This document shows positions 1 to 64,000 of a stretch of 64,000 bases of DNA, piece after piece. Source of the DNA: Clostridia bacterium (GTDB taxonomy: Bacteria; Bacillota; Clostridia; Oscillospirales; Acutalibacteraceae); the NCBI GenBank assembly GCA_017395425.1, contig JAFPUM010000034.1, positions 26,739 through 90,738 of the forward strand, in the 5' to 3' direction. Positions within the stretch are counted from its first letter, which is position 1. Each line of letters begins with the position of its first letter. The notes below the pieces were generated by a model. The model was not told the DNA's origin. It made no database searches and saw only the letters and a list, made by a program, of their open reading frames with translations. A program made the position numbers and the translations under genes.

Positions 1-25
1 TATCCCCGAAAACGAAAATCCAAAG

Positions 26-1873
26 TTGGGAGAACTGCGCCGGAAGGCGATGAAGCTCCCGCTGACGCCGGGCGTGTATATCATGCGGGACAGCCGGGAC
101 AACATCATCTATATCGGCAAAGCCAAGGCGCTCAAAAACCGGGTGAGCCAGTATTTCGGTTCGCAGGACGGACACGCCGAAAAGGTGCGCCGCATGGTGC
201 AGCACGTCGATCATTTTGAATATATTCTCACCGATACCGAGTACGAGGCGCTGGTGCTGGAATGCAGTCTGATCAAGCTGCACAAGCCCAAATACAACAT
301 TCTGCTCAAGGATGACAAGGGGTACCATTACATCAAAATCACCAACGAACCCTACCCCCGCGTGGTGGAAGCCAAAAAGACCGAGGATGACGGCGCGCTG
401 TATCTGGGTCCCTATACGAGCAGCTATACCGTGGGGCAGTCGGTGGACGAAGCCTGCCGTATTTTTAAAATTCCCACCTGTCGGCGGGTCTTTCCCCGCG
501 ATATCGGCAAGGGACGCCCCTGTCTGAACGCGTCCATCGGACTGTGCCTGGCGCCGTGCAGCGGCAGGCTGAAAAAGGAGATTTACGACGAAGCCATTGC
601 CGAGGCGAAGGATTTCTTAAAGGGCGGCACGGAGGCTTCCGTCGAACGGCTGACCCGGCGCATGAACGAATGTGCCGAGCGGCTGGAATTTGAAAAAGCC
701 GCCCGTCTGCGCGACCGGATCCGGGCGCTGCAGCGCATGGCAGAGAAGCAGAAGGTGGTCATGAACGCCGTGGAGGAGCAGGACGTCATCGCACTGGCAC
801 AGGGCGCGGGCGGCACCTGTATCGAGGTGTTCCGTTTTCAGGGCGGACGGCTCTGCGACCGCGAGCAGTTCCTTCTGGATGACGTTATCGGCGATCTGCC
901 GCTTTGCCGCGCCGAATTTATCAAGCAGTACTATTCCATACGCGAAGTGCCGCCGCGTGTGACCGTGGACGGTGAAACCGAGGACACTGCACTGCTGGAA
1001 CAGTTCCTCGCCGAACAGCGGGGCAGAAAGGTGAAAATCGCGGTGCCGCAGAAGGGGGAACAGCAGCGGCTGGTGGAGATGTGCCGCCAGAACGCCGCCG
1101 AATATCTGGCGCAGGCCAAGGGAAGAGTGGGGGAAACCACTGCCGCCGTGGACGAACTCGGACGGCTGCTGGGATTGGATCAACCGCCGGAATATATTGA
1201 ATCCTACGATATATCCAATACGCAGGGTGAAAACAATGTAGCGGGCATGGTGGTGTTTGAAAACGGGCGTCCGCTCAAATCCGCCTACCGGCGTTTTCAG
1301 ATCAAGACTGTGGAAGGACAGGACGATTACGGCTCCATGCGTGAAGTCATCACCCGTCGGCTGCTGGAATATCAGAAGCACAAGGACGAGGGCGTGGGCT
1401 TCGGACGGCTGCCCGACCTGATTCTGCTCGACGGCGGCACAGGTCATGTCAATGCCGTGCGCCCGCTGATTGAAGCGTCGGGACTGCCCATTGCGCTGTT
1501 CGGTATGGTGAAGGACAGCAAGCACAAGACCCGCGCCATCGCCGCCGGCGGACAGGAAATCTCGCTCACCCGCAGCCGTGCCGCTTTTACGCTGGTGTCA
1601 ACGATTCAGGATGAGGTACACCGCTTTGCCATTACCTATCATCACAGCAGCCATAAACGTGAGGTGCTTCAGACCACGCTTACCCGCATCGAGGGCATCG
1701 GACCTGCCCGTGCCAAGGCGCTTCTCAGGCATTTCAAGACGATTTCCGCGATTTATGATGCGTCTTTGGAGGAACTTTGTTCGGTGGAAGGTATGAACCG
1801 TACTGCCGCCGAAAATATTCTTGACCGGAAATATAAAAAGCAATGGGCAGAGCCGCTCGATGAATCGGAGTGA
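26..1873 (+). CDS. uvrC: Excinuclease ABC subunit C (UvrC)
   Basis: 615-aa ORF. N-terminal GIY-YIG block (PGVYIMRDSRDNIIYIGKAKALKNRV) and C-terminal helix-hairpin-helix (IEGIGPARAKALLRHF). Start uncertain: TTG 26 or ATG 50, and the frame stays open to the window edge. Confidence 0.93.
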   Translation: MGELRRKAMKLPLTPGVYIMRDSRDNIIYIGKAKALKNRVSQYFGSQDGHAEKVRRMVQHVDHFEYILTDTEYEALVLECSLIKLHKPKYNILLKDDKGYHYIKITNEPYPRVVEAKKTEDDGALYLGPYTSSYTVGQSVDEACRIFKIPTCRRVFPRDIGKGRPCLNASIGLCLAPCSGRLKKEIYDEAIAEAKDFLKGGTEASVERLTRRMNECAERLEFEKAARLRDRIRALQRMAEKQKVVMNAVEEQDVIALAQGAGGTCIEVFRFQGGRLCDREQFLLDDVIGDLPLCRAEFIKQYYSIREVPPRVTVDGETEDTALLEQFLAEQRGRKVKIAVPQKGEQQRLVEMCRQNAAEYLAQAKGRVGETTAAVDELGRLLGLDQPPEYIESYDISNTQGENNVAGMVVFENGRPLKSAYRRFQIKTVEGQDDYGSMREVITRRLLEYQKHKDEGVGFGRLPDLILLDGGTGHVNAVRPLIEASGLPIALFGMVKDSKHKTRAIAAGGQEISLTRSRAAFTLVSTIQDEVHRFAITYHHSSHKREVLQTTLTRIEGIGPARAKALLRHFKTISAIYDASLEELCSVEGMNRTAAENILDRKYKKQWAEPLDESE

Positions 1874-1988
1874 CGGACGGGGAGAAATACGCCGACAAGC
1901 GTTATTTTCGGATGTGTAAAAAAGTAAGAACAATACTTCGACAAAAACCGAAAGTTTTGTGACAAACGACATAATTGTTGATAAAGAC

Positions 1989-2017
1989 TTTACAGGCGGT
2001 CATTTTTGTTGTATAAT
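1989..2017 (+). promoter_or_regulatory. Candidate sigma-A promoter for rsmD-coaD
   Basis: -35 TTTACA (1989-1994), 17-nt spacer, -10 TATAAT (2012-2017), about 85 nt upstream of ATG 2102. Confidence 0.4.
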
Positions 2018-2101
2018 GAACGATACAGTCAGCCAGACCGCTGTCCCCAATGTCCCCAAGTGCGATTTTGGGGCTTGCTTTTCAGGAAAGGATTGCTGCC
2101 A

Positions 2102-2671
2102 ATGAGAGTTATCACGGGAACAGCCAGAGGGCGTCGGCTGAAAACCTTAGACGGCAATGACGTCAGACCTACTGCCGACCGGGTCAAAGAAGCGATTTTC
2201 AGTGTCATCCAGTTTGATCTCGAGGGTCGCCGTATGCTGGATCTGTTTGCGGGCAGCGGACAGATGGGCATCGAGGCGGTCAGCCGCGGCGCGGCTGGCG
2301 CCGTGTTGGTGGACAGCGCGGCAGCGTCGGTTGCCGTGATACGGGAAAATGTGGAAACCTGCGGTATGAACGGCATGTGCCAGATTGTGCAGAGCGACGC
2401 GATGACGTATCTCAGACCCCGCACGGGCAGACAGGAATTTGATTTTGCCTTTCTCGACCCGCCCTACGGAAAGGGTCTTTTACAGGCGGTACTGCCGGGA
2501 GTGGCTTCGGTCATGAAACCGCGCGGCGCGATTATCTGCGAAAGCCCCGTGGATGAAGTGCTTCCCGAAACGGCGGGCGCGTTCCGCGTGGACAGAACCT
2601 ACCGCTATGGCAAGATCAAGGTCACGTTTTACCGCGTGCCTTCACATCCGGAAGGGAGCGATGAGGCGTGA
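2102..2671 (+). CDS. rsmD: 16S rRNA (guanine966-N2)-methyltransferase RsmD
   Basis: The ORF track starts at 2006, but the conserved N-terminus [13 protein letters not shown] begins at ATG 2102. SAM-methyltransferase motifs [19 protein letters not shown] and FLDPPY. Stop overlaps the coaD start (GTGA). Confidence 0.85.
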
Positions 2672-3207
2672 ACGCAGCAGGCAGCCTCCGGGGCAGGCTC
2701 GCGATCTGTCCGGGCAGCTTTGATCCCGTGACGCTGGGACATCTTGACATTATCCGCCGCGCCGCGAAAATGTTCGATCAGGTCATCGTGGCGGTACTGG
2801 TCAATCCCGGCAAGAATCCGTCGTTTACCGTGGAGGAGCGAATGGATATGCTCCGCCGGTCGGTGGACGGCATCGGCAACGTAACTGTCGAGTGCTTTGA
2901 CGGACTGCTGGCGGATTATACCCGTCAGAAAGGCGCGCAGGTCATCGTCAGAGGGCTGCGGGCTGTGACCGACTTTGAATACGAATTTCAGATGGCGCTT
3001 GCCAACCGCAAGATGAACGGGAACATTGATACCGTGTTCCTCACCACCAGTGCGGAGTACATGTATCTGTCATCCAGCATGGTCAAATCCATTGCCTGCT
3101 TTGGCGGAGATATTTCGGATTTTGTGCCGGCGTGCATCTGCCGCGAAATCAGCGAGCGGCTTTGCCTGCCCGCATACCGCCGCCAGCCGGATGATGTTTC
3201 AAAATAG
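2668..3207 (+). CDS. coaD: Phosphopantetheine adenylyltransferase (CoaD)
   Basis: [21 protein letters not shown] nucleotidyltransferase motif. 179 aa. GTG start overlaps the rsmD stop, with GGGAG about 10 nt upstream. Confidence 0.92.
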
Positions 3208-3248
3208 AGCAAAGACCTAATGTGTTTAAGATAAAGGAGTTATGCAGC

Positions 3249-3764
3249 ATGAAAAGCATTGAAGAACTGCTCGGCGAACTGGAAGCCGTGATGGACAGAG
3301 CCAAGAGTGTCCCTTTTTCTTCGGATAAGTGTATTGTGGACAGCGAAGAGCTGAACCGCATTGTGGAGGATATCCGCATCAATCTCCCGCAGGAGATTCG
3401 TCAGGCCAAGGCAATTGTGGCGGAGCGCAGCACGATTGTGGCGGACGCCAATAAGGAAGCGCAGGACATTCTCAACAAGGCGCAGGAGCGAGCCAAGGCA
3501 CTGCTCAATCAGGAAGCGATTTACAAGGAAGCCAAGGAAAAAGCGGAGAAGCTGCTTGCCGCTTCGGAAGAGCAGGCGAGTGAGATTCTGCGGGGTACAT
3601 TTGTCTATTCCGACAGCATTCTTCTTCAGACGGAGGATACCGTGAATCAGAATCTGGAAACCATTCGTCAAGCGCGGAAAAACCTGCGCGAGGCTGCCAG
3701 AGAAAAGGCTGCCGCCGCCAAGTCGGGCCGCCGCACCGATACGCCCGCCGACGACGAGGAATAA
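3249..3764 (+). CDS. Charged coiled-coil protein of unknown function
   Basis: ATG 3249 is preceded by AAGGAG (3234-3239). K/E/A-rich heptad-like sequence. I recall similar proteins downstream of coaD in Clostridia being annotated as ATPase or V-ATPase subunit H-like, but no catalytic motif is visible. Confidence 0.6.
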   Translation: MKSIEELLGELEAVMDRAKSVPFSSDKCIVDSEELNRIVEDIRINLPQEIRQAKAIVAERSTIVADANKEAQDILNKAQERAKALLNQEAIYKEAKEKAEKLLAASEEQASEILRGTFVYSDSILLQTEDTVNQNLETIRQARKNLREAAREKAAAAKSGRRTDTPADDEE

Positions 3765-3806
3765 TGACGGTCTCTGCCCGTAGGGGTAAGTGCGGATATG
3801 ACAACC

Positions 3807-3853
3807 AAAGCCACAGAGAAACGCACCGCACGCGTTGGTACTGTGGCTTTTTT
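3807..3853 (+). terminator. Rho-independent terminator after the coiled-coil ORF
   Basis: Stem AAAGCCACAG (3807-3816) pairs with CTGTGGCTTT (3841-3850), followed by a T-run to 3853. Confidence 0.7.
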
Positions 3854-3862
3854 GATGGCTGC

Positions 3863-3929
3863 AAAAAACACGCTGCCGGGAAAAATCCTCTTATACGAAA
3901 GATGAGGAAATGCCCGGAAGCGTGTTTTT
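3863..3929. terminator. Second long hairpin with U-tracts on both strands
   Basis: AAAAACACGCTGCCGGG (3863-3880) pairs with CCCGGAAGCGTGTTTTT (3913-3929), with one internal mismatch and a nested hairpin in the loop. A-run 5' and T-run 3', so it could terminate in either direction. Confidence 0.5.
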
Positions 3930-4027
3930 AATTTACACCGGTGGAAAACTTCGGTGCTCTGTTTTAATTTGCTGAATTCCCAGTGGAAAAATATCAAAAA
4001 TTATACTGGTAAAAAATGAATCTGCTA

Positions 4028-4056
4028 TTGACTTATTATTATGAAAAATTTATAAT
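4028..4056 (+). promoter_or_regulatory. dcw cluster promoter (P-mraZ)
   Basis: -35 TTGACT (4028-4033), 17-nt spacer, -10 TATAAT (4051-4056). About 290-nt leader to mraZ. Confidence 0.6.
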
Positions 4057-4067
4057 ATTGAATACAG

Positions 4068-4113
4068 GTGGAGCGCAAATGAGGTGTTGTGGAGGAGAAA
4101 TGGAGCGATGGGG
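4068..4113 (+). promoter_or_regulatory. Phased (G/A)TG(G/A)GG boxes, candidate MraZ operator
   Basis: GTGGAG 4068, ATGAGG 4079, GTGGAG 4089, ATGGAG 4100 and ATGGGG 4108. The first four have 10-11-nt phasing, directly downstream of the -10. Confidence 0.4.
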
Positions 4114-4348
4114 AAGGAATAGGGTGTCAAAATCCCTTTGCGTGAGGTGTCTTTGGATAAAAATGTCTCACAATGGGCGGGACGTTCCGAGTTGATTCAT
4201 CAATCCGATTTCTTTGAAATGATTGTACCATATTCGTGCGCATTTGTCAATGATTTTACAGGATATCCGAAGAATGCCGCTGTTCTGCCGTGGGCAGTGC
4301 AAGGTCGGAGCCGCGTGATCTGACGGCAAAGGGAGTGGAACCGGGAAC

Positions 4349-4807
4349 ATGGATGGATTGGAAGAAATTGTGTTTGCGCGCAAAGCGCTGACAGGCAGTG
4401 CCGTTCACACGATTGACGCCAAGGGACGGATCATCGTACCCGCCAAATTCCGTGAAGCCCTCGGTTCGACGGTCTTTGCCCTCAAAAGCGCTGACGGACG
4501 CTGTATCCGGATCTATCCCGAGATTCAGTTTCTGCGAATGCTCGAAAAGCTGTGCCACAGTGATGTGCGCATGACGGCGCTGCGCCGCAAAATCAGCGGC
4601 TCGGCGGAGCAGCTCAGGGTGGACACCCAGGGGCGTATGCTGGTGCCGGAGGAAATGCGTCTGTCGGTGGGCATCACCGAAAAGGTGCATCTGGTGGGCA
4701 TGATCGAATGGCTGGAACTCTGGGAGGAGCAATCGCTCGAAACCGCCGAAGAGGAGCTTTCCGATGAGGAAGCGCTCCGCATGATGGCGGATCTGGGCAT
4801 TGCGTAA
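4349..4807 (+). CDS. mraZ: Transcriptional regulator MraZ
   Basis: Two SpoVT/AbrB-like halves carrying the MraZ signature DAKGRIIVPAKFRE and DTQGRMLVPEEMR. 152 aa. First gene of the dcw cluster. Confidence 0.9.
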   Translation: MDGLEEIVFARKALTGSAVHTIDAKGRIIVPAKFREALGSTVFALKSADGRCIRIYPEIQFLRMLEKLCHSDVRMTALRRKISGSAEQLRVDTQGRMLVPEEMRLSVGITEKVHLVGMIEWLELWEEQSLETAEEELSDEEALRMMADLGIA

Positions 4808-4863
4808 TGCCGGGGACAGGCTGCAGGGATACATTCGGAAGTTGTGAGGTTTTGTGAAGATTT

Positions 4864-5796
4864 ATGGGCTTGGAGTTCAACCATATTCCGGTGCTGTTTG
4901 AGGAAACGGTAGCATCGCTGGCTGTCAGACCGGACGGCGTTTACGTGGACGGTACGGCAGGCGGGGGCAATCACAGTGCGGCGATACTCGGGCGTCTCGG
5001 TGAAGCGGGACGGCTGATCTGTCTGGACCGTGACCCCGACGCGGTCGCGGCGGTCCGCGAGCGATTCGCGGGCGACGGGCGCGTGACGGTGGTGCAGACC
5101 AATTACAGCGCGATGGCGGAGGTGCTGACAGGATTGGGAATTGACGGTGTCCATGGCGTTCTGCTGGACATCGGCGTATCCTCTCACCAGCTCGATACCG
5201 CCGAACGTGGCTTTTCTTTTCACAACAACGCGCCGCTTGATATGAGAATGAGTCAGGAAGGAGCGACGGCTGCCGATTTATGCAATACCCTTTCATGGCA
5301 GCAGCTCGCCGAGATCTTTACCCGGTACGGAGAAGAAAAGTGGTCGGTGAGGATTGCCCGGGCAATCTGTGCCGAACGCGAAAAACACCCGATTGACACG
5401 ACGTTCGCACTGGCGGATGTCATTGCCGGCGCGGTGCCTGCCGCCGCCAGACGGGCGGGGCATCCGGCGCGCAGGGTCTTTCAGGCGCTGCGCATAGCGG
5501 TGAACGATGAACTGGGAGAATTGGAACGCGGTCTGGAGGCGGCGTTTGGCTGTCTGGTGCCGGAAGGTCGGCTGTCGGTCATCACCTTTCATTCGCTGGA
5601 GGACAGAATTGTCAAGCAGACGATGGCGGGGTGGTGTGAAGGCTGCACCTGTCCGCCCGAATTCCCGGTGTGTGTCTGCGGCAACCGTCCGAAAGCGCGC
5701 CTGCTGACCCGTAAGCCGACTGTGCCGTCCGAGGAGGAACTGACCCGCAATCCCCGCAGCAGAAGCAGCAAACTGCGCACCTGTATCAAACTATAA
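4864..5796 (+). CDS. rsmH: 16S rRNA (cytosine1402-N4)-methyltransferase RsmH/MraW
   Basis: HIPVLFEE, DGTAGGGNHS, LLDIGVSSHQLD and ITFHSLEDRIVK motifs. 310 aa. Confidence 0.93.
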   Translation: MGLEFNHIPVLFEETVASLAVRPDGVYVDGTAGGGNHSAAILGRLGEAGRLICLDRDPDAVAAVRERFAGDGRVTVVQTNYSAMAEVLTGLGIDGVHGVLLDIGVSSHQLDTAERGFSFHNNAPLDMRMSQEGATAADLCNTLSWQQLAEIFTRYGEEKWSVRIARAICAEREKHPIDTTFALADVIAGAVPAAARRAGHPARRVFQALRIAVNDELGELERGLEAAFGCLVPEGRLSVITFHSLEDRIVKQTMAGWCEGCTCPPEFPVCVCGNRPKARLLTRKPTVPSEEELTRNPRSRSSKLRTCIKL

Positions 5797-5998
5797 CATC
5801 CGCCTATTCCTTAATGCGGATGTTATGCCATCGGTTCCGACCGTGGCAGAAGGGTTGGGCTGTCCCGAACGTCCATGCGCGTCAGAACGTGTGGAAGGGA
5901 TAAAAGCTCACCGCCAAAGAGATAATCCGTCGGAAACCCACAGCGGTGGACGATATTGATTTCTGCATTTTGAATTGAATGATACCGGGGAGGTTTGA

Positions 5999-6583
5999 GT
6001 GATTATGTCATCGTCAAGGGATAGTGCCGTTCGTTCCAATCGTGTGAAGAGTGAAGGAAGCGCCGCGTATGATACGCTGGTGTATAAGAGAGTCAGCCGG
6101 AGGGAGCCTCCGGCCGATGACCGTCGGCAGACGCCGACAGCCGCGCACCGGTCGTCTCAGACGCTTCGTCTCCGGCGGGTCAACAAGACCGCGTCACTGC
6201 CGATGACCGGCAAGGCGTTCCGTTCCTTTGACCCCGCGCAGGTCAAGGTGATGGTAGCGGGGGGGCTGGCGCTGGGATTGGCTGCCGGATTCTGTGTACT
6301 TAGCATCGGCTATGAGTCGAAAAAGAATGAACTGGCTTCCAGAATTGCCCAGAAGCAGGCGGAGCTTCAGACACTGCAAAACGACTATCAGGGCATGATG
6401 GTGGAATACGATAAGCGTATGAACGATACCGCTATTGAAGAATATGCGAAGAAGGAACTGGGTATGCAGAAACGGGAGAATTTCCAGCTCAGATGGATCG
6501 AAGTCGGCGAGCAGACCGATTTTGAAAATGACGACACGCAAAAAAAAGGTTTTGTGGAGTGGCTGGCGTCATACTTTGAATAA
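5999..6583 (+). CDS. ftsL: FtsL/DivIC-like septum formation initiator
   Basis: In the position between rsmH and the PBP gene. Single TM segment (VMVAGGLALGLAAGFCVLSIGY) followed by a coiled coil (ELASRIAQKQAELQTLQNDY). GTG 5999 or ATG 6005 after GGGGAGG (5987-5993). Confidence 0.6.
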   Translation: MIMSSSRDSAVRSNRVKSEGSAAYDTLVYKRVSRREPPADDRRQTPTAAHRSSQTLRLRRVNKTASLPMTGKAFRSFDPAQVKVMVAGGLALGLAAGFCVLSIGYESKKNELASRIAQKQAELQTLQNDYQGMMVEYDKRMNDTAIEEYAKKELGMQKRENFQLRWIEVGEQTDFENDDTQKKGFVEWLASYFE

Positions 6584-6888
6584 ACGCCAAATAGAATAGG
6601 AATGAAGGAAGGCGGGCGCCTGGACTGCCCGGCGCGGTGTGCGCGTACCGAATAACGCCGCGGCGCACGGCGGGGCAAGCGTCCGCCTGTTATCTCGCCG
6701 TGTCAGACGGCGGGGATCATGACGGAGAGAGTTGAGAGTTTGCATCTTAACTCTCATTTTGCGTTGAATCGGGTCATGCCCGAACGGGGAATATGTGCGG
6801 AGGTGTATCATTGGCTAAACCGTCAGACAAAAACAGAAAATTCAGCTGGATTCCCGGCTTTTTCAAATCCTACAAGGGCCCCGACCGT

Positions 6889-9201
6889 ATGTCCAAAAAT
6901 ACGGCGATATTGATGGGCGTGGTAGTGCTGGTGGTGCTGTCGATTTTCGGCAGGCTGCTCTACCTGATGGTGCTCAACAAGGACGAATATCAGCAGGCTG
7001 CTGTCAGCCAGCAGCTCAAGGTGGTCAACCGTCCTGCCAACCGCGGCACCATTTACGACGCCAACGGAGAAAAACTCGTGCAGAGTGCCGCCGCGTGGGT
7101 GATTTATCTCTATCCCAAGCAGATTCAGGAGGATCAGCGCGATATGCTCTGCCGCGAACTGGCGGACGTGCTGCATCTCGATTACGACGCGGTCGCGGCG
7201 CGCAGCAATCTCAACAGCAACTCCGTCAAGCTGACCACCAAGGCGGACAAGGAACAGAAGGATCTGCTGCAAGCCTTTATCTACCGCACCTGCTATGTGC
7301 GGGATGTGCAGATCACGGACGAAAACGGAAAAAAGAAAACTGTGGAAGAGGTCTATCTGGAGGACCACCCCGAGCTGGAACTCAAGAAGGTCGAGAACTA
7401 CCAGTATATCAAGGGGATATCCCTCACGGTGGATTCCAAACGGTATTATTATCACGGTTCCCTCGCTTCGACGGTGATCGGCTTTGCCAATTTTGACAAT
7501 GTCGGCTCCGGCGGCGTGGAGGGATATTACAACAGCGAACTCAAAGGCGTGGACGGCAAGATCATCAAGGCGAAAAATTCCAAGGGCGGCGAAATGCCCT
7601 TCGATTATGACACCGTGATTGAGCCGATCGACGGCAACAGTCTGGAACTGACCATCGACGCCAGTATCCAGGCGGTGCTGGAAAAATATCTGCGGCAGGC
7701 ATATGTGGATAATAACGTTGAAAACCGCGCCGTGGGTATCATCATGAACGTAAAGACCGGCGGTATCCTGGCGATGGCGACAATGAATGATTACGATCCC
7801 GCCAATTATCTCGCTATCAAGGATGCCGCGGCGCAGCAGAAAATCGATGAGATCGAGGATCCCAAGGAAAAGCAGAACGCGATCAACGCGGCACAGCAGC
7901 TCCAGTGGCGCAACAAAGCCATCAGCGACGCCTATGAGCCGGGTTCGGTGTTCAAGCCCATCACCATGTCGGCAGCCCTTGAAGAAGGGCTGACCAGCAT
8001 GAGCGATACCTTTACCTGTCCCGGCTACAAACTTGTTGGCGGACGTATCATTCACTGCCACAAGGTGAGCGGTCACGGTACCGAGACGCTTACCCAGGGC
8101 ATGATGAATTCCTGCAACCCCGTGCTGATGACGCTCGGCGAGAGACTGGGCGCGGCAAACTTCTACAAGTATTTTACCGCCTACGGTCTGACAACCAGTA
8201 CAGGCATTGACCTGCCGGGCGAAGCACCGGGCGGCAGTTACCATAAAGAAGAGGATCTGACAAAACCGCAGGAACTGGCAACGTCTTCCTTCGGGCAGAC
8301 CTTTACGGTGACGCCCATTCAGATGATTACGGCGTTCGCGGCGGCGGTCAACGGCGGATATCTCCGTCAGCCCTATGTGGTGGAAAAGATTATCGACCCC
8401 GACGGCAACATCGTCAAGAGCCATGAACCCGTGGTCAAGCGGCAGGTCATTTCCGAAACCACCTCGCATAACATCGACATGATGCTGGAAGCGACGGCGG
8501 GCGTGGGCGGTACGGCGCACAACGTCTATATCAGCGGCTACCGTATCGGCGCCAAGACCGGTACATCCGAAAAAATCGCGACACTCGCCACCACCGGCGA
8601 GCGGAAGTATGTCGCCTCGATGGGCGCGGTGGTGCCGGTGGACGATCCGGAGATCGCGATTCTCATTCTGCTCGACGAACCCAACAATCCCCGCAGCCAC
8701 GGCGGCGGCACCATTGTGGCGCCGGTGGTGCGCAATGTGCTGTCGGAGGTGCTGCCGCATCTGGGCATCGACACCATTTATTCCGAAAACGACGCGCGGC
8801 TGATGGATACGATGGTACCCAACGTGGTGGGACAGTCCACGGAAGAGGCGACGGCTGCGCTGGAAGCCAAGGGACTGAACGTCCGCGTCATTGGCGAAGG
8901 CAGTACCGTGACCGGACAGATTCCGTCCGGTTCCCGCAGCGCGCCCAAGTCCAGCACCGTGGTGGTCACCACGGAATCGGACGGCGAAGTGCCGATGACC
9001 ACGGTGCCTGATCTCGTGGGGCTTTCCCCGACGCAGGTCGCGTGGACGGTCAAAAACAAGAATCTCAATATCCGCTATTCCGGCACGGGCTATGAGAGCA
9101 GCAGCGGCGTTTCCAAATCGCAGGATATTCCCGTAGGCAGCCGCGTGGAGCAGGGAACTGTGGTCACGGTGGAATTTTCCGTGACCGGCATCACGGATTA
9201 A
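6889..9201 (+). CDS. Class B penicillin-binding protein (FtsI/PBP2B/SpoVD-like) with two PASTA domains
   Basis: TM anchor, transpeptidase motifs (SVFKP, SCN, KTGTS) and two C-terminal PASTA-like repeats (VPNVVGQSTEEA..., VPDLVGLSPTQV...). The ORF is open from 6793. ATG 6889 (MSKNTAILMG) was chosen as start because it immediately precedes the TM anchor. Confidence 0.9.
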   Translation: MSKNTAILMGVVVLVVLSIFGRLLYLMVLNKDEYQQAAVSQQLKVVNRPANRGTIYDANGEKLVQSAAAWVIYLYPKQIQEDQRDMLCRELADVLHLDYDAVAARSNLNSNSVKLTTKADKEQKDLLQAFIYRTCYVRDVQITDENGKKKTVEEVYLEDHPELELKKVENYQYIKGISLTVDSKRYYYHGSLASTVIGFANFDNVGSGGVEGYYNSELKGVDGKIIKAKNSKGGEMPFDYDTVIEPIDGNSLELTIDASIQAVLEKYLRQAYVDNNVENRAVGIIMNVKTGGILAMATMNDYDPANYLAIKDAAAQQKIDEIEDPKEKQNAINAAQQLQWRNKAISDAYEPGSVFKPITMSAALEEGLTSMSDTFTCPGYKLVGGRIIHCHKVSGHGTETLTQGMMNSCNPVLMTLGERLGAANFYKYFTAYGLTTSTGIDLPGEAPGGSYHKEEDLTKPQELATSSFGQTFTVTPIQMITAFAAAVNGGYLRQPYVVEKIIDPDGNIVKSHEPVVKRQVISETTSHNIDMMLEATAGVGGTAHNVYISGYRIGAKTGTSEKIATLATTGERKYVASMGAVVPVDDPEIAILILLDEPNNPRSHGGGTIVAPVVRNVLSEVLPHLGIDTIYSENDARLMDTMVPNVVGQSTEEATAALEAKGLNVRVIGEGSTVTGQIPSGSRSAPKSSTVVVTTESDGEVPMTTVPDLVGLSPTQVAWTVKNKNLNIRYSGTGYESSSGVSKSQDIPVGSRVEQGTVVTVEFSVTGITD

Positions 9202-9236
9202 CGGGTCATTTGCCCCTCAGGTGACAGGAGGTTACA

Positions 9237-10685
9237 ATGCGTATGATGAAAAAAATGCTTTCCGATATTATGAAAGGCGTGGTGTGTCCGGCTTTTACGG
9301 ACTGTGAGATTACCGACATTACCGCCGATTCCCGCAAGGCGGGCGAAGGCGTGGTCTTTGTCTGCATCAGGGGACTGAGCGCCGACGGTCACGATTATGC
9401 CGCCGACGCGCTGGCGAAGGGCTCGCCGGTCGTGGTGTGCGAGCGGGATCTGGGATTGGCACAGCAGATTGTGGTAGCGTCCACCCAGACCGCGTTTGCC
9501 GTGATGTGTGAAAACCTCTTCGGCAATCCGCTGGAACAGCTCCGGCTGATCGGTGTGACCGGCACCAACGGCAAGACCTCCGCGACGCTGATCACCAAGC
9601 AGGTGCTGGAGCGCTGCGGTCACAAGTGCGGGCTCATCGGTACGATTCAGAATATGATCGGTGACGAGGTGATTCCCGCCCGTTTTACCACCCCGGATAT
9701 TTACGAACTGCACAGCCTGTTCGGACGCATGGCGGAAGCGGGCTGTGAATATGTCATTATGGAAGTGTCTTCCCACGCGCTGGAACTGGGACGGGTAACC
9801 GGGCTGCATTTCGCGGCAGCCTGCTTTACCAATCTGACGGAGGATCATCTGGATCTGCACGGCACGATGGAGGCGTATTTCGCGGCGAAAGCAAAGCTGT
9901 TTGCCATGACCGACTGTGCGATTGTCAATATCGATGACGCGTGGGGCAACAGGCTCCGCATCGGTGAGAATGTGGAACTCATGACCTACGGCATCGAAAA
10001 CGATCTCGCCGACCTCTGCGCCCGCCAGGTGCATTACGCGGCGGACGGTGTATCCTTCCTGCTGTGTACGGATGGACAGGAACTGCCGGTCAAGGTGCCG
10101 ACGCCGGGACGCTTCTCCGCTTACAACGCGCTGAGCGCGGCGGGCTGCGCGCTGGCGGTGGGACTGTCCCCGGAAGAGATTGCCGAGGCGCTGTGCCACT
10201 CCACCGGCATCAAGGGACGCGCCGAGGTGTATCCCACGGGGCGTGATTTCACGATTATTCTGGACTATGCCCATACGCCGGACGGTGTGGAAAACATTCT
10301 TTCCGCCATGCGGGAAGTCACGGAGGGACGGCTCGTGGTGCTGCTGGGCTGCGGCGGCGACCGTGACCCCTACAAGCGTCCCATTATGGGCGAGGCAGCG
10401 TCGCGGCTGGCGGACTTCGTGATCGTCACGTCGGATAATCCCCGCTCGGAGGATCCCGAACGCATTGTGCAGCAGATTCTGCCGGGTGTGGAACAGCACG
10501 ACACGCCCCATGTGGTGATTGTCAACCGCCGCGAGGCGATGAAGTATGCGGTCGAACACGCGCAGCCCAAGGACGTAATTGTGCTGGCGGGCAAAGGGCA
10601 TGAGGATTATCAGATTCTCGCCACGGGCAAGATTCACTTTGACGAGCGCGAAGTGCTGGCGGAGATTTTCGACGAACTGGCATAA
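9237..10685 (+). CDS. murE: UDP-MurNAc-L-Ala-D-Glu:meso-DAP ligase (MurE)
   Basis: GVTGTNGKTS P-loop and the DNPRSEDP motif. 482 aa. Confidence 0.93.
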   Translation: MRMMKKMLSDIMKGVVCPAFTDCEITDITADSRKAGEGVVFVCIRGLSADGHDYAADALAKGSPVVVCERDLGLAQQIVVASTQTAFAVMCENLFGNPLEQLRLIGVTGTNGKTSATLITKQVLERCGHKCGLIGTIQNMIGDEVIPARFTTPDIYELHSLFGRMAEAGCEYVIMEVSSHALELGRVTGLHFAAACFTNLTEDHLDLHGTMEAYFAAKAKLFAMTDCAIVNIDDAWGNRLRIGENVELMTYGIENDLADLCARQVHYAADGVSFLLCTDGQELPVKVPTPGRFSAYNALSAAGCALAVGLSPEEIAEALCHSTGIKGRAEVYPTGRDFTIILDYAHTPDGVENILSAMREVTEGRLVVLLGCGGDRDPYKRPIMGEAASRLADFVIVTSDNPRSEDPERIVQQILPGVEQHDTPHVVIVNRREAMKYAVEHAQPKDVIVLAGKGHEDYQILATGKIHFDEREVLAEIFDELA

Positions 10686-10687
10686 AT

Positions 10688-10729
10688 AGTGATTAGTGAT
10701 CAGTGATTAGTGATTAGTGAGGAGTGGGG
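10688..10729 (+). repeat. Six tandem 7-nt units in the murE-murF spacer
   Basis: AGTGATT AGTGATC AGTGATT AGTGATT AGTGAGG AGTGGGG, read directly. Starts 3 nt after the murE stop. Confidence 0.85.
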
Positions 10730-10736
10730 TTTTCCC

Positions 10737-12113
10737 ATGGAAACCATGACATTACGCGAAATCGCGGCGGCGCTGGGATGCCATCTCGATGTCTGTGCCG
10801 ACGCGGTCATTACGAATATCACCATCGACAGCCGGGAGGCGGGGGAGGGAACCCTCTTCTTCGCCATCAAGGGCGACCGGTTTGATGCGCACGATTTCGT
10901 GGGCGACGTCATCGCCAAAGGCGCGGCGGCTGCCGTGTGCAGCCGTCCCGTGGAAGGCGTACCGGAAGAGAAGCTCCTGTTGGTTGCCGATACGCGGCTG
11001 GCGTTTCTGGCGCTGGCGGCTTATTACCGTGCCAAATTTGACATTCCCGTGGTGGGTCTGACCGGTTCAGTGGGCAAGACCACCACCAAGGAAATGGTGG
11101 CGGCGGTACTTTCGCAGAAATACAATACCCTTGCCACGCAGGGGAATCTCAACAACGAAATCGGCTTGCCCAAGATGTGCTTCCGTCTCGACCGCAGCGT
11201 GGAAGCGGCGGTGCTGGAGATGGGCATGAGCGGCTTCGGCGAAATTTCCCGGCTGACCCGCACGGCGCGTCCGACCGTGGGCATTATTACCAATATCGGC
11301 GTGTGCCACATTGAAATGCTCGGCTCCCGCGAGGGCATACTTCGCGCCAAAATGGAAATACTGGAAGGGATGGACGAAACCGCGCCCCTGATCATCAACG
11401 GCGACAACGATCTGCTGCCGGAAGGCGTCAAGGGCATTCCAAACCCGGTGATTGTGTGCGGCATCGACTGTGAAAATGCCGACTGCCGTGCCGAGGAAAT
11501 CGTACAGGACAGCGACGCCATGCGCTTTGTGATCAACTGGCGCGGGCAGCGGTATCCCGTGACGCTCCCCGCCGTGGGCATTCACAATGTGTACAACGCC
11601 TGCATTGCCTTTGCCTGCGGAATGCTGCTGAGCGTAACACCGGAACAGGCGGTGAGCGGTCTGGCAGGGTATGTCCCCACGGGAATGCGGCAAAAGATTG
11701 TGCGGCGGAACGGCTATACCGTCATCGAGGACTGCTACAACGCCAGCCCCGATTCCATCAAAGCCTCGCTCCGCGTGCTGCGTGACATGGACTGTGCGCG
11801 GCGGATCGTGGTGCTGGGGGATATGAAGGAGCTGGGCGACTATTCCCGCACGGCGCATACCGAGTGCGGACGTGCGGCGGCGGAATGCGGGATTGACGTG
11901 CTGCTGGCTTACGGCGACGAAGCCAAAGGGTATGTCGAAGGCGCGGGAAGCGGTGTGCCGACGGTGCTGCACTTCGACGATAAACAGGCGCTTTGCCGGA
12001 AACTCTGTGAGATGCGGCAGGAGGGCGACGCCATACTGGTCAAAGCCAGCCGCGCCATGAAGATGGAAGAAGTCATTGCGGCGATTTACAATAGCGATGA
12101 AAATCAAGCATAA
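10737..12113 (+). CDS. murF: UDP-MurNAc-tripeptide:D-Ala-D-Ala ligase (MurF)
   Basis: GLTGSVGKTTTKEM P-loop. Conserved N-terminus METMTLREIAAAL at ATG 10737, with AGGAG at 10720-10724. Confidence 0.93.
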   Translation: METMTLREIAAALGCHLDVCADAVITNITIDSREAGEGTLFFAIKGDRFDAHDFVGDVIAKGAAAAVCSRPVEGVPEEKLLLVADTRLAFLALAAYYRAKFDIPVVGLTGSVGKTTTKEMVAAVLSQKYNTLATQGNLNNEIGLPKMCFRLDRSVEAAVLEMGMSGFGEISRLTRTARPTVGIITNIGVCHIEMLGSREGILRAKMEILEGMDETAPLIINGDNDLLPEGVKGIPNPVIVCGIDCENADCRAEEIVQDSDAMRFVINWRGQRYPVTLPAVGIHNVYNACIAFACGMLLSVTPEQAVSGLAGYVPTGMRQKIVRRNGYTVIEDCYNASPDSIKASLRVLRDMDCARRIVVLGDMKELGDYSRTAHTECGRAAAECGIDVLLAYGDEAKGYVEGAGSGVPTVLHFDDKQALCRKLCEMRQEGDAILVKASRAMKMEEVIAAIYNSDENQA

Positions 12114-12305
12114 TTAGCCGCGTTTTTTTCCCAGGCGGCGGGGATTCCAAAGGGACGAGTCCCTTTGGCAGGTCAAGGGCAGCGCCCTTGCAGGAACCGG
12201 GGCAGCGCCCCGGCAGGCAGCACAACGTGCTGCCGGGCGAATCGCGCTAAGATCAACAACGGGGAAGGGCGAATCCGGAAAAGCAACCCTCCCACAAAGA
12301 TTTTT
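12112..12305 (+). repeat. Multi-hairpin intergenic element, copy A
   Basis: Non-coding 190-nt insert between murF and mraY, collinear with 26607-26792. Hairpins at 12117-12139, 12147-12168, 12174-12190, 12197-12213 and 12216-12234. Confidence 0.8.
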
Positions 12306-12369
12306 TCCCCCCTACCCAAAATTGTAAAACATCAGAGAAATTAAAAAAACATAAGGATGGTAATGGCAA

Positions 12370-13392
12370 ATGATACAGGAATACATCAGCCTGCTGGCGG
12401 CGGCTATCTCATTCGGCACCACCGCGCTTCTGGGAAAGAAGGTCATACCGTGGCTGCACAAGCTCAAATACGGTCAGACCATCAAGGATATCGGTCCCAA
12501 GTGGCATGAGAAAAAGCAGGGTACGCCCACGATGGGCGGTATTATGTTTATCGCCGGTATTCTGGCGGCGTTTCTGGTGTGCCTGCCCATCTATCATCAT
12601 TTGCAGTCTATGGGACGGATTGCCTCCTATTATGAAAATCAGGCATATTGGCTCCGGATGGTGGCGGGCATTCTGATGTCGCTGCTGTTCGGCGCGATCG
12701 GATTCCTGGACGACTATATCAAGGTCGTCAAGAAGCAGAACGAAGGACTGACGCCCTCGCAGAAGATGATTCTGATGATGCTGATTGCGGGCGCCTATCT
12801 GCTGTCGATTGCGCTGATGGGCGACGCGACTGTCACCACGATTCCCTTCCTCGGCGATGTGGACGTTCATTTCTGGTTCTATCCCATTTCGCTGATTATG
12901 ATCGTGGGATTTGTCAACGCGGTCAATCTGACCGACGGCATTGACGGTCTTTGTTCCTCGGTGACGTTTTTCACCGCCATCATTTTCATGATGATTGCGG
13001 GTATGCGCCATATGTTCGGCATGAACATTTTCGCGGCGGCTGTGGCAGGCGGCTGTATCGGTTTTCTGGTGTGGAACTTCTTTCCCGCCAAGGTCTTTAT
13101 GGGTGACACCGGCTCGCTCTTTCTGGGCGGTCTGTTCTGCGCGATGGCGTACAGCCTGAATATGCCGATTCTCGTGCCGCTGGTGGGCATCATCTACCTC
13201 TGCGAAGCGGGCTCGGTGATGCTGCAGGTGTCGTATTTCAAGCTGACCCACGGCAAGCGTATTTTCAAGATGAGTCCGATTCATCATCACTTTGAGATGA
13301 GCGGCTGGAGCGAGGTCAAAATTGTATGGAGCTTCAGTCTGATTACCCTGATTGCGGGCGTGATTGCCGTGGCGCTGACGCTGTTCTGCTGA
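12370..13392 (+). CDS. mraY: Phospho-MurNAc-pentapeptide translocase (MraY)
   Basis: Polytopic membrane protein with NAVNLTDGIDGL and FMGDTGSL motifs. 340 aa. Confidence 0.95.
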   Translation: MIQEYISLLAAAISFGTTALLGKKVIPWLHKLKYGQTIKDIGPKWHEKKQGTPTMGGIMFIAGILAAFLVCLPIYHHLQSMGRIASYYENQAYWLRMVAGILMSLLFGAIGFLDDYIKVVKKQNEGLTPSQKMILMMLIAGAYLLSIALMGDATVTTIPFLGDVDVHFWFYPISLIMIVGFVNAVNLTDGIDGLCSSVTFFTAIIFMMIAGMRHMFGMNIFAAAVAGGCIGFLVWNFFPAKVFMGDTGSLFLGGLFCAMAYSLNMPILVPLVGIIYLCEAGSVMLQVSYFKLTHGKRIFKMSPIHHHFEMSGWSEVKIVWSFSLITLIAGVIAVALTLFC

Positions 13393-13431
13393 GGGGTACA
13401 GGCGGGATAAGAAGCAGGAGGGAGAGAACCA

Positions 13432-14844
13432 TTGGAAAGAATCAGTTCGGATCATACGCCGGAACCGCGTCCGCCCAAACGGCGGAAACCGGTCAGACGC
13501 GAGCCCGATTATTATCAGCCGCAGGATCTGTATCGCGAAGATATGGATCGGTTCTCCGGTCGGCGCCGTTCGGCGCCGCAGCGTGGAGGACAGAAAAAGC
13601 GGCGTTCGGTAGGCGTCTGGTTCAAGGAATCCTGGAAAAGCATGGTGGAGGTGCTGTTTAACCGTCGGCTGGCTTTTGACAAGCCGCTGGTGATTATCGT
13701 GCTGCTGCTGCTCTTCGTGGGTCTGATGATGATGTACTCGGCGAGCTATGCCTATGCGTTTCACGAGAACCATGACAGTATTTTCTACATCCGCAAGCAG
13801 CTGGTGTTTGCCTTTGTGGGACTGCTGTGTATGTTCGGGGTTTCCACCATTTCTCCCGACCAATACAAGGGCAATGTGACGCTGATCCTCATGGGCATCT
13901 GTTATTTTCTGCTGGCGCTGGTGCTGGCACTGCCCAGAATTGAACACGTCCACCGCTGGATCAATCTGGGATTTACCACCTTCCAGCCATCGGAAATCGC
14001 CAAGTTTGCGGCGATTCTCTGGTGCGCCACTTATATCAGCGATCATTATAAGGAGATCAATGTCACCTCCTATCCCGATCTGGAAACCAAGGCGCGTGTC
14101 AATCGCAGCAAGGTCAGAAAGTGGTTCTATTCGATGGGTCAGAGTTTTATGACCGGTGTGCTGCCCTTTCTGATCTGGCTGGGACCCATGCTGGTGCTGA
14201 TTGTCATCGAACCCCATCTGTCCTGCACGGTGCTGATGGTGCTGATTATCGGCACAATGATGTTTGTGGGAGGAACCAATAAAGGCTTTTTCACGATTCT
14301 GATTGCGCTGGCGGTGCTGGCGGGCTATCTGGTCATCTATACGGACATTGTTCCCTACGGTTCCAAGCGCATCAAGGTGTGGCAGGATCCTTTCTATGAC
14401 AAGCTGGGCGACGGCTGGCAGAATATCCAGTCGCTTTATGCGATCAGTTCGGGCGGACTGTTCGGTGTAGGCATCGGCAATTCCAAGCAGAAATACCTGT
14501 ATATCGCGGAGCCGCAGAATGACTTTGTCTTTGCGGTCATCTGCGAGGAAGTGGGACTGATCGGCGCGATGCTGGTCGTGGCAATGTTTGTGTTTTTTGT
14601 CTGGCGTGGCTTTTCGGTCAGCCTTGCCAACCCCAACCGCTTCTGCAAGCTGGTGGGGATTGGCATTACGGCGCAGATCGGCTTCCAGATGCTGCTCAAT
14701 ATCTGCGTGGTTACCAATATGGTGCCCAACACGGGTATCAGCCTGCCCTTCTTCAGTTACGGCGGCACCTCGCTCATGATGCTGCTGCTGGAGATCGGCG
14801 TGCTGCTGGCGATTTCGCGAACGTCACCCAATAAGATTATTTAG
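13432..14844 (+). CDS. ftsW: SEDS family peptidoglycan polymerase FtsW/SpoVE
   Basis: FtsW/RodA/SpoVE signature (FQPSEIAKF, PNTGISLPFFSYGGTS). TTG start 13432 after AGGAGGGAG. Basic N-terminal extension. Confidence 0.9.
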   Translation: MERISSDHTPEPRPPKRRKPVRREPDYYQPQDLYREDMDRFSGRRRSAPQRGGQKKRRSVGVWFKESWKSMVEVLFNRRLAFDKPLVIIVLLLLFVGLMMMYSASYAYAFHENHDSIFYIRKQLVFAFVGLLCMFGVSTISPDQYKGNVTLILMGICYFLLALVLALPRIEHVHRWINLGFTTFQPSEIAKFAAILWCATYISDHYKEINVTSYPDLETKARVNRSKVRKWFYSMGQSFMTGVLPFLIWLGPMLVLIVIEPHLSCTVLMVLIIGTMMFVGGTNKGFFTILIALAVLAGYLVIYTDIVPYGSKRIKVWQDPFYDKLGDGWQNIQSLYAISSGGLFGVGIGNSKQKYLYIAEPQNDFVFAVICEEVGLIGAMLVVAMFVFFVWRGFSVSLANPNRFCKLVGIGITAQIGFQMLLNICVVTNMVPNTGISLPFFSYGGTSLMMLLLEIGVLLAISRTSPNKII

Positions 14845-14866
14845 CGGGAATCATACGGCTGCGGAT

Positions 14867-14904
14867 ATTTCCGGAGGTGCTGCCGCGGCGGCACCTCCGG
14901 AAAT
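14867..14904 (+). other. GC-rich 14-bp hairpin without a U-tract after ftsW
   Basis: ATTTCCGGAGGTGC (14867-14880) pairs with GCACCTCCGGAAAT (14891-14904). Confidence 0.6.
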
Positions 14905-14945
14905 GCAGCCTGCATCGGTGAGACGGCTTGTGCCGGAATGCCGAA

Positions 14946-14999
14946 CCTGAGTCAAAAATCACCGTACCGGAAAGATTTTTGACTGAGGTTTGCCATTTT
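14946..14999 (+). terminator. Terminator or attenuator-like hairpin upstream of murG
   Basis: CCTGAGTCAAAAATC (14946-14960) pairs with GATTTTTGACTGAGG (14974-14988), 14 of 15 bp, followed by TTTGCCATTTTC. Confidence 0.5.
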
Positions 15000-15060
15000 C
15001 TTTTATTCTTTTATATTCATTTATTTTACGCGGAAATCTGTCATACGAGGAGTTTTTGCT

Positions 15061-16191
15061 ATGAACATACTGTTGTCCGGCGGCGGCACGGCGGGTCACA
15101 TCAACCCGGCGATTGCCATCGCGGAGACGATCCGGAAGGAATGTCCCGACGCGAATGTGCTGTTTGTGGGGACGCCGTCGGGGATGGAATCCCGGCTCAT
15201 TCCGCAGGCGGGATTTACCTATACCGCCATGCCCGTGGCGGGCTTTCAGCGCAAACTTACACTGAATAATCTCAAACGCAATATGCAGGCGGCTTACTAT
15301 CTGGCGCGTTCGGGCAGCCGTGCCGCCAAAATCATACGCGACTTCCAGCCGGACTTGGCGATCGGTACGGGGGGCTATGTGTGCGGACCCATTCTGCGCA
15401 AGGCGGCGCAGATGGGCGTGCCGGTGCTGGTGCATGAAGCCAATGCCTTTCCGGGCGTGACGGTCAAGATGCTGGCGCGCTACTGCGACTGCGTGATGCT
15501 GGCGGTGGAGGACGCGCGAAAGCGTCTGCCCGAAGGAACCCGCGCCGTGGTCACGGGAAACCCCGTGCGGGAGGAGATACTGTCCTATGAGAAGGAACGT
15601 GCACGAGAGGAACTGGGTGTGGATGACCGTCCGCTGATCGTATCGTTCGGGGGATCGCTGGGTGCGAGAACCATCAATGAATCCATGCTGCCCCTGCTGG
15701 CACGCAGTGCGAAGGACGGGCGGTATCAGCATATCCACGGCTACGGACAGTACGGGGGATTTGTCCTCGACAGGCTCAAAGAACAGGGCGTTTTTCTGGG
15801 AAGCTGTCCCAATCTCAGCGTGCGGGAATACATCAACGATATGCCGCGTGTCATGGCGGCAGCCGATCTGGTGATCTGCCGCGCGGGCGCGATGGCACTC
15901 GCGGAACTGCAGGCACTGGGCAAGGCGTCGATTCTGATTCCCTCGCCGAATGTGGCAGAGAATCATCAGTTCTACAACGCCATGGCGCTGGTGGATCGCG
16001 GCGCTGCCGAAATCATCGAGGAAAAGGATATCACGCCGGAACTGCTGACGGAAAAGGCGGATTCGCTGGCAGGCGACCGCGCGCGGCTGGAGGAAATGTC
16101 GCGCAATGCCCGCCGGATGGCGATTCTCGATTCCCGCGAAAAAATTTTTGAGATAGTGGAGCTGACGCTCCGTCAGCACGGTAAGCTGTAA
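15061..16191 (+). CDS. murG: Lipid II-forming GlcNAc transferase MurG
   Basis: GGGTAGHINPAIA N-terminal motif and a C-terminal glycosyltransferase 28 region. 376 aa. Confidence 0.93.
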   Translation: MNILLSGGGTAGHINPAIAIAETIRKECPDANVLFVGTPSGMESRLIPQAGFTYTAMPVAGFQRKLTLNNLKRNMQAAYYLARSGSRAAKIIRDFQPDLAIGTGGYVCGPILRKAAQMGVPVLVHEANAFPGVTVKMLARYCDCVMLAVEDARKRLPEGTRAVVTGNPVREEILSYEKERAREELGVDDRPLIVSFGGSLGARTINESMLPLLARSAKDGRYQHIHGYGQYGGFVLDRLKEQGVFLGSCPNLSVREYINDMPRVMAAADLVICRAGAMALAELQALGKASILIPSPNVAENHQFYNAMALVDRGAAEIIEEKDITPELLTEKADSLAGDRARLEEMSRNARRMAILDSREKIFEIVELTLRQHGKL

Positions 16192-16257
16192 GAGATGGTA
16201 ACATGCGGTAAGACAGAAGAAAGAAACGAAGAAAACGCAGTGTAAACACGATGACAT

Positions 16258-18363
16258 TTGTGGGGAGATGTGAATTACTTGGGAGGTAAAAAGAAAAAGA
16301 AGAACCGTATGAATACGAGCTATGCGGGCAAATCGGGCAAGTCGGTCAGAACGGGGGGAACCAATCCTTCGGTTCCCTCTGCGGCGCAGGATAAATATGC
16401 CAAATACGCGGGAGCGGTGAGCAATAAATCCAAGCGCAATTATGCCGATCTGCGGCTGGTCAGTCCCTCCGAACTGCGGGGGAATCCTGTTTCGTCGGTA
16501 CCGTCGGTTGCAAACGGCGGTACTAAAAAAACGCCGGGACAGCCCGTGAAGAGCAGCGGCGCCAAAAAGCCTTCGGGACAGCCCATGAAGAGCGGCAGTG
16601 CCAAGAAGCCTTCGGGACAGCCCGTGAAGAGCGGCAGTGCCAAGAAGCCTTCAGGACAGCCCGTGAAGAGCGGCAGTGCAAAAAAATCTTCGGGACAGCC
16701 CGTGAAGAGCGGCAGTGCCGGGAGCAGGAAACCGATCAGACAGCCCATGCACACCGTCTCCGGAAACATAACACAATCGGTGAATCAGCAGTTTCGCGGC
16801 GGCAAACGGGGGAACATCCAAAGAGCGCCATCCAAGCCATCCAAGCCCCATACCAGACCGACACCCGAAGTCAAAGCACCGGTATATGCCGACGACGAAT
16901 ACAGCCGTGCGCTGAACAATTCGGATTTTTACGGCGATCTGGTGGAAAAATATTACATCAAGTACCCCGAGAAGCAGGAGGAGCGCAAATCAGCTCCGGG
17001 GTCTGCGGCGGCAAGGGAACGTGCCGCGCGGCGCAAGGTGCGCAGAAGCCCGATGGAATCGGTGGTGAGTGAGGGCACCGCCAAAAAGGAAGGTCAAGCC
17101 AGGGACGCACGTCCCTCCATCGCGGAACTGGCGGTCAGAAACCGCGGCACCGATCGGAAAAAGCAGTACGCAAAGGTGGTCAAGACGGGTAAAGCAAAAG
17201 GCAGCATTCCCACGGGTTCGGTACATCGGAAAGTACGCCGCATCAACCGTCAGCGGAGCCTGTTTCTCTACGCGGCTTCGGCAGCGTCCGTGGTAGCGGT
17301 GCTGTGTTTTCTGTTTTTCTTCTGGGGATTCAAGGTCAAGCAGATTGTGGTAGAAGGTGAAACGCCTTACAGTGATAACCGCATTACCTCGCTCTGCGAT
17401 TTCACGCAGGGAGACAATCTGATGTTCATTGATACCGCCGTGTCGGAACGTCAGGTGGTGGAATCGCTGCCGTATGTGGAAACCTGTAAGGTGAAACGCG
17501 CCATTCCCCATTCAGTGGAAGTCAATGTAACCTGTGCGGTGCCGCTGGGTGTGGCGGAGGCAGGCAGTGCCGAATGGGTGATTGTGAGCACCAGCGGCAA
17601 GATTCTGGAAAGCGTTTCCGCGGCGGCGGTGGTGAGCGGAAGTGATCTGGGCGATACGGGTGTATCGACGGCATACACGGCGCAGGAACTGGCAGCCGCC
17701 CGGAAACTGCCGGTACTGGTAGGACTGGAGATGGATCAGGTCAATGTCGGCAGCTTTGTCAACGGCAGTTCCGTGGCAACGGTCAACGGTTTTGCCTGCA
17801 TCTATGAGGAAGCGCAGGCACTCGGTCTGACGCTGGATAAGCTCAAGTACACCGACCGGGGATATGAAGCGGAATATGACGGCAGAATCAATATCGTGCT
17901 GGGCGATACCGATGACCGCAGCATTATCCGGAAGCGACTGGAAATCATCCATCATATCATGTTCGTCAAGTGTGACATCAGCGAGCATGAACGGGGCGAG
18001 ATTACCTATCTGAAAAATCAGATTTTCTTCGATCCCACCTATGACTTCTCGGAAGAGGAACTCGCCAAGTATGCCGAAAAACAGGCAGCAAAACAGAAGA
18101 AAGAAAATTCCCTCGGCAAGCTGGGTGAAGCCGCCGTATCGCTGCTCGATGAAGGCGTGAGCCTGCTGCACCGGGAGAATACCACTACGGCAGCCACTAC
18201 CAAGACCACAGCCGCCAAGACTACGGCAGCCACTACGAAGACCACAGCCACTACCAAGACCACAGCCGCTACAGCGAAGATAACAACTGCTGCTGAAACC
18301 ACCACATCCGAAACCACCGCGGCACAAACGGCAGCATCCGCCACGACAGCGGCAGGGCAGTGA
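16258..18363 (+). CDS. ftsQ: FtsQ/DivIB-like cell division protein with a long repetitive N-terminal extension
   Basis: TM segment (LFLYAASAASVVAVLCFLFFFWGF) followed by a POTRA-like region (VKQIVVEGETPYSDNRITS...). In the position between murG and ftsZ. Start uncertain (16258 or ATG 16309). Confidence 0.75.
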   Translation: MWGDVNYLGGKKKKKNRMNTSYAGKSGKSVRTGGTNPSVPSAAQDKYAKYAGAVSNKSKRNYADLRLVSPSELRGNPVSSVPSVANGGTKKTPGQPVKSSGAKKPSGQPMKSGSAKKPSGQPVKSGSAKKPSGQPVKSGSAKKSSGQPVKSGSAGSRKPIRQPMHTVSGNITQSVNQQFRGGKRGNIQRAPSKPSKPHTRPTPEVKAPVYADDEYSRALNNSDFYGDLVEKYYIKYPEKQEERKSAPGSAAARERAARRKVRRSPMESVVSEGTAKKEGQARDARPSIAELAVRNRGTDRKKQYAKVVKTGKAKGSIPTGSVHRKVRRINRQRSLFLYAASAASVVAVLCFLFFFWGFKVKQIVVEGETPYSDNRITSLCDFTQGDNLMFIDTAVSERQVVESLPYVETCKVKRAIPHSVEVNVTCAVPLGVAEAGSAEWVIVSTSGKILESVSAAAVVSGSDLGDTGVSTAYTAQELAAARKLPVLVGLEMDQVNVGSFVNGSSVATVNGFACIYEEAQALGLTLDKLKYTDRGYEAEYDGRINIVLGDTDDRSIIRKRLEIIHHIMFVKCDISEHERGEITYLKNQIFFDPTYDFSEEELAKYAEKQAAKQKKENSLGKLGEAAVSLLDEGVSLLHRENTTTAATTKTTAAKTTAATTKTTATTKTTAATAKITTAAETTTSETTAAQTAASATTAAGQ
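16522..16716 (+). repeat. In-frame 39-bp tandem repeat x5 inside ftsQ
   Basis: Encodes (S/T)(A/K)KKPSGQP(V/M)KSG units. Copies start at 16522, 16561, 16600, 16639 and 16678. Confidence 0.9.
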
Positions 18364-18659
18364 TCGGGATGATGGAAGGAAAACGGAAATCTATGGGGGA
18401 ATGCGACAAAATCGGTCAGTTTCCCCATAGGATTTCTGCAAAAAAAGATGAAATCTGTCGATTTGCATATAATTGTGGATAACCGGGCGTTAAAATTTTA
18501 TCAGCACGGTTCTTCTTTTTCATCAAAAAGATATTGAAATTTTTGACTTAAAGAGGTATAGTATTATCTAGGACTATACAAGGCAGGTTTGGAAAGTAAA
18601 AAGGAAACCGAAGGAAACGGTGCTTTGTCTGACCGTTTCCGGTACAGGAGGATGTATTC

Positions 18660-19802
18660 ATGGCTTTTGAATTCGATCAGGACTACGAAAACAACGTCGT
18701 TCAAATCAAAGTAATCGGCGCAGGCGGCGGCGGCGGCAACGCGGTCAACCGCATGATCCAGATGGGCGTGAACAGCGTTGAATTTATTTCTATAAACACC
18801 GATGTGCAGGCGCTCCACCGTTCGCAGGCTACCCACAAGATCCAGATTGGTGAGAAAATCACCAAGGGCAAGGGCGCAGGCGCCGATCCCGCCAGAGGTC
18901 AGCGCGCGGCTGAGGAGAGCAAGGAAGACATCGAGGCAGCGCTCAGAGGCACTGATATGGTCTTCATCACCGCCGGTATGGGCGGCGGCACCGGTACCGG
19001 TGCGGCTCCCGTCATCGCGGAGATCGCCAAGGAAATGGGCATTCTGACCGTCGGTATTGTGACCAAGCCCTTTGCCTTTGAAGGCAGAAGACGCATGGAG
19101 CAGGCGGAAGCCGGTATCGCGGCGCTGCGTGAACATGTTGATTCCCTCGTGGTCATTCCCAACGAGCGTCTCAAGCTGGTGTCCGATCAGAAGATCACGC
19201 TGGCAAATGCCTTTACCATCGCCGATGACGTGCTCCGTCAGGGCGTGCAGAGTATCTCCGACCTCATCAACAGCCCCGGACTGGTCAACCTCGACTTCGC
19301 GGATGTCACCGCCGTCATGAAGGACGCGGGCTATGCTCATATGGGCGTGGGCGCCGCGCAGGGCAAGGAGAAGGCTTCTCTGGCTGCTCATGCCGCCATT
19401 TCCAGCCCGCTGCTCGAGACCTCCATCAACGGCGCGAGAGGTGTCATCATCAACATCACCTCTTCCAACGACATCAACCTGGAGGAAGTCGATATCGCTT
19501 CTACTATGATTACCAAGGCGGCGCATCCCGACGCTACCATTATCTGGGGTGCCGCGTTTGACGAGAACATGGATGACGAGATGAGAGTCACCGTCATCGC
19601 GACCGGTTTCTCCATTGATTCCGAGAAGGCAGAGCAGACGGCGGCTCCCGTCAACGCTCCCAAGACGGCTGCGCCGGTCAAGAAGAGCGCTCAGCCCAGC
19701 CGCACCAATCCTTCGGCTCCCGCGGGTACCGGTTCCACCATCAACGAGAAGAATGACGACGATTACTTCGATATCATGCAGATTTTCGGCGGCCGCAGGT
19801 AA
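18660..19802 (+). CDS. ftsZ: Cell division GTPase FtsZ
   Basis: GGGTGTG tubulin signature, NTDVQAL, and a C-terminal [11 protein letters not shown] peptide. AGGAGG at 18646-18651. Confidence 0.97.
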
Positions 19803-19856
19803 TTTTCAGAATATCGGAATATTTCCCGTTTTTTCACAGCAATTATCGGCACGGAT

Positions 19857-19890
19857 TTTCGGATCCGTGCCGTTTTTTTTCTGCCGGTGA
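19857..19890 (+). terminator. Rho-independent terminator after ftsZ
   Basis: CGGCACGGAT (19857-19866) pairs with ATCCGTGCCG (19873-19882), followed by T8. Confidence 0.85.
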
Positions 19891-20004
19891 GGAAAGGTCG
19901 GTCACAAAACCGGCGCTCCGAGCGAATAGAATCATGAGCGGGGAAAACGGAAGGCCTTCACGATTCAAGAACCGTCTCAGTCAGAACGTCAAAAAAGCGT
20001 GGTG

Positions 20005-20583
20005 ATGGATTTGTCAGACCAGGAGATTGTGTCCGAGATCCGGCGCAACCCTTCACGGGGCATGAAATGGCTGATCGATGCCTATTCTCCCGTCGTTTAC
20101 GCGGCGGTGCGCAGCCGGTTGAGCGGGGTGTGTTCGCACGACGAGATCGAGGCTTGTGTCAGTCTGGTCTTTACGGAGTTTTATTTTGGCATCGGGCAAT
20201 ACGACTGCCGCCGGTGCAGTCTCAAAACCTATTTGGGCGTACTCGCCCGCAATAAAGCCATTGAGGAATTCCGGCGGACGGCGCGTCAGATGGCACAGAC
20301 GGCGCATGACGAGGACGCGCTGCTGGAAGTGCCTGACAGCTTTGATCTGGAACATGAAACCGAGCGCCGCCTGCTGGAACAGCGTCTGCTGCGGGCGGTG
20401 GAAGCCTTGGGCGAGCCGGACAGCGGAATCATGATACAACGCTATTTTTACGCCCGGTCGTCCAGAGAGATTGCCGCTGAGAGGGGCATGACCGACGCGG
20501 CAGTGCGCAAGCGGATTTCACGGGCATTGACCAGACTTCGCACCATGTTGGAAGATAACGATGCCGATGCAGCGAAAGGATGA
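20005..20583 (+). CDS. ECF-type RNA polymerase sigma-70 family factor
   Basis: About 190 aa with sigma region 2 and region 4 (ERGMTDAAVRKRISRALTRLR HTH). Stop overlaps the next ORF (ATGA). GTG 19999 is an alternative start. Confidence 0.85.
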   Translation: MDLSDQEIVSEIRRNPSRGMKWLIDAYSPVVYAAVRSRLSGVCSHDEIEACVSLVFTEFYFGIGQYDCRRCSLKTYLGVLARNKAIEEFRRTARQMAQTAHDEDALLEVPDSFDLEHETERRLLEQRLLRAVEALGEPDSGIMIQRYFYARSSREIAAERGMTDAAVRKRISRALTRLRTMLEDNDADAAKG

Positions 20584-21701
20584 GAAATCAGATGAAAAAA
20601 ATACCGATCACCGCTTTGTTTGACCATTTGTCAGAGGAATCCGCCAAAAGCGTGATGCAGCGTTATCCTATGAAAGAGAGTGTGGACGATATGAGCAAAC
20701 AGAGAATGTATCAGAACGTCATGAAAGACATTGACCGGGGTGTATCCCGTCACAACAGCGGCAAGCGGGTCTGGCGCAAGACCTCTATCGCGGCGGCGGC
20801 ACTTGTCGCGGCGCTGGCGGTGGCGGGCAGCTCGGTGGCCGCCGACCAGCTCTACAAGCATTTTACCGATTACAAGCCCGCCTATACGCAGGCGCAGAAG
20901 GACGCGGTGAAAAAAGCAACATTTCCCATCCGCAAGACTGTCGAGAGTGACGGCGTGACGATTACCGCCGTGGAGGGTCTGTGCGACGGCGAAAAACTCT
21001 TTATTCTCGCCAACATCGAGGTTGACCCGTCTCAATTGACCATTCCCGAAGGACACAGCTTTTTTACCCGTCTCAGACTGCACATGAGCGGCGATTATGA
21101 GGATACGCAGATGTATCCCAGCCTGTACAATCAGGTGCTCACAAAAGACGGCAATACCTGCACCGTACTGTATATGTATGATATGGTTGACATCAAAGAC
21201 GGTCAGACGCTGGCACTTGCCGCATGGGGACTGTCCACCGTTTCCGAGGATGGCACGGAAACCACCGAGGCGATTGTCCGCGACAGGAAGCTGGGCGGCT
21301 TTACGTTTGAAGCGCGTAAGAGCGACTTTGCCAAGACCTTCTCCGCGGAAAAGGGTGTCAAGCTGAATGATACTGATTTTGCTGTCACCGTCGGCTATGT
21401 GGCACCGTGGAGTGCGCAGATCAGGCTCAGCGGGGCTTATCAGGGACCTGCGATCACAGAAGCAAGCGGCGAGGAAGCATGGGCGGCACAGGCGGAACGG
21501 CTGAATGAATTGGCTGCTCAGGTGACGTTCAAGGTAGTGATGAAGGACGGCACCGTATATGAAGGCATGGGCGTCAGCAGCTCGCCGTCTTCCGACGGTA
21601 AAACCGTCGATATTGATTACTACTGTGCGTTTAACGAGTATGTTGACACCGCTGACATCGACCATGTGGAGATCAACGGCGCGGCGATGGATGTGAAGTA
21701 A
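20580..21701 (+). CDS. Putative anti-sigma factor (single-pass membrane protein, DUF4179-like)
   Basis: Translationally coupled to the sigma gene. Cytoplasmic N-terminus, TM segment (SIAAAALVAALAVAGSSVAA), large extracytoplasmic domain. Confidence 0.6.
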   Translation: MRNQMKKIPITALFDHLSEESAKSVMQRYPMKESVDDMSKQRMYQNVMKDIDRGVSRHNSGKRVWRKTSIAAAALVAALAVAGSSVAADQLYKHFTDYKPAYTQAQKDAVKKATFPIRKTVESDGVTITAVEGLCDGEKLFILANIEVDPSQLTIPEGHSFFTRLRLHMSGDYEDTQMYPSLYNQVLTKDGNTCTVLYMYDMVDIKDGQTLALAAWGLSTVSEDGTETTEAIVRDRKLGGFTFEARKSDFAKTFSAEKGVKLNDTDFAVTVGYVAPWSAQIRLSGAYQGPAITEASGEEAWAAQAERLNELAAQVTFKVVMKDGTVYEGMGVSSSPSSDGKTVDIDYYCAFNEYVDTADIDHVEINGAAMDVK

Positions 21702-21882
21702 TTTTTCCGTTCTTTAACAAAAAACATCCAAACCATACGTTTCCCAAACCAAACTAAGGAACTGTCATGAAATAACTTGAACAGAAATCCTCGACAAACA
21801 TCGTATAATCGGGATTGTTTTTCGAGAAATGTTCAACTTATTTTTCAACAGAGCCTAAATCAAACCAGACCTGAATGAACCC

Positions 21883-21933
21883 ATACGCCTGTGCGAAGAG
21901 TTGAAAAATTCTTTGGCACAGGCGTATTTTTTT
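21883..21933 (+). terminator. Strong rho-independent terminator 180 nt downstream of the anti-sigma gene
   Basis: ATACGCCTGTGC (21883-21894) pairs with GCACAGGCGTAT (21916-21927), followed by T7. Confidence 0.8.
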
Positions 21934-22023
21934 GTGGAAAAACCCTTTTTTTTTCAGGGCATTTGTGGTATCATTTTAAGCAGGAGAAAACGACGCATAT
22001 TTTATCATGAAGGGGACTTTATC

Positions 22024-22794
22024 ATGAATGAAGAAAGAATGTTTCATATCGGTCTGCCGGTGACGGTACACGCGAACTATGCCCTGCTGCCCGGCGATCC
22101 GGGGCGGGTGCCGAAGATTGCCGCCTATCTGGAAAATCCTCATGAACTGGGATGCAACCGCGAATTCCGCACATGGTCGGGGACGCTTGGGGGTGAGACG
22201 GTACTGGTGACTTCCACGGGCATCGGCGGACCGTCGGCTTCCATCGCGGTGGAAGAACTGATTGCGCTGGGCGTGACGCACTTTGTGCGCATCGGCACCT
22301 GCGGCGGTATGAATGAAGCCGTGTGTGCGGGCGATGTGGTGATTGCCACCGGCGCGATCCGCATGGAGGGAACCAGCCGGGAATATCTCCCCATCGAATT
22401 TCCCGCCGTGGCGGATTTCGGTCTGGTGCGGGATTTAGTGGACGGCGCGGCGGCTGTTGGCGTTCCCTTCCATACCGGCGTGGTGCAGAGCAAGGATTCG
22501 TTTTACGGTCAGCATTCGCCGGAGCGGATGCCCAACGGCGCGGAACTGCTCCGCAAGTGGGACGCGTGGATCGCGGGCGGCTGTCTGGCATCCGAGATGG
22601 AAGCGGCGGCGATTTACGCGGTAGCGGCAGCACGGGGCGTCAAAGCCGCGACGGTGCTGCACGTGATCTGGAACCAGATGCGCCGCGACCGGCTGGGCGA
22701 TCACAGGGAAGTGCATGATACCGATCCGGCGATCCGCACCGCCATCGAGGGTCTGAAACGCACAATCATGCGAAATTCCTCACCAAATCCATAA
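22024..22794 (+). CDS. udp: Uridine phosphorylase (PNP/UDP family 1)
   Basis: STGIGGPSASIAVEELI, RIGTCGG and a downstream EMEAAA motif. ATG 22024 was chosen because the track start 21901 lies inside the terminator. Confidence 0.8.
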   Translation: MNEERMFHIGLPVTVHANYALLPGDPGRVPKIAAYLENPHELGCNREFRTWSGTLGGETVLVTSTGIGGPSASIAVEELIALGVTHFVRIGTCGGMNEAVCAGDVVIATGAIRMEGTSREYLPIEFPAVADFGLVRDLVDGAAAVGVPFHTGVVQSKDSFYGQHSPERMPNGAELLRKWDAWIAGGCLASEMEAAAIYAVAAARGVKAATVLHVIWNQMRRDRLGDHREVHDTDPAIRTAIEGLKRTIMRNSSPNP

Positions 22795-22819
22795 ATATGA
22801 AAAAAATATGAAAAACAAC

Positions 22820-22847
22820 TTGAAAAATCAAAATAATATGTTATAAT
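22820..22847 (+). promoter_or_regulatory. Candidate promoter of the DivIVA-like gene
   Basis: -35 TTGAAA (22820-22825), 16-nt spacer, extended -10 TGtTATAAT (22839-22847). Confidence 0.55.
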
Positions 22848-22944
22848 GTAACTAACTATGGAAATGTAGTTTGGGGGGTTATGCCCTCTTGACAGGCAAT
22901 CGGGAAAAAAGATAACCAAATCCTCATGGAAGGAGGGTGTTTGG

Positions 22945-24510
22945 ATGGATTATGCGGGATCACGGTTCCGCAGACGCTTTGTGGGTTACGACAGAAGCGC
23001 CGTTGACGCGGAATTTCAGAAGCTCATCGACCAGGTCGATGACGCGATGGATAAAAACGAGGAACTGCGCCGCGAGGTGCAGGAACTGCGGGAGGAGCGT
23101 CGCGACTGGGAATTTGCCAAGCGTTCGCTGGAAGACGAGCGCACCGCCATGTCCCGCGACAGAGCGGCACTGGCGGAATCGGTTTCGTCCATTTCGGGCA
23201 AGGTGGCAGAATTGGAGACCAGTCTGTCTTCCGCGAAAGTCGCTAATGATGCGCTGCAAAACAAAATCGATGCCACTACCTCGGAGCGGAATCAGTTGCA
23301 GCTCCGGCTCAATACGGTGGAGGAGCGTAACCATGAACTGACACTGCGCGAGCGGCAGTTCAACGAGATCGAGCAATCGGTTTCCTCCATCATGTCTGTG
23401 ACCAAACGCGCTACCGACCGGTTGTTCCAGAAATCGGTGGAGAATCAGGAAAACGTCATCCGCATTGCGGGCGACGCGGCACAGGAGACAGCCATGATCC
23501 GCGCCGATCTTACAGCGGCACGCGATGATATGAATCTCGCCTTTGACGAATTTCAGGACAGAATTGATAAGATTGACGCGGCGCTGACCGGCGCGGTGCA
23601 TAAGCTGGTTGCCATCAAGCACGACAGCGGTCTCAAACCCAAGAATGCCGACGCCACCATCGAAAGCGAAGTGGAGCGTCTGCTTTCCATGCGTGCGGGC
23701 GAAGTGGATTATTCCGACGGCAAGGGCTATGCCGTGCCGGTGCTGGGACCGTACAGCACGAAATTCATTTCCGATGTGGCGAAAAAGGTCAATGCCGGTG
23801 AAACGGAGGGGCATCCTGCCTCCGAACGTCCCGCCATGCCGCATACCCGACCTGACGGCGGTGCGGAAGACGACGGTGACAAGCCGCCTGTGGCGCTCAA
23901 GCGCAGCTATCCCACCGTGTTTGAATCCAACGAATCCTCCATCAAGGAAGCCAACCGGATGCTGGATGACGCCGACGAAGAGGCGGAGCGCCGCAGTGCC
24001 GACAGCGGTGTGAACAATCCGCCGCCGCCTCAGCCCCAGACCAATCCCTATCAGGGCTGCCCAAATCCCTATCAGGGCTTCCCCAATCCCTATGCGCCGC
24101 AGCAGTATGTCACACAGCCGCCTGTCCGCAATCCGATCGGATTCGGTTATACCGACGGCGCGGAGCAGGATGAACGCTACGCGCAGGCGGACATGGGAAC
24201 ACCCACCATTGATATGAATTCCACCCAATTGCAATATCTTTCCACGCCGCCCGGTATGACGTATGACGCGCCTCCCCTGACGATGGAGATGACGCAGACA
24301 GTACCGGACAGCGCAGCGGCAGTCGCCGTGCAGCCGTCCGCGCCGACCTTTGTACCCAATGCGCCGATACCCCCAGACGGTGCGCCAAAGCAGTCGGGAG
24401 AATCGGCAGCGTCGCCTGCCGCCAAGCGTGTGGCAGTGCGGAAACACGTGAAAATCGTGTCTGCGGACGAACGGGAAAAGGTGTCGGTCACGCTTCGTCA
24501 TGGGAAATAG
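22945..24510 (+). CDS. DivIVA domain-containing coiled-coil protein with a Pro/Gln-rich C-terminal half
   Basis: N-terminal FRRRFVGYDRSAVDAEFQKL DivIVA-like motif, long coiled coil, then NPPPPQPQTNPYQGCPNPYQGFPNPY. AGGAGG lies 9 nt upstream. Confidence 0.7.
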   Translation: MDYAGSRFRRRFVGYDRSAVDAEFQKLIDQVDDAMDKNEELRREVQELREERRDWEFAKRSLEDERTAMSRDRAALAESVSSISGKVAELETSLSSAKVANDALQNKIDATTSERNQLQLRLNTVEERNHELTLRERQFNEIEQSVSSIMSVTKRATDRLFQKSVENQENVIRIAGDAAQETAMIRADLTAARDDMNLAFDEFQDRIDKIDAALTGAVHKLVAIKHDSGLKPKNADATIESEVERLLSMRAGEVDYSDGKGYAVPVLGPYSTKFISDVAKKVNAGETEGHPASERPAMPHTRPDGGAEDDGDKPPVALKRSYPTVFESNESSIKEANRMLDDADEEAERRSADSGVNNPPPPQPQTNPYQGCPNPYQGFPNPYAPQQYVTQPPVRNPIGFGYTDGAEQDERYAQADMGTPTIDMNSTQLQYLSTPPGMTYDAPPLTMEMTQTVPDSAAAVAVQPSAPTFVPNAPIPPDGAPKQSGESAASPAAKRVAVRKHVKIVSADEREKVSVTLRHGK

Positions 24511-24540
24511 AGAGAGATTTTGCCAAAACACGAAAGACGC

Positions 24541-24575
24541 AAAAGCACCGTTGATAATACCGACGGTGCTTTTTT
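24541..24575 (+). terminator. Rho-independent terminator
   Basis: AAAAGCACCGT pairs with ACGGTGCTTTT around an 11-nt loop, followed by a T-run. Confidence 0.75.
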
Positions 24576-24593
24576 GCTGAAAGGTTTTTCAAG

Positions 24594-25301
24594 ATGATTG
24601 ACGTATTATACGAGGACAGGTCTCTGATTGTCTGTCTCAAGCCGGTGGGGGTGCTGTCGCAATGCGACGGACAGCGGGATATGGTGTGCCTGCTGCGGGA
24701 GCAGTGCGGCGGGGATATCTATCCGCTGCACCGTCTGGACCGGGAAGTTGGGGGCGTGATGGTGTTTGCGCGGGATGTCAGGACGGCAGCCGCATTGTCT
24801 GCGCAAATCCAGCGGGGTGAGTTTGTCAAGCGATATCTGGCGGCAGTAGAGGGAATTCCCCAACCGTCGGAGGGGGAAATGCGGGATTTGCTTTTCAAGG
24901 ATTCCCGGCGGAACAAGAGCTTTGTGGTGAACCGTCCGCGCAAGGGCACCAAGGAGGCGCGGCTGGCGTATGAAACGCTTTCCGCCGCGCGGGTAAATGG
25001 CGCGGACAGTTCGCTCGTGAAGGTGCGTCTCTACACCGGGCGCACCCATCAGATCCGGGTGCAGTTTGCGTCGCGTCAGATGCCCCTGCTCGGCGACGGC
25101 AAATACGGCAGCCGCGACAGGGGCTGCACCGTGGCGCTCTGGTCGCACAGCCTGACTTTTGTCCATCCGGTTTCGGGAAAGGAAAGTATTTTCCTATCCT
25201 GTCCCGATGGCAACGCTTACCCGTGGCATTTTTTTGAAAATATTCCGGTTGTTCCGGATGGAAAGGAGCAGGATGTTCATGAAGCATCAAAAAATCTGTA
25301 A
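24594..25301 (+). CDS. RluA-family pseudouridine synthase
   Basis: HRLDREVGGVMVFA catalytic Asp motif and GRTHQIRVQF. 235 aa. Confidence 0.88.
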   Translation: MIDVLYEDRSLIVCLKPVGVLSQCDGQRDMVCLLREQCGGDIYPLHRLDREVGGVMVFARDVRTAAALSAQIQRGEFVKRYLAAVEGIPQPSEGEMRDLLFKDSRRNKSFVVNRPRKGTKEARLAYETLSAARVNGADSSLVKVRLYTGRTHQIRVQFASRQMPLLGDGKYGSRDRGCTVALWSHSLTFVHPVSGKESIFLSCPDGNAYPWHFFENIPVVPDGKEQDVHEASKNL

Positions 25302-26598
25302 AAGACTGCTGGCGCTGGCGTTGGCGGCAGCGCTGCTGGGGAGTGTATGTGCCTGCGGCAGCGGGAAACCATCGGGCGGCGTGAAGCTGTCGGACAGCAC
25401 GACGGAGCTGACCGCTCCTATCGTGCGCTCGAAAAAAGCATTGCGCGGGAAGCAGGATGACGGGCAGAAATATGGGTTTGACTGGCAATACTGGGGATTT
25501 TCCGCTGCCCTTCTGAGGAACGTCACCCGGCAGGACGGGGGTCGGGAAAATACCCTTGTGTCACCGCTGTCAGTGATGACAGCGCTGGCGATGACTGCCA
25601 ACGGCGCGTCGGGCGATACGCTCACCCAGATGGATATGGCACTGTGCGGAGATATGATCGCGCTCGACAGTATGAAGCCTTTGGATAGGGACGGGCGCAA
25701 TTCATGTCTGGGCGCGTATCTCGACAGTCTGCCGCACAGCGGTAAGGCGTCGCTCTCTTCCGCGAATTCTGTCTGGCTCAAAGAGGGCGCGCTGAACGTC
25801 AAAAAAGACTTTCTGCAAACCAATGTCGATGCCTACAACGCGCAGGTGTTTTCGACGGCGTTCGATGAGAATACCCGGAATGACATCAACCGCTGGGTAT
25901 CGCTCAGAACCGGCGGCAGAATTGAAAACATGCTGGACGACATTCATCCCAATGCTGTGATGTATCTCATCAACGCGCTGACCTTTGATGCGGAGTGGCA
26001 GGATATCTACCGCGAGGAACAGGTGTTCGACGGCGAGTTTACCGATATCGACGGCAAGGTGCAGACTGTACCTATGATGCGTTCGGAGGAAAGGGTCTAT
26101 CTGGACGACGGCATGGCGACCGGCTTTGTCAAGCCCTATGCGTCGGGCTACAAATTTGTGGCGATGGTGCCGAATGAGGGTGTGACGCTGCAAGAGTATG
26201 TGGAAAAACTGCCGGTTTTCCAGCTGTTCCCGCAGCTTCGCGAAGATGACGGCGAAACGGTGATGGTCAGCCTGCCGAAGTTCAGCGCGACGTATTCCGT
26301 GGAACTCAGCGACGCGCTGAAAGCGATGGGTATGACCGACGCCTTTGACCCCGGTAGAGCGGATTTCTCGGATATGGCGGACGCGAAACCGGATGATCTG
26401 TATATCGGGCGGGTGCTGCATCAGACCGCGATTGCGGTGGACGAGAAGGGTACCAAGGCAGGCGCGTCCACGGCGGTAGAAATGCTCACAAAAGGTGCCA
26501 TTTTGCGCACGGTTTTTCTTGACAGACCGTTCCTCTATATGATTGTGGACGAAGACAATGGGCTGCCGGTCTTTATCGGACAGGTGACGCATTTTTAG
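25279..26598 (+). CDS. Serpin (serine protease inhibitor), predicted lipoprotein
   Basis: Lipoprotein signal MKHQKICKRLLALALAAALLGSVCAC. Serpin hinge and reactive-centre loop EKGTKAGASTAVEMLTKGAILRTVFLDRPF. The track ORF from 25159 was trimmed to ATG 25279 (or 25273). Overlaps the rluA 3' end by about 23 nt. Confidence 0.85.
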   Translation: MKHQKICKRLLALALAAALLGSVCACGSGKPSGGVKLSDSTTELTAPIVRSKKALRGKQDDGQKYGFDWQYWGFSAALLRNVTRQDGGRENTLVSPLSVMTALAMTANGASGDTLTQMDMALCGDMIALDSMKPLDRDGRNSCLGAYLDSLPHSGKASLSSANSVWLKEGALNVKKDFLQTNVDAYNAQVFSTAFDENTRNDINRWVSLRTGGRIENMLDDIHPNAVMYLINALTFDAEWQDIYREEQVFDGEFTDIDGKVQTVPMMRSEERVYLDDGMATGFVKPYASGYKFVAMVPNEGVTLQEYVEKLPVFQLFPQLREDDGETVMVSLPKFSATYSVELSDALKAMGMTDAFDPGRADFSDMADAKPDDLYIGRVLHQTAIAVDEKGTKAGASTAVEMLTKGAILRTVFLDRPFLYMIVDEDNGLPVFIGQVTHF

Positions 26599-26606
26599 AG
26601 AAGCCC

Positions 26607-26792
26607 AATTAGCCGCGCAGCGGCGCGGGGTGCAGGGGGTGAGCTCCCTGCCGAGGTCAAGGGCGAGTAGCCCTTGCAGGGGACCGGGGGCAGCGCCACC
26701 GGTAGGCAGGCGGAAGCCTGCCGAGCGAGATGAGTCAAGATCTATAACGGGGTCGGGCGAATTCTTTAACAGAACCCTCCCAAACAGATTTC
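26607..26792 (+). repeat. Multi-hairpin intergenic element, copy B
   Basis: Collinear with 12112-12305. Hairpins at 26613-26628, 26632-26651, 26658-26676, 26684-26702 and 26705-26722. Confidence 0.8.
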
Positions 26793-26804
26793 TCCGACAA
26801 CCAT

Positions 26805-26833
26805 TTGACGTGGAGAAATGCCTGTGCTATAAT
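26805..26833 (+). promoter_or_regulatory. Candidate promoter of the PHP phosphatase gene
   Basis: -35 TTGACG (26805-26810), extended -10 TGcTATAAT (26825-26833), 17-nt spacing between the hexamers. Confidence 0.6.
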
Positions 26834-26869
26834 CAAAAAGCGATACGTTAAGGAAAGAAGCCGATCACC

Positions 26870-27670
26870 ATGAATCTTTTAAAAATCCCCTGTGACTGTC
26901 ATCTGCACACCGACAATTCGTTTGACAGCGAAACCCCCGCCGCGCTTCAGGTGGCAAGAGCGCGGGAACTGGGCATTCCGTATATTGCGCTGACCGATCA
27001 TTGCGATATTCTCGAATGGAGCGACGCGAATATTGCCAGATCCAACGCGCAGGCGATGGAACTCAACGCCCTGTATGACGACATCACCGTGCTGCGGGGT
27101 ATCGAACTCGGAGAACCGCTGCAGGATATGGACGAAACGTCCCGCGCGCTGGGGCTCTGTGAGTACGATTTCGTGCTTTGCTCGCTGCACAACATTCAGG
27201 GCGAGGAAGATTTTTATTACCTCCACCCCGATCGTTCGCAGGCTGCCGAATTGGTCAGGCGGTATTTTGAAGAACTGTTGGAAATGGTGAAGTGGAACCA
27301 GTTCGATTCCCTCGCCCATCTGACCTATCCCTTGCGCTACATCACCGAGCGGGACGGCGTGCCGGTGGATATGACACCTTACCTGCCCATCATCCGTGAA
27401 ATTTTAGCCACTCTCGCCGCGAACGGCAAGGCGCTGGAAATCAATACCTCCGGTTTGCGCAACCCCGACGGTATGCTGCTGCCGACGGGGGATTATGTGG
27501 AACTGTTCCGCCGGCTGGGGGGACGTTATATCACCCTCGGCAGCGACGCTCACACGCCGGAGCATCTGGCGGTGGGCATGGCGGAAGGCATCGCCGCCGC
27601 GAAGGAAGCGGGCTTTACGGCTGTGACGGTTTTCATCAACCGGCAGCCCGTGGAGATACCGTTTGCGTGA
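26870..27670 (+). CDS. Histidinol-phosphatase, PHP (HisJ) family
   Basis: CDCHLHTDNSFDS metal-binding start, later LTDH and GSDAH motifs typical of PHP phosphoesterases. 266 aa. Confidence 0.8.
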   Translation: MNLLKIPCDCHLHTDNSFDSETPAALQVARARELGIPYIALTDHCDILEWSDANIARSNAQAMELNALYDDITVLRGIELGEPLQDMDETSRALGLCEYDFVLCSLHNIQGEEDFYYLHPDRSQAAELVRRYFEELLEMVKWNQFDSLAHLTYPLRYITERDGVPVDMTPYLPIIREILATLAANGKALEINTSGLRNPDGMLLPTGDYVELFRRLGGRYITLGSDAHTPEHLAVGMAEGIAAAKEAGFTAVTVFINRQPVEIPFA

Positions 27671-27758
27671 CCATTACACAAATCCCCTGTTGCAATCCGG
27701 CGGGGAAAATGATATAATAGGCAGGAAAGTAAATCACGGGGTAAGGAGTGACACGCGA

Positions 27759-28493
27759 ATGCGAAATAAAAGAAGCTGGACGGCGGTCATTGCGGCGGGA
27801 ATGCTGCTGCTGTCGCTGTGTGCGTGCGACAGCGGGAACGGTAAAACGACAACGGAAAAATCCGTCAGTCCATCCGAAACGTCTGTGTCAAGTGAAGCGC
27901 CAGTGAACGACGCTTTGACTGTGGATTCCGCGTTGAAGGAGGGGCAGACCGTGATGTTCGGGCGCTATGAACAGGACGGCAACCTCGAGAACGGCGCGGA
28001 ACCGATTGAATGGCGGGTGCTGTCGGTGAAGGACGACCGGGCGATGCTGATTGCCGAAAAAATCCTCGATTGCAAACCCTTCCACGAAACCGGGTGGGTG
28101 AGTGTGGACTGGGAAACCTGCACGCTCCGCACATGGCTCAATGAGGATTTCTGTCAGGCGGCATTCTCGGAGGAGGAGCAGGTCAAGCTGCTGGATACGT
28201 CGCACGACGGCAGTACCGACAAGGTGTTCCTGCTGAGCTACAAACAAGCCAAGTCGCTCTTTGCGTCCAAAGCCAAACGAAAGGGCTTCCCCACGGCATA
28301 TGCCCTCCAACAGGGTCTTCTGGAAAACGAAAACGGCACGGGTATGTGGTGGATTGCGTCTTACAACCATCATCCCTACCGCGTGGATTACATCAGCCGC
28401 GGCGGCGGGATTAACGAATACGGCGCCCGTGCCCATGACAATTGGGTGGGCGTGCGTCCTGCCGTGCGGGTGAAGTGGAAGGTTTCGGATTGA
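27759..28493 (+). CDS. Lipoprotein, DUF6273-like
   Basis: Signal and lipobox MRNKRSWTAVIAAGMLLLSLCAC. The FGRYEQDGNLENGAEPIEWRVL and WWI/RPAV segments resemble DUF6273 proteins, from memory. AAGGAG upstream of ATG 27759. Confidence 0.65.
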   Translation: MRNKRSWTAVIAAGMLLLSLCACDSGNGKTTTEKSVSPSETSVSSEAPVNDALTVDSALKEGQTVMFGRYEQDGNLENGAEPIEWRVLSVKDDRAMLIAEKILDCKPFHETGWVSVDWETCTLRTWLNEDFCQAAFSEEEQVKLLDTSHDGSTDKVFLLSYKQAKSLFASKAKRKGFPTAYALQQGLLENENGTGMWWIASYNHHPYRVDYISRGGGINEYGARAHDNWVGVRPAVRVKWKVSD

Positions 28494-28583
28494 GGCGTAA
28501 AGAAGGGCATTATTATTTCCATCATTTGCAACGCAAGTTCTTTCCAAAAATTGCGTTGCAAATTTGTTTTTGCGGAGGAGGGA

Positions 28584-31500
28584 ATGTCAGGACAAATGTT
28601 TGCCCATCTTCATTTGCACACGGAGTACAGTCTGCTGGACGGAGCCTGCCGCATTCAGGAATTGATCAGCGCCGTGAAGGAACTGGGGCAGGAAGCCGTT
28701 GCCATTACCGACCACGGCGTGATGTACGGCGCGGTGGAATTTTACAAGGAAGCCGTCAGACAGGGTATCAAACCCATCATCGGGTGCGAGGTCTACGTTG
28801 CGCCGCGCAGCCGGTTCGATAAGACCCACGGCGTGGATTCGGCGTATTCCCATCTCGTCCTGCTGTGCGAGAACAGCACCGGCTATCAGAATTTAATCCG
28901 GCTGGTGTCGCAGTCGTGGACGGAGGGATTTTATAATAAGCCCCGTATCGACCGCGAACTGCTTGCGCAGCATACCGATGGTTTGATTGCCCTTTCCGCC
29001 TGTCTGGCGGGGGAGATTCCCCGCTGTTTGCAAAACGGTGATTATTCATCCGCGCTGGAATGCGCCAAGACCTATCGTGAAATGTTCGGGGAGAACAACT
29101 TCTTTCTTGAACTCCAGAATCACGGCATAGAGGAGCAAACAATGGTCAACGCGGGGCTGATACGTCTCCACCGTGAAACCGGTATTCCGCTGGCTGCCAC
29201 CAACGACTGCCACTACATCCGGAAATCCGACGCGAAAACCCATGAAATCCTGCTCTGCATCCAGACCAAGACCACTGTGGACGATCCCGAAGCCTTCCGC
29301 TTCCCCACGCAGGAATTTTACCTCAAGAGCGAGGAAGAAATGCGCGCGCTCTTTCCCGAAGCACCCGAAGCCTGCGACAATACTGTGAGGATTGCCGAAC
29401 GGTGCAATGTCAATTTTGAATTCGGTCACACCAAGCTGCCGCATTTTGCACTTCCCGACGGGCAGGCGGATAAAAACCACGCGGACTATCTGCGGGAACT
29501 GTGCTATGAGGGCTTGCGGGCAAAGTATGCCCATCCCGAAGACGAAACGATGACCGCACGGCTGGACTATGAGCTGTCCGTTATCGAAAAAATGGGGTTT
29601 GTGGATTACTATCTGATTGTGCGGGACTTTGTGCAGTACGCGAAGGGGAGAGGCATTCCCGTCGGACCCGGCAGAGGTTCCGGCGCGGGCAGTCTGGCGG
29701 CTTACTGCGTGGGCATCACCGACGTGGACCCCATCCGCTACAACCTGCTGTTTGAGCGGTTCCTCAACCCCGAACGGGTGAGTATGCCGGATTTTGACAT
29801 CGACTTCTGCAACGAGCGTCGGCAGGAGGTCATTGATTACGTCATCGGCAAATACGGCAAGCAGAACGTGGCGCAGATTGTCACCTTCGGCACGATGGCG
29901 GCAAAGGCGGCGGTGCGGGATGTGGGACGGGCGCTGGGATATCCTTACGGTCTGATCGACCGTGTCGCCAAGCTGATTCCCTATGCCCTGCATATCACCC
30001 TGCAGGAAGCACTGGCGGCATCGGACGAACTGCGGAAACTGTATGAATCCGACGGGCAGGTGCGGGAACTGCTCGACCTGTCCATGCGTATCGAGGGAAT
30101 GCCGCGTCACGCGTCCACCCATGCGGCAGGCGTGGTGATTACCCAGCAGCCCGTGAGCGAATATGTCCCGCTCGCCGTCAATGATGACGTGATTGTCACG
30201 CAGTACACCATGACCGTGTTGGAAGAACTCGGACTGCTGAAAATGGATTTTCTGGGCATCCGCAACCTGACGGTCATCAAGGACGCGGAAGAGATGATTC
30301 AGCGCAAGCACCCCGATTTCAGTATTCGCACGATTTCCTATGACGACCCCGACGTGTTTGCTATGATGTCCGCCGGAGAGACAGAAGGCGTCTTTCAGTT
30401 TGAATCGGCGGGAATGCGGAGTGTCCTGCAACGCATGGCGCCGCGCAGTGTGGAAGACCTGACGGCAGTGCTGGCGCTTTACCGTCCCGGACCCATGGCG
30501 TCCATTCCGCAGTATATCGAGAACCGCCGGCACCCCGACCGCATTTCCTACGATGATGAGCGCCTGCGCGACATTCTCGACGTGACCTATGGCTGTATTG
30601 TCTATCAGGAGCAGGTCATGCAGATTTTCCGCGCGCTGGCGGGCTATTCGCTGGGACGCGCCGACGTGGTGCGCCGTGCCATGAGCAAGAAGAAGCACGA
30701 CGTGATGGAGCGGGAACGGCAGGTCTTTATTGACGGACTGACCGATGAAGACGGCAGTGTGATTGTGGAAGGCGCGGTCAGACGGGGGGGATCGAGAGAA
30801 GCGGCGGAACGGATTTTTGACCGGATGTCGTCCTTTGCGTCGTATGCCTTCAACAAGAGCCACGCGGTGTGCTATGCGACGGTGGCGTATCAGACCGCCT
30901 ATCTCAAATGCCGCTTCCCCGGCGAATATATGGCGGCATTGCTGACGAGCATTTTTGACTGGCGGGGCAAGCTGGCGGAATATATCGTCGAATGCCGCCG
31001 TCTGGGCATTCCCGTCCTGCCGCCGAGCGTCAACGAAAGCGGTATGCACTTTGTCTGTACGGGGGACGGTATCCGCTTCGGACTGCCCGCCATCAAGAAT
31101 CTCGGCAAGGGCGCGATTGAAAAGATTGTGCGGGAGCGGGAAACCGGCGGCGCCTATACCTCCTTTACGGATTTTTGCAGCCGTGTGAGCGGCGGAGAGA
31201 TTAACCGTCGCGCCATTGAAAGTCTGATCAAGAGCGGTGCGCTCGACGGTCTGGCGGACAGCCGCCGTCAGATGCTGCTTTCGCTGGACCGTGTGATGGA
31301 CGAGCTGGAAAACGACCGGCGGCGCAATCTCGAAGGGCAACTCAATCTGTTCGGCGGGGAGGAACGGCTGGAGCAGCGTGTCATGCTGCCGGACACCGAG
31401 GAATTCCCGCTGCCCGATCTGCTGGCGATGGAAAAAGAAGTGACCGAAATGTACCTCAGCGCCCACCCGCTCGACGCGTATGCCGTCGTCGCTCAGCGCA

Positions 31501-32138
31501 TTCACGCCACGCCACTGCGGAAGATTCTGGCGGCGGCGGAGGACGGGATGAACGCCGGATATAAAGACGGTCAGACGGTCCGGCTGCTGGTGATGATAGA
31601 GTCCATGAAACTCAAGCTCTCCAAAAACAATGAGAAAATGGCGTTTGCGGTGATCGGGGACGCGGGCGGTTCGCTGGAAATGATTGTGTTTCCCAAAACG
31701 CTGGCGGCTTACGCGGGTCTGGTGGCGGAGCATGTGCCGCTGATTGTGGACGGCAAAATCAGCCTGCGGGAAGAGGAAGAACCCAAGATTCTATGTGAGC
31801 GGCTGTTTGCGGTAGAGGAAGCCGACCGTCTTCCCCCTCTGACCGACCGGCGAGGGGAGACGGTGCCGGTGGGGACGCGTGAGATACATGAACCGCCGCC
31901 GCGCGGCAATCCGGTTCTGTATCTGCGGGTGCCATCACTGGACTCGGAAGCATGGCGGAAGGCGCTGCGGGTGATCCGGATCTTCGACGGTACCTCACGG
32001 GTATTCCTGAGATGTCTCGATACAGGACAGATGATGGAGGCGCGGCAGTACCGGGTGATGATGAACACCGTGATGCTGGATGAACTCAGCCGGATATTGG
32101 GGAGCGATAACGTGGCAGTCCGGTATGAAAAGCAGTGA
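28584..32138 (+). CDS. dnaE: DNA polymerase III alpha subunit (DnaE)
   Basis: N-terminal PHP domain FAHLHLHTEYSLLDG, polymerase core (PDFDIDF), OB fold. About 1184 aa. GGAGG lies 5 nt before ATG 28584. Confidence 0.95.
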   Translation: MSGQMFAHLHLHTEYSLLDGACRIQELISAVKELGQEAVAITDHGVMYGAVEFYKEAVRQGIKPIIGCEVYVAPRSRFDKTHGVDSAYSHLVLLCENSTGYQNLIRLVSQSWTEGFYNKPRIDRELLAQHTDGLIALSACLAGEIPRCLQNGDYSSALECAKTYREMFGENNFFLELQNHGIEEQTMVNAGLIRLHRETGIPLAATNDCHYIRKSDAKTHEILLCIQTKTTVDDPEAFRFPTQEFYLKSEEEMRALFPEAPEACDNTVRIAERCNVNFEFGHTKLPHFALPDGQADKNHADYLRELCYEGLRAKYAHPEDETMTARLDYELSVIEKMGFVDYYLIVRDFVQYAKGRGIPVGPGRGSGAGSLAAYCVGITDVDPIRYNLLFERFLNPERVSMPDFDIDFCNERRQEVIDYVIGKYGKQNVAQIVTFGTMAAKAAVRDVGRALGYPYGLIDRVAKLIPYALHITLQEALAASDELRKLYESDGQVRELLDLSMRIEGMPRHASTHAAGVVITQQPVSEYVPLAVNDDVIVTQYTMTVLEELGLLKMDFLGIRNLTVIKDAEEMIQRKHPDFSIRTISYDDPDVFAMMSAGETEGVFQFESAGMRSVLQRMAPRSVEDLTAVLALYRPGPMASIPQYIENRRHPDRISYDDERLRDILDVTYGCIVYQEQVMQIFRALAGYSLGRADVVRRAMSKKKHDVMERERQVFIDGLTDEDGSVIVEGAVRRGGSREAAERIFDRMSSFASYAFNKSHAVCYATVAYQTAYLKCRFPGEYMAALLTSIFDWRGKLAEYIVECRRLGIPVLPPSVNESGMHFVCTGDGIRFGLPAIKNLGKGAIEKIVRERETGGAYTSFTDFCSRVSGGEINRRAIESLIKSGALDGLADSRRQMLLSLDRVMDELENDRRRNLEGQLNLFGGEERLEQRVMLPDTEEFPLPDLLAMEKEVTEMYLSAHPLDAYAVVAQRIHATPLRKILAAAEDGMNAGYKDGQTVRLLVMIESMKLKLSKNNEKMAFAVIGDAGGSLEMIVFPKTLAAYAGLVAEHVPLIVDGKISLREEEEPKILCERLFAVEEADRLPPLTDRRGETVPVGTREIHEPPPRGNPVLYLRVPSLDSEAWRKALRVIRIFDGTSRVFLRCLDTGQMMEARQYRVMMNTVMLDELSRILGSDNVAVRYEKQ

Positions 32139-32237
32139 AAAACAGCCGATGGAGAGCGTTATGGTTCAGACCGGGGCAGTCATTTGGCGCCAAAACACCA
32201 AAATTAAAAAAAATCCCTGTTTTTTGGCAAAAAGTTG

Positions 32238-32265
32238 TTGCGAAATCCGTAGTTTATGCTATAAT
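32238..32265 (+). promoter_or_regulatory. Candidate pfkA promoter
   Basis: -35 TTGCGA (32238-32243), 16-nt spacer, extended -10 TGcTATAAT (32257-32265). Confidence 0.5.
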
Positions 32266-32343
32266 TGACATAAGAATACGATTGTCGCGGGAGATGACTT
32301 GTCTTTCCCGGCAACTTCACATAGGTTAAGGAGGATACTTATC

Positions 32344-33315
32344 ATGAGCAAGGCAAAATCTATTGCGGTTCTCACCAGCGGCGGTGACGCCCCGGGCATG
32401 AACGCCGCCGTCCGTGCGGTGGTCAGAACGGCCATCTATAAGGGAATGGACGTTTACGGCGTGCAGAGAGGCTACAACGGTCTTATCACCGGCGACGTCA
32501 ACAAGATGGATCTGAGAAGCGTTTCCGATATTATCCACAGAGGCGGTACGGTGCTGTACACCGCCAGAAGCCCCAAGTTCAGAACCGAAGAGGGTGTGAA
32601 GCAGGCGGCTGATTACTGCCGTCAGCTGGGTATTGAAGGCGTGGTGGTCATCGGCGGCGACGGTTCCTACCGCGGCGCGCGCGACCTGACCCACGCGGGC
32701 ATTCCCTGTGTCGGTCTGCCGGGCACCATTGACAACGACATCAGTTCCACCGACTATACCATCGGCTTCGATACGGCGATGAATACCGCCATGCACATGG
32801 TTGACAATATCCGCGACACATCCCAATCCCACGACCGTTGCAGCGTCGTCGAGGTCATGGGCAGAAACGCCGGTTATCTGGCGCTTCACACCGGTATTGC
32901 CTGCGGCGCTACCGCTATTCTGGTGCCGGAGATTCCCTTCGATCTGGAGAGAGATGTCATCGCCAAGATCACCCGCACCCAGCGCACCGGCAAGAAGAAT
33001 TTCATCATTGTCGTGGCGGAAGGCGTCGGCGGCACCGAAAAGATTGCCCGCCATATTCAGGAACTGACCGGCATCGACACCAGAGCCACCATTCTGGGTC
33101 ATGTGCAGCGCGGCGGTTCGCCCACCGTGCGTGACCGTGTGCTGGCAACCCAGCTGGGCTATCATGCGGTGGAACTGCTGGAGCAGGGTATCGGCAACCG
33201 TGTTGTCGGCATCAAGGAGGACAAAGTGGTTGATTTCGATATTGACGAAGCGCTCGAAATGCACAAACCCTTTGAAATGGATCTCTTTAAAATTGCGGAT
33301 GCGGTTTCCATCTAA
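32344..33315 (+). CDS. pfkA: ATP-dependent 6-phosphofructokinase
   Basis: IAVLTSGGDAPGMNAAVRAVVR, GGDGS, PGTIDND and the MGR motif. AAGGAGG upstream of ATG 32344. Confidence 0.95.
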   Translation: MSKAKSIAVLTSGGDAPGMNAAVRAVVRTAIYKGMDVYGVQRGYNGLITGDVNKMDLRSVSDIIHRGGTVLYTARSPKFRTEEGVKQAADYCRQLGIEGVVVIGGDGSYRGARDLTHAGIPCVGLPGTIDNDISSTDYTIGFDTAMNTAMHMVDNIRDTSQSHDRCSVVEVMGRNAGYLALHTGIACGATAILVPEIPFDLERDVIAKITRTQRTGKKNFIIVVAEGVGGTEKIARHIQELTGIDTRATILGHVQRGGSPTVRDRVLATQLGYHAVELLEQGIGNRVVGIKEDKVVDFDIDEALEMHKPFEMDLFKIADAVSI

Positions 33316-33339
33316 ATTCTCACATTGATTATGAAGAAA

Positions 33340-33385
33340 AAGGCAGCATTTTCTGTTGAAATATAGGAAATGCCTGCCTTTTTAT
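33340..33385 (+). terminator. Rho-independent terminator after pfkA
   Basis: AGGCAGCATTT pairs with AAATGCCTGCCT (one bulge), followed by TTTTT. Confidence 0.6.
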
Positions 33386-33422
33386 TGCTTTTTACAGCAG
33401 GAAAAGAAAGAAGGAATCATTT

Positions 33423-33923
33423 ATGAGTAAGAAAGTAGCAGTGATTATGGGCAGTGACAGTGATTTGCCCGTGGTCAAATCCGCCATTGCAGTTCTGCGC
33501 AATTTCGGCGTGGACTATGAGGTGCGGGTCATGTCCGCCCACAGAACCCCTGACGCGGCGGCAAACTTCTCTAAAACCGCCAAGGAAAACGGCTTCGGTG
33601 TGATTATCGCGGCAGCCGGCAAGGCGGCGCATCTGGGCGGCGTGCTGGCGGCGCACACGATACTGCCGGTCATTGGCATTCCGATCAAATCCTCCACGCT
33701 CGACGGTCTGGACGCGCTGCTTGCCACCGTGCAGATGCCGAGCGGCATTCCCGTGGCAACCGTGGCGATTGACGGCGCTGCCAACGCGGCGCTGCTTGCC
33801 ATTCAGATGCTGGCGCTGTCCGACGAAGGACTTTCCCAGAAGCTGGCGGACTACAAGATTCAGATGGCGGAGGGTGTGGCTGCCAAGGACGCCGCGCTGC
33901 AGGAAAAACGGTCTGAACTGTAA
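33423..33923 (+). CDS. purE: N5-CAIR mutase (PurE)
   Basis: [19 protein letters not shown] and [14 protein letters not shown] motifs. 166 aa. Confidence 0.95.
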
Positions 33924-33975
33924 TCACGGGTGTGAAGTGTGGAAAGCAGAAAGATGAGAGCTGGGGTGAACGGTA

Positions 33976-35427
33976 TTGTTGGATAAACTGAATGAAGAAT
34001 GCGGCGTATTCGGCATTTACGGGGCAGATGAAAACCGGGTGGTGCAGCTGACCCATCTGGCGCTGTATGCCATGCAGCACAGGGGACGCGACGGCGCGGG
34101 AATGGCTGTCACCGACAGCGAATTCATCTACGCCTATAAGGATCTGGGCTGGGTGGCGGATGTCTTTACCCCGAAGGTGCTGCGGCATATCAAGCCCGGA
34201 CACATCGCCATCGGTCATGTGCGCAATTCCCGCAAAGCGGTGGTGGAGCGGTTTGCCGCCCAGCCGCTGGTCATGCGCTATATGAAGGGCTCCATGGCGC
34301 TTGCCAACAACGGCGCACTGGTCAACGGCTACGAAATGCGCACAGCGCTCGAACATGACGGCGCGATGTTCCAGACGTCGAGCGACGCGGAAATTTTTGC
34401 CTATCTGATTGCCCGGAAACGTGTGAAATCTTCGTCACTGGAAAAAGCCGTTGTGGAAGCGATGGACGACATTCAGGGCGCCTATTCGATGGTGATTCTC
34501 GGACGTCACAAACTGATTGCCGTGCGCGACCCGCGGGGAATGCGTCCGCTGTCGCTCGGCAGAATCGGCGACGACTGCTGGGTAGTGGCAAGCGAGACCT
34601 GCGTCTTTGACGGCATCGGGGCGGAACTGGTGCGGGATATCGAGCCGGGCGAAGTGCTGATGATCGACGAAAAGGGGCTGCACTCCGACCGCACACATTG
34701 CGGCAAACAGACGCCCGCGCTTTGCATTTATGAGTATGTCTATTTTGCCCGACCCGATTCGGTCATTAACGGCAAGAGCGTACACGAGGTGCGGCTGGAC
34801 ATCGGACGGCTGCTTGCCAAAGAACACCCGGTGGATGCCGATCTGGTGTGCGGCGTGCCGGATTCGGGCATTTCGGCGGCGATCGGCTATTCGCTGGGCA
34901 GCGGCATTCCCTATGGTACCGCGCTGGTGAAGAATAAATATATGTCGCAGGCGCATCTGCCCAAGAACGACGATGTCCTTCAGGAACTGGCGCTCAAATG
35001 CAAGCTCAATGTGCTGGAGGCGGTCATCCGGGGAAAACGGGTCATTCTGATCGACGATTCCATCATCAAGGGCATGACCGCGCGGCATATTATCAACCTG
35101 CTGCGTCAGGCGGGCGCGACGGAGGTGCATCTGCGCATTTCGTCACCGCCGGTCTTTAACACCTGCTACTTCGGCACGACCATCAATGACCGCGGTTCGC
35201 TCATTACCAGCACCATGAAGGTGGAGGAAATCTGCGCGGCGGTAGGCGCCGATTCACTGGGCTTTGCCTCGGTGGAGGGCATCCATTCCCTGCCCGGTGT
35301 GGATTGCATGGGCATCTGTGACGCCTGCTTTACGGGGCATTATCCCATGCCCATCAGTGAGAAGGAGCATTTTGACAAGTACCAGCAGAAGATCGGCGAA
35401 TCCAAAGACGGCGATTCCAAAGATTAA
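33976..35427 (+). CDS. purF: Amidophosphoribosyltransferase (PurF)
   Basis: Short propeptide then the catalytic Cys (LNEECGVFGIYG). PRPP-binding VILIDDSIIKGMT. TTG start. Confidence 0.95.
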   Translation: MLDKLNEECGVFGIYGADENRVVQLTHLALYAMQHRGRDGAGMAVTDSEFIYAYKDLGWVADVFTPKVLRHIKPGHIAIGHVRNSRKAVVERFAAQPLVMRYMKGSMALANNGALVNGYEMRTALEHDGAMFQTSSDAEIFAYLIARKRVKSSSLEKAVVEAMDDIQGAYSMVILGRHKLIAVRDPRGMRPLSLGRIGDDCWVVASETCVFDGIGAELVRDIEPGEVLMIDEKGLHSDRTHCGKQTPALCIYEYVYFARPDSVINGKSVHEVRLDIGRLLAKEHPVDADLVCGVPDSGISAAIGYSLGSGIPYGTALVKNKYMSQAHLPKNDDVLQELALKCKLNVLEAVIRGKRVILIDDSIIKGMTARHIINLLRQAGATEVHLRISSPPVFNTCYFGTTINDRGSLITSTMKVEEICAAVGADSLGFASVEGIHSLPGVDCMGICDACFTGHYPMPISEKEHFDKYQQKIGESKDGDSKD

Positions 35428-35470
35428 CCAATAGCCAATCATCAACCCATTTCAGGAGGTTTGAACCTAT

Positions 35471-36520
35471 ATGAGCAGCACAAACAGTTACAGCAAAAGC
35501 TACAAGGAAGCGGGCGTGGATGTAACCGCCGGCTATCGCTCGGTGGAACTCATCAAGGAACACGTCGCACGCACCAATATCCCCGGCGTGGTTTCGGGCA
35601 TCGGGGGGTTCGGCGGACTTTTTGAGCCGGACTTCTCCGGCATGAAGACTCCCACGCTGGTATCCGGCACCGATGGCGTCGGCACCAAGCTGAAAATCGC
35701 GTTCCTCATGGACAAGCATGATACCGTGGGTATCGACTGCGTTGCCATGTGCGCCAACGACGTGGCGTGCAGCGGCGCCCAGCCGCTTTTCTTCCTCGAC
35801 TATCTGGCGGTGGGCAAGAATATCCCCGAAAAAATCGCGGAGATTGTCAGCGGCGTGGCGGAAGGCTGCGTGCAGGCGGGCTGCGCGCTGATCGGCGGCG
35901 AAACCGCCGAAATGCCCGGCTTCTATCCGCCGGAAGAATATGACCTCGCGGGCTTCTGCGTAGGTCTGGCGGATAAGGAAAAGATCGTGGACTGTGCCAA
36001 TGTCAAGGCGGGTGATACCCTGATCGGCGTGGCTTCCACGGGACTGCACTCCAACGGCTTTTCGCTGGTGCGCTCCACCCTGCGTCCGAGCGCGCAGAAT
36101 ATCCGCACCCACATCGACGAATTCGGCAAGACGCTGGGCGAGGAATTGATTACCCCCACGCGAATTTATGTCAAGTCGGTGCTGGCGCTCCAGCAGGCTG
36201 TGAAGGTACACGGCATTTCCAATATCACGGGCGGCGGCTTCTATGAGAACATTCCGCGTATGCTGCCCGACGGTCTGATGGCGCGTGTGGAGCGCAAGAC
36301 CGTCAAGGTGCTGCCGGTGTTTGACTATATCCAGAAGATGAGCGACGGGAAGATTGACGATCACGATATGTTCAACACCTTCAACATGGGCGTGGGACTG
36401 GTGGTCGCGGTTGACCCGAGTGAGGTTGACGTCGCTATTGCCACGCTGAAAGCCAGCGGTGAGGACGCGTATGTCATCGGCGAAGTGATTCACGGCACCG
36501 AGGGTGTGAAGATATGCTGA
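35471..36520 (+). CDS. purM: AIR synthetase (PurM)
   Basis: [14 protein letters not shown] and GGETAEMPG motifs. 349 aa. Confidence 0.95.
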
Positions 36521-37155
36521 AAACCAAACACATCGCGGTCTTTGTATCGGGCGGCGGTACCAACCTGCAAGCCCTGATTGACGCACAGGCGCGCGGCGAA
36601 ATCAAGTACGGCGAGATTACCTTTGTCCTTGCCAGCAATGACAGGGCATACGCGATCGAACGCGCCAGGAAAGCCGGTATCGAATACGAAGTGGTATCCC
36701 GCAAGGCATACGCTGACAGCGAAGCATACGACGCGGCGATTCTCGCCGCGCTGGAACACCGGAGCATTGACCTCATTGTGCTGGCGGGATTCCTCTCCAT
36801 TCTCGGACCCTCCGTCATTGAGAAATACCGCAACCGGATTATCAATATTCATCCCTCCCTGATACCGCTCTTCTGCGGCGACGGCTTTTACGGCAAGAAG
36901 GTACACACCGCCGTACTCGCGAGCGGCATGAAGGTAACGGGCGCGACGGCGCACTTCGTCAACGAAATCACCGACGGCGGCGCGATTATCCTGCAAAAGG
37001 CGGTTCCCATCGAGCAGGGCGACAACGAGGATATTCTGCAATACCGCGTGATGCGGCAGGCGGAGTGGGAGATACTGCCCAAAGCGGTGAGCCTTTTCTG
37101 TGAGGAACGGATACGGATTGACGGAAACCGGACAGAAATAGTGAATAATGAATAG
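36514..37155 (+). CDS. purN: GAR formyltransferase (PurN)
   Basis: [23 protein letters not shown] and GATAHFV motifs. Start overlaps the purM end. The last codons (IVNNE) and the stop lie in the heptad repeat. Confidence 0.93.
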
Positions 37156-37197
37156 TGAAGAGCGAATAATGAATAATGTCGGAAGTCCTTCGGACTT
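37140..37197 (+). repeat. 7-nt tandem repeats plus hairpin (locus 1)
   Basis: AGTGAAT AATGAAT AGTGAAG AGCGAAT AATGAAT AATGTCG (37140-37181), then hairpin AAGTCC-TTC-GGACTT (37183-37197). Confidence 0.85.
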
Positions 37198-37227
37198 GAA
37201 TAGATAGAACATAAAGGAGCGTTTGTT

Positions 37228-37494
37228 ATGCCGGAAAATGAAGTGGTCGAATTCAAATTTGACACGCAGCTTTTGATTGAAGGTCACGACCTCGACGAAG
37301 ACGCGATTTACGATTATATCACAGAGCATTTCAAGGGAGACTGCCTGCTGGCGGTCGGCGACGAGGATCTGATCAAGATTCACTTCCACACCAACGAACC
37401 GTGGCTGGTGCTGGAATACGGCGCGTCGCTGGGCGAGATTCACGATATTGTCGTGGAGAATATGCAGCTGCAAGCGGAGGGAATGCACGGATAA
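37228..37494 (+). CDS. Small protein (88 aa) resembling the middle domain of DAK2-type kinases (FakA/YloV-like)
   Basis: AAAGGAG upstream. The GDCLLAVGDEDLIKIHFHTNEPW...IVVENMQLQ pattern resembles the GDS..V....vHvHT..Pg...IENM..Q signature I recall from FakA/YloV proteins. Confidence 0.5.
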   Translation: MPENEVVEFKFDTQLLIEGHDLDEDAIYDYITEHFKGDCLLAVGDEDLIKIHFHTNEPWLVLEYGASLGEIHDIVVENMQLQAEGMHG

Positions 37495-37517
37495 GTCCCG
37501 TTGGGAGCAGGGAGTTG

Positions 37518-38102
37518 ATGATTCAAATGGAAGCCGTGAATTACGCCTTTGACATCGTCGAAGAGGAAACCACCGACAATGGGTTTGTGAAGCACGGATT
37601 CCGTTATCAGCTTCACGACAGGATTCAATGGGGCAATATGCTGTGCATTGTGCTGGCGGGTGTTCTGACCGGCATTTTGCGGCAGCAGTTTGGCTGGAAC
37701 GGGACGGTCAGTGTGATTTGCCTGACGGTTTCCGCGGTGCTGCTGCTGGCGGGATTCAGTCTGATGCAGGGCTGGGAAATCTTCTGGGCGGTCGGCTACT
37801 GCTGGCGGGACGGCGATGTGACCGTGATCCAATGCGGCGGGCAGGAATGCCGTATCGCGTCGGTCAAGGAACTGACCGGCGGTGATACGCGGTTTTTCTT
37901 CGCCGGATGTTCCGTGTTCAGCATTGTGACCGATAGGGATGTATTTGAAATCTACTCGCTCCCGCTGAAAGCAGCCGAGCAATTCGAGGATTCTTCGGTT
38001 TATCCGCTTTTTCAGATGGTGCTGGATGGCTATCCCTATTTGGAATCGGTGGAATTGCCCGGACAAAAGACGAAGTACAGATATGTAAGAATCGATAAAT
38101 AA
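37518..38102 (+). CDS. Hypothetical two-TM membrane protein
   Basis: ATG 37518 after GGGAG. Hydrophobic segments MLCIVLAGVLTGIL and VSVICLTVSAVLLLAGFSLM. No recognisable family. Confidence 0.5.
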   Translation: MIQMEAVNYAFDIVEEETTDNGFVKHGFRYQLHDRIQWGNMLCIVLAGVLTGILRQQFGWNGTVSVICLTVSAVLLLAGFSLMQGWEIFWAVGYCWRDGDVTVIQCGGQECRIASVKELTGGDTRFFFAGCSVFSIVTDRDVFEIYSLPLKAAEQFEDSSVYPLFQMVLDGYPYLESVELPGQKTKYRYVRIDK

Positions 38103-38125
38103 TGAGATAAAGGAGACATACAACA

Positions 38126-38833
38126 ATGGAACTCATCCATTACGCCAAGGAAATCGGCGCGACCACCTATCCCGGCAGAGGCATTCTGCTTGGCAAGAGC
38201 AAGAGCGGGAAGTACGCCGTCATCGCTTACTTTATCATGGGCAGAAGCCAGAACAGCCGTAACCGCATTTTTACCCCGCAGGAGGACGGCATCCGCACGG
38301 AAGCCTTCGACCCCTCCAAGCTGGTGGATCCCTCGCTCATCATCTATGCGCCGGTGCGCGTGCTGGGCGACGATACCATCGTGACCAACGGCGACCAGAC
38401 CGACACCATTTATGATTTCATGGCACAGGGCAAGACCTTTGAGGACGCGCTCAGAACCCGTACCTTCGAGCCCGACCCGCCCAACTATACCCCCCGCATC
38501 AGCGGTATTGTCCATAAGAACGGCGACTATCAGCTTTCCATCTTAAAGAGCGCCAACGGCAATCCCGATTCCGCGCAGCGCTTCTTCTTTGATTACAACG
38601 ACACCCCCGCCGGTCAGGGACACTTCATTCATACTTACAAGTGTGACGGCAATCCCATTCCAAGCTACGAGGGCGAACCCACATGGGTCGAAATCGACAC
38701 CGACTCCATTGACGAATTCACCGACACGGTGTGGAACGCGCTGAACGAGGATAACAAGGTTTCCCTTTTTACCCGCTTCATCGAACTGGCAACGGGCGAA
38801 ACGGAGACAAGCATTGTCAACAAGAATGTGTGA
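38126..38833 (+). CDS. IMP cyclohydrolase, PurO-like (archaeal type)
   Basis: YPGRGILLG, GRSQNSRNR, VTNGDQTDTI and EPDPPNYTPRISG align by eye with archaeal PurO motifs. 235 aa. Confidence 0.8.
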   Translation: MELIHYAKEIGATTYPGRGILLGKSKSGKYAVIAYFIMGRSQNSRNRIFTPQEDGIRTEAFDPSKLVDPSLIIYAPVRVLGDDTIVTNGDQTDTIYDFMAQGKTFEDALRTRTFEPDPPNYTPRISGIVHKNGDYQLSILKSANGNPDSAQRFFFDYNDTPAGQGHFIHTYKCDGNPIPSYEGEPTWVEIDTDSIDEFTDTVWNALNEDNKVSLFTRFIELATGETETSIVNKNV

Positions 38834-38857
38834 TTGAGAAAGGATTGGTAAAATAAC

Positions 38858-40033
38858 ATGAACGAAATGATGCTCAAATACGGCTGCAACCCCAACCAGA
38901 AGCCTTCCCGCATTTTCATGGAGGACGGCAGCGAACTGCCCATTGAAGTACTCAACGGCAAGCCCGGTTATATCAACCTGCTCGACGCGTTCAACAGCTG
39001 GCAGCTCGTCAGCGAACTCAAGAAGGCGACCGGCTATTGCGCGGCGGCTTCCTTCAAGCACGTCAGCCCCGCGGGCGCGGCGATTGGTACCCCTCTCTCC
39101 GACGTGCTGAAAAAGATTTATTTCGTGGATGATCTGGAACTCTCTCCTCTTGCCTGTGCCTATGCCAAGGCACGCGGCGCGGACAGAATGTCGAGCTACG
39201 GCGATTTCATCGCGCTCTCCGACGTGTGCGACGTACCCACCGCCAAGATGATTCAGCGCGAAGTCTCCGACGGCGTGATTGCCCCCGGCTATGAACCCGA
39301 AGCGCTCGAAATCCTCAAATCCAAGCGCAAGGGTACGTATTGCATTATCCAAATGGACGAAAATTACAAGCCCGCCGAAATCGAGCGCAAGCAGGTGTAC
39401 GGCGTGACCTTCGAGCAGGGTCGTAACGAGCTGGTCATTGACGACGCTATGATGAGCAATATCGTCACCGAGTGCAAGGACCTCCCCGAGACCGCGAAGC
39501 ACGACCTCATCATTTCGCTCATTACCCTGAAATACACCCAGTCCAACTCCGTCTGCTACGTCAAGGACGGTCAGGCGATCGGCGTGGGCGCGGGTCAGCA
39601 GTCGAGAGTGCATTGCACCCGTCTCGCCGGCAACAAGGCGGACAACTGGTATCTGCGCCAGCATGAGAAGGTGCTGAATCTGCCCTTTAAGGCGGACATC
39701 CGCCGTCCCGACCGCGACAATACGATTGACGTCTACATCAGCGACGATTACGACGACGTACTCCGCGACGGCACATGGGAACTCTTCTTCACCGAAAAGC
39801 CCGAACCGCTCACCAAGGAAGAAAAGAAGGCATGGCTTGCGACCATGAGCGGCGTATCTCTCGGCAGTGACGCGTTCTTCCCCTTTGGCGACAACATCGA
39901 ACGCGCCAAGAGAAGCGGCGTGCAGTACATCGCGGAGCCGGGCGGTTCTATCCGTGACGACAACGTCATCGAGACCTGCAACAAGTACGGCATGACGATG
40001 GTCTTTACGGGGATTCGTCTGTTCCATCACTAA
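38858..40033 (+). CDS. purH: AICAR formyltransferase (PurH, transformylase domain only)
   Basis: KYGCNPNQ, SFKHVSPAG, GVGAGQQSRV and GSIRD motifs of the AICARFT domain. No MGS-like IMP cyclohydrolase domain. 391 aa. Confidence 0.9.
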   Translation: MNEMMLKYGCNPNQKPSRIFMEDGSELPIEVLNGKPGYINLLDAFNSWQLVSELKKATGYCAAASFKHVSPAGAAIGTPLSDVLKKIYFVDDLELSPLACAYAKARGADRMSSYGDFIALSDVCDVPTAKMIQREVSDGVIAPGYEPEALEILKSKRKGTYCIIQMDENYKPAEIERKQVYGVTFEQGRNELVIDDAMMSNIVTECKDLPETAKHDLIISLITLKYTQSNSVCYVKDGQAIGVGAGQQSRVHCTRLAGNKADNWYLRQHEKVLNLPFKADIRRPDRDNTIDVYISDDYDDVLRDGTWELFFTEKPEPLTKEEKKAWLATMSGVSLGSDAFFPFGDNIERAKRSGVQYIAEPGGSIRDDNVIETCNKYGMTMVFTGIRLFHH

Positions 40034-40068
40034 CAGCGCGTTGTGCGTGCGCTCGCATTCGTTCGCTA

Positions 40069-40117
40069 AGTGAATGGTGAATAATGAATAGTGAATAATG
40101 GCGGAGCGCTGCGCGCT
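40069..40117 (+). repeat. 7-nt tandem repeats plus hairpin (locus 2)
   Basis: AGTGAAT GGTGAAT AATGAAT AGTGAAT AATGGCG (40069-40103), then hairpin AGCGC-TGC-GCGCT (40105-40117). Shares the 19-mer GTGAATAATGAATAGTGAA with locus 1. Confidence 0.85.
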
Positions 40118-40182
40118 GAATGTATTTTTTGGTGTCGCGGCGCTTTTTGCTGAAATGACTCATCGAAAGGATTGACACAATC

Positions 40183-41466
40183 ATGACATATCTGGTAGTG
40201 GGCGGCGGCGGTCGTGAACACACGATTATCCGCAAGCTCAAGGAAAGTCCCGACGTGGACAAAATCTACTGCACGCCGGGCAACGGCGGCATTTCCAAGG
40301 ATGCGGAAGTGTTCGATGTCGCCGCGACGGATATTGACGGCGTGGTGGCGCTCGCCAAAGAACTCGCCGTGGACTGCGTATTCGTCGCGCCGGATGACCC
40401 GCTGGTACTCGGCATGGTGGACGCGCTCAACGAACAGGGCATCCGTGCCTTCGGTCCCAACAAGAAAGCCGCCATTATCGAGGGGAGCAAGGTTTTCTCC
40501 AAGGAACTCATGAAGAAATACGGTATTCCCAGCGCGGCGTATGAGGTGTTCGACAACCCCAAGGCGGCACTGGACTACATTCAGACCCGCGACAGCTATC
40601 CGGCAGTCGTGAAAGCGGACGGTCTGGCGCTCGGCAAGGGCGTGGTCATCGCCGAAAATTTCGAGGAAGCCAAAGCCGCGATTCATTCCATTATGGAGGA
40701 TAAAATTTTCGGCAATTCCGGCAATCATATTGTCATTGAGGAATTTCTGACCGGTCCCGAAGTGTCGGTGCTGGCGTTTACCGATGGTCACTGCGTCAAG
40801 CCGATGGTTTCGTCGATGGATCACAAGCGGGTGTTCAACGGCAATCTCGGTCCCAACACGGGCGGCATGGGCACCATCAGCCCCAACCCCTATTACACCG
40901 ACGAAGTGGCGCAGGAGTGCATGGACAAAATCTTCCTGCCCACCATTCATGCCATGAACGCCGAGGGCAGAACCTTCAAGGGTTGTCTCTATTTCGGACT
41001 CATGATTACGCCGAACGGTCCCAAGGTCATCGAATACAACTGCCGTTTCGGCGACCCGGAGGCGCAGGTGGTACTGCCCCGCCTCAAGACCGATTTTTCC
41101 CGGATCGTCAACGCGATTATCGACGAAAAGCTTTCCGATCTCGACATCGAATGGGACGACGGCGCGTGCGCCTGTGTCATTATGGCTTCCGGCGGTTATC
41201 CGGGGAAGTATGAGAAGGGCATCGAAATCACCGGTCTGGACAAGAACGGTCAGGTGGAAGGCGCGACGGTGTACCATGCCGGAACCAAATGCTCCGAATT
41301 TGCGGGCGGCGGCTTCCTTACCAACGGCGGACGCGTGCTGGGTGTGACCGCGAAGGGCGCCAATCTCGATGAGGCGCTGGCAAACGTCTATGCCGCGGTG
41401 GACAAAATCCGGTTCAAGGGCGCGCATTACCGCACGGATATCGGCAGAGCGTACAAGAAATCATGA
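40183..41466 (+). CDS. purD: GAR synthetase (PurD)
   Basis: VVGGGGREH, ATP-grasp core, GPNTGGMG. 427 aa. Confidence 0.95.
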   Translation: MTYLVVGGGGREHTIIRKLKESPDVDKIYCTPGNGGISKDAEVFDVAATDIDGVVALAKELAVDCVFVAPDDPLVLGMVDALNEQGIRAFGPNKKAAIIEGSKVFSKELMKKYGIPSAAYEVFDNPKAALDYIQTRDSYPAVVKADGLALGKGVVIAENFEEAKAAIHSIMEDKIFGNSGNHIVIEEFLTGPEVSVLAFTDGHCVKPMVSSMDHKRVFNGNLGPNTGGMGTISPNPYYTDEVAQECMDKIFLPTIHAMNAEGRTFKGCLYFGLMITPNGPKVIEYNCRFGDPEAQVVLPRLKTDFSRIVNAIIDEKLSDLDIEWDDGACACVIMASGGYPGKYEKGIEITGLDKNGQVEGATVYHAGTKCSEFAGGGFLTNGGRVLGVTAKGANLDEALANVYAAVDKIRFKGAHYRTDIGRAYKKS

Positions 41467-41855
41467 CGGAACTGCAATCCTGCCTTGAATGGCTGAGAGA
41501 ACAATATCCCGGCGAAACCGACTTTTTTCCGCGCACCTGCGGCGATGATACGATTGAAAAATTGCCGGAGCCGCTGAGAGAGTTTTATTCCCTGTATGCC
41601 CGTGCGGAGCTTCCGTTCGGGCATATTGTTTCGCCGGAAGAAGCCTTGACTGACCCCATCGCGAAACAGGCGTTCGGGGACGAATGGTTCCAGTTCGGCT
41701 GTGACGATTATTTTACCTTCTGGCTCTGCCGGTTTGAACCGGATGGGGAAGGGCTGTGGTTCGACCCGTGGGATCACGATTCCGAAACCGCCCCGGAACC
41801 GGCATTTGCCGATCTGCCGTCCTTCCTGCGCTTTCTGGCGGAGGAATCCGAGTAG
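41463..41855 (+). CDS. SMI1/KNR4 (SUKH-1) family protein
   Basis: 130 aa. ATG overlaps the purD stop (ATGA). KLPEPLREFYSLY and WFQFGCDDYFTFWL...WDHDSE...LPSFLRFL resemble the SUKH fold signature. Confidence 0.6.
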   Translation: MTELQSCLEWLREQYPGETDFFPRTCGDDTIEKLPEPLREFYSLYARAELPFGHIVSPEEALTDPIAKQAFGDEWFQFGCDDYFTFWLCRFEPDGEGLWFDPWDHDSETAPEPAFADLPSFLRFLAEESE

Positions 41856-41917
41856 GAAGACACGCGGATTTCATAAAAACGTTGCGTGCGTTTTGGGAAA
41901 ATCCGGCAGAATCCATC

Positions 41918-41946
41918 TTGCCAATCTCCGTACAAAGTGGTATCAT
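41918..41946 (+). promoter_or_regulatory. Candidate promoter of the LRR protein gene
   Basis: -35 TTGCCA (41918-41923), 17-nt spacing, extended -10 TGgTATCAT (41938-41946). Confidence 0.5.
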
Positions 41947-42016
41947 GATGTCGGATATTTTGTGAAATGGTATCCATAGCAACATACAGGCATCCATTCA
42001 GAAAGAGAGGTATTCC

Positions 42017-45000
42017 ATGAGAAAGAAACTCGTTGTGGCGCTGGCGCTGGTGCTGGCGTTGACAAGTGCGGCGGCATTGCCGACATACACCGCCTATCTG
42101 CCGACGGTGTGTGCCGCGAGTACGAACAGCGGTGATTTTCAGATTGAAAAGGGCGTGCTGGTCAATTACACGGGCGAAGCCAAAGAAGTGGTGATTCCGA
42201 GCAGTGTCACCGCCATCGGGGAAAGGGCATTCAGTTACTGCACCACCGTGGAGAAAGTGACTATTCCCAACACAGTCAAGACCATCGGCGACGGCGCGTT
42301 TGCGTATTGCTACGAGCTGGAGAGCGTCACGATTCCGGGTTCCGTCACGTCGATCGGTGCGGAGGCGTTTACTTATACGGAACTGAAGCAGGTGACGCTG
42401 CCCGATTCGGTCAAGACCGTCGGCAACAACGCCTTTGAAGGCTGCCGTATGATGACGCAGGTGACCTTGCCGGGCACGATGACCGATATCCCCGTCGGAA
42501 TGTTTTACAACTGCATCAATCTCCCAAGCGTGACGCTTCCCAAAAATACCAAAACGATTGGCGCAAACGCCTTTTTCGGCTGCGGCGTGCTGCGGGATAT
42601 CACGCTGCCGTCCTCCGTCAAATCCATCGGCGGGAGCGCGTTCAGCGGGTGCGCCTGCCTCACCGATATCGTGATTCCAAGCGCCGTCACCCGCATTGAG
42701 GACGGCACGTTCCACGGCTGTACGAGACTGAAAAGCGTGACGGTTCCCGATTCCGTGACCTATATCGGTCGGAACGCTTTCAGCGACTGCTGGGAACTGA
42801 CAAGCCTGCCGATTCCCAAAGGGGTCACGTCGATTGACGGCGCGTTTCAGCAGTGCTACGCGCTGACTGACGTGACGGTTCCCGCCTCGGTCACGTCGAT
42901 GAATGACGCGTTTGCGTCCTGCACCGGTCTGAAAACCGTCCGCCTTTCGTCCGGTGTCAGGTCGCTGGACGGCGCGTTCAGCGGTTGCGAGAGCCTGACG
43001 GGTGTTACGATTCCCCAAGGGGTTACTTCCCTCGGCAACTACACCTTTTACAACTGCCGCAGTCTGACCGGCTTGACGGTTCCCGATTCCGTGACATCGG
43101 TCGGTATCTGGGCATTCAGCGGCTGCACCGGTCTGACCGACCTCGTGCTGCCGGACAGCGTAACCACCGTGGACAGTTACGCGTTCAGCGGGTGCAGCAA
43201 TCTGAAACATATCACCCTCTCCAAAAAGCTCACATCGCTCGGCGGCGGCGCGTTTGAATATTGCGCGGCGCTGACCGATGTAAACATCCCGAAGTCGCTC
43301 ACTGTCATTGAAGACGGTATGTTTGCGGGCTGCAAGGGTCTGACAAGCGTGACGATTCCGAACACCATCACCTCTGTCGGCGGGGGAGCGTTTAAGGGGT
43401 GCGGCAGTCTGACTTCTATCACATTGCCCGCTTCCGTCAAATCGCTGGGGAGCAACACGTTTTACGGGTGCGGCAATCTGACAAGCGTGACGCTTCCTGA
43501 TTCCGTGACGAACATTCCGGGCGGAATGTTCGGACAGTGTAAAAAACTTACAAATGTGACGATTCCGTCCGGTGTCACCTCCATCGGCAGCTGGGCGTTT
43601 GAGGATTGCAGAGGCATCAGGAGCCTGACCATTCCGAAATCCGTGAAGAGTCTCGGAGACGGCGCGTTTGCGGGCTGTACCGGGTTGACGGGTATTACGG
43701 TTCCCGCGTCGGTGACGACGCTGCCGGACAGCGTGTTCGCCGGCTGTCTGAACCTGACAAGCGTGAAGCTGGCGGGCAATGTCACGTCCATCGGCAGTTT
43801 TGCTTTCAGCGAATGCAGCAATCTGATGAACTTTACGATACCCGGCACGGTGAAATCCGTCGGCATGTATGCCTTCAACCGATGCAGCACTTTGACGAGC
43901 ATGACGGTGCCGGATGCCGTAAAAACCGTGGAAGACGGCACGTTCTACAACTGTTTCCGCATGACCCGCGTGACGCTACCCAAATCCGTGACGCAGATCG
44001 AATACGACGCGTTTATGGGAACGGGGTTGGAAAACGTATTCTACGCCGGTTCCGAGAGCCAGTGGAAGGGTATTTCCATCAGCGCCGGCAACAATCGGCT
44101 GGTCAACGCCAAGAAATACTACAACGGCAAGACGATTCCCGAAATCGTGATTACCGCGCACCCGGCGGATGTGCAGGGCAAGCTCGGGGAGGCTGTCTCC
44201 ATGCAGGTCAAGGCGACCGGCAGCGGACTGACCTATCAGTGGCAGCTGAGTGACGACGGCGGCAAGACGTGGCGGGACAGCTCGGTGAAAACCGCGCGTT
44301 ATGACACGACGCTCACCGAGAAGAATGACGGACGGTTCGTCCGCTGCGTGCTGACCGACAGTTACGGCAGCAAGCTCATCACCAAGAGCGCGACCATGAA
44401 AATCAACACGCTGGAAATCACCCGCCAGCCTGTCAGCGTGACCGTCCCATACGGCGCGGCGGTGTCCTTCCGCGTCAAGGCGGTGGGTCTTGATGTGAAG
44501 TATCAATGGCAGCTCAGCGATGACAGCGGGAAAACATGGCGCAACAGCTCCGTGCAGACGGCGGATTACAGTACCACGCTCACCGAAAAGAACGCGGGAC
44601 GCTGCGTCCGCTGTGTCGTCACCGACAAAGACGGCAGGCAGCTGATTTCCGACACCGCGTCCATGAATCCCGACGGTGTGACCATCACCGCACAGCCTTC
44701 CGACAGCAAGGTCAGATTCGGCGGCACGGTTTCCTTTGCGGTCAAGGCGACCGGCGGCAAGCTTGCCTACCAGTGGCAGCTCAGCGACGACGCGGGCAAG
44801 ACGTGGCGGAACAGTTCCGTGAAGACCGCCAATTATCAGACCACACTCAGCGAAAAGAATATCGGTCGGTATGTCCGCTGCGTTGTCACCAACCCGGGCG
44901 GCGCGACAGCGACTTCCCAAGCCGCCGTTATGCGGCTGGACGGTGTGGGAATTACATTACAGCCCGCAGACAGCAAAGCGTCTATCGGCGGAAAAGTGTC

Positions 45001-45211
45001 CTTCCGCGTCAAGGCAGTGGGCGAGGGTCTGATTTATCAGTGGCAGCTCAGTGATGACGCGGGCAAGACGTGGCGCAACAGTTCCGTGAAGACCGCGACG
45101 TATGGAACTACCCTGACGGACAAAAACAACGGCAGATCTGTCCGCTGCATAGTGACGGACAAATACGGCCATCAGGCAATTTCCAAAACCGGGGTCATGA
45201 GGGTGAAGTAA
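42017..45211 (+). CDS. Secreted BspA-type leucine-rich-repeat protein with four C-terminal Ig-like repeats
   Basis: Signal peptide (MRKKLVVALALVLALTSAAA). About 26 units of the pattern LTSVTIPxSVTSIGxxAFxxC. Then 4 x 89 aa units with a YQWQLSDDxGKTWR core. No LPXTG or TM at the C-terminus. Confidence 0.85.
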   Translation: MRKKLVVALALVLALTSAAALPTYTAYLPTVCAASTNSGDFQIEKGVLVNYTGEAKEVVIPSSVTAIGERAFSYCTTVEKVTIPNTVKTIGDGAFAYCYELESVTIPGSVTSIGAEAFTYTELKQVTLPDSVKTVGNNAFEGCRMMTQVTLPGTMTDIPVGMFYNCINLPSVTLPKNTKTIGANAFFGCGVLRDITLPSSVKSIGGSAFSGCACLTDIVIPSAVTRIEDGTFHGCTRLKSVTVPDSVTYIGRNAFSDCWELTSLPIPKGVTSIDGAFQQCYALTDVTVPASVTSMNDAFASCTGLKTVRLSSGVRSLDGAFSGCESLTGVTIPQGVTSLGNYTFYNCRSLTGLTVPDSVTSVGIWAFSGCTGLTDLVLPDSVTTVDSYAFSGCSNLKHITLSKKLTSLGGGAFEYCAALTDVNIPKSLTVIEDGMFAGCKGLTSVTIPNTITSVGGGAFKGCGSLTSITLPASVKSLGSNTFYGCGNLTSVTLPDSVTNIPGGMFGQCKKLTNVTIPSGVTSIGSWAFEDCRGIRSLTIPKSVKSLGDGAFAGCTGLTGITVPASVTTLPDSVFAGCLNLTSVKLAGNVTSIGSFAFSECSNLMNFTIPGTVKSVGMYAFNRCSTLTSMTVPDAVKTVEDGTFYNCFRMTRVTLPKSVTQIEYDAFMGTGLENVFYAGSESQWKGISISAGNNRLVNAKKYYNGKTIPEIVITAHPADVQGKLGEAVSMQVKATGSGLTYQWQLSDDGGKTWRDSSVKTARYDTTLTEKNDGRFVRCVLTDSYGSKLITKSATMKINTLEITRQPVSVTVPYGAAVSFRVKAVGLDVKYQWQLSDDSGKTWRNSSVQTADYSTTLTEKNAGRCVRCVVTDKDGRQLISDTASMNPDGVTITAQPSDSKVRFGGTVSFAVKATGGKLAYQWQLSDDAGKTWRNSSVKTANYQTTLSEKNIGRYVRCVVTNPGGATATSQAAVMRLDGVGITLQPADSKASIGGKVSFRVKAVGEGLIYQWQLSDDAGKTWRNSSVKTATYGTTLTDKNNGRSVRCIVTDKYGHQAISKTGVMRVK
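44141..45208 (+). repeat. Four in-frame 267-bp tandem repeats (Ig-like modules)
   Basis: 1068 nt equals 4 x 89 codons. Each unit carries YQWQLSDD(G/S/A)GKTWR and VRCV(L/V)T. Confidence 0.85.
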
Positions 45212-45252
45212 GAAATCGGATAGGCGGCAGGTGTGTTGCCGTAACAAACAGG

Positions 45253-45307
45253 AAAAAGCAGTGTCGCAAACCGTTCCCATGCAGGGCGGCGAAGGCACTG
45301 CTTTTTT
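45253..45307 (+). terminator. Possible terminator after the LRR gene
   Basis: AAAAAGCAGTG pairs with CACTGCTTTTT around a large (about 32 nt) loop, with a T-run. Weakened by the loop size. Confidence 0.45.
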
Positions 45308-45372
45308 CCTTGCAAAATGCGGTTTCGCGTGGTACAATGTTGGCAAATCCATTTCGGAGGAAGTATCTGATT

Positions 45373-46296
45373 ATGAATATGGACGGTTTTATCCACCTTG
45401 CGGAGCTGCAGGGAATGCTGATGCTCATGCTGCTCATCGGGCTGATCATGCGCAAAACAGGCACCATTACCGAGGCGGGCAAAAAAAGCCTGACAGACCT
45501 GATTATCAATATTATTCTGCCGTGCAATATTATCTATTCCTTTATGATTGAATTTTCGTATCAGATTTTCATCAGTTGCGGGGTAGTGCTGCTGATCTCG
45601 GTGGTGATACAGTTGATGTGTACGACCATCAGCCGCTTCTGCTACAACAGGGTTCCCGACGGACAGAAGGAAGTGCTGCAATACGCGACGGTATGTTCCA
45701 ACGCGGGATTTATGGGCAATCCCATCGCGGAATCGGTCTTCGGTTCGCTGGGACTGCTCTATGCCTCGATTTATCTGATTCCGCTGCGCATTGTGATGTG
45801 GTCGGCGGGCGTGTCATATTTTACGCACGCTTCCGACCGGAAAACCGTCATCAAAAAAGTGGCGACCCACCCGTGTATTATCGCGGTGTTCATCGGACTG
45901 TTCCTCATGGTGACGCAAATCCGGCTGCCGGGATTTCTGTCGCAGACCATCTCCAAAATCGGCGGCTGCACGACTGCCATGTCCATGTTTATCATCGGGG
46001 CGATTCTGGCGGAGGTCAACATCAAGACCCTTGTGAGCAAGGTGACGCTGCTCTATACGGGACTGCGGCTGGTGCTGATTCCGCTGGCGGTGTACGCGGG
46101 CTGTATGCTGTTTCATGTGAATCCGCTGCTGATGGGGGTTTCCACGGTGTTGGCGGGAATGCCGGCGGGTACGACGACGGTGATTCTCGCCGCCAAATAC
46201 GGCGGGGACGAGCATTTTGCCACCAAGTGCGTGGTGCTGAGTACGGTGCTGTCGCTGGCAACCATTCCGGTGTGGTGCATTCTTGTCAACCTATAA
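45373..46296 (+). CDS. AEC (auxin efflux carrier) family transporter
   Basis: About 307-aa polytopic membrane protein. The track ORF from 45070 was trimmed to ATG 45373 (MNMDGFIHLAELQGML). Two-lobed hydrophobic architecture typical of AEC permeases. Confidence 0.8.
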   Translation: MNMDGFIHLAELQGMLMLMLLIGLIMRKTGTITEAGKKSLTDLIINIILPCNIIYSFMIEFSYQIFISCGVVLLISVVIQLMCTTISRFCYNRVPDGQKEVLQYATVCSNAGFMGNPIAESVFGSLGLLYASIYLIPLRIVMWSAGVSYFTHASDRKTVIKKVATHPCIIAVFIGLFLMVTQIRLPGFLSQTISKIGGCTTAMSMFIIGAILAEVNIKTLVSKVTLLYTGLRLVLIPLAVYAGCMLFHVNPLLMGVSTVLAGMPAGTTTVILAAKYGGDEHFATKCVVLSTVLSLATIPVWCILVNL

Positions 46297-46439
46297 CGCC
46301 GTTCCGCATATTCTGACGGTGGAAAATAAACCGTCAATCGTGAATCTTTCACAATTATGCCGGTGATGTTTTGGACAATTGTGTGGTTTTCACGGTTGAC
46401 AAATTTTCCACCGTATGATTTAATAATATAAGTCAGAAA

Positions 46440-46600
46440 TCAGCGCCTGCCCCTGACCTTGATAGGGTTCAAAAAAATTGTCAGGGGGACGAGGATGGAA
46501 GTTTATCGAAAGATTCGGCGGATGCTTCCCGGCTTGACAGAGGAGCTGCCATCCGGCACACAAATCCCGCGGGCAACGGCGGGGACAAACGTGCCGGAAC
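46440..46600 (+). ncRNA. glmS leader: glmS ribozyme (GlcN6P-responsive self-cleaving riboswitch)
   Basis: A|GCGCC cleavage-site context at 46442/46443. Core GACGAGGATGGAAGTTTATCGAAAGATTCGGCGGATGCTTCCCGGCT closely matches the conserved glmS core. GGCG (46517-46520) can pair with CGCC (46444-46447). P4-like CCGGCAC (46553-46559) pairs with GTGCCGG (46591-46597). Immediately upstream of glmS. Confidence 0.85.
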
Positions 46601-46627
46601 TCTGTGATACAATGGAGGTACTTATCT

Positions 46628-48439
46628 ATGTGTGGTATTGTAGGTTACATCGGTGACAAGAATTCCACGGAAATCCTGATCGACGGTCTGAAAAAGCTGG
46701 AGTACAGAGGCTATGACTCCGCCGGCGTGGCAGTCTTCGGAGCGGACGGCGTGAATGTTGTCAAGGCGAAGGGACGTATCAAGAATCTCGAAGACAAGAT
46801 CGGCGAAAATGTGCCGCAGGGCGTGTGCGGTATCGGTCACACCCGCTGGGCGACCCACGGAGCGCCCTCCGATGTCAACAGCCACCCCCATCGCAGTGGC
46901 AAGGTCACGCTGGTGCATAACGGCATTATCGAAAATTACTCCGAACTGCGCGAGGAAATGCGTGCCGAAGGGCGCGTGTTTGTCTCCGAGACCGACACCG
47001 AAGTGGCGGCGCAGCTCATCGACAAGTGCTATGCGGGCGACCCCATCGCGGCGATTTATGACGCAGTGGCGCAGATTCGCGGTTCCTACGCGTTCGGCAT
47101 TCTGTTTGACGATCAGCCCGACGTGCTGTATGCCATCCGCAAGGACAGCCCGCTGATTGTGGGCATCGGTGAAGGCGAGAATTATATCGCCTCCGACATT
47201 CCCGCGATTCTCAGCCGCACCAACCAATACTACCTGCTCGAAGAAAACGAGCTGGCGATTATCCGCGCGGACAGCATCGAGATTCTCGACTGCGAAAAAG
47301 CGCCGATTCAGAAGGAAGTCTTCAAAGCCACATGGGATGTGTCGGCAGCCGAAAAGGGCGGCTATGATCACTTCATGCTCAAGGAAATCAACGAGCAGCC
47401 CAAGGTGCTGGCGGATACGATTCTTCCCCGTCTCAAGGACGGCGCCGCACATATCTTTGCAGAAGAAATGCCCGACATCTCCAAAATCAAGCGGCTGCAC
47501 GTCGTCGCCTGCGGTTCGGCGCTCCATGCCGGCATGGTGGGACGGCACATGATTGAAAAAATCGCCAAGGTGCCGGTCATGACCGAAGTCGCCTCGGAAT
47601 TCCGGTATTCGTCGCTGCTCTTTGAAGAGGGTGACGCGGTGGTGCTGATTTCCCAGAGCGGCGAAACCGCCGACACGCTGGCAGCACTGCGCATTGCCAA
47701 GAAGAGAGGCATTCCGACCATTGCCATTGTCAACGTCGTCGGTTCCACCATTGCCAGAGAAGCCGACATCGTGCTTTACACATGGGCAGGTCCCGAAATC
47801 GCCGTTGCCACGACCAAGGCATACACCTGTCAGGTGGCGGTCATGCTGCTGATGGCACTGCGGTTTGCGAGCGAGCGCGGCACGGCTTCCGCGGAGGAAC
47901 TGGCGCATTATGCCGACCTGCTGCGGCAGATTCCCGATGTGGTGGCAGGTCAGCTCACCCATATGGAAGAATATGAAGCCATTTCGCAGCATTACAAGGA
48001 CTGTGAGGATCTCTTCTTCATCGGACGCGGCTATGACGCGGCGCTCTGCTGGGAAGCGTCCATCAAGCTCAAGGAAATCTCCTACATTCACTCGGAAGCA
48101 TACGCGGCGGGCGAACTCAAGCACGGCACCATTTCGCTGATTGAACCGGGTATGCCGGTAGTGGCGATTGCCTCGGGCGACCGGCTCTTTGAAAAGACGG
48201 TCAGCAACGTCAAGGAAGTCAAGGCACGCGGCGCGAAGGTCGTTCTGCTCTGCAAGGAGGGCGCGAACGTGGACAGCACCGTGTACGATGACCTGATTGC
48301 CATTCCCGCCGTGGACGAATTCATCCGTCCCATTGCGGCGATTGTCCCGCTTCAGATTTTTGCCTATTACACCGCTGTCGCGCGCGGCTGTGACGTGGAT
48401 AAGCCGAGAAACCTTGCCAAGTCCGTAACGGTCGAATAA
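46628..48439 (+). CDS. glmS: Glutamine-fructose-6-phosphate aminotransferase (GlmS)
   Basis: N-terminal MCGIVGYIG catalytic Cys, two SIS domains, C-terminal KPRNLAKSVTVE. Confidence 0.97.
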   Translation: MCGIVGYIGDKNSTEILIDGLKKLEYRGYDSAGVAVFGADGVNVVKAKGRIKNLEDKIGENVPQGVCGIGHTRWATHGAPSDVNSHPHRSGKVTLVHNGIIENYSELREEMRAEGRVFVSETDTEVAAQLIDKCYAGDPIAAIYDAVAQIRGSYAFGILFDDQPDVLYAIRKDSPLIVGIGEGENYIASDIPAILSRTNQYYLLEENELAIIRADSIEILDCEKAPIQKEVFKATWDVSAAEKGGYDHFMLKEINEQPKVLADTILPRLKDGAAHIFAEEMPDISKIKRLHVVACGSALHAGMVGRHMIEKIAKVPVMTEVASEFRYSSLLFEEGDAVVLISQSGETADTLAALRIAKKRGIPTIAIVNVVGSTIAREADIVLYTWAGPEIAVATTKAYTCQVAVMLLMALRFASERGTASAEELAHYADLLRQIPDVVAGQLTHMEEYEAISQHYKDCEDLFFIGRGYDAALCWEASIKLKEISYIHSEAYAAGELKHGTISLIEPGMPVVAIASGDRLFEKTVSNVKEVKARGAKVVLLCKEGANVDSTVYDDLIAIPAVDEFIRPIAAIVPLQIFAYYTAVARGCDVDKPRNLAKSVTVE

Positions 48440-48479
48440 TCTGATTGGTCTGACGGTTGGCATACTGAAAAAATAGCAA

Positions 48480-48525
48480 CTGTCCTGTGTGTGGACCTTT
48501 CCATTACACGGGACAGTCTTTTTTT
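48480..48525 (+). terminator. Rho-independent terminator after glmS
   Basis: CTGTCCTGTGT (48480-48490) pairs with ACACGGGACAG (48506-48516), including one G-U, followed by TCTTTTTTT. Confidence 0.8.
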
Positions 48526-48567
48526 GGCGGCGCATGGTGAGAAAGTACGGAAAAACGCAAAAATCGG

Positions 48568-48596
48568 TTGAAAATGCAGGAGACATATGGTATAAT
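48568..48596 (+). promoter_or_regulatory. Candidate promoter of the aldolase gene
   Basis: -35 TTGAAA (48568-48573), 17-nt spacing, extended -10 TGgTATAAT (48588-48596). Confidence 0.55.
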
Positions 48597-48647
48597 TGCA
48601 GAAATACATGATGCTGTTTTCATGACAAGAGAGGATTTGGATAATTT

Positions 48648-49622
48648 ATGAACAGAAGAGGCAATATCGTTTCCTTCCGCCCCGATGTGCGGGTGCTGGA
48701 TGCTACCATCCGCGACGGCGGTCTGGTCAACAACTTCTATTTCGACGATGAATTTGTGCGTGCCCTGTACCTTGCCAATGTCAAGGCGGGCGTGGATTAT
48801 ATGGAATTCGGCTACAAGGCGTCGAAGGAACTCTTTTCTCCCGATAAATTCGGCAAGTGGAAGTTCTGCGACGAGGCGGATATCCGTTCCATTGTGGGCG
48901 ACAACAATACCGATCTGAAAATTTCGGTCATGGCGGATGTGGGACGCACCGATTTCCGCCGCGATATCATTCCCCGTTCCGAGAGCGTGATTGACATGGT
49001 GCGCGTGGCAACCTATATCAATACCATTCCTGCCGCGCTGGAAATGGTGGAATACTGCCATGAACTGGGGTACGAAACTACGGTCAATATCATGGCAATT
49101 TCCAACGCCAGTGACGTCGATATCGACGGCGCGCTGGAACTCATCTGCCGCAGCCATGTGGACGGCATTTATCTGGTGGACAGCTACGGTTCGCTCTATC
49201 CGGAGCAGATTGCCCGCCTTTCGGAAAAATATCTCTCCTACGGCGAGGCAGCGGGCAAATTTATCGGTATGCACGCGCACAATAATCAGCAGCTTGCCTT
49301 TGCGAATACCATTGAATCCATGTCGCTGGGCGTGAGCTATCTCGACGCGACGGTGTGCAGCATGGGACGCGGCGCGGGCAACTGCGCGATGGAACTGCTG
49401 CTCGGCTTCTTCAAGAACCCCAAGTACAATATCACGCCGGTGCTGCGTTTTATCGAACAGTATATGCTGCCGCTCAAGGCTTCGGGCGTGGTATGGGGCT
49501 ATGACGTTCCCTATCTGCTGACCGGACGGCTCAACCGCCACCCTTCCTCCGCGATTGAGTTTATCCGCGACGGCAAGACCGATTACTGCGATTTCTATCA
49601 GGAACTGCTTGACAGAGACTAA
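48648..49622 (+). CDS. HMGL-like (DRE-TIM) aldolase / pyruvate carboxyltransferase family protein
   Basis: LDATIRDGG start of the TIM barrel, later HAHNNQQLAFANT metal-binding motif. 324 aa. Substrate not inferable. Confidence 0.7.
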   Translation: MNRRGNIVSFRPDVRVLDATIRDGGLVNNFYFDDEFVRALYLANVKAGVDYMEFGYKASKELFSPDKFGKWKFCDEADIRSIVGDNNTDLKISVMADVGRTDFRRDIIPRSESVIDMVRVATYINTIPAALEMVEYCHELGYETTVNIMAISNASDVDIDGALELICRSHVDGIYLVDSYGSLYPEQIARLSEKYLSYGEAAGKFIGMHAHNNQQLAFANTIESMSLGVSYLDATVCSMGRGAGNCAMELLLGFFKNPKYNITPVLRFIEQYMLPLKASGVVWGYDVPYLLTGRLNRHPSSAIEFIRDGKTDYCDFYQELLDRD

Positions 49623-49667
49623 ACGTTTGCTGACCATTTTCATGGGAAGTGGAAGGGAGGCATTTAT

Positions 49668-50741
49668 ATGGCATTTGTGTCTATGATATTTGTCCTGCTG
49701 TTTTTTGTGCTGATTTTTCTGGGCGGTCTGGCACTGGTGGGAGGTGTGCTGCTGTGGATGGGACTTTCCCGGCGGCGCAAACCGGAATATGCCGGCAAGC
49801 GCTCCCCGAAGGTGCTGTTCGGACTGGGGCTGGCGATACTTACACTGCCGACGCTGGTGGTGGTGTTATATTCGGTCCGGCTGCTGACGGTGGGGATCAG
49901 TACGGCTTTCCAGTGGACACAGTACGAATGTATTCCCGACCGCTGGCGCAATGAAATGGTATCCGACACAGAAGCGGCGGACGATGCCTTGAATGCGCTT
50001 CTGACGTCGGCGGACAACGGCGACCGCGACGCCTTTTCCAAAAACTTCACCCCTGAAATACAGGCGGACGCGGGCTTTCAGACCGCGCTGGACGACTTTT
50101 TCGCGGCGTATCCCGGCGGTCTTGCCGATCTGGAACGCAAAGGCGGATACGGCGGAGGCGGCGGTTCGTATGATATGGGAACCGCGGTGCTGGATTACCA
50201 TGTGCAATACGACCTGACAGACGGCGATACATGGTACCGCGTGCATCTTTCGATCTGCTACCGGAATACCGACGAGCCGGACAAGGTGGGCGTCACCGTC
50301 TTTACCGTGAGAAATCTCCCGGCGAGTGCGGCATATGAGGAAGAAGTCAGAAATGCGCCCGGAACGGAAGACGGACGGTATATGGTGTGCGATGTGTCAG
50401 GCGCCGACGGAAGAGACGTCCGGCTGATCGACGGCAACCCCTTTTTCTGGACGGCTTCCGACACGCCTCCGCTCACAGTGGACGCGCTGCGGGAACTGCT
50501 GGCGGCGCATCGCCGCATGGACGACCCGGTACTTACGTCGGCATTGGGCAGTCCCGGCGCGGTCAGCCGATACGCCGATCAACCGGATTATCGCTGTTAT
50601 TATGAACTGACCTCCGAAAACGGTGAGCCGCGTTACGCGGACATTCAGGTGGAAGCGGATTCGGGCGAAATTTTCGGGGCATTTGTCTGCACGCCGGATG
50701 AGACGGATTATGATACACCGCTCTGGGACGAAGAAAACTGA
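49668..50741 (+). CDS. Membrane-anchored hypothetical protein
   Basis: Two N-terminal TM segments, then a soluble domain ([19 protein letters not shown]... resembles DUF5104-type proteins, low certainty). Confidence 0.6.
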
Positions 50742-50803
50742 ATCCCAAAAAAACACCGTCCGGCAAATTCTTCCGGACGGAGAGAAAGAGAGGCAAAACC
50801 GCT

Positions 50804-51433
50804 ATGGCAACTGTAATGATTATGGATCACCCGCTGATCCGGCATAAAATTTCCCTGCTGCGTGACAAAACCACGGGAACCAAGGATTTCCGTGTGCTGG
50901 TGGAGGAGATCGCGATGCTGATGGGATATGAGGCATTGCGCGACCTGCCCACCGAGATGGTACCCGTCAAAAGCCCCATTGCCGAATCGTTCCAGCCGAT
51001 GCTCAGCGGCAGGAAACTGGCTGTGGTGCCGATTCTGCGTGCGGGACTGGGGATGGTCAACGGCATTCTGGCGCTGGTGCCGTCCGCGAAGGTGGGACAT
51101 ATCGGTCTGTACCGCGATGAAATAACCCACGAGCCGCATGAATATTACTGCAAGCTGCCCGAAAACATCGACGAACGTGTGGTAGTGCTGCCCGACCCGA
51201 TGCTGGCGACGGGCGGTTCCGCGATTCAGGCGGTGGATTTCATCAAGGCGAAGGGCTGCACCCACATCAAATTCATGTGCATTATCGCGGCGCCCGAAGG
51301 ATTGGAGGCACTGTGCGAGGCACATCCGGACATCGATGTTTATGTGGGCAGTCTCGATGAACGTCTCAATGAAAATGCCTACATCGTGCCGGGTCTGGGC
51401 GATGCCGGCGACCGCATTTTCGGTACGAAATAG
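50804..51433 (+). CDS. upp: Uracil phosphoribosyltransferase
   Basis: [30 protein letters not shown] loop and the C-terminal [17 protein letters not shown]. Confidence 0.95.
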
Positions 51434-51463
51434 TATTATTATTGATACATAAGGAGAAAAACT

Positions 51464-52291
51464 ATGCTGAGAATCATTGTAGACTCCGGCAGCAGTATCA
51501 AGCAGGAGGAAAAAGAGAAGTACGGCGTGGATATCCTGCCGCTGAAAATACTGCTGGGCGACAAGGAATATTATGACGGCATTGACCTGCCGATGGATTT
51601 CTTCTATGACAAGCTCATCAACGAGGGAATGTTTCCTAAGACGTCCCTGCCGGGGCTGGGCTTTGTGGAGAAGCAGGTCAGGCGCTATGTGAAGCAGGGC
51701 GACGACGTGATCATTCTGCCCATTTCTTCGGGTATCTCCGGCACCTACAATTCGCTGCGGATGCTCTTTGAGGACGAGCGGAAGGTGCGCGTGATTGATA
51801 CCAAGGTGGCGGTAGGCGGTATCCGCCTGCTGGTGGAAGAAGTCAATAAGTATCGCAGCGAAAGTCTCGACGCGATTGAACTCAAACTCAAACACCTGAT
51901 TCCCCGTATCCGCATTGTGGCGATTCCCGAAACGCTGGAATATCTCCACCGCGGCGGTCGTCTGAGCCGGACGGCGTATGTGGCGGGCAGTCTGGCGCAG
52001 GTCAAGCCGCTGATCGGGTTTGACGCGACAGGTCATGTCAAGTCGGTAGGCAAAGCCATCGGACTGAGACGCGCCATGCAGATGCTCGCCAGCCGTCTGG
52101 AAGAAGAAGGCTGCGACACCAATTACAGCATTGTCCCTTCCTACACCTATTCCGACAAGAATCTCAAAGCACTCATCGCCATGACCGACAAGAAATATCA
52201 TGCCGCGATGATTGATTTTGACAATCTCGACCCTGCGATTGCCTGTCACTGGGGTCCCAACGCCTTTGGCTATATTTTTGTGGGACGGTAA
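51464..52291 (+). CDS. DegV family fatty-acid-binding protein
   Basis: IIVDSGSSI start and SSGISGTYNS motif. 275 aa. Confidence 0.9.
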   Translation: MLRIIVDSGSSIKQEEKEKYGVDILPLKILLGDKEYYDGIDLPMDFFYDKLINEGMFPKTSLPGLGFVEKQVRRYVKQGDDVIILPISSGISGTYNSLRMLFEDERKVRVIDTKVAVGGIRLLVEEVNKYRSESLDAIELKLKHLIPRIRIVAIPETLEYLHRGGRLSRTAYVAGSLAQVKPLIGFDATGHVKSVGKAIGLRRAMQMLASRLEEEGCDTNYSIVPSYTYSDKNLKALIAMTDKKYHAAMIDFDNLDPAIACHWGPNAFGYIFVGR

Positions 52292-52311
52292 ATTGTTCCG
52301 TTCCGGTCAAT

Positions 52312-52365
52312 AAAACCTGCCGCTTTCCCTGTTCCTTACGGACAGAGAGAGCGGCAGGTTTTTTG
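52312..52365. terminator. Bidirectional terminator between convergent degV and the minus-strand operon
   Basis: AAAACCTGCCGC pairs with GCGGCAGGTTTT. T-runs follow the hairpin on both strands. Confidence 0.75.
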
Positions 52366-52390
52366 GAGGGCGGATGTTTGAAGCAAACGG

Positions 52391-52807
52391 TCAGTTCTCA
52401 AAGATACGGTCGATGAAATCCTCGTCGATGCCGTCGTTGGGAATCATGCCGTCCTGCATCATGCGCATTTCGTCGTAGAGGCGGGTAGGGTCGATCATGT
52501 GGAGCACCTCGTCCACGGTGGAACAATAGCCCTGAATGTATTCCACCCGTTCGTCATCCTCGTCGAGCGAGATCAGCTCGTCGCCCTTTTCGAGCGAAGC
52601 CTCTTCGTATTTCGAGATGAACTGCCGCTCGGTGAGAGTATCCATGTCGCGGCGCATTTCGGTGAGCGCGTCGCTGATGCCCTCGTTGTAACTTTCGGGA
52701 AAATCGGACGCGTCCACCAGCTCGCTGCACATGGCAAATTGCAGCATACGCTCAGTGATATCGGCAATTGTCAGCTCGGAGATTATTCTGTCACGGGTAT
52801 CGTTCAT
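52391..52807 (-). CDS. Acidic hypothetical protein (138 aa)
   Basis: ATG lies 2 nt after the argS stop. D/E-rich with no TM segment. No family recognised. Confidence 0.5.
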   Translation of the reverse strand: MNDTRDRIISELTIADITERMLQFAMCSELVDASDFPESYNEGISDALTEMRRDMDTLTERQFISKYEEASLEKGDELISLDEDDERVEYIQGYCSTVDEVLHMIDPTRLYDEMRMMQDGMIPNDGIDEDFIDRIFEN

Positions 52808-52809
52808 GA

Positions 52810-54531
52810 TTATTCCTCATCTCCGGTCTGGGACGCCATTTGTTCGGGCGCCGAGACCTTCATCATGTGCAGAATGTTGGCGATAACCTGACGCACGCCG
52901 TCGCAGAGCATCAGACGGGCGGCGGTCAGATGTTCATCTTCGTTGCCCAGCACGCGGCAGTCGTGGTAGAATTTGTGATACTTGGCAGCCAGCTCCATGA
53001 CGTAACGGGTCATGCGGGCAGGTTCGTATTCCTTCGCAGCTGCGATGATTTCATTGGGCAGGCTGGACAGATAGCGGATGAGCTCCACTTCGGAGGGATG
53101 GGTGAGCAGATCGAGCCATTCCGCGGGTACTTCGTCGAGGTTGTATTTTTTGGCTTCCTCCCGGCGGAAAATCGAACAGATTCTCGCATGGGCGTACTGC
53201 ACATAATAAACCGGGTTCTGGGAATCCTCCCGCACGGCAAGTCCGAGATCAAAGTCCATCTGCGTGTTGGCTTCGCGGAGATTGAAGAAGAAACGCGCCG
53301 CGTCGGCGGAAACTTCATCCAGCAGGTCGGCGAGCTGAATTGCCTTGCCGGTGCGCTTGCTCATCTTGACCGGCACGCCGTTGTCCATGAGGCGGACCAG
53401 CTGCATGAGGACGATGTCCAGTCTGGAGCCGTCGAGACCGATGGCGTCCATCGCGCCCTTCATGCGGGCGACGTGTCCGTGATGATCGGCGCCCCATACG
53501 TCGATGCAGGTGTCAAAGCCGCGCTTCTCGAATTTGTTGCGGTGATAGGCGATATCCGCCGCGAAATAGGTGGGATTGCCGTTGGCGCGGACGAGTACCT
53601 CGTCCTTCTCGCCGCCGAATTGAGTGGCTTTGTACCAGACAGCGCCTTCCTTTTCATAGGTCAGCCCCTTGTCGGTGAGAATGTCGATGATTTCCTGCAC
53701 TTCGCCGCTGTTGTGGAGCGTGCTTTCGAGGAACCATGTGTCGTATGCAATGCGGTATTTGGCGATATCGGACTTCATCTTGGCGATGTTCTTGGGCAGG
53801 GCGTAATCCACCAGCGCGGCGCGGCGTTCTTCTTCACTCCTGTCCAGATAGGCGCCGCCGTGGATGTCGGCAAACTCCTTTGCCAGATCGACGATATCGC
53901 CGCCGTGATAAGAATCTTCCGGCAGCTCCACCGCGTCTTCGCCCTTGAAAATCTGCTGATAACGGATATCCAGCGACAGACCGAATTTCTGAATCTGGTT
54001 GCCCGCGTCGTTGACATAGAATTCGCGTTCCACGTAGTAGCCCGCGTATTCCAGCACGGCTGCAAGGCAGTCGCCCAGTGCGCCGCCGCGGGCGTTGCCC
54101 ATGTGCATGGGACCGGTGGGATTGGCGGAGACGAATTCCACCATCACGCGCCTGCCCTTGCCGTAGTCGGATTTGCCATAGTCCGCGCCGTCCGCGTGGA
54201 TGCCCTTGAGGACGTCGCTGAAATAACGGCGGCTGACGAAGAAATTGATGAAGCCGGGACCCGCGACTTCCACGCGGTCAATGTGGGTGCCGGTGAAGTC
54301 CATGCGCTGTGTGATGATTTCGGCGATTTTGCGGGGCGGCAAACGGAATGCCTTGGCGGACACCATCGCGACGTTGGAGGCGAAATCGCCGTGCGACGGG
54401 TCGGCGGGAGTTTCGATGACGAAGGCAGGCGCGGGTGCGGCGGGAAGTACCTCGTCGGCGACGCCCCGTCCCATGGCTGCCATAATGATTTCTTTGATTT
54501 GAGCGTGAATGTCCTGAATGGCGTTTGTCAT
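52810..54531 (-). CDS. argS: Arginine-tRNA ligase
   Basis: Class I motifs (PTGPMHMGNARGG as the HIGH variant, KMSKRTG). 573 aa. Confidence 0.96.
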   Translation of the reverse strand: MTNAIQDIHAQIKEIIMAAMGRGVADEVLPAAPAPAFVIETPADPSHGDFASNVAMVSAKAFRLPPRKIAEIITQRMDFTGTHIDRVEVAGPGFINFFVSRRYFSDVLKGIHADGADYGKSDYGKGRRVMVEFVSANPTGPMHMGNARGGALGDCLAAVLEYAGYYVEREFYVNDAGNQIQKFGLSLDIRYQQIFKGEDAVELPEDSYHGGDIVDLAKEFADIHGGAYLDRSEEERRAALVDYALPKNIAKMKSDIAKYRIAYDTWFLESTLHNSGEVQEIIDILTDKGLTYEKEGAVWYKATQFGGEKDEVLVRANGNPTYFAADIAYHRNKFEKRGFDTCIDVWGADHHGHVARMKGAMDAIGLDGSRLDIVLMQLVRLMDNGVPVKMSKRTGKAIQLADLLDEVSADAARFFFNLREANTQMDFDLGLAVREDSQNPVYYVQYAHARICSIFRREEAKKYNLDEVPAEWLDLLTHPSEVELIRYLSSLPNEIIAAAKEYEPARMTRYVMELAAKYHKFYHDCRVLGNEDEHLTAARLMLCDGVRQVIANILHMMKVSAPEQMASQTGDEE

Positions 54532-54950
54532 ATGTCTGAATTCATCCTTTCGATGGGAACAAGTTCCATTGTCACGCGGTTGATCTGCGGTTCGCCGTTG
54601 ATGTGAATCTTCGCCGTATATTCCACGCGTCCGCCCGCTTCACTCAGCGACGACACGGCGCTTTGCAGCGCGAAGCACATGGGAATGCTGCCGTAGGGGG
54701 TTTCGTAATCCACCTGATGGGCATATCCCTCGCGCATGACGATGGGGGAGGATTGGCGGCGGCGAATCTGGATTTCGCCCTCCGGAGTGAATTTGAAGAC
54801 CGTGAAGCCGTTGTCCGCGTCGTCGTATTTGAGACGGTGGGTGCCGTCCTGACAGGAATAGGCGCAGGGGTATTCGGCTTCAACGGTATCGTCGTAATCG
54901 TCCGCGTGAATGACGGTGACAATCCGGAGCGTATAGCGATTGTGTTCCAT
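54528..54950 (-). CDS. DUF1934 (YwiB-like) beta-barrel protein
   Basis: 140 aa. Overlaps the argS start. This small ORF upstream of argS is a common Firmicutes arrangement. Confidence 0.7.
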   Translation of the reverse strand: MEHNRYTLRIVTVIHADDYDDTVEAEYPCAYSCQDGTHRLKYDDADNGFTVFKFTPEGEIQIRRRQSSPIVMREGYAHQVDYETPYGSIPMCFALQSAVSSLSEAGGRVEYTAKIHINGEPQINRVTMELVPIERMNSDI

Positions 54951-54953
54951 GGG

Positions 54954-56033
54954 CTATTTCTTTTTGGCTGCCCGTTCGATGGCGTAATCGATGATTCTGT
55001 CGATCAGCTCGGAGTTGCTGATGCCCGACGCCTCAAAGAGCTTGGGGTACATACTGATCTGGGTGAAGCCGGGCAGGGTGTTGGGTTCATTGAGCAGCGG
55101 CTCGCCGTCGCTTTTGCGCACGAGGAAATCCACGCGCGCCAGACCCGAACAGCCGAGAACCTTATAAGCCTGCACGGCCCGCTTTTTAATGAGTTCCACG
55201 GTTTGGGGCTTGAGGTTGGCGGGAATGACCAGCCGACTGGATTCGTCGTTGTATTTCGCGTCGTAATCGTACCATTCGGCGGCGGGAATGATTTCGCCGA
55301 CCACGGAGGTGATGGGGTCTTCGTTGCCCAGCACGGCAATTTCGACCTCGCGCCCGTCAATGCCTTCTTCCACCACGATCTTCTCGTCATACTGCGCTGC
55401 CAGACGCACCGCGTCCATGATTTCGCGGTGGCTGGTGCATTTGCTGATGCCGACGGAAGAACCGGCGTTGGCGGGCTTGACGAAGCAGGGATAACCCAGC
55501 TTATCCTCGATTTCGTTGAGGCAGCGGTCAATGTGGCGCTCGAAATAACGGTGGTAGAACCAGAGAAATTTTGCCTGCGGAATGCCGCCGTGTTCCAGCA
55601 CGATATTGGTGAGGGATTTGTCCATGCAGACCGCGGACGAAGCCACGTCGCAGCCGATATAAGGAATCTGCGCCAGCTCGCACAGTCCCTGAATGGTGCC
55701 GTCCTCGCCGTTCCTGCCGTGCATGACGGGGTAGGCAACGTCGAGGCGCACCGTCTCCGCGCCGGTTTCCCGCATAATCACCATGCCGTGCAGTGCGGCG
55801 TCAGGCGCGATGAAGGCGGGCGTGGTTTTGCCGGAGGTTTCCCAGCTCCCGTCCGCGATGAGAGCAATGTCCCCTTCATAGAGATACCATTGTCCCTGTT
55901 TGGTGATACCGATCATATATACGTTGTATTTGTCTCTGTTGATGTTGCGGAGAACCATTGTTACGGATACTCTGGAGACCTCATGCTCCGAGGATTTGCC
56001 GCCGAAAATGACGGCTACATTTTTCTGGCTCAT
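54954..56033 (-). CDS. ddl: D-alanine-D-alanine ligase
   Basis: VAVIFGGKSSEHEVS, ATP-grasp core and the C-terminal EPNTLPGFT motif. 359 aa. Confidence 0.95.
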   Translation of the reverse strand: MSQKNVAVIFGGKSSEHEVSRVSVTMVLRNINRDKYNVYMIGITKQGQWYLYEGDIALIADGSWETSGKTTPAFIAPDAALHGMVIMRETGAETVRLDVAYPVMHGRNGEDGTIQGLCELAQIPYIGCDVASSAVCMDKSLTNIVLEHGGIPQAKFLWFYHRYFERHIDRCLNEIEDKLGYPCFVKPANAGSSVGISKCTSHREIMDAVRLAAQYDEKIVVEEGIDGREVEIAVLGNEDPITSVVGEIIPAAEWYDYDAKYNDESSRLVIPANLKPQTVELIKKRAVQAYKVLGCSGLARVDFLVRKSDGEPLLNEPNTLPGFTQISMYPKLFEASGISNSELIDRIIDYAIERAAKKK

Positions 56034-56077
56034 TTGCGCATTCCATCCTTTCCTTAAAAATAAGAGTGGTTCTTTAC

Positions 56078-56106
56078 ATTATACAATAATTTTATCCCGG
56101 TTGCAA
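56078..56106 (-). promoter_or_regulatory. Candidate ddl operon promoter (minus strand)
   Basis: Read on the minus strand: -35 TTGCAA (56101-56106), 17-nt spacer, -10 TATAAT (56078-56083). Confidence 0.55.
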
Positions 56107-56261
56107 TAGCTTTATGGGGATTCCCGCAGAATTTTGGGCGAAAATATACGGCTCCCCTGACAGACCGTGCTATGAGAAATTTTATCACGGAATAAGGCTG
56201 CCATTGGAAATAGTGCATGATTGTTGGGGCGGGAAATTCATCATTTTCCCAAAATTGTCTC

Positions 56262-56290
56262 TTTACTTTATCGGATAAATGTGCTATGAT
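56262..56290 (+). promoter_or_regulatory. Candidate promoter of the activase operon
   Basis: -35 TTTACT (56262-56267), 17-nt spacing, extended -10 TGcTATGAT (56282-56290). Confidence 0.4.
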
Positions 56291-56321
56291 TTCTTTTGAA
56301 TCCATTGAAAATGGGAAAAGT

Positions 56322-56344
56322 GTGGGATATATCCCGCTTTTTTT
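56322..56344 (+). terminator. Short terminator-like hairpin in the operon leader
   Basis: GTGGGA-TATA-TCCCGC (56322-56337), followed by T7 (56338-56344). 54 nt before the TTG start. Confidence 0.4.
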
Positions 56345-56397
56345 CGGAATCTGAATCACGTACCGCATCATAACTTGCGAAGAATGGAGAATGTCCT

Positions 56398-59298
56398 TTG
56401 AGAATCGGCATCGACGTAGGGTCTACCACCATCAAATATGTCGTCATGGACGACAGTGAGAAAATCATTCATCAATCCTATGAGCGCCATCTTTCACAGA
56501 TCACGGAAAAGACGCTGGGCGTTCTCAGAACCGTGCGGGAACTGACGGGGGAGCATGAGGCGCTGCTCTCTATTTCCGGGTCGGCGGGCATGGGCATCTC
56601 CGAAGCCTGCGGTATTCCGCTGGTGCAGGAGGTGTTTGCCAGCCGCATTGCCTTAAAACATCTGCTGCCCGACACGGATGTGGCGATTGAACTGGGCGGC
56701 GAGGACGCGAAGATTCTCTTTGTGACGGGCGGCATGGAATTCCGCATGAACGGTTCCTGCGCGGGCGGCACCGGCGCTTTTATCGACCAGATGGCGACCC
56801 TGCTCAACATCACGCCCACCGAGATGAACGAAGCCGCCAAAAAAGCCGAGCGGCGTTATACGATTGCTTCCCGCTGCGGCGTGTTTGCCAAGACGGACAT
56901 CCAGCCGCTGCTCAATCAGGGCGCGCGCACCAGCGATGTTTCGTCCAGCATTTTCTATGCCGTCGTCAATCAGACCATCGCGGGTCTGGCGCAGGGACGT
57001 CCGATTCAGGGCAATGTGGTGTATCTGGGCGGACCGCTTACCTTCTTCTCGGAGCTGCGGGCGGCGTTTGACGATACGCTGAAACTTACGGGCGTCTGTC
57101 CGGAGAATTCCCTCTATTATGTGGCGATCGGCGCGGCACTGGGCGCGGATACCGTCATTGACCTCGATCAGGCGATTGAGACGCTGAGTCATCTCAAAGC
57201 GGTGGGCAATTACCATTCCATTGACCCGCTGTTCCGCAGCAAGGAGGAGTATGCAGCCTTCTCGAAGCGTCATGCCGCCAATACCATTGACAGGGTGAAT
57301 CCCGATACATACGAGGGCGAAGCGTTTCTGGGTGTGGACTCCGGATCCACAACCATCAAGATGGTGGTTATTACCCCCGACGGAAAAATTCTGCGCGACA
57401 GTTACAGTTCCAACAAGGGCAATCCCGTACCCCATGTCAAGGAATTTCTGGAGCATTTTTATTGGAAATATCCCCGCATCAAGATTGTCGGCGCGACCTC
57501 CACGGGCTACGGCGAGGAACTCATCAAAAACGCGTTCAGTCTTGATTCGGGCATTGTGGAGACGACCGCGCATCTGACGGCGGCGCGCCGGTTCATGCCG
57601 GATGTGGAATTTGTCATCGACATCGGCGGACAGGACATCAAATGCTTCAAGATCGGCAGGAAGGGCGAAATCGAAAGCATCTTCCTCAACGAAGCCTGCT
57701 CGTCGGGCTGCGGTTCGTTCCTCCAGACCTTCGCGGAGGCACTGCACCAGCCGATTGAAAAATTCGCCAAAATGGGACTGTTTGCCGACAAGCCGGTAGA
57801 CCTCGGTTCCCGCTGCACCGTCTTTATGAATTCCTCGGTCAAGCAGGCGCAGAAGGACGGCGCTTCCATCGAGAATATCTCGGCGGGACTGTCCATCAGC
57901 GTGGTGAAGAACGCGCTCTACAAGGTCATCCGCGCGTCCAGTCCCGAAGAACTGGGCAGAAAAATCGTCGTACAGGGCGGCACCTTCCTCAACGACGCGG
58001 TGCTGCGTGCCTTTGAGCAGGAGATGGGCGTGGAAGTGGTGCGTCCCTCCATCGCGGGACTGATGGGTGCCTACGGCGCGGCGCTGTACGCGTCGCGTCA
58101 CGCCACCGGCAGCAGTTCCATTCTCAACGCGGAACAGCTCGCCAATTTCTATCACAAGGTGAAGGACGTGCGCTGCGGTCTTTGCAGCAATAACTGCCGC
58201 CTGACCGTCAATATATTCGACAGCAACCGGAAATTCATCAGCGGCAACCGCTGTGACCGACCCATCACGCGGCGCAAGGCGGACGATTCGCTCAATATAT
58301 ACGATTATAAGCTCAAGCTGCTCGGGGAATACCAGCCGGTGCCGGGTGAACGCGGCAGAATCGGCATACCGATGGGGCTGAATATGTTCGAGCTGTTGCC
58401 CTTCTGGCACACGCTCTTCACGCGGCTGGGCTTTGAAGTGGTGACATCGCCGCTGTCCAACCGCAAGATGTATCTGCTGGGACAGGCGACCATTCCTTCC
58501 GACACGGTGTGCTTCCCGGCAAAGCTCATGCACGGTCATGTGCAGACGCTCATCAATGACGGCGTGGATACGGTCTTTTATCCCTGTATGTCCTACAATT
58601 TTGATGAGAAGATGGGCGACAACCATTATAATTGCCCGGTAGTAGCCTATTATCCCGAAGTCATTCACGCCAATATGCCGGATATTGCCAAGGTGAAATT
58701 CATCTATGACTATCTGGGCATTCACCGTCCCAAGGATTTCCCCAAGAAATTCCAGCAGGTGATGTCCAAATATTTTGACATCATGCCGCTCGAAGAAGTC
58801 AAGACCGCCGTGGACGCGGCTTATGCGGAATACGACCGTTACCTTGCCCGCGTGCGGGAACGGGGAGAAGCCATCATCGAAGAGGCGCGCGCCAAGAAGA
58901 TGCACATCATCGTGCTGTCGGGACGGCCCTATCACATCGACCCCGAAATCAACCACGGCATCGACAAAATCGTGACGGGCTGCGGGGCGGCGATCATCTC
59001 GGAGGACGTGGTGAGCGACCGGGTGCAGAAGTTCCCGGTCAAGGTGCTGAATCAGTGGACCTATCATTCCCGCCTGTACGCGGCGGCGCGATATGTGCTG
59101 ACCCAGCCGGATATGAATCTGGTGCAGCTGGTGTCGTTCGGCTGCGGCATCGACGCGATTACGACCGACGAGGTGCGTTCGATTCTCGAGAGCGGCGGCA
59201 AAATCTATACGCAGATCAAGATTGACGAAATCACCAATCTGGGCGCGGTGAAAATCCGGCTCCGGAGTCTGTTCGCGGCGATTGAGGACAACCGTTAA
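56398..59298 (+). CDS. Double BcrAD/BadFG-type ATPase (radical-enzyme activase) fused to a 2-hydroxyacyl-CoA-dehydratase-like domain
   Basis: Two ASKHA ATPase modules (RIGIDVGSTTIKYVVMD and FLGVDSGSTTIKMVVI), a CGLCSNNC Cys motif, and a C-terminal dehydratase-like region. TTG start, with GGAGA 7 nt upstream. Confidence 0.88.
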   Translation: MRIGIDVGSTTIKYVVMDDSEKIIHQSYERHLSQITEKTLGVLRTVRELTGEHEALLSISGSAGMGISEACGIPLVQEVFASRIALKHLLPDTDVAIELGGEDAKILFVTGGMEFRMNGSCAGGTGAFIDQMATLLNITPTEMNEAAKKAERRYTIASRCGVFAKTDIQPLLNQGARTSDVSSSIFYAVVNQTIAGLAQGRPIQGNVVYLGGPLTFFSELRAAFDDTLKLTGVCPENSLYYVAIGAALGADTVIDLDQAIETLSHLKAVGNYHSIDPLFRSKEEYAAFSKRHAANTIDRVNPDTYEGEAFLGVDSGSTTIKMVVITPDGKILRDSYSSNKGNPVPHVKEFLEHFYWKYPRIKIVGATSTGYGEELIKNAFSLDSGIVETTAHLTAARRFMPDVEFVIDIGGQDIKCFKIGRKGEIESIFLNEACSSGCGSFLQTFAEALHQPIEKFAKMGLFADKPVDLGSRCTVFMNSSVKQAQKDGASIENISAGLSISVVKNALYKVIRASSPEELGRKIVVQGGTFLNDAVLRAFEQEMGVEVVRPSIAGLMGAYGAALYASRHATGSSSILNAEQLANFYHKVKDVRCGLCSNNCRLTVNIFDSNRKFISGNRCDRPITRRKADDSLNIYDYKLKLLGEYQPVPGERGRIGIPMGLNMFELLPFWHTLFTRLGFEVVTSPLSNRKMYLLGQATIPSDTVCFPAKLMHGHVQTLINDGVDTVFYPCMSYNFDEKMGDNHYNCPVVAYYPEVIHANMPDIAKVKFIYDYLGIHRPKDFPKKFQQVMSKYFDIMPLEEVKTAVDAAYAEYDRYLARVRERGEAIIEEARAKKMHIIVLSGRPYHIDPEINHGIDKIVTGCGAAIISEDVVSDRVQKFPVKVLNQWTYHSRLYAAARYVLTQPDMNLVQLVSFGCGIDAITTDEVRSILESGGKIYTQIKIDEITNLGAVKIRLRSLFAAIEDNR

Positions 59299-59321
59299 AA
59301 ATCATTTCAAAAAAAGGTGTA

Positions 59322-60782
59322 ATGCAAATGGCGGAACTGAAGTACGACAAAAAGAGCGGACGCATTCTCTTCACCAAGGAGATGCGTCGGCAATATAAGA
59401 TTCTGGCGCCGAATATGCTGCCGGTGCATTTCAAGCTGTTTGAAAAGGTTCTCCAGCGGGCAGGCTACGATGTGGAGGTGCTCAAGAACGACAGCCACCG
59501 CGTCGTGGAAGAGGGTCTCAAACACGTCCATAACGATACCTGTTACCCGGCGCTGCTGGTCATCGGACAGATGATCGACGCATTGAACAGCGGCAAATAT
59601 GACGTCAACAAAACCGCGCTCATGATTACCCAGACCGGCGGCGGCTGCCGCGCGTCGAACTACATTCACCTGCTGCGCAAGGCGCTCAAATCGGCAGGGT
59701 ATGAGCAGGTGCCGGTCATTTCGGTCAACCTTTCGGGACTGGAAAGCAACCCCGGTTTTACCGTTACGCCCGCGCTGGTGATGCAGTTTGTGGCAAGTCT
59801 GGTGTACGGCGATCTGCTGATGCTGCTCAACAATCAGGTGAAAGCCTATGAGGTGAACGTCGGCGAATCGGAAGCGCTGGTGGACAGCTGGGTAGATCGG
59901 CTGCTGGAACAGTTCGCCCGGGGCAAGGGAATGCTGGGCGAGGAATTCCGCGCCAATCTGCGGCAGATCGCGGACGAATTCGACGCGATTCCGGTCAACC
60001 GCGTGCCGAAGGTCAAGGTCGGCGTGGTGGGCGAAATCTATGTCAAATATTCCCCGCTCGCCAATAATCATCTGGAGGAATTTCTCGCTTCGCAGGACTG
60101 CGAGGTGATGGTGCCGGGTCTGATGGGCTTTGTGCTGTTCAAAGTGGACAACCGTCTGGATGACATCCGGCTCTATGGCGGCAGCTCCATGAAATACAAG
60201 GCGGTATCGGTACTCAAGGAATTCTGTACCAAGATGGAATCCGCCATGCTGGACGCGCTCAAAGACCATCCGCATTTTACGGCGCCGTCGCCCTACGCGC
60301 ATCTGCGCACGCTGGTCAACGGCGTGGTGGGCTACGGCAGCAAGATGGGCGAGGGCTGGCTGCTCACCGCCGAAATGCTGGAACTGTGCGAATCGGGCTA
60401 TGAGAACATCGTCTGTACCCAGCCGTTCGGCTGTCTGCCCAACCATATCAACGGCAAGGGCATGATCGGCAGAATCCGCAAGGTTTCTCCCAACGCGAAT
60501 ATCACGCCGATTGACTACGACCCCAGCGCCACCAAGGTCAATCAGGAGAACCGCATCAAGCTCATGCTGGCTGTGGCGCGGGAGAATCTCGCCGAAAGGC
60601 TGGCGGCGGAGGCAGCCGAAGCCACGCAGGCAGCCAAAACCGCGGATACTGCCATCAATGACCGTGCAGAAGTGGAAATTGTGGCGGATGACCGTCCGTC
60701 GGGCGACGTGATTGAGGTAAAGGTCAGTCTGACGCCGGAGAAGCCTTCGGCAAAATCCGGGAAAAAACCGGAGCAGGTGTAA
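59322..60782 (+). CDS. 2-hydroxyacyl-CoA dehydratase family / activase-associated protein
   Basis: DTCYPALLVIGQ, TQTGGGCRASNY and CTQPFGCLPNH Cys-containing motifs typical of HgdB/BcrB-like proteins. Low-complexity A/E/K tail. ATG 59322 or 59328. Confidence 0.8.
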   Translation: MQMAELKYDKKSGRILFTKEMRRQYKILAPNMLPVHFKLFEKVLQRAGYDVEVLKNDSHRVVEEGLKHVHNDTCYPALLVIGQMIDALNSGKYDVNKTALMITQTGGGCRASNYIHLLRKALKSAGYEQVPVISVNLSGLESNPGFTVTPALVMQFVASLVYGDLLMLLNNQVKAYEVNVGESEALVDSWVDRLLEQFARGKGMLGEEFRANLRQIADEFDAIPVNRVPKVKVGVVGEIYVKYSPLANNHLEEFLASQDCEVMVPGLMGFVLFKVDNRLDDIRLYGGSSMKYKAVSVLKEFCTKMESAMLDALKDHPHFTAPSPYAHLRTLVNGVVGYGSKMGEGWLLTAEMLELCESGYENIVCTQPFGCLPNHINGKGMIGRIRKVSPNANITPIDYDPSATKVNQENRIKLMLAVARENLAERLAAEAAEATQAAKTADTAINDRAEVEIVADDRPSGDVIEVKVSLTPEKPSAKSGKKPEQV

Positions 60783-60786
60783 CGCT

Positions 60787-61356
60787 ATGGCGGATAGAAA
60801 GAAAAAAATCATTACCACCGTGTATTCGGCGCGTCACGGAGAAACCGCCTTCAACGCGCAGTTTCTGCTCTGCGGGTGGATTGATCTGCCGCTCACGGGA
60901 AAAGGACTGGTGCAGGCGGATCAGCTTACGGCGCTGGTGAAGGATAAACAGATTGACGCGATTTACTGTTCCGATCTGCTGCGCGCCCGTCAGACGGCGG
61001 AGCGCGTCGGATTGGCACTGGGGCTGGTTCCGATGCCCGACGCCCGGCTGCGGGAGGTCAATTTCGGCGGAATGGAGCGATGTTCCCGCGGCGACCCCGC
61101 GTTCAAGCGGATGGAACAGGTGTTTGCCGAGCGGTTCCCGGAGGGAGAATCGGTGCTGCAGGCGGCGCACAGGGTGTATGGCTTTCTGGATGAGATGCTG
61201 GCGGAATGCGCCGGAAAGAACGTGCTGCTGGTGAGCCACGGCTGGACCAACAAATTGATTGCGTCGTATTTCCGGAACCTGAGCAATGAGGAATTCGGTT
61301 CCTATGTGCTGCCCAACTGCGGATATGCCGTATATGAGTATGAAACAGACAAATGA
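60787..61356 (+). CDS. Histidine phosphatase family protein (PGAM/CobC-like)
   Basis: SARHGET catalytic RHG motif, and a downstream LLVSHG. 189 aa. Confidence 0.85.
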   Translation: MADRKKKIITTVYSARHGETAFNAQFLLCGWIDLPLTGKGLVQADQLTALVKDKQIDAIYCSDLLRARQTAERVGLALGLVPMPDARLREVNFGGMERCSRGDPAFKRMEQVFAERFPEGESVLQAAHRVYGFLDEMLAECAGKNVLLVSHGWTNKLIASYFRNLSNEEFGSYVLPNCGYAVYEYETDK

Positions 61357-61374
61357 TAAGGAGGGGCTGAACAA

Positions 61375-61851
61375 ATGGAGATTGAACGCAAATTTCTGAT
61401 TGACCGGTTTCCCGATCTGCCGGAGCTGATGAGCGCGAAGGTGTGGCAGGGCTATTTGTCCACCGCGCCGGTTGTGCGCATACGCCGGGCGGAGTTGAGT
61501 GACGGCAGTGAGCGCTTTGAGATGACGGTCAAGGGCAAGGGAACGCTGGTGCGCGCGGAGGTCAATATCGACATCACGGCGGAGCAGTATTATGAAATGG
61601 AGCCGTTGCTCACCCGTGAACTCATTTTCAAGGATTACCATGTGTATGATCTGGGCAACGGACTGCGGCTGGAGTGCAGTATCGTGGACGGCGACACCGA
61701 TCACGGCTTTTCGTATGCCGAGGTGGAATTTGATTCGGTGGAGGCAGCCCACGCGTTTGTGCCGCCTGCCTGTCTGGGACGGGAAGTGACCGAGGTGCCG
61801 GGGTTCAGTATGAACAGCTATTGGCGTAACGGCAGGATTGTATTGGACTGA
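61375..61851 (+). CDS. CYTH domain protein (triphosphate tunnel metalloenzyme)
   Basis: N-terminal MEIERKFLI (ExExK motif). 158 aa. AAGGAGG upstream. Confidence 0.8.
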   Translation: MEIERKFLIDRFPDLPELMSAKVWQGYLSTAPVVRIRRAELSDGSERFEMTVKGKGTLVRAEVNIDITAEQYYEMEPLLTRELIFKDYHVYDLGNGLRLECSIVDGDTDHGFSYAEVEFDSVEAAHAFVPPACLGREVTEVPGFSMNSYWRNGRIVLD

Positions 61852-61968
61852 TTTCTTGAGATGTAAAACGCGCCGGAAATGCAGATTATAACGCAAAGCG
61901 CGGTGAAACACGCTAAAATGATTCACAGCTGTTGTTGGTTTTTCCAAAAAATAGCAGAGATCAACCAT

Positions 61969-61986
61969 TGATTTTTTAAAAAATCA
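61969..61986. promoter_or_regulatory. Perfect 18-bp palindrome abutting the promoter
   Basis: TGATTTTTTAAAAAATCA, ending 2 nt before the -35. Confidence 0.5.
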
Positions 61987-61988
61987 TA

Positions 61989-62017
61989 TTGACAACCCGA
62001 GCAAAATACGATATAAT
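61989..62017 (+). promoter_or_regulatory. Consensus sigma-A promoter of the sortase operon
   Basis: -35 TTGACA (61989-61994), 17-nt spacer, -10 TATAAT (62012-62017). Confidence 0.65.
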
Positions 62018-62072
62018 AACACTTATGAGAAAAACCGGCGATAGGTCGGAAAAGAAAAGGAGAATGAACGCT

Positions 62073-62714
62073 ATGAGAAAGATTGTAGCAATCCTCGCAA
62101 CGCTGGCTATGGCTGTTGCTTTTGCGCTTCCCGCATTCGCGGCTTCCGGCATTACCCCTGAGGAACAGGCGCTTCTCGACAGATTTGTGGCAGGCGTCAC
62201 CCTGAAAGACGGCACCGTGGTAAAGCCCGGTGCCAAATATATCGCCGCTATCAAGGCTTGCCTGAAGGTCAAGGATATGAACGCGGCTGATATCGCAAAG
62301 GCAAAGGCAGAGATGGATAAGCTCGAGGCAATGGTCATTGCGGATGATTACCATGTGATCGGCGAAATTTATCTGGCAGATAACTATCAGAGTTATGTCA
62401 GCGAGATTTCGTCCTTTGCCAGCGAGCTGGGCTTCAAGGTAACGCCCGGTACCAACCATACCGGCGGCAATCCCACGCCTACCGTTTACTATAAGGATCC
62501 CGATGAACCCAATGCAACCTTGGTTCCCGTGTACGGCGTTGGCGGTACCGGCGGCAATCAGGGCGGCAATCAGGGCGGTAATCAGGGCGGCAAAGGTCCC
62601 GTCAAGCAGACCGGTGTGGATATGACTGCCACTGTCGTGACTGTCATCGTTCTGTTTGGTGTGCTGTCCGGCAGCGCTGTCATGATCGGTAAGAAGAAGC
62701 TTCTCGCCGACTAA
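62073..62714 (+). CDS. Secreted protein with a C-terminal cell-wall sorting signal (PVKQTG + TM + KKK)
   Basis: Signal peptide MRKIVAILATLAMAVAFALPAFA, (GGNQ)x3 linker, PVKQTG (62598-62615), hydrophobic stretch and a GKKKLLAD tail. The start lies downstream of the promoter (ATG 62073, or 62064). Confidence 0.7.
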   Translation: MRKIVAILATLAMAVAFALPAFAASGITPEEQALLDRFVAGVTLKDGTVVKPGAKYIAAIKACLKVKDMNAADIAKAKAEMDKLEAMVIADDYHVIGEIYLADNYQSYVSEISSFASELGFKVTPGTNHTGGNPTPTVYYKDPDEPNATLVPVYGVGGTGGNQGGNQGGNQGGKGPVKQTGVDMTATVVTVIVLFGVLSGSAVMIGKKKLLAD

Positions 62715-62735
62715 TCGGACAGTACGGAGTATTCC

Positions 62736-63428
62736 GTGAGAAAAAGAAAGATAAAAAAATTGCCGGCATATTTTATTGTGCCGGTAATTTTTGCTGTTTT
62801 GGGATACGGTGTGTTGAGAGTGGCATTGACACCCGTATGGGAACTGGGCATGGCGGCGGCTTCCATGATGCTGCTGGAGGATGCCCCCAATTTTTATCCG
62901 GAACTGACTACCACCTATGACCCCGATGCCCTGAAAGCTGCCAAGACGGAAGAAAAATGGATTAATGCCGCCGATGTGACGCTCCCGCGTCATGGCGAGC
63001 ATTACGGCAAACTGATGTGCGAGCGCATCGGACTGAGCGCGCCGGTCTACTGGGGCGATGAAAACCGCATTCTGCGCAGCGGCGCGGGACAGTACGAGAT
63101 CAGCTCCCTGCCGGGATTCGGTGAGCCGATCATTATCTGCGCTCATAACACAACGTTTTTCCGTCCGCTGAAGAAGGCGGAAAAGGATGATGTGATTGTG
63201 TTCGATACCAATTACGACACCTACCGCTATCAGGTGACGGAGGTGTCGGTTCTGGAAGAAAAGGAACTGGCTAAAACATTTGACACGCTGCTGACCGCGA
63301 GCGACAGCGAGGAAACGCTGCTGCTGTATACCTGCTATCCCTTCCATGCCATTTCCGGACGCAAGACCAAACGGTTTTGTGTCTTTGGCAAGCGCATTGA
63401 AGGCGCGGACGTGAAATGGGGTGCGTAA
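62736..63428 (+). CDS. Sortase family transpeptidase
   Basis: N-terminal TM anchor, catalytic His (IICAHNT), Cys (LLLYTCYPF) and Arg (KRFCVFGKR). GTG start, with GGAG 7 nt upstream. Confidence 0.8.
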   Translation: MRKRKIKKLPAYFIVPVIFAVLGYGVLRVALTPVWELGMAAASMMLLEDAPNFYPELTTTYDPDALKAAKTEEKWINAADVTLPRHGEHYGKLMCERIGLSAPVYWGDENRILRSGAGQYEISSLPGFGEPIIICAHNTTFFRPLKKAEKDDVIVFDTNYDTYRYQVTEVSVLEEKELAKTFDTLLTASDSEETLLLYTCYPFHAISGRKTKRFCVFGKRIEGADVKWGA

Positions 63429-63472
63429 CATTGGCGGAAAAAAAGAAGACGACGCATCATCATACGTCGGGA

Positions 63473-63562
63473 AGCAGTCATTCGCATAGCAGAAGCCATT
63501 CGCATAGCAGAAGCCATTCGCACAGTGGTAGCAGTCATTCGCACAGCACCAGCCATTCTCAC
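63473..63562 (+). repeat. In-frame degenerate 15-21-nt tandem repeats encoding (S/H)-rich units
   Basis: AGCAGTCATTCGCAT / AGCAGAAGCCATTCGCAT / AGCAGAAGCCATTCGCAC / AGTGGTAGCAGTCATTCGCAC / AGCACCAGCCATTCTCAC. Confidence 0.85.
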
Positions 63563-63580
63563 AGCGGAGGAACCTCCAAG

Positions 63581-64000
63581 ATGTCCCGTGAGGAATGGGA
63601 AGCCCGTGAACGTACCCGGACAGTCATCAGCTATCTCTTTTCCTTTATTCTCTCAATGTTTCTGCTGCTGATGACGGTATGTCTGGCGTCGCTGAATATT
63701 CTGTTTTCAGAAGGATTCTTCTGCCGCGTCATCGGTGACGAATATTACCAGTCGGTGCTTTCGGAAATCGTCACGCAGGCGGAGGACTATACACTGCCGG
63801 TGGGCTTTGACGTGTCGGTGCTGGACGGCGTTTTTACGATTGACGATGTGCGGCATGACGTCAACGGTCATATCACGGCAGCCTATCGCGGATATCAGTA
63901 CACGCCTGATATAGAAACCGAAAACAGCCGGTTATATGCCAATATCTCCGCCAGTCTCGAGGAAGACCATGTGGACATGGAGGGAGACGTCAAGGAAATC
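63581..64000 (+). CDS. Membrane protein, partial (runs off the window); possible His/Ser-rich N-terminal extension from TTG 63431
   Basis: Frame open from 63431 to the window end; not in the ORF track. ATG 63581 has GGAGG 10 nt upstream. TM segment VISYLFSFILSMFLLLMTVCLASL. Confidence 0.55.
   Translation, partial: MSREEWEARERTRTVISYLFSFILSMFLLLMTVCLASLNILFSEGFFCRVIGDEYYQSVLSEIVTQAEDYTLPVGFDVSVLDGVFTIDDVRHDVNGHITAAYRGYQYTPDIETENSRLYANISASLEEDHVDMEGDVKEI

Follow-up and report, generated by a model that had tools for sequence, protein, structure and literature searches.

The window (the whole 64-kb stretch of DNA analysed here) carries murF and mraY of the dcw cluster in the same orientation, with a series of GC-rich hairpins between them. 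This insert, copy A, begins inside the murF stop codon (TAA at 12111-12113; leader AATTAGCCGCG from 12112) and ends about 65 nt before mraY; because of it, the murF-mraY gap is 256 nt long. The first-pass annotation had noted the overlap with the stop codon and placed hairpins H0 to H4, whose coordinates all agree with the sequence, and an inverted-repeat search of the window recovered H1-H4 as perfect or near-perfect. Its description of the cluster as otherwise tight holds for relatives, where the gaps are 51-150 nt, but not for the window itself. The features are as follows.

10710-12113, + strand: murF (Mur ligase), the upstream co-oriented gene, with a C-terminal tail unlike that of relatives
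12112-12305, + strand: copy A of the repeat, A-type subfamily (nhmmer E = 1e-16); murF-mraY gaps of relatives lack the insert
12117-12139, + strand: H0, a GCCGC/GCGGC stem (arms 12117-12121 and 12135-12139) with a 13-nt T-rich loop
12147-12168, + strand: H1, arms CCAAAGGGAC and GTCCCTTTGG, with GGGATT just before; the family-wide 5' hairpin, whose stem covaries across the family
12170-12194, + strand: H2 core, AGGT-CAAGGGC-AGC-GCCCTTG-CAGG (hairpin 12174-12190), the block used for finding the family
12197-12213, + strand: H3, CCGGGGC AGC GCCCCGG; family form GGGRC-AGM-GYCCC
12216-12234, + strand: H4, GGCAGCAC AAC GTGCTGCC, a module restricted to the A/B subfamily
12235-12305, + strand: 3' domain of copy A
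12235-12242 and 12267-12274, + strand: two GGGCGAAT motifs in the 3' domain
12261-12269 and 12287-12293: predicted GGGGAAGGG/CCCTCCC stem in the 3' domain, enclosed by AAGATC and GATTTT, then a T6 run
12370-13392, + strand: mraY, the downstream gene of the dcw cluster
26607-26792, + strand: copy B of the repeat, B-type subfamily (nhmmer E = 1.6e-10)
26613-26722, + strand: copy B hairpins H0 (26613-26628), H1 (26632-26651), H2 (26658-26676), H3 (26683-26703) and H4 (26705-26722), from MFE and centroid structures
26805-26833, + strand: strong promoter-like site TTGACG-17-TG-TATAAT (11/12 matches), just downstream of copy B

Copy A had been described as free of open reading frames, terminal inverted repeats and transposase genes. 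The last two absences stand, with terminal inverted repeats lacking in both window copies, but three small ORFs of 48-59 aa overlap copy A (12073-12225, - strand; 12165-12344, + strand; 12173-12319, - strand).

Two copies share a collinear, structured architecture

Copy B starts 8 nt past a serpin stop codon, with the promoter of a PHP-domain gene downstream of it. The recurrence reported at 26607-26792, in the same orientation and with collinear blocks, was borne out by a collinear alignment of the two copies with 78% column identity. The leader AATTAGCCGCG is common to copy A, copy B and a B-type copy in a Clostridia metagenome-assembled genome (L001). The window contains exactly two occurrences of the H2 block and two of a 26-nt 3' block, where chance would give 0.00 and 0.02, respectively. 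With shuffle expectations near zero, a chance or low-complexity artefact was excluded.

The stems of H1 and H4 differ between copies while pairing is kept through compensatory changes, as the first-pass annotation had observed: H1 of copy A pairs CCAAAGGGA with TCCCTTTGG (12147-12168), and copy B has GCAGGGGG/CTCCCTGC in H1 and GGCAGGC/GCCTGCC in H4. Both copies fold more stably than shuffled sequence (copy A, z = -3.4; copy B, z = -2.3). Mismatch-tolerant patterns, fuzzy regular expressions, blastn and nhmmer profiles found no third copy in the 64-kb window. A 40-nt blastn match at 63074-63113 was treated as chance, since long ORFs cover that region and the profile searches do not recover it.

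We found no terminator-like site (GC-rich stem plus T-rich tract) at copy A or copy B and no plus-strand promoter-like site between copy A and mraY. One plus-strand promoter-like site, at 12085-12114, overlaps the 5' end of copy A.

The window copies belong to a larger family

Further copies were found well beyond the window: a metagenome scan with the H2 core returned 94 loci, sampled from human gut, rumen and camel. At most of these, which are unrelated sites, there is a related modular element consisting of H1-H2-H3, a linker with GGGTGAAT, then H5 and H6. The family order is GGGWTT-H1-(T)CAGGT-H2-CAGGG-H3 onward, that is, GC-rich stem-loops joined by short conserved linkers, and the GGGYGAAT motif of the copy A 3' domain is also present in this main family. 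Elements often occur several to a contig (L001 holds an A-type, a B-type and a partial copy inside 6.8 kb) and often at contig ends. With many contigs terminating in an element, the family breaks metagenome assemblies.

Hosts are gut and rumen Oscillospirales of several genera (Ruminococcus, unnamed Clostridia) plus a few phage-like contigs, and the core is kept across hosts of 37-58% GC. Among GTDB representative genomes, the 3' block had one match besides the window, which itself has two copies in 64 kb. The window copies are a rare subfamily of a much larger, Ruminococcus-centred family. In plasmid and phage collections, informative matches were limited to a divergent variant on one faecal phage scaffold, itself unverified, and short versions in three IMG/VR contigs. 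GTAG-tagged REP-like hairpins are present in the same rumen loci as family elements.

At gathering score, Rfam 15 matched only glmS in the window (46431-46608) and nothing at either copy. The element never rose above threshold in the window copies and 18 related loci, whether searched at gathering score or with permissive E-values; the only significant matches on 14 family loci, to a T-box leader and a tRNA, lay outside the element, and a tfoR match in L063 (1244-1335) stayed below threshold (27.3 bits against a cut-off of 70). The best Rfam match was Clostridiales-2 (RF02937), an orphan sRNA candidate, in which an A-rich leader, GGG, the B-type H1 (GGGGUGCAGGGG...CCCCUGCCG) and the next linker align. 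However, the second half of the model does not fit the copies, and scores lie far below threshold (copy B, 16.8 bits; L051, 24.9 bits; gathering score 58.6), while copy A and the main family gave no match to it. With nothing above the Rfam threshold, a known RNA family was rejected as the identity of the element, in agreement with the earlier view that it belongs to no named RNA family. Neither topic-based nor sequence-string literature searches turned up a description of the repeat family, which is previously uncatalogued.

Stems are maintained by compensatory change

Across 26 full copies, 97.6% of stem cells were paired and double changes occurred in 20 of 51 pairs. None of 500 shuffles scored as high, and slid controls were much lower, so that the covariation for which the first-pass annotation had proposed a check is supported. 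Pairs were counted on a hand-checked structure (in some rows of the MAFFT alignments, H1 is displaced by one column), with H5 and H6 left free by the search pattern in this set. Compensatory variation was strong in five helices and the linkers were invariant; in H3, compensation from G-C to A-T was seen in L001 and across the family. The proposal that structure rather than sequence is preserved thus holds, with stems keeping their pairing family-wide. One subfamily retains a G.U pair in H1. Stem mismatches of the G.U and A.C types numbered 21 and 13, respectively, from non-independent events and with no clear strand asymmetry; these counts do not establish RNA-level selection on this strand.

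Elements are gained, lost and inverted at orthologous sites

The 256-nt murF-mraY gap recurs, with an identical element, in a 97% relative (L108). Gaps free of the element measured 150, 82 and 51-54 nt in relatives at 90, 89 and 82% MraY identity, and the dcw loci of relatives (about 150 kb) and related Ruminococcus loci (55 kb) yielded no copy. Judged from these gaps, copy A is a lineage-specific insertion; its junctions are not exactly placeable, because the intergenic DNA and MurF C-terminus of relatives are too diverged. Elsewhere, two loci with near-identical flanks (L010 and L113) hold different variants in the same slot in opposite orientation, and the set of modules is not the same at L038 as at its orthologous locus L057. 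Modules are thus gained, lost and inverted at orthologous sites, and even the highly conserved H2 is dispensable.

Where two elements stand tail to tail in Ruminococcus loci, the doublet has terminal inverted repeats of about 30 nt. No direct repeat indicative of a target-site duplication was seen beside single elements or doublets, and left flanks are A-rich with no fixed word or conserved target sequence. When 1214 neighbouring ORFs from about 0.75 Mb of loci were compared all against all, only orthologues and ABC ATPases came up repeatedly; no Y1/HUH, RAYT or tnpA/tnpB-like family recurred beside copies in this small DNA sample. In L050 and L059 the element is fused to a fragment of a DDE transposase, which represents a single rearrangement. 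Association with a transposase was accordingly excluded among the neighbours, as was a MITE with terminal inverted repeats and target duplications: single copies lack the former, and none of the latter was found. It is solely the presence/absence patterns that point to mobility of the family.

Elements favour gene 3' ends and convergent gaps

Gaps holding elements were convergent in 12 cases and divergent in 5, and at about 16 independent loci (about half) the 5' end of the element lies within about 35 nt of a co-oriented stop codon. With crude ORF calls, 28 elements were co-oriented with the upstream gene and 17 were not, a moderate bias only, and about a third of copies are antisense to flanking genes. 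Adjacent pairs were tail-to-tail in 11 cases, tandem in one and never head-to-head. Elements therefore favour gene 3' ends and convergent gaps, without strict orientation. Neighbouring genes are unrelated (murF, serpin, dnaA/dnaN, feoB/glnN, corA, ABC transporters, prfC), which excluded a riboswitch or gene-class leader.

Signals at element ends varied. Many copies have -10-like A/T-rich leaders upstream. In the Ruminococcus main family, H6 is a 13-bp stem (7 G-C pairs) with a T-rich tail that scores as terminator-like in L073 and L089; the T tail is missing from L003-type copies, and an ordinary intrinsic terminator precedes or follows several copies (the L001 B-type copy, L059, L073).

Discussion

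Proteobacteria and streptococci have well-described small interspersed repeats. For the uncultured Oscillospirales, the dominant bacteria of gut and rumen communities, our literature search found no such description. The sequences reported here form a multi-copy family, with stems maintained by compensatory change and presence/absence between close relatives. We consider it probable that copies A and B represent a new family of small interspersed composite repeats, non-coding and non-autonomous, and that copy A is transcribed with its operon and acts as a decay barrier or attenuator.

The family is of the same kind as REP, BIME and BOX rather than a new class of RNA gene, and such behaviour is seen for REP, BIME, ERIC, BOX and SPRITE in other bacteria (PMC3049150, PMC3733652, PMC2777011). 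Like the REP/BIME sequences of enterobacteria and pseudomonads, it comprises short GC-rich extragenic palindromes in mosaic arrays (PMC3733652, PMC3049150, PMC2777011), located at gene 3' ends and inside operons, variable between strains and without a transposase gene of their own. Its hairpins of 17-23 nt at about 90 loci fit the description of REP palindromes (20-40 bp, many copies). REP palindromes, however, are of one type and carry a GTAG or CGTC tag at one end (PMC3733652), whereas each hairpin here has its own sequence, no RAYT was seen beside copies, and copies A and B have neither tag: CTAC occurs once, outside the hairpins (12306-12312), GACG is found only in the H1 apex, and hairpins are followed by CAGG or TAGG instead. 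BIME units alternate in orientation; the present hairpins differ in sequence and share a single polarity, fixed order and fixed linkers. The earlier suggestion of a REP/BIME-like element or a structured ncRNA was therefore right in kind as to the former (dispersed, modular, present or absent between relatives, biased to 3' ends), but the lack of a GTAG/CGTC tag and of alternating units means that the element is not REP/BIME by definition.

BOX of Streptococcus pneumoniae, compared in architecture only, is a Firmicutes composite repeat with fixed module order and variable module number, highly structured, over-represented between convergent genes and slow in turnover (PMC3049150). It differs in its tandem boxB array, in its boxA/boxC ends, which serve as terminal inverted repeats, and in being confined to pneumococci and close relatives; single copies of the present family lack terminal repeats and occur in several Oscillospirales genera. 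MITEs such as Correia, RUP and ERIC are likewise small, non-autonomous, highly base-paired and polymorphic in insertion, but they are AT-rich, whereas the present family is GC-rich, lacks terminal inverted repeats in single copies and shows no target-site duplication. An IS200/IS605-derived PATE or TnpB guide-RNA remnant would be expected to have subterminal hairpins, a fixed 4-5 nt left target and tnpA or tnpB in the genome; the left flanks here are A-rich and not a fixed word, and no tnpA- or tnpB-like family recurs among the proteins encoded next to copies.

Copy A would have inserted at the extreme 3' end of murF in a recent ancestor. Since it lacks a canonical terminator, is not followed by a promoter and has essential dcw genes downstream, it is most likely transcribed as part of the dcw operon mRNA. 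REP/BIME and BOX elements are co-transcribed with their neighbours, and the stable stems of REP/BIME impede 3' exonucleases (PMC3733652, PMC3049150, PMC2777011). By analogy, the five or six stable hairpins of copy A could form a barrier to 3'-to-5' exonucleases that shields the upstream murF segment, its stems could partially brake transcription or translation into mraY, and its position abutting the stop codon may hinder terminating ribosomes. Such a decay-barrier or attenuator effect of the copy A stems is probable. Firmicutes and E. coli have different mRNA decay machinery. Selection on hairpins, combined with the missing terminal inverted repeats and target duplications, suggests that the family may spread by a single-strand or recombination-based route rather than by a cut-and-paste DDE transposase. 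Conserved single-stranded linkers and the constancy of the core across 37-58% GC exceed the needs of a purely selfish repeat.

These same linkers (AGGT, CAGGG, GGGTGAAT, AGAGG) could, together with the hairpins, be a platform for a protein or the ribosome, in which case the repeats would be gene copies of a dedicated structured RNA, either a 3'-UTR cis module or a multi-copy sRNA, with a specific partner. Five covarying helices beside invariant linkers, a core constant in hosts of very different GC, the G.U pair retained in H1, the sub-threshold likeness to Clostridiales-2, 5' ends that often directly follow a co-oriented stop, 5'-outward adjacent pairs, and the A/T-rich leaders and promoter-like site at 12085-12114 are all consistent with this idea. 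We nevertheless regard it as unlikely: neighbouring genes are unrelated, about a third of copies are antisense to flanking genes, one slot can hold either orientation, modules including H2 are dispensable, and in close relatives the element is missing both from the same site and over tens of kilobases. Unrelated gene contexts, mixed orientation and module gain and loss make a dedicated ncRNA gene the less likely alternative. A further idea, in which the family is more than selfish DNA and is a portable structured 3'-UTR module, with conserved linkers separating covarying stems, that in gut and rumen Oscillospirales and some phages sets mRNA fate or recruits a specific protein, with Clostridiales-2 as a subfamily, is a speculation that we hold to be unlikely; if true, it would account for an orphan motif and establish a widespread class of RNA numbering hundreds of copies per genome.

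Enrichment in convergent gaps and near stop codons would also suit a portable cassette whose main effect is to stop or dampen transcription at gene ends. SPRITE of S. pneumoniae has the same distribution, near gene 3' ends and between convergent genes (PMC3049150), and in some copies of the present family the last hairpin resembles a terminator, namely H6 with its tail in L073 and L089. SPRITE is, however, a simple element, whereas the window copies lack a terminator-like hairpin and copy A sits within an essential operon with no plus-strand promoter-like site found before mraY; moreover, the T tail is absent from L003-type copies and ordinary terminators adjoin several others, all of which makes this reading quite improbable. 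Distinctly doubtful, too, is a role for the hairpins at the DNA level, with single-stranded DNA recognized by a HUH/Y1 enzyme (RAYT- or IS200/IS605-like) or another DNA-binding or recombination protein and any RNA effect incidental. It would accommodate the occurrence of both orientations, the missing terminal inverted repeats and target duplications, the absence of clear strand asymmetry in stem mismatches, stem-then-CAGG units that recall tagged REPs (PMC3733652) and the coexisting GTAG-tagged hairpins of rumen loci. Yet no Y1/HUH or other transposase recurs near copies in the small DNA sample, the left flank is not a conserved target, and stop-codon proximity and 5'-outward pairing track local gene direction.

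As an interspersed composite repeat, the family causes strain-level differences at gene ends, and copy A places about 190 nt of very stable RNA structure within an essential cell-wall operon. A defined family model would improve genome annotation, flag false 'novel ncRNA' calls and offer a way into the question of a tuning effect of these repeats on operon stoichiometry in Firmicutes, with the possible tie to an orphan Rfam motif as a minor additional gain.

Two structured copies in the window and a wider family

The repeat occupies two sites in the window:
12112–12305, copy A, hairpin-rich repeat between murF and mraY in the dcw cluster
26607–26792, copy B, after the serpin gene

The murF stop codon TAA spans 12111–12113 and copy A starts at 12112 with AATTAGCCGCG, in agreement with the first-pass annotation, whose sequence and coordinates for five consecutive GC-rich hairpins, H0–H4, were correct. 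A repeat search of copy A found 100% complementary arms for H1, H2 and H3 and a 13-nt arm pair, 85% complementary, for H4. Copy B aligned collinearly with copy A, as had been proposed, with 78% column identity; the stems of H1 and H4 do differ in sequence between the copies with pairing retained. The 64 kb contains exactly two occurrences of each of two conserved blocks (shuffle expectation 0.02 and 0.00), and no further copy turned up in the window by fuzzy pattern, blastn or profile-HMM search. For both copies, folding is more stable than for their dinucleotide shuffles (z = −3.4 for copy A, −2.3 for copy B).

The repeat family postulated from these two copies has further members, recovered at a locus termed L001 and in metagenomes. 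Scanning GTDB representative genomes with the 3′ block yielded only L001, 6.8 kb from an uncultured Clostridia MAG. Its A-type copy (resembling copy A) is 94% identical to copy A, with a G–C to A–T compensation in H3; its B-type copy, located 27 nt past dnaA, shares the CCAATTAGCCGCGCAGCGGCGCGG leader at its 5′ end and has an intrinsic terminator downstream; the third piece is a partial copy at the contig end. The A-type and B-type copies bracket, tail to tail, a dnaA–dnaN spacer (3300–3600) with a cluster of DnaA-box-like words (TGTGGACA, GTGGACAA, TCCACC), which by its sequence looks like oriC.

When the H2 core (AGGTCAAGGGC, 3–9 nt, GCCCTTGCAGG) was used to scan metagenomes, 94 stretches matched in samples from human gut, rumen and camel, and at least two of these (L019 and L048) are chance matches within coding-like sequence. 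About 35 of the 94 come from one abundant human gut species and apparently represent a single orthologous locus, whose copy has H2 and H3 only, lies antisense to prfC (release factor 3) ~40 nt past the prfC stop codon and, in many of the stretches, comes after the terminator hairpin that belongs to the convergent gene upstream. The remaining stretches hold a related main-family element of ~175 nt at unrelated sites.

Layout of the main-family element
First half: A-rich leader, GGGWTT, H1 (CCAAAGGG..CCCTTTGG), TCAGGT, H2, CAGGG
Second half: H3 (GGGRC-AGM-GYCCC), GCGCTCYGCAARGGGTGAAT, H5, AGAGG, H6

The window copies have H1–H3 and a GGGYGAAT motif in common with this family; H0, H4 and the 3′ end are their own. 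Two or three copies are present together on several contigs, and several contigs start or finish inside an element, as expected because a repeat breaks assemblies. In L036 (5655–5709), the element is fused to a Nextera adaptor, CTGTCTCTTATACACATCT, an assembly artefact in a public contig. Main-family hosts were assigned to Ruminococcus because the glutamine synthetase III gene adjacent to the L010 copy is 86% identical to Ruminococcus sp. MAG proteins; MraY of the window host is 81–82% identical to that of "Clostridia bacterium" MAGs and 64% to that of Oscillospiraceae.

Covariation of the hairpins

The proposal that structure is preserved over sequence held in a larger set. After 26 distinct full copies had been aligned with MAFFT and five helices placed by hand, standard pairs filled 97.6% of cells, compared with 90.6% in shuffles, and both sides had changed in 20 of 51 pairs (104 cells), values reached by 0 of 500 shuffles, with the structure derived from the same, mutually related sequences. 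Sliding the partners by 1–3 columns as a control lowered pairing to 31–58%. H2 is invariant in this set because the search pattern fixed it; helices free of that constraint showed double changes in 8 of 14 pairs (H5) and 6 of 12 (H6). By another route, we found a variant on MT839740.1 with the H2 stem changed to GCAGGGC/GCCCTGC, and H2 is missing altogether from the plus-strand copy of L073, from L113 and from IMG/VR loci. As a gauge of which strand carries the structure, stem cells were compared for G.U and A.C: there were 21 and 13, from few, non-independent events.

Gain, loss and spread

In comparisons of related loci, the element acts like mobile DNA, or at the least like unstable DNA.

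murF–mraY gap in the window and in relatives' dcw loci
Window: 256 nt, element present
L108 (MraY 97% identical to window): 256 nt, identical element
L105 (90%): 150 nt, element absent
L098 (89%): 82 nt, element absent
L099–L104 (82%): 51–54 nt, element absent

No copy was found in ~150 kb of dcw-region DNA from those element-free relatives, or in ~55 kb from Ruminococcus relatives of L010. The window MurF tail (..IYNSDENQA*, 12090–12113) is unlike those of L098, L099, L101 and L105 (..IYRVLDE*, ..VYGVIPE*, ..VYDVIAG*) in length and sequence; insertion of copy A may have overwritten the last murF codons and brought in the stop codon. The flanks of L010 and L113 are nearly identical, but the site between them is occupied at one locus by a main-type copy and at the other by a different variant facing the opposite way. 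Whole hairpin modules differ between the orthologous loci L038 and L057.

Single copies lack terminal inverted repeats, as first noted, and also target duplications; their left flanks are A-rich with no fixed word. Many Ruminococcus copies form tail-to-tail doublets with a homologous spacer, and thus have inverted ends of ~30 nt; adjacent pairs were 5′-outward in 11 cases, tandem in 1 and head-to-head in 0. No protein family recurs beside the copies except orthologues and ABC ATPases. Conservation of hairpins without terminal repeats or duplications suggests single-stranded recognition, or recombination-based spread. The element is interrupted within the H3 loop (GGGACAG, then ATG...) in L050 (860–1100), in L059 (5250–4970) and at the minus-strand end of L086, where it is fused to a C-terminal transposase fragment (DDE, PF01609; 95 aa). 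This junction may be what is left of an IS that inserted into the hairpin, resembling IS1397 in REPs.

Gene context and transcription signals

Crude ORF calls at de-duplicated loci placed the element co-oriented with its upstream gene at 28 loci and opposed at 17; 12 gaps were convergent and 5 divergent, and co-directional gaps held 7 same-sense and 7 antisense elements. At ~16 independent loci, and for both window copies, the 5′ end lies ~0–35 nt from a co-oriented stop codon; in the L073 doublet, each half is 3′ of its own gene in a convergent pair. Neighbouring genes are functionally unrelated (murF, serpin, dnaA/dnaN, feoB/glnN, corA, ABC ATPase, prfC). The placement of the elements matches that reported for BOX, RUP and SPRITE in pneumococci (PMC3049150).

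Two promoter-like sites overlap or adjoin the window copies:
12085–12114, +, TTTACA-18-CATAAT, 10/12 matches, overlapping the murF end and copy A start
26805–26833, +, TTGACG-17-TG-TATAAT, strong, 3′ of copy B, for the next gene

Transcripts from the former would begin at or near the 5′ boundary of copy A. A −10-like TAATAAT or TATGAAT is also present immediately upstream of many main-family copies. The scan found no terminator-like site at either window copy; among Ruminococcus copies, H6 had a terminator-like score in L073 and in L089, but the L003 copy did not. Since the scan also detected no promoter-like site on the plus strand in the interval from copy A to mraY, we infer that copy A is read through if the downstream dcw genes are expressed. 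The most likely consequence of copy A would then be five or six stable stems in series in the operon mRNA, right after the murF stop. E. coli REPs less than ~15 nt from a stop codon reportedly stall terminating ribosomes (Liang, Rudd and Deutscher, 2015). In better-studied bacteria, stems of the copy A kind stop 3′ exonucleases and can dampen the expression of genes downstream (PMC3049150, PMC2777011, PMC12320835).

Classification

The family is a small interspersed composite repeat. The first-pass annotation had suggested that it might be REP/BIME-like, which is apt for its mode of working, also like that of BOX and SPRITE, but not for its make-up: it is without the GTAG or CGTC tag of REPs and the alternating units of BIMEs. 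Unlike MITEs, it has no terminal repeats or duplications. Nor does it belong to a named RNA family, as already suspected: an Rfam search gave no matching family, and the best candidate, the orphan motif Clostridiales-2, scored 16.8 and 24.9 bits where the cut-off is 58.6. The alignment was limited to the leader, B-type H1 and linker. It seems unlikely that the family is a portable RNA module with a function of its own, of which Clostridiales-2 would be one subfamily. We found no published description in the literature; the composite repeat is a previously undescribed family, although its principle is not new. It can serve annotation of gut and rumen Clostridia and studies of operon tuning.

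Other repeats and features

The sole Rfam match in the window was a glmS ribozyme/riboswitch (46431–46608, +; 100.8 bits, gathering score 37), which fits a Firmicutes host. Downstream of the element in L003, L021, L056, L080, L081 and L087 are other hairpin repeats ending in CTAC (GTAG on the other strand; for example, GGGACGTCGAGGACGCCGTCCCCTAC and GGGCGGATAATATCCGCCCCTAC), so classical GTAG-tagged REP-like units coexist with the family in rumen Clostridia. Heptamer arrays occur in the window at 10687–10721, 37139–37180 and 40070–40100, comprising TAGTGAT ×5 between murE and murF, directly after the murE stop codon, and TAGTGAA/TAATGAA elsewhere; they supply stops in several reading frames. 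Rumen loci L016, L029, L047, L066 and L083 have comparable heptamer runs (TTAGCCN, GTAGTGA) upstream of their family elements. Window tandem repeats with periods in multiples of 3 (42290–43990, 44150–45160, 16495–16719, 18184–18273 and 63452–63568) have units of ~69 nt, 267 nt (four), 39 nt and, at both of the last two sites, 18 nt; they look like surface-protein repeat domains.

Follow-up and report, generated by a model that had tools for sequence, protein, structure and literature searches.

A hairpin array behind a serpin gene

Within the window (the whole 64,000 nt stretch of DNA that was analyzed), a serpin ORF (Pfam Serpin, 6e-83) ends with a TAG codon at 26596-26598 and is followed by an array of short hairpins, termed copy B. 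Downstream of the array is a sigma-70-type promoter at 26805-26833 (TTGACG-17-TATAAT with an upstream TG, 11/12 matches) that precedes a gene for a PHP-domain protein. A first-pass annotation, made from the sequence, had reported this stop codon, a strong promoter downstream and five hairpins between them. Both signals are where it placed them, and direct reading together with a hairpin scan confirmed the five hairpins at their positions. In the same scan, arrays of at least three units occur 0-1 times per shuffled 64 kb window.

Copy B is composed of two conserved boxes, the hairpins H1 to H5 and a tail hairpin (Table 1), with its bounds defined by where conservation with two further copies, A and C, starts and stops. 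A covariance model built on nine copies (R1) matches it at 26622-26765 with 110.4 bits (E 1e-30). H3 is the module with the highest sequence conservation (AGGTCAAGGGC..GCCCTTGC), and 98% of its alignment cells are paired. The position of H1 is occupied in other copies by GCG(G)AGCG repeats instead (alignment A2). For the 3' box, the family consensus is GAGCGAGACGCGCTAAGA-N12-GGGCGAAT, of which the CGCU and GGCG halves are able to pair (columns 152-155 with 175-178 in RNAalifold), and a sixth conserved stem of the family is located in the tail.

Table 1. Features of copies B and A in the window.
Feature	Position	Strand	Description	Score, energy or basis
Copy B, whole element	26607..26797	+	5' box, H1-H5, 3' box, tail hairpin, ending ...AGATTTCTCC	family alignment A2
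5' box AATTAG	26607..26612	+	opens family head (A)ATTAGCG(A/G)AGCG	conserved 5' edge in A, B, C, D2, D3, E1
H1 CCGCGC-AGCG-GCGCGG	26613..26628	+	A/B subfamily only	-10.7 kcal/mol
H2 GCAGGGGG-TGAG-CTCCCTGC	26632..26651	+	8 bp including one G-U	-13.3 kcal/mol
H3 CAAGGGC-GAGTA-GCCCTTG	26658..26676	+		-11.7 kcal/mol; hairpin scan
H4 CCGGGGGC-AGC-GCCACCGG	26684..26702	+	one G-A mismatch	-9.8 kcal/mol
H5 GGCAGGC-GGAA-GCCTGCC	26705..26722	+		-14.3 kcal/mol
3' box GAGCGAGATGAGTCAAGA ... GGGCGAAT	26723..26762	+		conserved columns in alignments A2/A3
Tail hairpin GGGGTCGGG / CCCTCCC	26749..26781	+	then AAACAGATTTCTCC without U-tract; A/B/C subfamily	
Copy A	12112..12316	+	between murF (stop TAA 12111-12113) and mraY (start 12370)	135 bits with R1
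Copy A hairpins	12147-12168, 12174-12190, 12196-12214, 12216-12234	+		

The copy B region also contains a 73-aa ORF (26630-26851), which had been judged to be the element read through. The frame is not coding: copies differ in length by amounts that three does not divide, such as the 46 nt that separate copy B from its orthologue. No gene is called in this region on the source contig, and none of nine element copies carries a called ORF.

The window holds other repeats. Tandem 7 nt repeats (TGAATAA/TGAATAG) lie at 37136-37178 and 40072-40100 (+), with 8 matches compared with 1.4 expected. These runs put stop codons in all three frames, one of them begins at the stop codon of a purN-like gene, and the motif is also present inside a related element (copy D2, L174 ~10825-10870). 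A 1064-aa ORF at 42017-45211, whose product is probably a surface protein, contains degenerate repeats at 42290-43980 spaced at multiples of 69 nt (23 aa, leucine-rich-repeat-like) and four 267 nt tandem repeats at 44150-45160. Short in-frame tandem repeats with 39 nt and 18 nt units are located in coding regions at 16495-16719, 18184-18273 and 63452-63568.

Copies, modules and wider relatives

The second array recognized by the first-pass annotation, copy A, is a true paralogue of copy B: the segment at 12106-12303 is 71% identical to it with gaps (E = 4e-21 within the window). As judged by Pfam assignment of the flanking genes, copy A sits in the dcw operon (murF|mraY) and copy C between hisH and hisF (his). 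A promoter-like site, TTTACA-18-CATAAT (10/12 matches; 12085-12114, +), overlaps with the 5' box of copy A as well as with the stop codon of murF, and a transcript could start at the element from there. A candidate third copy in the window (63074-63113) is in coding DNA, has no covariance-model match and was dismissed as chance, and a hairpin cluster at 35868-35934 is likewise coding DNA.

The window lies on a 117 kb scaffold assembled from an animal-gut metagenome. Its nearest reference is the MAG CAMJHU01, labeled 'uncultured Clostridia bacterium', which is 93-98% identical over the regions compared. Farther relatives carry the labels Clostridia, Oscillospiraceae, Ruminococcaceae or Acutalibacteraceae, and the window DNA is matched mainly in bovine and other gut metagenomes. 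A scan of species-representative genomes with the tail pattern returned 45 loci, of which 4 are real. All of these are in one MAG and comprise orthologues of A (98% identical) and B together with the third copy, C; the remaining loci are chance matches in GC-rich genomes.

Further copies were recovered from the neighborhoods of PHP homologues (76-90% protein identity), where they occupy non-orthologous sites. In locus L174, D1 follows the gene of an ABC-3 permease, D2 the PHP gene and D3 the gene of a formyltransferase, while D4 is truncated and antisense. L176 carries E1, L179 carries G1, and L180 carries an inverted pair (F1L/F1R) along with three weaker copies. At L180 11922-12321, two full copies are arranged tail-to-tail between two minus-strand genes, forming an inverted repeat of ~400 nt around a perfect bidirectional terminator-like hairpin. 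The copies of relatives score 38-148 bits with R1, with one weak L180 copy at 23 bits, and after dereplication 14 copies are found with R1 in this species and in relatives with a 76-90% identical PHP protein. R1 found no match in five 21 kb dcw loci of relatives. Local density ranges from 2 copies per 64 kb in the window to 4 per 21 kb in L174.

Contig depth, summed in each of three DNA metagenomes, is ~200-1400 over the element compared with 6-19 on unique flanks, an excess of 20-80x that pools related species, and contigs break inside the element. This depth indicates that the family is highly repeated in these communities, with related species counted together. Copy B belongs to a modular, interspersed repeat that is present in multiple copies in an uncultured lineage of rumen and gut Clostridia.

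An alignment of ten copies (A2/A3) reveals the plan of the element: a head that begins (A)ATTAGCG.., two to five hairpins, and a tail of the form GAGCGAGACGCGCTAAGA..GGGCGAAT. The head consensus is (A)ATTAGCG(A/G)AGCG..GGGAG. Typical modules are TCCAGGGGG/CCTCCTGG for H2, GGTCAAGGGC/GCCCTTGC for H3 and GTGGGGC/GCCCCAC for H4, while H5 is variable and the A/B/C subfamily has an extra GGGG..GGG/CCCTCCC stem. Five hairpins, which had been taken to define the element, are present in copy B, but the number is not fixed. The orthologue B' in MAG CAMJHU01 (L020) has three (H1-H3) and is 46 nt shorter, without H4 and H5, and a metatranscriptome contig carries the same short form. Also, F1R is without H3, and D2 has a duplicated head and an AT-rich insert. 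The tail stretch of B' differs from that of copy B and resembles those of A and C, which suggests exchange between copies. In the best-supported picture, units would turn over through slippage or recombination. The units differ from each other and abut with linkers of 1-7 nt, and since they are neither identical nor separated by spacers, the array was rejected as a CRISPR array.

The H2-H3(-H4) module is 80-90% identical in other element families on rumen and human-gut contigs, as listed by a metagenome scan with the H3 pattern, and the H3 module recurs in many contigs of gut Clostridia. R1 aligns with these wider relatives along the whole of the model, scoring 35-67 bits. Pfam was used to verify the flanking genes, and on this basis the relatives among the matches listed are found co-oriented and 3' of genes (L091a, L091b, L096, L062, L065 and L143), antisense (L149, in a permease/amylase gap; L072, mreB/mreC; L106, after glycogen phosphorylase; and L167) or between divergent genes (L055, L077, L114 and L085). 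At least ~20 of the matches listed are chance hits inside coding DNA. A further 53 of at least 124 listed belong to one relaxase-bearing element that has only the H3 hairpin in common with the family and scores 16-20 bits with R1. That element (for example L058 5422 and 2785, L068 and L120, on human-gut contigs) has, in at least two places per element, an exact AGGTCAAGGGCGCAGCCCTTGC hairpin with a long terminator-like hairpin after it. It has a relaxase-like motif downstream and is found at no fewer than 53 loci among the matches listed.

Three other arrangements among the relatives deserve description. A 112 nt unit, CACGCGGACA..AACTCAATCGCGAAAA-GGGAG-[H2][H3]-CTCCC, holds the H2-H3 pair inside a closing stem, is often tandem (on human-gut contigs: L062 8150-8470, L075 8042-8268, L161 4560-4800 and L143 1600-1785), lies after genes just before the ribosome-binding site of the next gene, and has no Rfam match. 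In L106 (9284-9486, minus strand), three and a half tandem 47 nt units with two alternating hairpins (TCCAGAGGC.. and GGTCAAGGGC..) lie antisense just after the glycogen phosphorylase gene. The relative at L085 599-778 (minus strand) is between divergent genes for ACT-domain and PHP-domain proteins, with a promoter-like TGnTATAAT site ~30 nt upstream and two terminal terminator-like hairpins; judged by these signals, it looks like a free-standing small transcription unit.

Structure, transcription and insertion sites

The hairpins have been maintained through compensatory change. Across four hairpins (31 pairs, 274 cells), 89% of cells form standard pairs, compared with 40-54% when the 3' partners are slid. 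Thirteen of the 31 pairs carry changes in both partners, and values as high as these were not reached in any of 500 shuffles, with the reservation that the copies are related, so that the number of independent events is overstated. Such double changes affect 4 of 10 pairs in H2, 4 of 7 in H4 and 4 of 7 in H5, with several different pair types in each of these hairpins. RNAalifold independently recovers the same stems and adds a weak closing helix (GGAG/CUCC) and the invariant CGCU/GGCG stem of the 3' box. Furthermore, G-U combinations occupy 16 cells compared with 2 for A-C, and in eight of nine copies the sense strand yields a more stable fold than the antisense strand (by a mean of 8.2 kcal/mol). 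These results support the conclusion that the hairpins are selected as structure on the sense strand. The strand asymmetry fits a sense RNA, but it could equally reflect single-stranded DNA during transposition. The conservation of the 3' box, which is largely invariant, and that of the H3 sequence hint at a partner with sequence specificity, for which the explanation favored below makes no provision.

The available RNA data are assembled, unstranded metatranscriptome contigs of depth 2-7, in which DNA carry-over is possible. Contigs run from the 3' end of murF into H2 of copy A (11988-12164), from H5 into mraY (12222-12521) and from the 3' end of the serpin gene into H3 (26524-26664), and the contig with the short B' form continues to 26845, beyond the promoter. 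Because these contigs span the joins between elements and genes, they indicate, subject to possible DNA carry-over, that the elements are transcribed with their neighbors and that some read-through occurs. RNA depth over the hairpins is ~8-15x that of the flanks, which is below the DNA peak. The RNA peak thus reflects copy number, shows no sign of a stable RNA accumulating, and was rejected as evidence for one.

A transcript-level role, as proposed in the first-pass annotation, gains from the compensatory changes, the G-U excess and the sense-strand stability, and from the joint transcription of copies A and B with their upstream genes. The more specific suggestion of termination or insulation fares poorly. 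No terminator-like site (stem plus U-tract) was found in 26300-27100 or within copy A, whose T-run lies 7 nt beyond the tail stem. Copies A and C are located inside operons, where an efficient terminator would be harmful and counter-selected, and RNA contigs run from the element into mraY. The element is not a canonical terminator or insulator.

Comparison of occupied and empty sites reveals insertion polymorphism. The murF-mraY spacer is 256 nt long in the window compared with 51-85 nt, free of the element, in relatives with 81-89% identical MraY (L168, L169 and L171). The empty site of the L174 copy D2 corresponds to window positions 27665-27681, and that of D3 to 37104-37210. At the right junction of D2, which is exact, GGGCGAA is followed by TCCCCTGTTGCAA.., the host promoter. 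This promoter is found in the filled and the empty form alike, and so it is part of the host, not of the element. At the left junction, D2 takes the place of the last codons of the upstream gene and brings its own stop codon, the TAG within AATTAG. In copy C, too, the upstream gene ends on the TAG of the 5' box, and in copy A the stop TAA directly precedes TTAG. L176 has neither D1 nor the adjacent gene of the PDDEXK_2 family (Rpn-like nuclease/transposase), which in L174 (1985-2929, +) lies directly downstream of D1.

No terminal inverted repeats were found in the element, and the head and tail show no inverted repeat beyond a possible 4-6 bp TTAGCG/CGCTAA, which is invariant and is broken in B and C. 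No clear target-site duplication was found: several copies have AAT/ATT at either end, and the empty D2 site has it once, but the pattern is not consistent. Among the called genes of the fetched loci, which cover part of the genome, no partner transposase, Y1 or RAYT gene was found. As DNA, the element is dispersed and probably mobilized in trans, a mobility that we propose from the pattern of presence and absence.

Of the 14 close copies, 10 immediately follow the 3' end of a gene with the same orientation. Another 2 (D4, and F1L as the partner of F1R) are antisense, and the remaining 2 are between divergent genes. A ratio of 10 to 2 would be unlikely if orientation were random (one-sided binomial p ~0.02). 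In nine of the ten co-oriented copies the element starts 0-22 nt from the stop codon, and in one the distance is ~62 nt. Element-free spacers are ~50-110 nt long and consist mostly of promoter or ribosome-binding site, and with spacers this compact, selection may suffice to explain the stop-adjacent position without targeting.

The rule that copies lie co-oriented and 3' of genes therefore holds for most close copies, but the antisense and divergent exceptions make it a bias rather than a law. Other orientations and positions, which the first-pass annotation had named as counterevidence to its reading, were thus found in part; structural covariation, whose absence it had also counted against that reading, is present. 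Its view that a transcript-level role fits better than a mobile DNA element does not stand, given the dispersed non-orthologous sites, the clean empty sites, the metagenomic depth of the element relative to its flanks, and the antisense and divergent copies. PHP genes have an array upstream in four cases: the window, L174 (antisense), L180 (weak) and L085. Since these arrays do not agree in orientation or position, and the protein of L085 has only 28% identity, we treated a link with the downstream PHP gene as coincidence and did not retain it.

Known repeats and alternative explanations

The BOX repeats of Streptococcus pneumoniae consist of boxA, a number of boxB modules and boxC, differ among strains in the number of modules, and show enrichment on the downstream side of genes (Croucher et al., 2011; PMC3049150). 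The clostridial repeat resembles BOX in having a conserved head and tail with variable tandem modules between them, whose number varies among strains at one locus. Both are intergenic, co-transcribed, enriched 3' of genes, predicted to form stem-loops, and without a transposase of their own. Unlike BOX, the clostridial element contains different short hairpins (H2-H5) rather than copies of one 45 nt boxB, revealed no terminal inverted repeat of the boxA/boxC type, starts almost at the stop codon and sometimes supplies it, and resides in uncultured rumen and gut Clostridia. To our knowledge, the two have no sequence in common. We treat the clostridial repeat as an analogue of BOX rather than as a member.

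REP elements and BIMEs protect upstream mRNA from 3' exonucleases and cause partial attenuation, with BIMEs attenuating transcription in operons (PMC3049150). Like those of enterobacteria and pseudomonads, the clostridial arrays consist of clustered imperfect palindromes, GC-rich and ~20-35 nt long, which lie in intergenic DNA that is transcribed and is often part of an operon. In contrast to the alternating inverted Y and Z units of REP/BIME, all hairpins here are direct and head-to-tail, their stem feet carry no GTAG-type tetranucleotide, the boxes bracket the whole array, and no RAYT was seen in the fetched loci.

Pneumococcal SPRITE and similar terminator-like repeats are also co-oriented near gene 3' ends and form a stem-loop on transcription, and related L055-type elements carry terminator-like hairpins; A, B and C differ in having no long stem with a U-rich tract, and two of them are inside operons. 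MITEs such as Correia, ERIC and RUP are similarly short, non-coding, multi-copy, co-transcribed and polymorphic for presence, and can alter ORF 3' ends. Intact empty sites of the kind expected for MITEs are found here (A absent in L168/L169/L171, D2 and D3 in the window, D1 in L176). In contrast to MITEs, the clostridial element revealed neither terminal inverted repeats nor a consistent target-site duplication, and its length varies through modular hairpins.

Searches of Rfam 15 at gathering and permissive thresholds gave no relevant match on the window, copies A and B, 14 related loci or L174. A hit of copy B to Clostridiales-2 (16.8 bits compared with a gathering score of 58.6) did not recur and was discarded. 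The only Rfam hit in the window is a glmS ribozyme/riboswitch (RF00234, 100.8 bits; 46431-46608, +) just upstream of a 611-aa ORF that starts at 46604, which is ordinary for Firmicutes. Four element patterns had 0 matches in viral contigs, plasmid records had no match, and the phage set gave only partial H2-H3 matches on unannotated faecal virome contigs. We found no description of such a repeat in these bacteria in the full-text literature. The family thus appears to be undescribed, while its kind, small interspersed composite repeats, is familiar.

On balance, we favor with moderate confidence the explanation that copy B is a mosaic interspersed repeat, similar to BOX and BIME, that is tolerated behind stop codons, with movement and effects on RNA that are both proposed. 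Conserved 5' and 3' boxes flank a variable array of independent GC-rich stem-loops whose units are gained, lost and exchanged among copies. Such an element may spread, or have spread in the past, to new intergenic sites by a trans-acting route, and it persists chiefly in the short gap that separates a stop codon from the following promoter or ribosome-binding site. There it would be carried on the upstream mRNA, either at the 3' end or between cistrons, and its sense strand would be expected to fold into a row of stable hairpins. By analogy with the systems above, this row may block 3'-to-5' exonucleases and so stabilize the upstream segment, with at most partial attenuation of read-through; the likely role is probably that of an mRNA 3'-exonuclease barrier or weak attenuator. 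Each of the rival explanations fails to account for at least one observation, and only a dedicated terminator or insulator is clearly disfavored.

It is unlikely, but not far-fetched, that the repeat is a purely selfish DNA element whose hairpins serve single-stranded-DNA transposition of the REP/RAYT or IS200/IS605 type, with its orientation bias arising from replication direction and no role in RNA. Insertion polymorphism, structure favored on one strand, and termini that resemble the IS200/IS605 type in having neither inverted repeats nor a clear target duplication would all be expected. In Firmicutes, most genes point in the direction of replication, and an orientation tied to replication would therefore look like co-orientation with genes. 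The part of the genome that is visible holds no Y1 transposase or RAYT gene, which is weak evidence against this explanation. Also against it are the head-to-tail hairpins, which have no conserved 5' GTAG of the REP type and are not inverted pairs, and the starts of nine of ten co-oriented copies close to a stop codon, for which selection on transcripts together with compact spacers is simpler.

We consider it rather improbable that the copies form a functional structured RNA family, for example one that binds proteins, acts as a sponge or is processed into a 3'-UTR sRNA. In that case the hairpins and the 3' box would serve for specific binding, and the copies would be genes, or modules attached to genes, and not parasites. 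The strong covariation with its sense-strand bias, the invariant 3' box and the conservation of the H2-H3 pair in human-gut elements are consistent with such a family. So is L085, with its promoter-like site and terminal hairpins between divergent genes, as are several other relatives between divergent genes that have no upstream gene to supply transcription. However, no promoter was found upstream of L055 or L114 and none that is convincing for copy B, which leaves L085 as the only good case. The hairpins vary freely in number and identity, even from strain to strain, copies are gained and lost at non-orthologous sites, RNA is not enriched above copy number, and there is no Rfam match.

A bolder form of this explanation, which we regard as a speculative outside chance, holds that H2-H3(-H4) and the invariant 3' box (CGCU..GGGCGAAU) constitute an unrecognized, widespread functional RNA domain of gut and rumen Oscillospirales-like Clostridia. 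The domain would be present both in free-standing sRNA genes (L085-type, with their own promoter and terminators) and in post-stop cassettes, and would act by binding a particular protein, for instance an RNase, a chaperone or a sponge target.

Least probable of all is a dedicated terminator or insulator that stops transcription or insulates the serpin gene from the PHP gene's own promoter: the position between a stop codon and a strong promoter, the co-orientation of most copies with the upstream gene, the terminator-looking A-run/stem/T-run hairpins that end L055-type elements, and the sigma-70-type promoter 20-45 nt after each of D1, D2 and B fit this idea, but copy B has no stem with a U-tract, A and C are inside operons, RNA contigs pass from H5 of A into mraY and from the short B to 26845, the promoter after D2 is the host's, and antisense copies exist.

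A mosaic interspersed repeat of the kind that we favor opens no new mechanistic category. Small interspersed repeats are well catalogued in a few cultured pathogens and barely in uncultured rumen and gut Clostridia. Because this family breaks short-read assemblies, makes spurious ORFs such as the 73-aa frame and sometimes supplies the host stop codon, its recognition aids the assembly and annotation of MAGs. The variable number of units could serve as a strain marker, as in BOX. If the functional RNA domain outlined above were real, the repeat would be a mobile post-transcriptional control module rather than a set of passive stem-loops. If the hairpins stabilize upstream mRNA, the repeat would give rise to heritable, strain-variable differences in expression within core operons such as dcw and his.

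What the first reader, a model, noticed from the sequence alone, without database searches (positions are those of the whole stretch)
37140..37207. Heptamer array plus hairpin overlapping the purN stop codon
AGTGAAT AATGAAT AGTGAAG AGCGAAT AATGAAT AATGTCG encodes the last residues of PurN (IVNNE) and its TAG (37153-37155), which is immediately followed by TGA. The array then continues into a hairpin AAGTCC-TTC-GGACTT and GAATAG. The same module recurs at 40069-40125 with a 19-nt identical core (GTGAATAATGAATAGTGAA). The flanks (AATG-NCGG ... GAAT) are the same there, but the stem is different and still pairs (AGCGC-TGC-GCGCT). A weaker possible member (AACCAAT AGCCAAT CATCAAC, 35426-35446) overlaps the purF stop, and the murE-murF array (10688) is a variant. 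All sit exactly at gene junctions within operons.
Basis: partly seen in the sequence, partly recalled or inferred. Interest (0 to 1): 0.65.

Follow-up and report, generated by a model that had tools for sequence, protein, structure and literature searches.

The report
Stop-rich heptamer repeat plus hairpin
A 7-base repeat full of stop codons, followed by a small hairpin, sits on the end of purN and recurs before purD; it is one copy of a very abundant, slippage-prone repeat module of ruminant-gut Clostridia, a new variant of the known bacterial intergenic heptamer repeats, and its function is not proven.

Summary
In 64 kb only three strong period-7 arrays exist: 10687-10726, 37140-37178 and 40069-40100. 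All lie on the gene strand at cistron junctions. The proposed purF member is at chance level.

The unit RTGAATA (TAATGAA/TAGTGAA) is two stop codons plus one base, so all three frames close within about 14 nt. PurN reads into the array and ends at TAG-TGA, gaining three residues over its relatives.

Close strains keep both pur arrays but differ by exactly one unit, which indicates replication slippage. Array words are about 100 times deeper than the flanks in bovine and sheep gut metagenomes. An RNA contig spans the purN array and hairpin.

In Clostridia MAGs the array is joined by a conserved linker (AATTRMGG) to a GC hairpin with covarying stems and a GATTTT tail. A covariance model found 28 hits in 297 kb. 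It found 4 in 553 kb of other phyla and 0 in 501 kb of related pur loci.

At purH-purD the small hairpin is the 5' arm of a terminator-like hairpin.

The best reading is a transcribed post-stop spacer-hairpin module, with function inferred only. Closest known are intergenic heptameric SSRs (TAACTGA, GGGAATC) and, in layout only, the Gut-1 RNA motif.

The parts
37140..37178 (+). Heptamer array 1 (about 5.5 units of RTGAATA-type; one C only). It overlaps the last four codons and the stop of purN.
   Evidence: Unpaired in the MFE folds. Two alleles differing by one AATGAAT unit in 10 near-identical strain contigs.
37153..37158 (+). In-frame tandem stops TAG TGA of purN, supplied by the array. The stops at 37142, 37146 and 37153 close all three frames.
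   Evidence: Relatives' PurN ends ...TEII* directly before the next gene's Shine-Dalgarno (SD, ribosome-binding) sequence.
37175..37182 (+). Linker AATGTCGG between array and hairpin (family consensus AATTRMGG)
37183..37197 (+). Hairpin AAGTCC-TTC-GGACTT, with no U tract after it
   Evidence: dG -7.5, z -1.55. Best covariance-model hit in the window is 37169-37205. L206 carries G>A at the closing pair.
37198..37203 (+). 3' tail GAATAG (family consensus GATTTTAA). The SD AAAGGAG at 37213-37219 and the ATG at 37228 of the 88-aa gene follow.
40069..40100 (+). Heptamer array 2 (4.5 units, no C), starting 36 nt after the purH stop (40031-40033)
   Evidence: Four other strains carry 7 more bases here. 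Word depth 780-2670 against 7-20 in the flanks.
40097..40121 (+). Linker AATGGCGG, small hairpin AGCGC-TGC-GCGCT (40105-40117) and GAAT
   Evidence: covariance-model hit 40091-40125, E 0.0015. Other metagenome contigs share the sequence up to 40118 and then diverge.
40104..40148 (+). Terminator-like long hairpin (40104-40120 pairs with 40128-45) ending in a T run (40144-40148). It uses the small hairpin as its 5' arm.
   Evidence: dG -25.6 kcal/mol, z -3.9, 0 of 200 shuffles as stable. Strain differences fall in its loop (40121-40126), not in its stems.
40034..40054 (+). GC-rich segment that can pair with 40104-40118, enclosing the array. This is a possible competing (antiterminator-like) fold; its significance is uncertain.
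   Evidence: fold of 40028-40122: dG -38.1, z -3.0. Inference only.
10687..10726 (+). Variant array (TAGTGAT)x5 between the murE stop (10683-10685) and the murF ATG (10737). Its last degenerate unit supplies the SD GAGGAG (10719-10724). No module hairpin follows.
   Evidence: Word depth 560-1600 against 7-12 in the flanks, and the same length in two other strains.
35426..35446 (+). Proposed weak member at the purF stop: not a member
   Evidence: 9 of 14 period-7 matches, as in 58 other blocks. Not reported by TRF.

Best explanation
What it is (well supported):
- It is a transcribed, slippage-prone heptanucleotide simple-sequence repeat. The unit RTGAATA equals TAATGAA/TAGTGAA, that is, two stop codons plus one base.
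- It lies on or just after the stop codon of the upstream cistron.
- A conserved linker joins it to a short GC hairpin and a GAAT/GATTTT tail.
- It is one copy of a high-copy, lineage-restricted array-hairpin module of gut and rumen Clostridia.
- It belongs to the general class of intergenic heptameric SSRs.

How it most likely works:
- At the DNA level the array grows and shrinks in 7-nt steps by replication slippage (shown by strain alleles).
- On the operon mRNA the array closes all three reading frames within about 14 nt (shown from the sequence). It is nearly C-free and is predicted to be unpaired.
- I infer that it serves as a spacer that ends translation of the upstream cistron in every frame. 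It would keep ribosomes off the adjacent hairpin and uncouple the two cistrons.
- I infer that the hairpin is an intercistronic or 3'-end RNA structure. At purH-purD it is part of a leaky intrinsic terminator or attenuator. At purN it would be a non-terminating stabiliser or processing stop.
For: - Non-random arrays on the gene strand at junctions.
- PurN's stop lies inside the array, and PurN is three residues longer than its relatives.
- One-unit alleles at both pur arrays in otherwise near-identical strains.
- RNA contig X27 record 17 covers 37108-37290 without a difference, so array and hairpin are co-transcribed with both genes.
- The arrays are unpaired in the folds.
- The 45 nt downstream of arrays are structured in Clostridia: median z -1.89, with 47% below -2. 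In other phyla the median is 0.19, with 18% below -2.
- Covariance model R1 gave 28 hits in 297 kb of Clostridia loci plus the window. It gave 4 in 553 kb of other phyla and 0 in 501 kb of related pur loci.
- Hairpin pairing is 94.9% against 60% in shuffles, with 51 two-sided changes against 17.5 expected.
- 12 of 28 copies lie within 60 nt behind a co-oriented open frame of at least 100 codons. Inverted pairs lie between convergent genes.
- 40104-40148 is terminator-like. Relatives often carry a plain hairpin plus U run at the purH-purD junction.
- Published heptameric SSRs behave the same way. They lie on the sense strand within 50 bp of stop codons, are transcribed, vary in length and form inverted pairs (PMC4692102). 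TAACTGA repeats give stops in all frames (PMC4679880).
Against: - No RNA 3'/5'-end or ribosome data exist. Only assembled RNA contigs could be laid, so termination, processing and ribosome exclusion are untested.
- The purN hairpin is weak (z -1.55) and has no U tract.
- The canonical terminators of this genome carry no arrays.
- An array/inverse-array hairpin follows an untranslated tmRNA gene, so stopping ribosomes cannot be the whole story.
- Only 12 of 28 copies lie directly behind a long co-oriented frame.
- Across all phyla the orientation bias is mild.
- Unit number is not held constant.
So this heptamer has not been shown to be special outside Clostridia.
Confidence: 0.5

Rival explanations
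1. Neutral or selfish by-product. A/T-rich heptamers seeded by tandem stops (TAA TGA A) expand by polymerase slippage wherever non-coding DNA tolerates them. Stops in every frame confine them to gene ends. The hairpins are ordinary terminators or stabilisers that happen to be neighbours. There is no function of its own.
For: - One-unit polymorphism in close strains.
- Absent from orthologous junctions of relatives.
- Permuted heptamer SSRs are similarly frequent in viral contigs.
- Heptamers are the over-represented SSR class in bacteria, attributed to slippage (PMC4692102, citing Mrazek 2007).
- Arrays lie on either side of canonical terminators.
Against: - The conserved linker AATTRMGG and tail GATTTTAA across many genera, with covarying stems, are not expected from slippage alone.
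- The array-to-hairpin association is specific to Clostridia.
- Array presence and unit sequence are retained at the same junctions in all 14 strain contigs seen.
Confidence: 0.2
2. Binding platform for an RNA-binding protein. The protein would read repeated UGAAU units and control attenuation or translation at junctions, in the manner of TRAP, HutP, S1 or cold-shock proteins. Gut-1-type RNAs (GUGAAAU between hairpins) could be decoys for the same protein.
For: - Regularly spaced identical single-stranded units next to a terminator, with a competing fold, at purH-purD.
- The Gut-1 consensus has the same layout and lies beside module copies in L096.
- MacGregor proposed such binders for TAACTGA repeats (PMC4679880).
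Against: - No candidate protein was identified.
- The period of 7 does not fit TRAP (triplets every 5-6 nt, my knowledge).
- The position where HutP would need UAG is A or G about equally.
- Unit number varies freely.
- Neighbouring genes are unrelated: mur, pur, tmRNA, tRNA.
- No Gut-1 in the window or in 20 other module-bearing loci.
Confidence: 0.12
3. RNase processing site plus 5' stabiliser. An endonuclease such as RNase Y would cut in the A/U-rich, G-punctuated array. The hairpin would then become the protective 5' end of the downstream cistron's mRNA, giving the operon segments different stabilities.
For: - Single-stranded A/U-rich array immediately 5' of a hairpin, inside three operons.
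- RNase Y's preference for A/U-rich sites after G, and 5' stem-loop stabilisation in Firmicutes, are established (my knowledge, not tested here).
Against: - Many copies have no downstream co-oriented cistron: convergent pairs and after tmRNA.
- The mur array has no hairpin.
- An RNA contig spans array 1 intact.
- No end mapping is available.
Confidence: 0.1
4. DNA-level mobile element (REP/MITE-like), spread by a transposase or by recombination, with the hairpin as recognition structure.
For: - High copy number.
- Lineage-specific presence at junctions that are compact in relatives.
- Inverted pairs.
- The same AGCGC-TGC-GCGCT variant occurs at several metagenome loci.
- One good copy in a Sedimentisphaerales MAG.
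Against: - Stems differ widely within one genome, so there is no common recognition sequence.
- No target-site duplications or terminal inverted repeats are evident at the window copies.
- No transposase lies nearby in the window.
Confidence: 0.08

Closest known systems
Intergenic heptameric simple-sequence repeats of bacteria (GGGAATC in Xanthomonas, GGGGAYT in Nostoc; Rehm et al. 2015, PMC4692102; over-representation of heptamers noted by Mrazek et al. 2007 as cited there)
   Same: - 7-nt tandem units, 2 to about 25 copies.
- Intergenic, between co-oriented ORFs.
- On the sense strand within 50 bp of, or overlapping, the stop codon.
- Transcribed.
- Length varies between close strains.
- Inverted pairs between convergent genes.
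   Different: - The unit is A/T-rich and stop-rich, not G-rich, so it has no quadruplex potential.
- In Clostridia it is fused to a conserved linker-hairpin-tail module.
- The carriers are gut Firmicutes.
TAACTGA direct repeats of Beggiatoaceae, cyanobacteria and Bacteroidetes (MacGregor 2015, PMC4679880)
   Same: - The heptamer is built from two stop codons plus one base.
- Stops in all three frames.
- Can overlap the end of the upstream ORF.
- Abundant and intergenic.
- Function unknown; post-transcriptional binders have been proposed.
   Different: - The unit sequence differs.
- TAACTGA sets lie mostly a few nt upstream of start codons without an SD. Only the murE-murF array resembles that.
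- No hairpin module has been described for them.
Gut-1 RNA motif (Rfam RF01706; Weinberg et al. 2010, PMC2864571)
   Same: - Same layout: RUGAAWU heptamers flanking short GC hairpins with UUCG-type loops and covarying stems.
- Gut microbiome origin.
- Found beside module copies in rumen MAG locus L096.
   Different: - Gut-1 has three hairpins, each separated by a single GUGAAAU, with no tandem array.
- The Rfam model does not match the window even at E 10.
- Gut-1 was classed as a free-standing ncRNA, not as a post-stop element.
Rho-independent (intrinsic) terminators / intercistronic attenuators
   Same: GC hairpin after a gene end. 40104-40148 has a 17-bp stem and a U run. The family tail is GAUUUU.
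   Different: - The purN copy has no U tract.
- The tail starts with GA.
- The canonical terminators of this genome lack arrays.
- Activity is untested.
GTGATTA heptanucleotide repeat of Helicobacter pylori (van Belkum et al., as cited in PMC4692102)
   Same: Same unit as the murE-murF array when rotated: (GTGATTA)n equals (TAGTGAT)n.
   Different: Known to me only from that citation. The organism and context are unrelated, and no comparison was made here.

Membership tests
Intergenic heptameric SSR (long simple-sequence repeat) | At least 3 head-to-tail copies of a 7-nt unit, beyond chance | tested here: met
   TRF and period-7 scans. 19-mer chance expectation 0.01.
Intergenic heptameric SSR (long simple-sequence repeat) | Unit-number polymorphism between close strains (slippage) | tested here: met
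   Array 1 has 4 short and 6 long alleles differing by AATGAAT. Array 2 is 7 nt longer in 4 strains. The mur array is unchanged in 2 strains.
Intergenic heptameric SSR (long simple-sequence repeat) | Many copies per genome, in non-coding DNA near ORF ends | tested here: inconclusive
   3 arrays in 71 kb of this scaffold. Array words are about 100 times deeper than the flanks in metagenomes, but no complete genome of the carrier was available.
TAACTGA-type stop-rich repeats | Unit TAACTGA | tested here: not met
   Units here are RTGAATA and TAGTGAT.
TAACTGA-type stop-rich repeats | Stops in all three forward frames. Most sets lie a few nt upstream of a start codon. | tested here: inconclusive
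   Stops in three frames: met. Proximity to a start codon: only the mur array, 10 nt before the ATG and containing the SD. The pur arrays are 49 and 82 nt upstream.
Gut-1 RNA (RF01706) | Score at or above the Rfam gathering threshold (50 bits) | tested here: not met
   No Gut-1 match in 36900-40300 even at E<=10, nor in the whole window at gathering. The positive control in L096 scored 72.4 bits.
Gut-1 RNA (RF01706) | Three hairpins, each flanked by GUGAAAU | tested here: not met
   The window copies have one hairpin after a tandem array of UGAAUA units.
Intrinsic terminator | Stable GC-rich stem-loop immediately followed by a U run | tested here: inconclusive
   Met at 40104-40148. Not met at 37183-37197, which has no U run and z -1.55. 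The family tail is GAUUUU.
Intrinsic terminator | Transcripts end there | not testable with these tools
   Only assembled RNA contigs were available. One spans array 1 completely.
Protein-bound repeat attenuators (TRAP, HutP type) | Repeat geometry: TRAP needs (G/U)AG every 5-6 nt; HutP needs UAG-N4 triplets (my knowledge) | tested here: not met
   Period 7 excludes TRAP. The HutP-equivalent position is UAA as often as UAG.
Protein-bound repeat attenuators (TRAP, HutP type) | Cognate RNA-binding protein encoded by carriers | not tested
   No candidate in the window. No genome-wide co-occurrence analysis was possible.
REP/MITE-like mobile repeats | Conserved hairpin sequence within a genome, terminal inverted repeats or target duplications, associated transposase | tested here: not met
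   Stems differ between copies of one genome. No duplications at the window copies. No transposase in the neighbourhood. Carrier genomes were not surveyed.

The most novel reading that the evidence does not exclude
Gut and rumen Clostridia may use single-stranded UGAAU/UGAAAU heptamers next to hairpins as a general post-transcriptional code. An as yet unknown RNA-binding protein would read it. Arrays at cistron ends would be its mRNA targets, tuning termination, coupling or stability. Unit number would be adjustable by slippage. The orphan Gut-1 RNAs would be decoys for the same protein.
Probability: 0.1. Interest if true: 0.8.

Novelty: new variant of a known kind. Interest (0 to 1): 0.42.

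Why it matters
Intergenic heptameric repeats have been known for years in cyanobacteria, Xanthomonas and Beggiatoaceae, without a function.

- This window shows a stop-rich version in ruminant-gut Clostridia that is fused to a conserved, covarying hairpin module. In the metagenomes examined, the array words are roughly 100 times deeper than the single-copy flanks.
- If the module insulates or attenuates cistrons, it is a widespread and tunable element of operon expression in important fibre-degrading bacteria.
- Even if it is neutral, it matters in practice. It breaks metagenome assemblies, its unit-number alleles are ready-made strain markers, and it extends protein C-termini (PurN).
- It also gives the orphan Gut-1 motif a host (a rumen Clostridia MAG) and a possible relative.

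Tried and rejected
- Rfam: no family matches the window modules at the gathering threshold or at E<=10.
- Orthologous conservation: 80 metagenome loci with PurN relatives (52-84% identity) contain no arrays and no module hits. Deep comparative analysis of these junctions was therefore impossible.
- Is this heptamer special? Two permuted control heptamers gave 80 and 98 viral stretches. No enrichment over other A/T-rich heptamer SSRs could be shown.
- MAFFT/RNAalifold on 26 module copies gave no structure, because the stems differ in length. This was solved with a 6-sequence seed and a covariance model.
- Extending the hairpin into the linker and tail (A/U pairing with a GA bulge): only about 64% of cells pair and there is no covariation, so it was rejected as a defined helix.
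- K-turn, CsrA (GGA), Hfq (ARN), DnaA-box and CRISPR-repeat resemblances were considered by eye and dropped because the signatures do not fit.
- RNA depth across purH/purD is confounded by cross-species mapping and contig depth, so it was not used.
- One encoding-contig look-up failed and one found nothing. One script call was lost.

Full report
**Observation**

- 37140-37178 reads AGTGAAT AATGAAT AGTGAAG AGCGAAT AATGAAT AATG.
- The purN ORF (36514-37155) reads into it (…T E I V N N E). It stops at TAG 37153-37155, followed in frame by TGA.
- Then come the linker AATGTCGG, the hairpin AAGTCC-TTC-GGACTT (37183-37197) and GAATAG.
- The 19-mer GTGAATAATGAATAGTGAA recurs exactly at 40077. Chance expectation is 0.01.
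- There it sits in a second array (40069-40100) with the same flanks: AATGGCGG, AGCGC-TGC-GCGCT, GAAT.
- A (TAGTGAT)x5 array fills the murE-murF spacer (10687-10726).

A period-7 TGA scan finds exactly these three arrays, all on the + strand. They are the only blocks with at least 12 of 14 period-7 matches in 64 kb. The proposed purF member reaches 9 of 14, like 58 other blocks, so it is chance.

About 45 gene junctions are present in the window and three carry arrays. A further 7.3 kb of the same scaffold has none.

**Anatomy**

- The unit RTGAATA, read as TAATGAA or TAGTGAA, is two stop codons plus one base. Because 7 is not a multiple of 3, all three frames are closed within about 14 nt (from the sequence).
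- The arrays are almost free of C and stay unpaired in MFE folds.
- The purN hairpin is small (dG -7.5, z -1.55) and has no U tract.
- At purH-purD the small hairpin is only the 5' arm of a 17-bp hairpin, 40104-40145, followed by TTTTT. Its dG is -25.6 and z is -3.9, with 0 of 200 shuffles as stable. It resembles the canonical terminators seen elsewhere in this window.
- Before that 3' arm is transcribed, 40034-40054 can pair with 40104-40118 and enclose the array (dG -38.1, z -3.0). This is a possible competing fold whose meaning I cannot judge.
- In the mur spacer, the last degenerate unit supplies the Shine-Dalgarno (ribosome-binding) sequence GAGGAG, 12 nt before the murF ATG.

**Source and close strains**

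The window is part of a 117-kb metagenome scaffold. Runs that hold it are bovine, sheep and other gut metagenomes.

- Ten contigs encoding the identical 88-aa downstream protein have near-identical flanks. They carry two array-1 alleles that differ by one AATGAAT unit: 4 short and 6 long.
- One of them has a G>A change at the hairpin's closing pair.
- At array 2, the orthologous contigs of four other strains are all 7 nt longer than the window. Their substitutions fall in the terminator loop, not in its stems.
- The mur array has the same length in two strains.

The arrays are therefore retained at these junctions but change unit number, as expected for replication slippage.

**Relatives**

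Eighty metagenome loci encode PurN relatives at 52-84% identity.
- They contain no such arrays in 569 kb.
- There, purN (…TEII*) is followed directly by the ribosome-binding site of the IMP cyclohydrolase gene.
- The window lineage has therefore gained the array, three extra PurN residues and two extra ORFs.
- Several relatives have a plain hairpin plus U run at purH-purD. An intercistronic hairpin there is ordinary; the array is the addition.

**Abundance and transcription**

- Laying metagenome contigs on the window gives word depths of 780-2670 over array 2 and 560-1600 over the mur array. The flanks show 7-20.
- Some contigs share the array plus AGCGCTGCGCGCT and then diverge.
- In a metatranscriptome, one contig covers 37108-37290 without a difference. 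Array and hairpin are therefore part of a purN-to-next-gene transcript.
- Transcript ends cannot be mapped from contigs.

**Wider distribution**

My rough uniform-composition expectation is about 35. The hits span Bacteroidota, Clostridia, Acidobacteriota, Cyanobacteria, Planctomycetota, Mesorhizobium, methanotrophs and others.
- It also hit the limit in viral contigs. Two permuted control heptamers gave 80 and 98 stretches there. I therefore cannot claim this heptamer is special among A/T-rich heptamer SSRs in general.
- Outside Clostridia, an array is often followed by its inverse complement, giving long hairpins. Orientation relative to the neighbouring genes is only mildly biased.

**The Clostridia module**

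In Clostridia MAGs (Ruminococcus, Ruminiclostridium, Oscillospiraceae, Acutalibacteraceae, Avispirillum, Christensenella and unnamed rumen bins), the array is followed by a linker, a GC hairpin and a tail.

- The 45 nt downstream are structured: median z -1.89, with 47% below -2 (n=47). In other phyla the median is 0.19, with 18% below -2 (n=99).
- A covariance model built from six copies gave these counts:

| Search set | Size | Hits at E<=1 |
|---|---|---|
| Clostridia loci plus window | 297 kb | 28 (22 outside the six-copy seed) |
| Other phyla, all with arrays | 553 kb | 4 |
| Related pur loci | 501 kb | 0 |

- In the window the model finds only 37169-37205 and 40091-40125.
- The six stem pairs are 94.9% paired against 60% in shuffles, and under 50% when the partners are slid. 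There are 51 two-sided changes against 17.5 expected. That alignment is fitted to the model and leans towards the structure.
- The consensus is RTGAATA-ATT-R-M-GG, then a stem closed by U·G or A-U with a UUC/UGC loop, then GATTTTAA.
- A helix between linker and tail is not supported.
- Twelve of 28 copies lie within 60 nt behind a co-oriented open frame of at least 100 codons. Five face a convergent frame of that size.
- Inverted pairs sit between convergent genes.
- One array/inverse-array hairpin follows a tmRNA gene.

**Known relatives**

- Rfam has no family for the window modules.
- In rumen MAG locus L096, the Gut-1 RNA motif (RF01706, 72.4 bits) lies beside module copies. Its consensus is CAaUGAAAU-hairpin-GUGAAAU-hairpin-GUGAAAU-hairpin-gUGAAAU. 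The layout is the same, but the window does not match the model, so this is a resemblance and not membership. Gut-1 has no known function (PMC2864571).
- The best-fitting described class is intergenic heptameric SSRs.
  - GGGAATC and GGGGAYT repeats are intergenic, lie on the sense strand within 50 bp of or overlapping stop codons, are transcribed, vary in length between close strains and occur as inverted pairs (PMC4692102).
  - TAACTGA repeats give stops in all three frames and can overlap ORF ends (PMC4679880).

**Interpretation**

Shown:
- a non-random SSR;
- slippage alleles;
- stops in all three frames;
- co-transcription;
- a lineage-restricted, covarying hairpin module;
- a terminator-like fold at purH-purD.

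Inferred: the array acts as an unstructured all-frame stop spacer that ends translation and keeps ribosomes off the hairpin. The hairpin acts as a leaky terminator or RNA-end stabiliser between cistrons.

Rivals, none excluded:
- a neutral slippage by-product beside ordinary hairpins;
- a platform for an RNA-binding protein, possibly shared with Gut-1;
- an RNase cleavage site plus a 5' stabiliser;
- a REP/MITE-like DNA element.

The tmRNA case, the free unit number and the lack of arrays at this genome's canonical terminators all caution against a strong functional claim.

**Verdict**

The feature is a new, Clostridia-specific variant (stop-rich unit plus conserved hairpin module) of a known kind of element. 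It is of moderate interest until RNA end mapping or reporter tests are done.

Noticed in passing
L096 3079-3153 (-), also 5082-5148 (-): The Gut-1 RNA motif (RF01706) scores 72.4 bits in a rumen Clostridia MAG (RGIG6112, sheep omasum). It was described in 2010 as 'human gut only' with no known host. Here it lies in a hairpin-rich non-coding region with six array-hairpin copies.
   Followed up: partly
window 12113-12370 and 26598-26870: Two intergenic regions share a conserved element of about 200 nt (76% column identity). One lies upstream of the mraY-like gene and the other upstream of the gene at 26870. Several GC hairpins differ in sequence but still pair. There is no Rfam match even at E 10. 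This may be an undescribed structured RNA or repeat.
   Followed up: partly
window 37228-37494 and 37518-38102: Two extra ORFs lie between purN and the IMP cyclohydrolase gene, and related pur operons lack them. One is an 88-aa protein consisting of a FakA-like middle domain (PF21645, E 4e-20). The other is a 194-aa protein with no Pfam match.
   Followed up: partly
L097 5099-5458 (+) and 5545-5641: A tmRNA gene is followed directly by a heptamer array and its inverse complement, forming a long hairpin. This is a likely ssrA terminator built from the repeat.
   Followed up: no
L002 from about 6670 to the contig end: A contig from another sample encodes the identical PurN. It diverges from the window right after AATAATGTCGGAAG and ends 60 nt later. 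It is either a strain with a different downstream neighbour or an assembly break or chimera at the repeat.
   Followed up: no
window 46431-46608 (+): glmS ribozyme (RF00234, 100.8 bits) upstream of the gene at 46604-48439.
   Followed up: no
window 16535-16719; 18191-18272; 63473-63565: In-frame tandem repeats of 39 nt (4.7 copies, 91% matches) and 18 nt inside or near large ORFs. They are probably repetitive protein segments.
   Followed up: no
L508 1-977 (same scaffold, about 7 kb upstream of the window): A Ro60/TROVE-vWA protein gene. Such genes are often accompanied by Y-RNA-like ncRNAs, which were not looked for.
   Followed up: no
L069 2928-2964 (-): One good module copy (34 bits) lies in a Sedimentisphaerales (Planctomycetota) MAG. 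It is the only convincing one outside Clostridia, so it may reflect transfer or mis-binning.
   Followed up: no
L184, L191, L193, L201, L202 purH-purD junctions: Related Clostridia carry a plain GC hairpin, usually followed by a U run, between purH and purD. This suggests a conserved internal attenuator or stabiliser in these pur operons.
   Followed up: no
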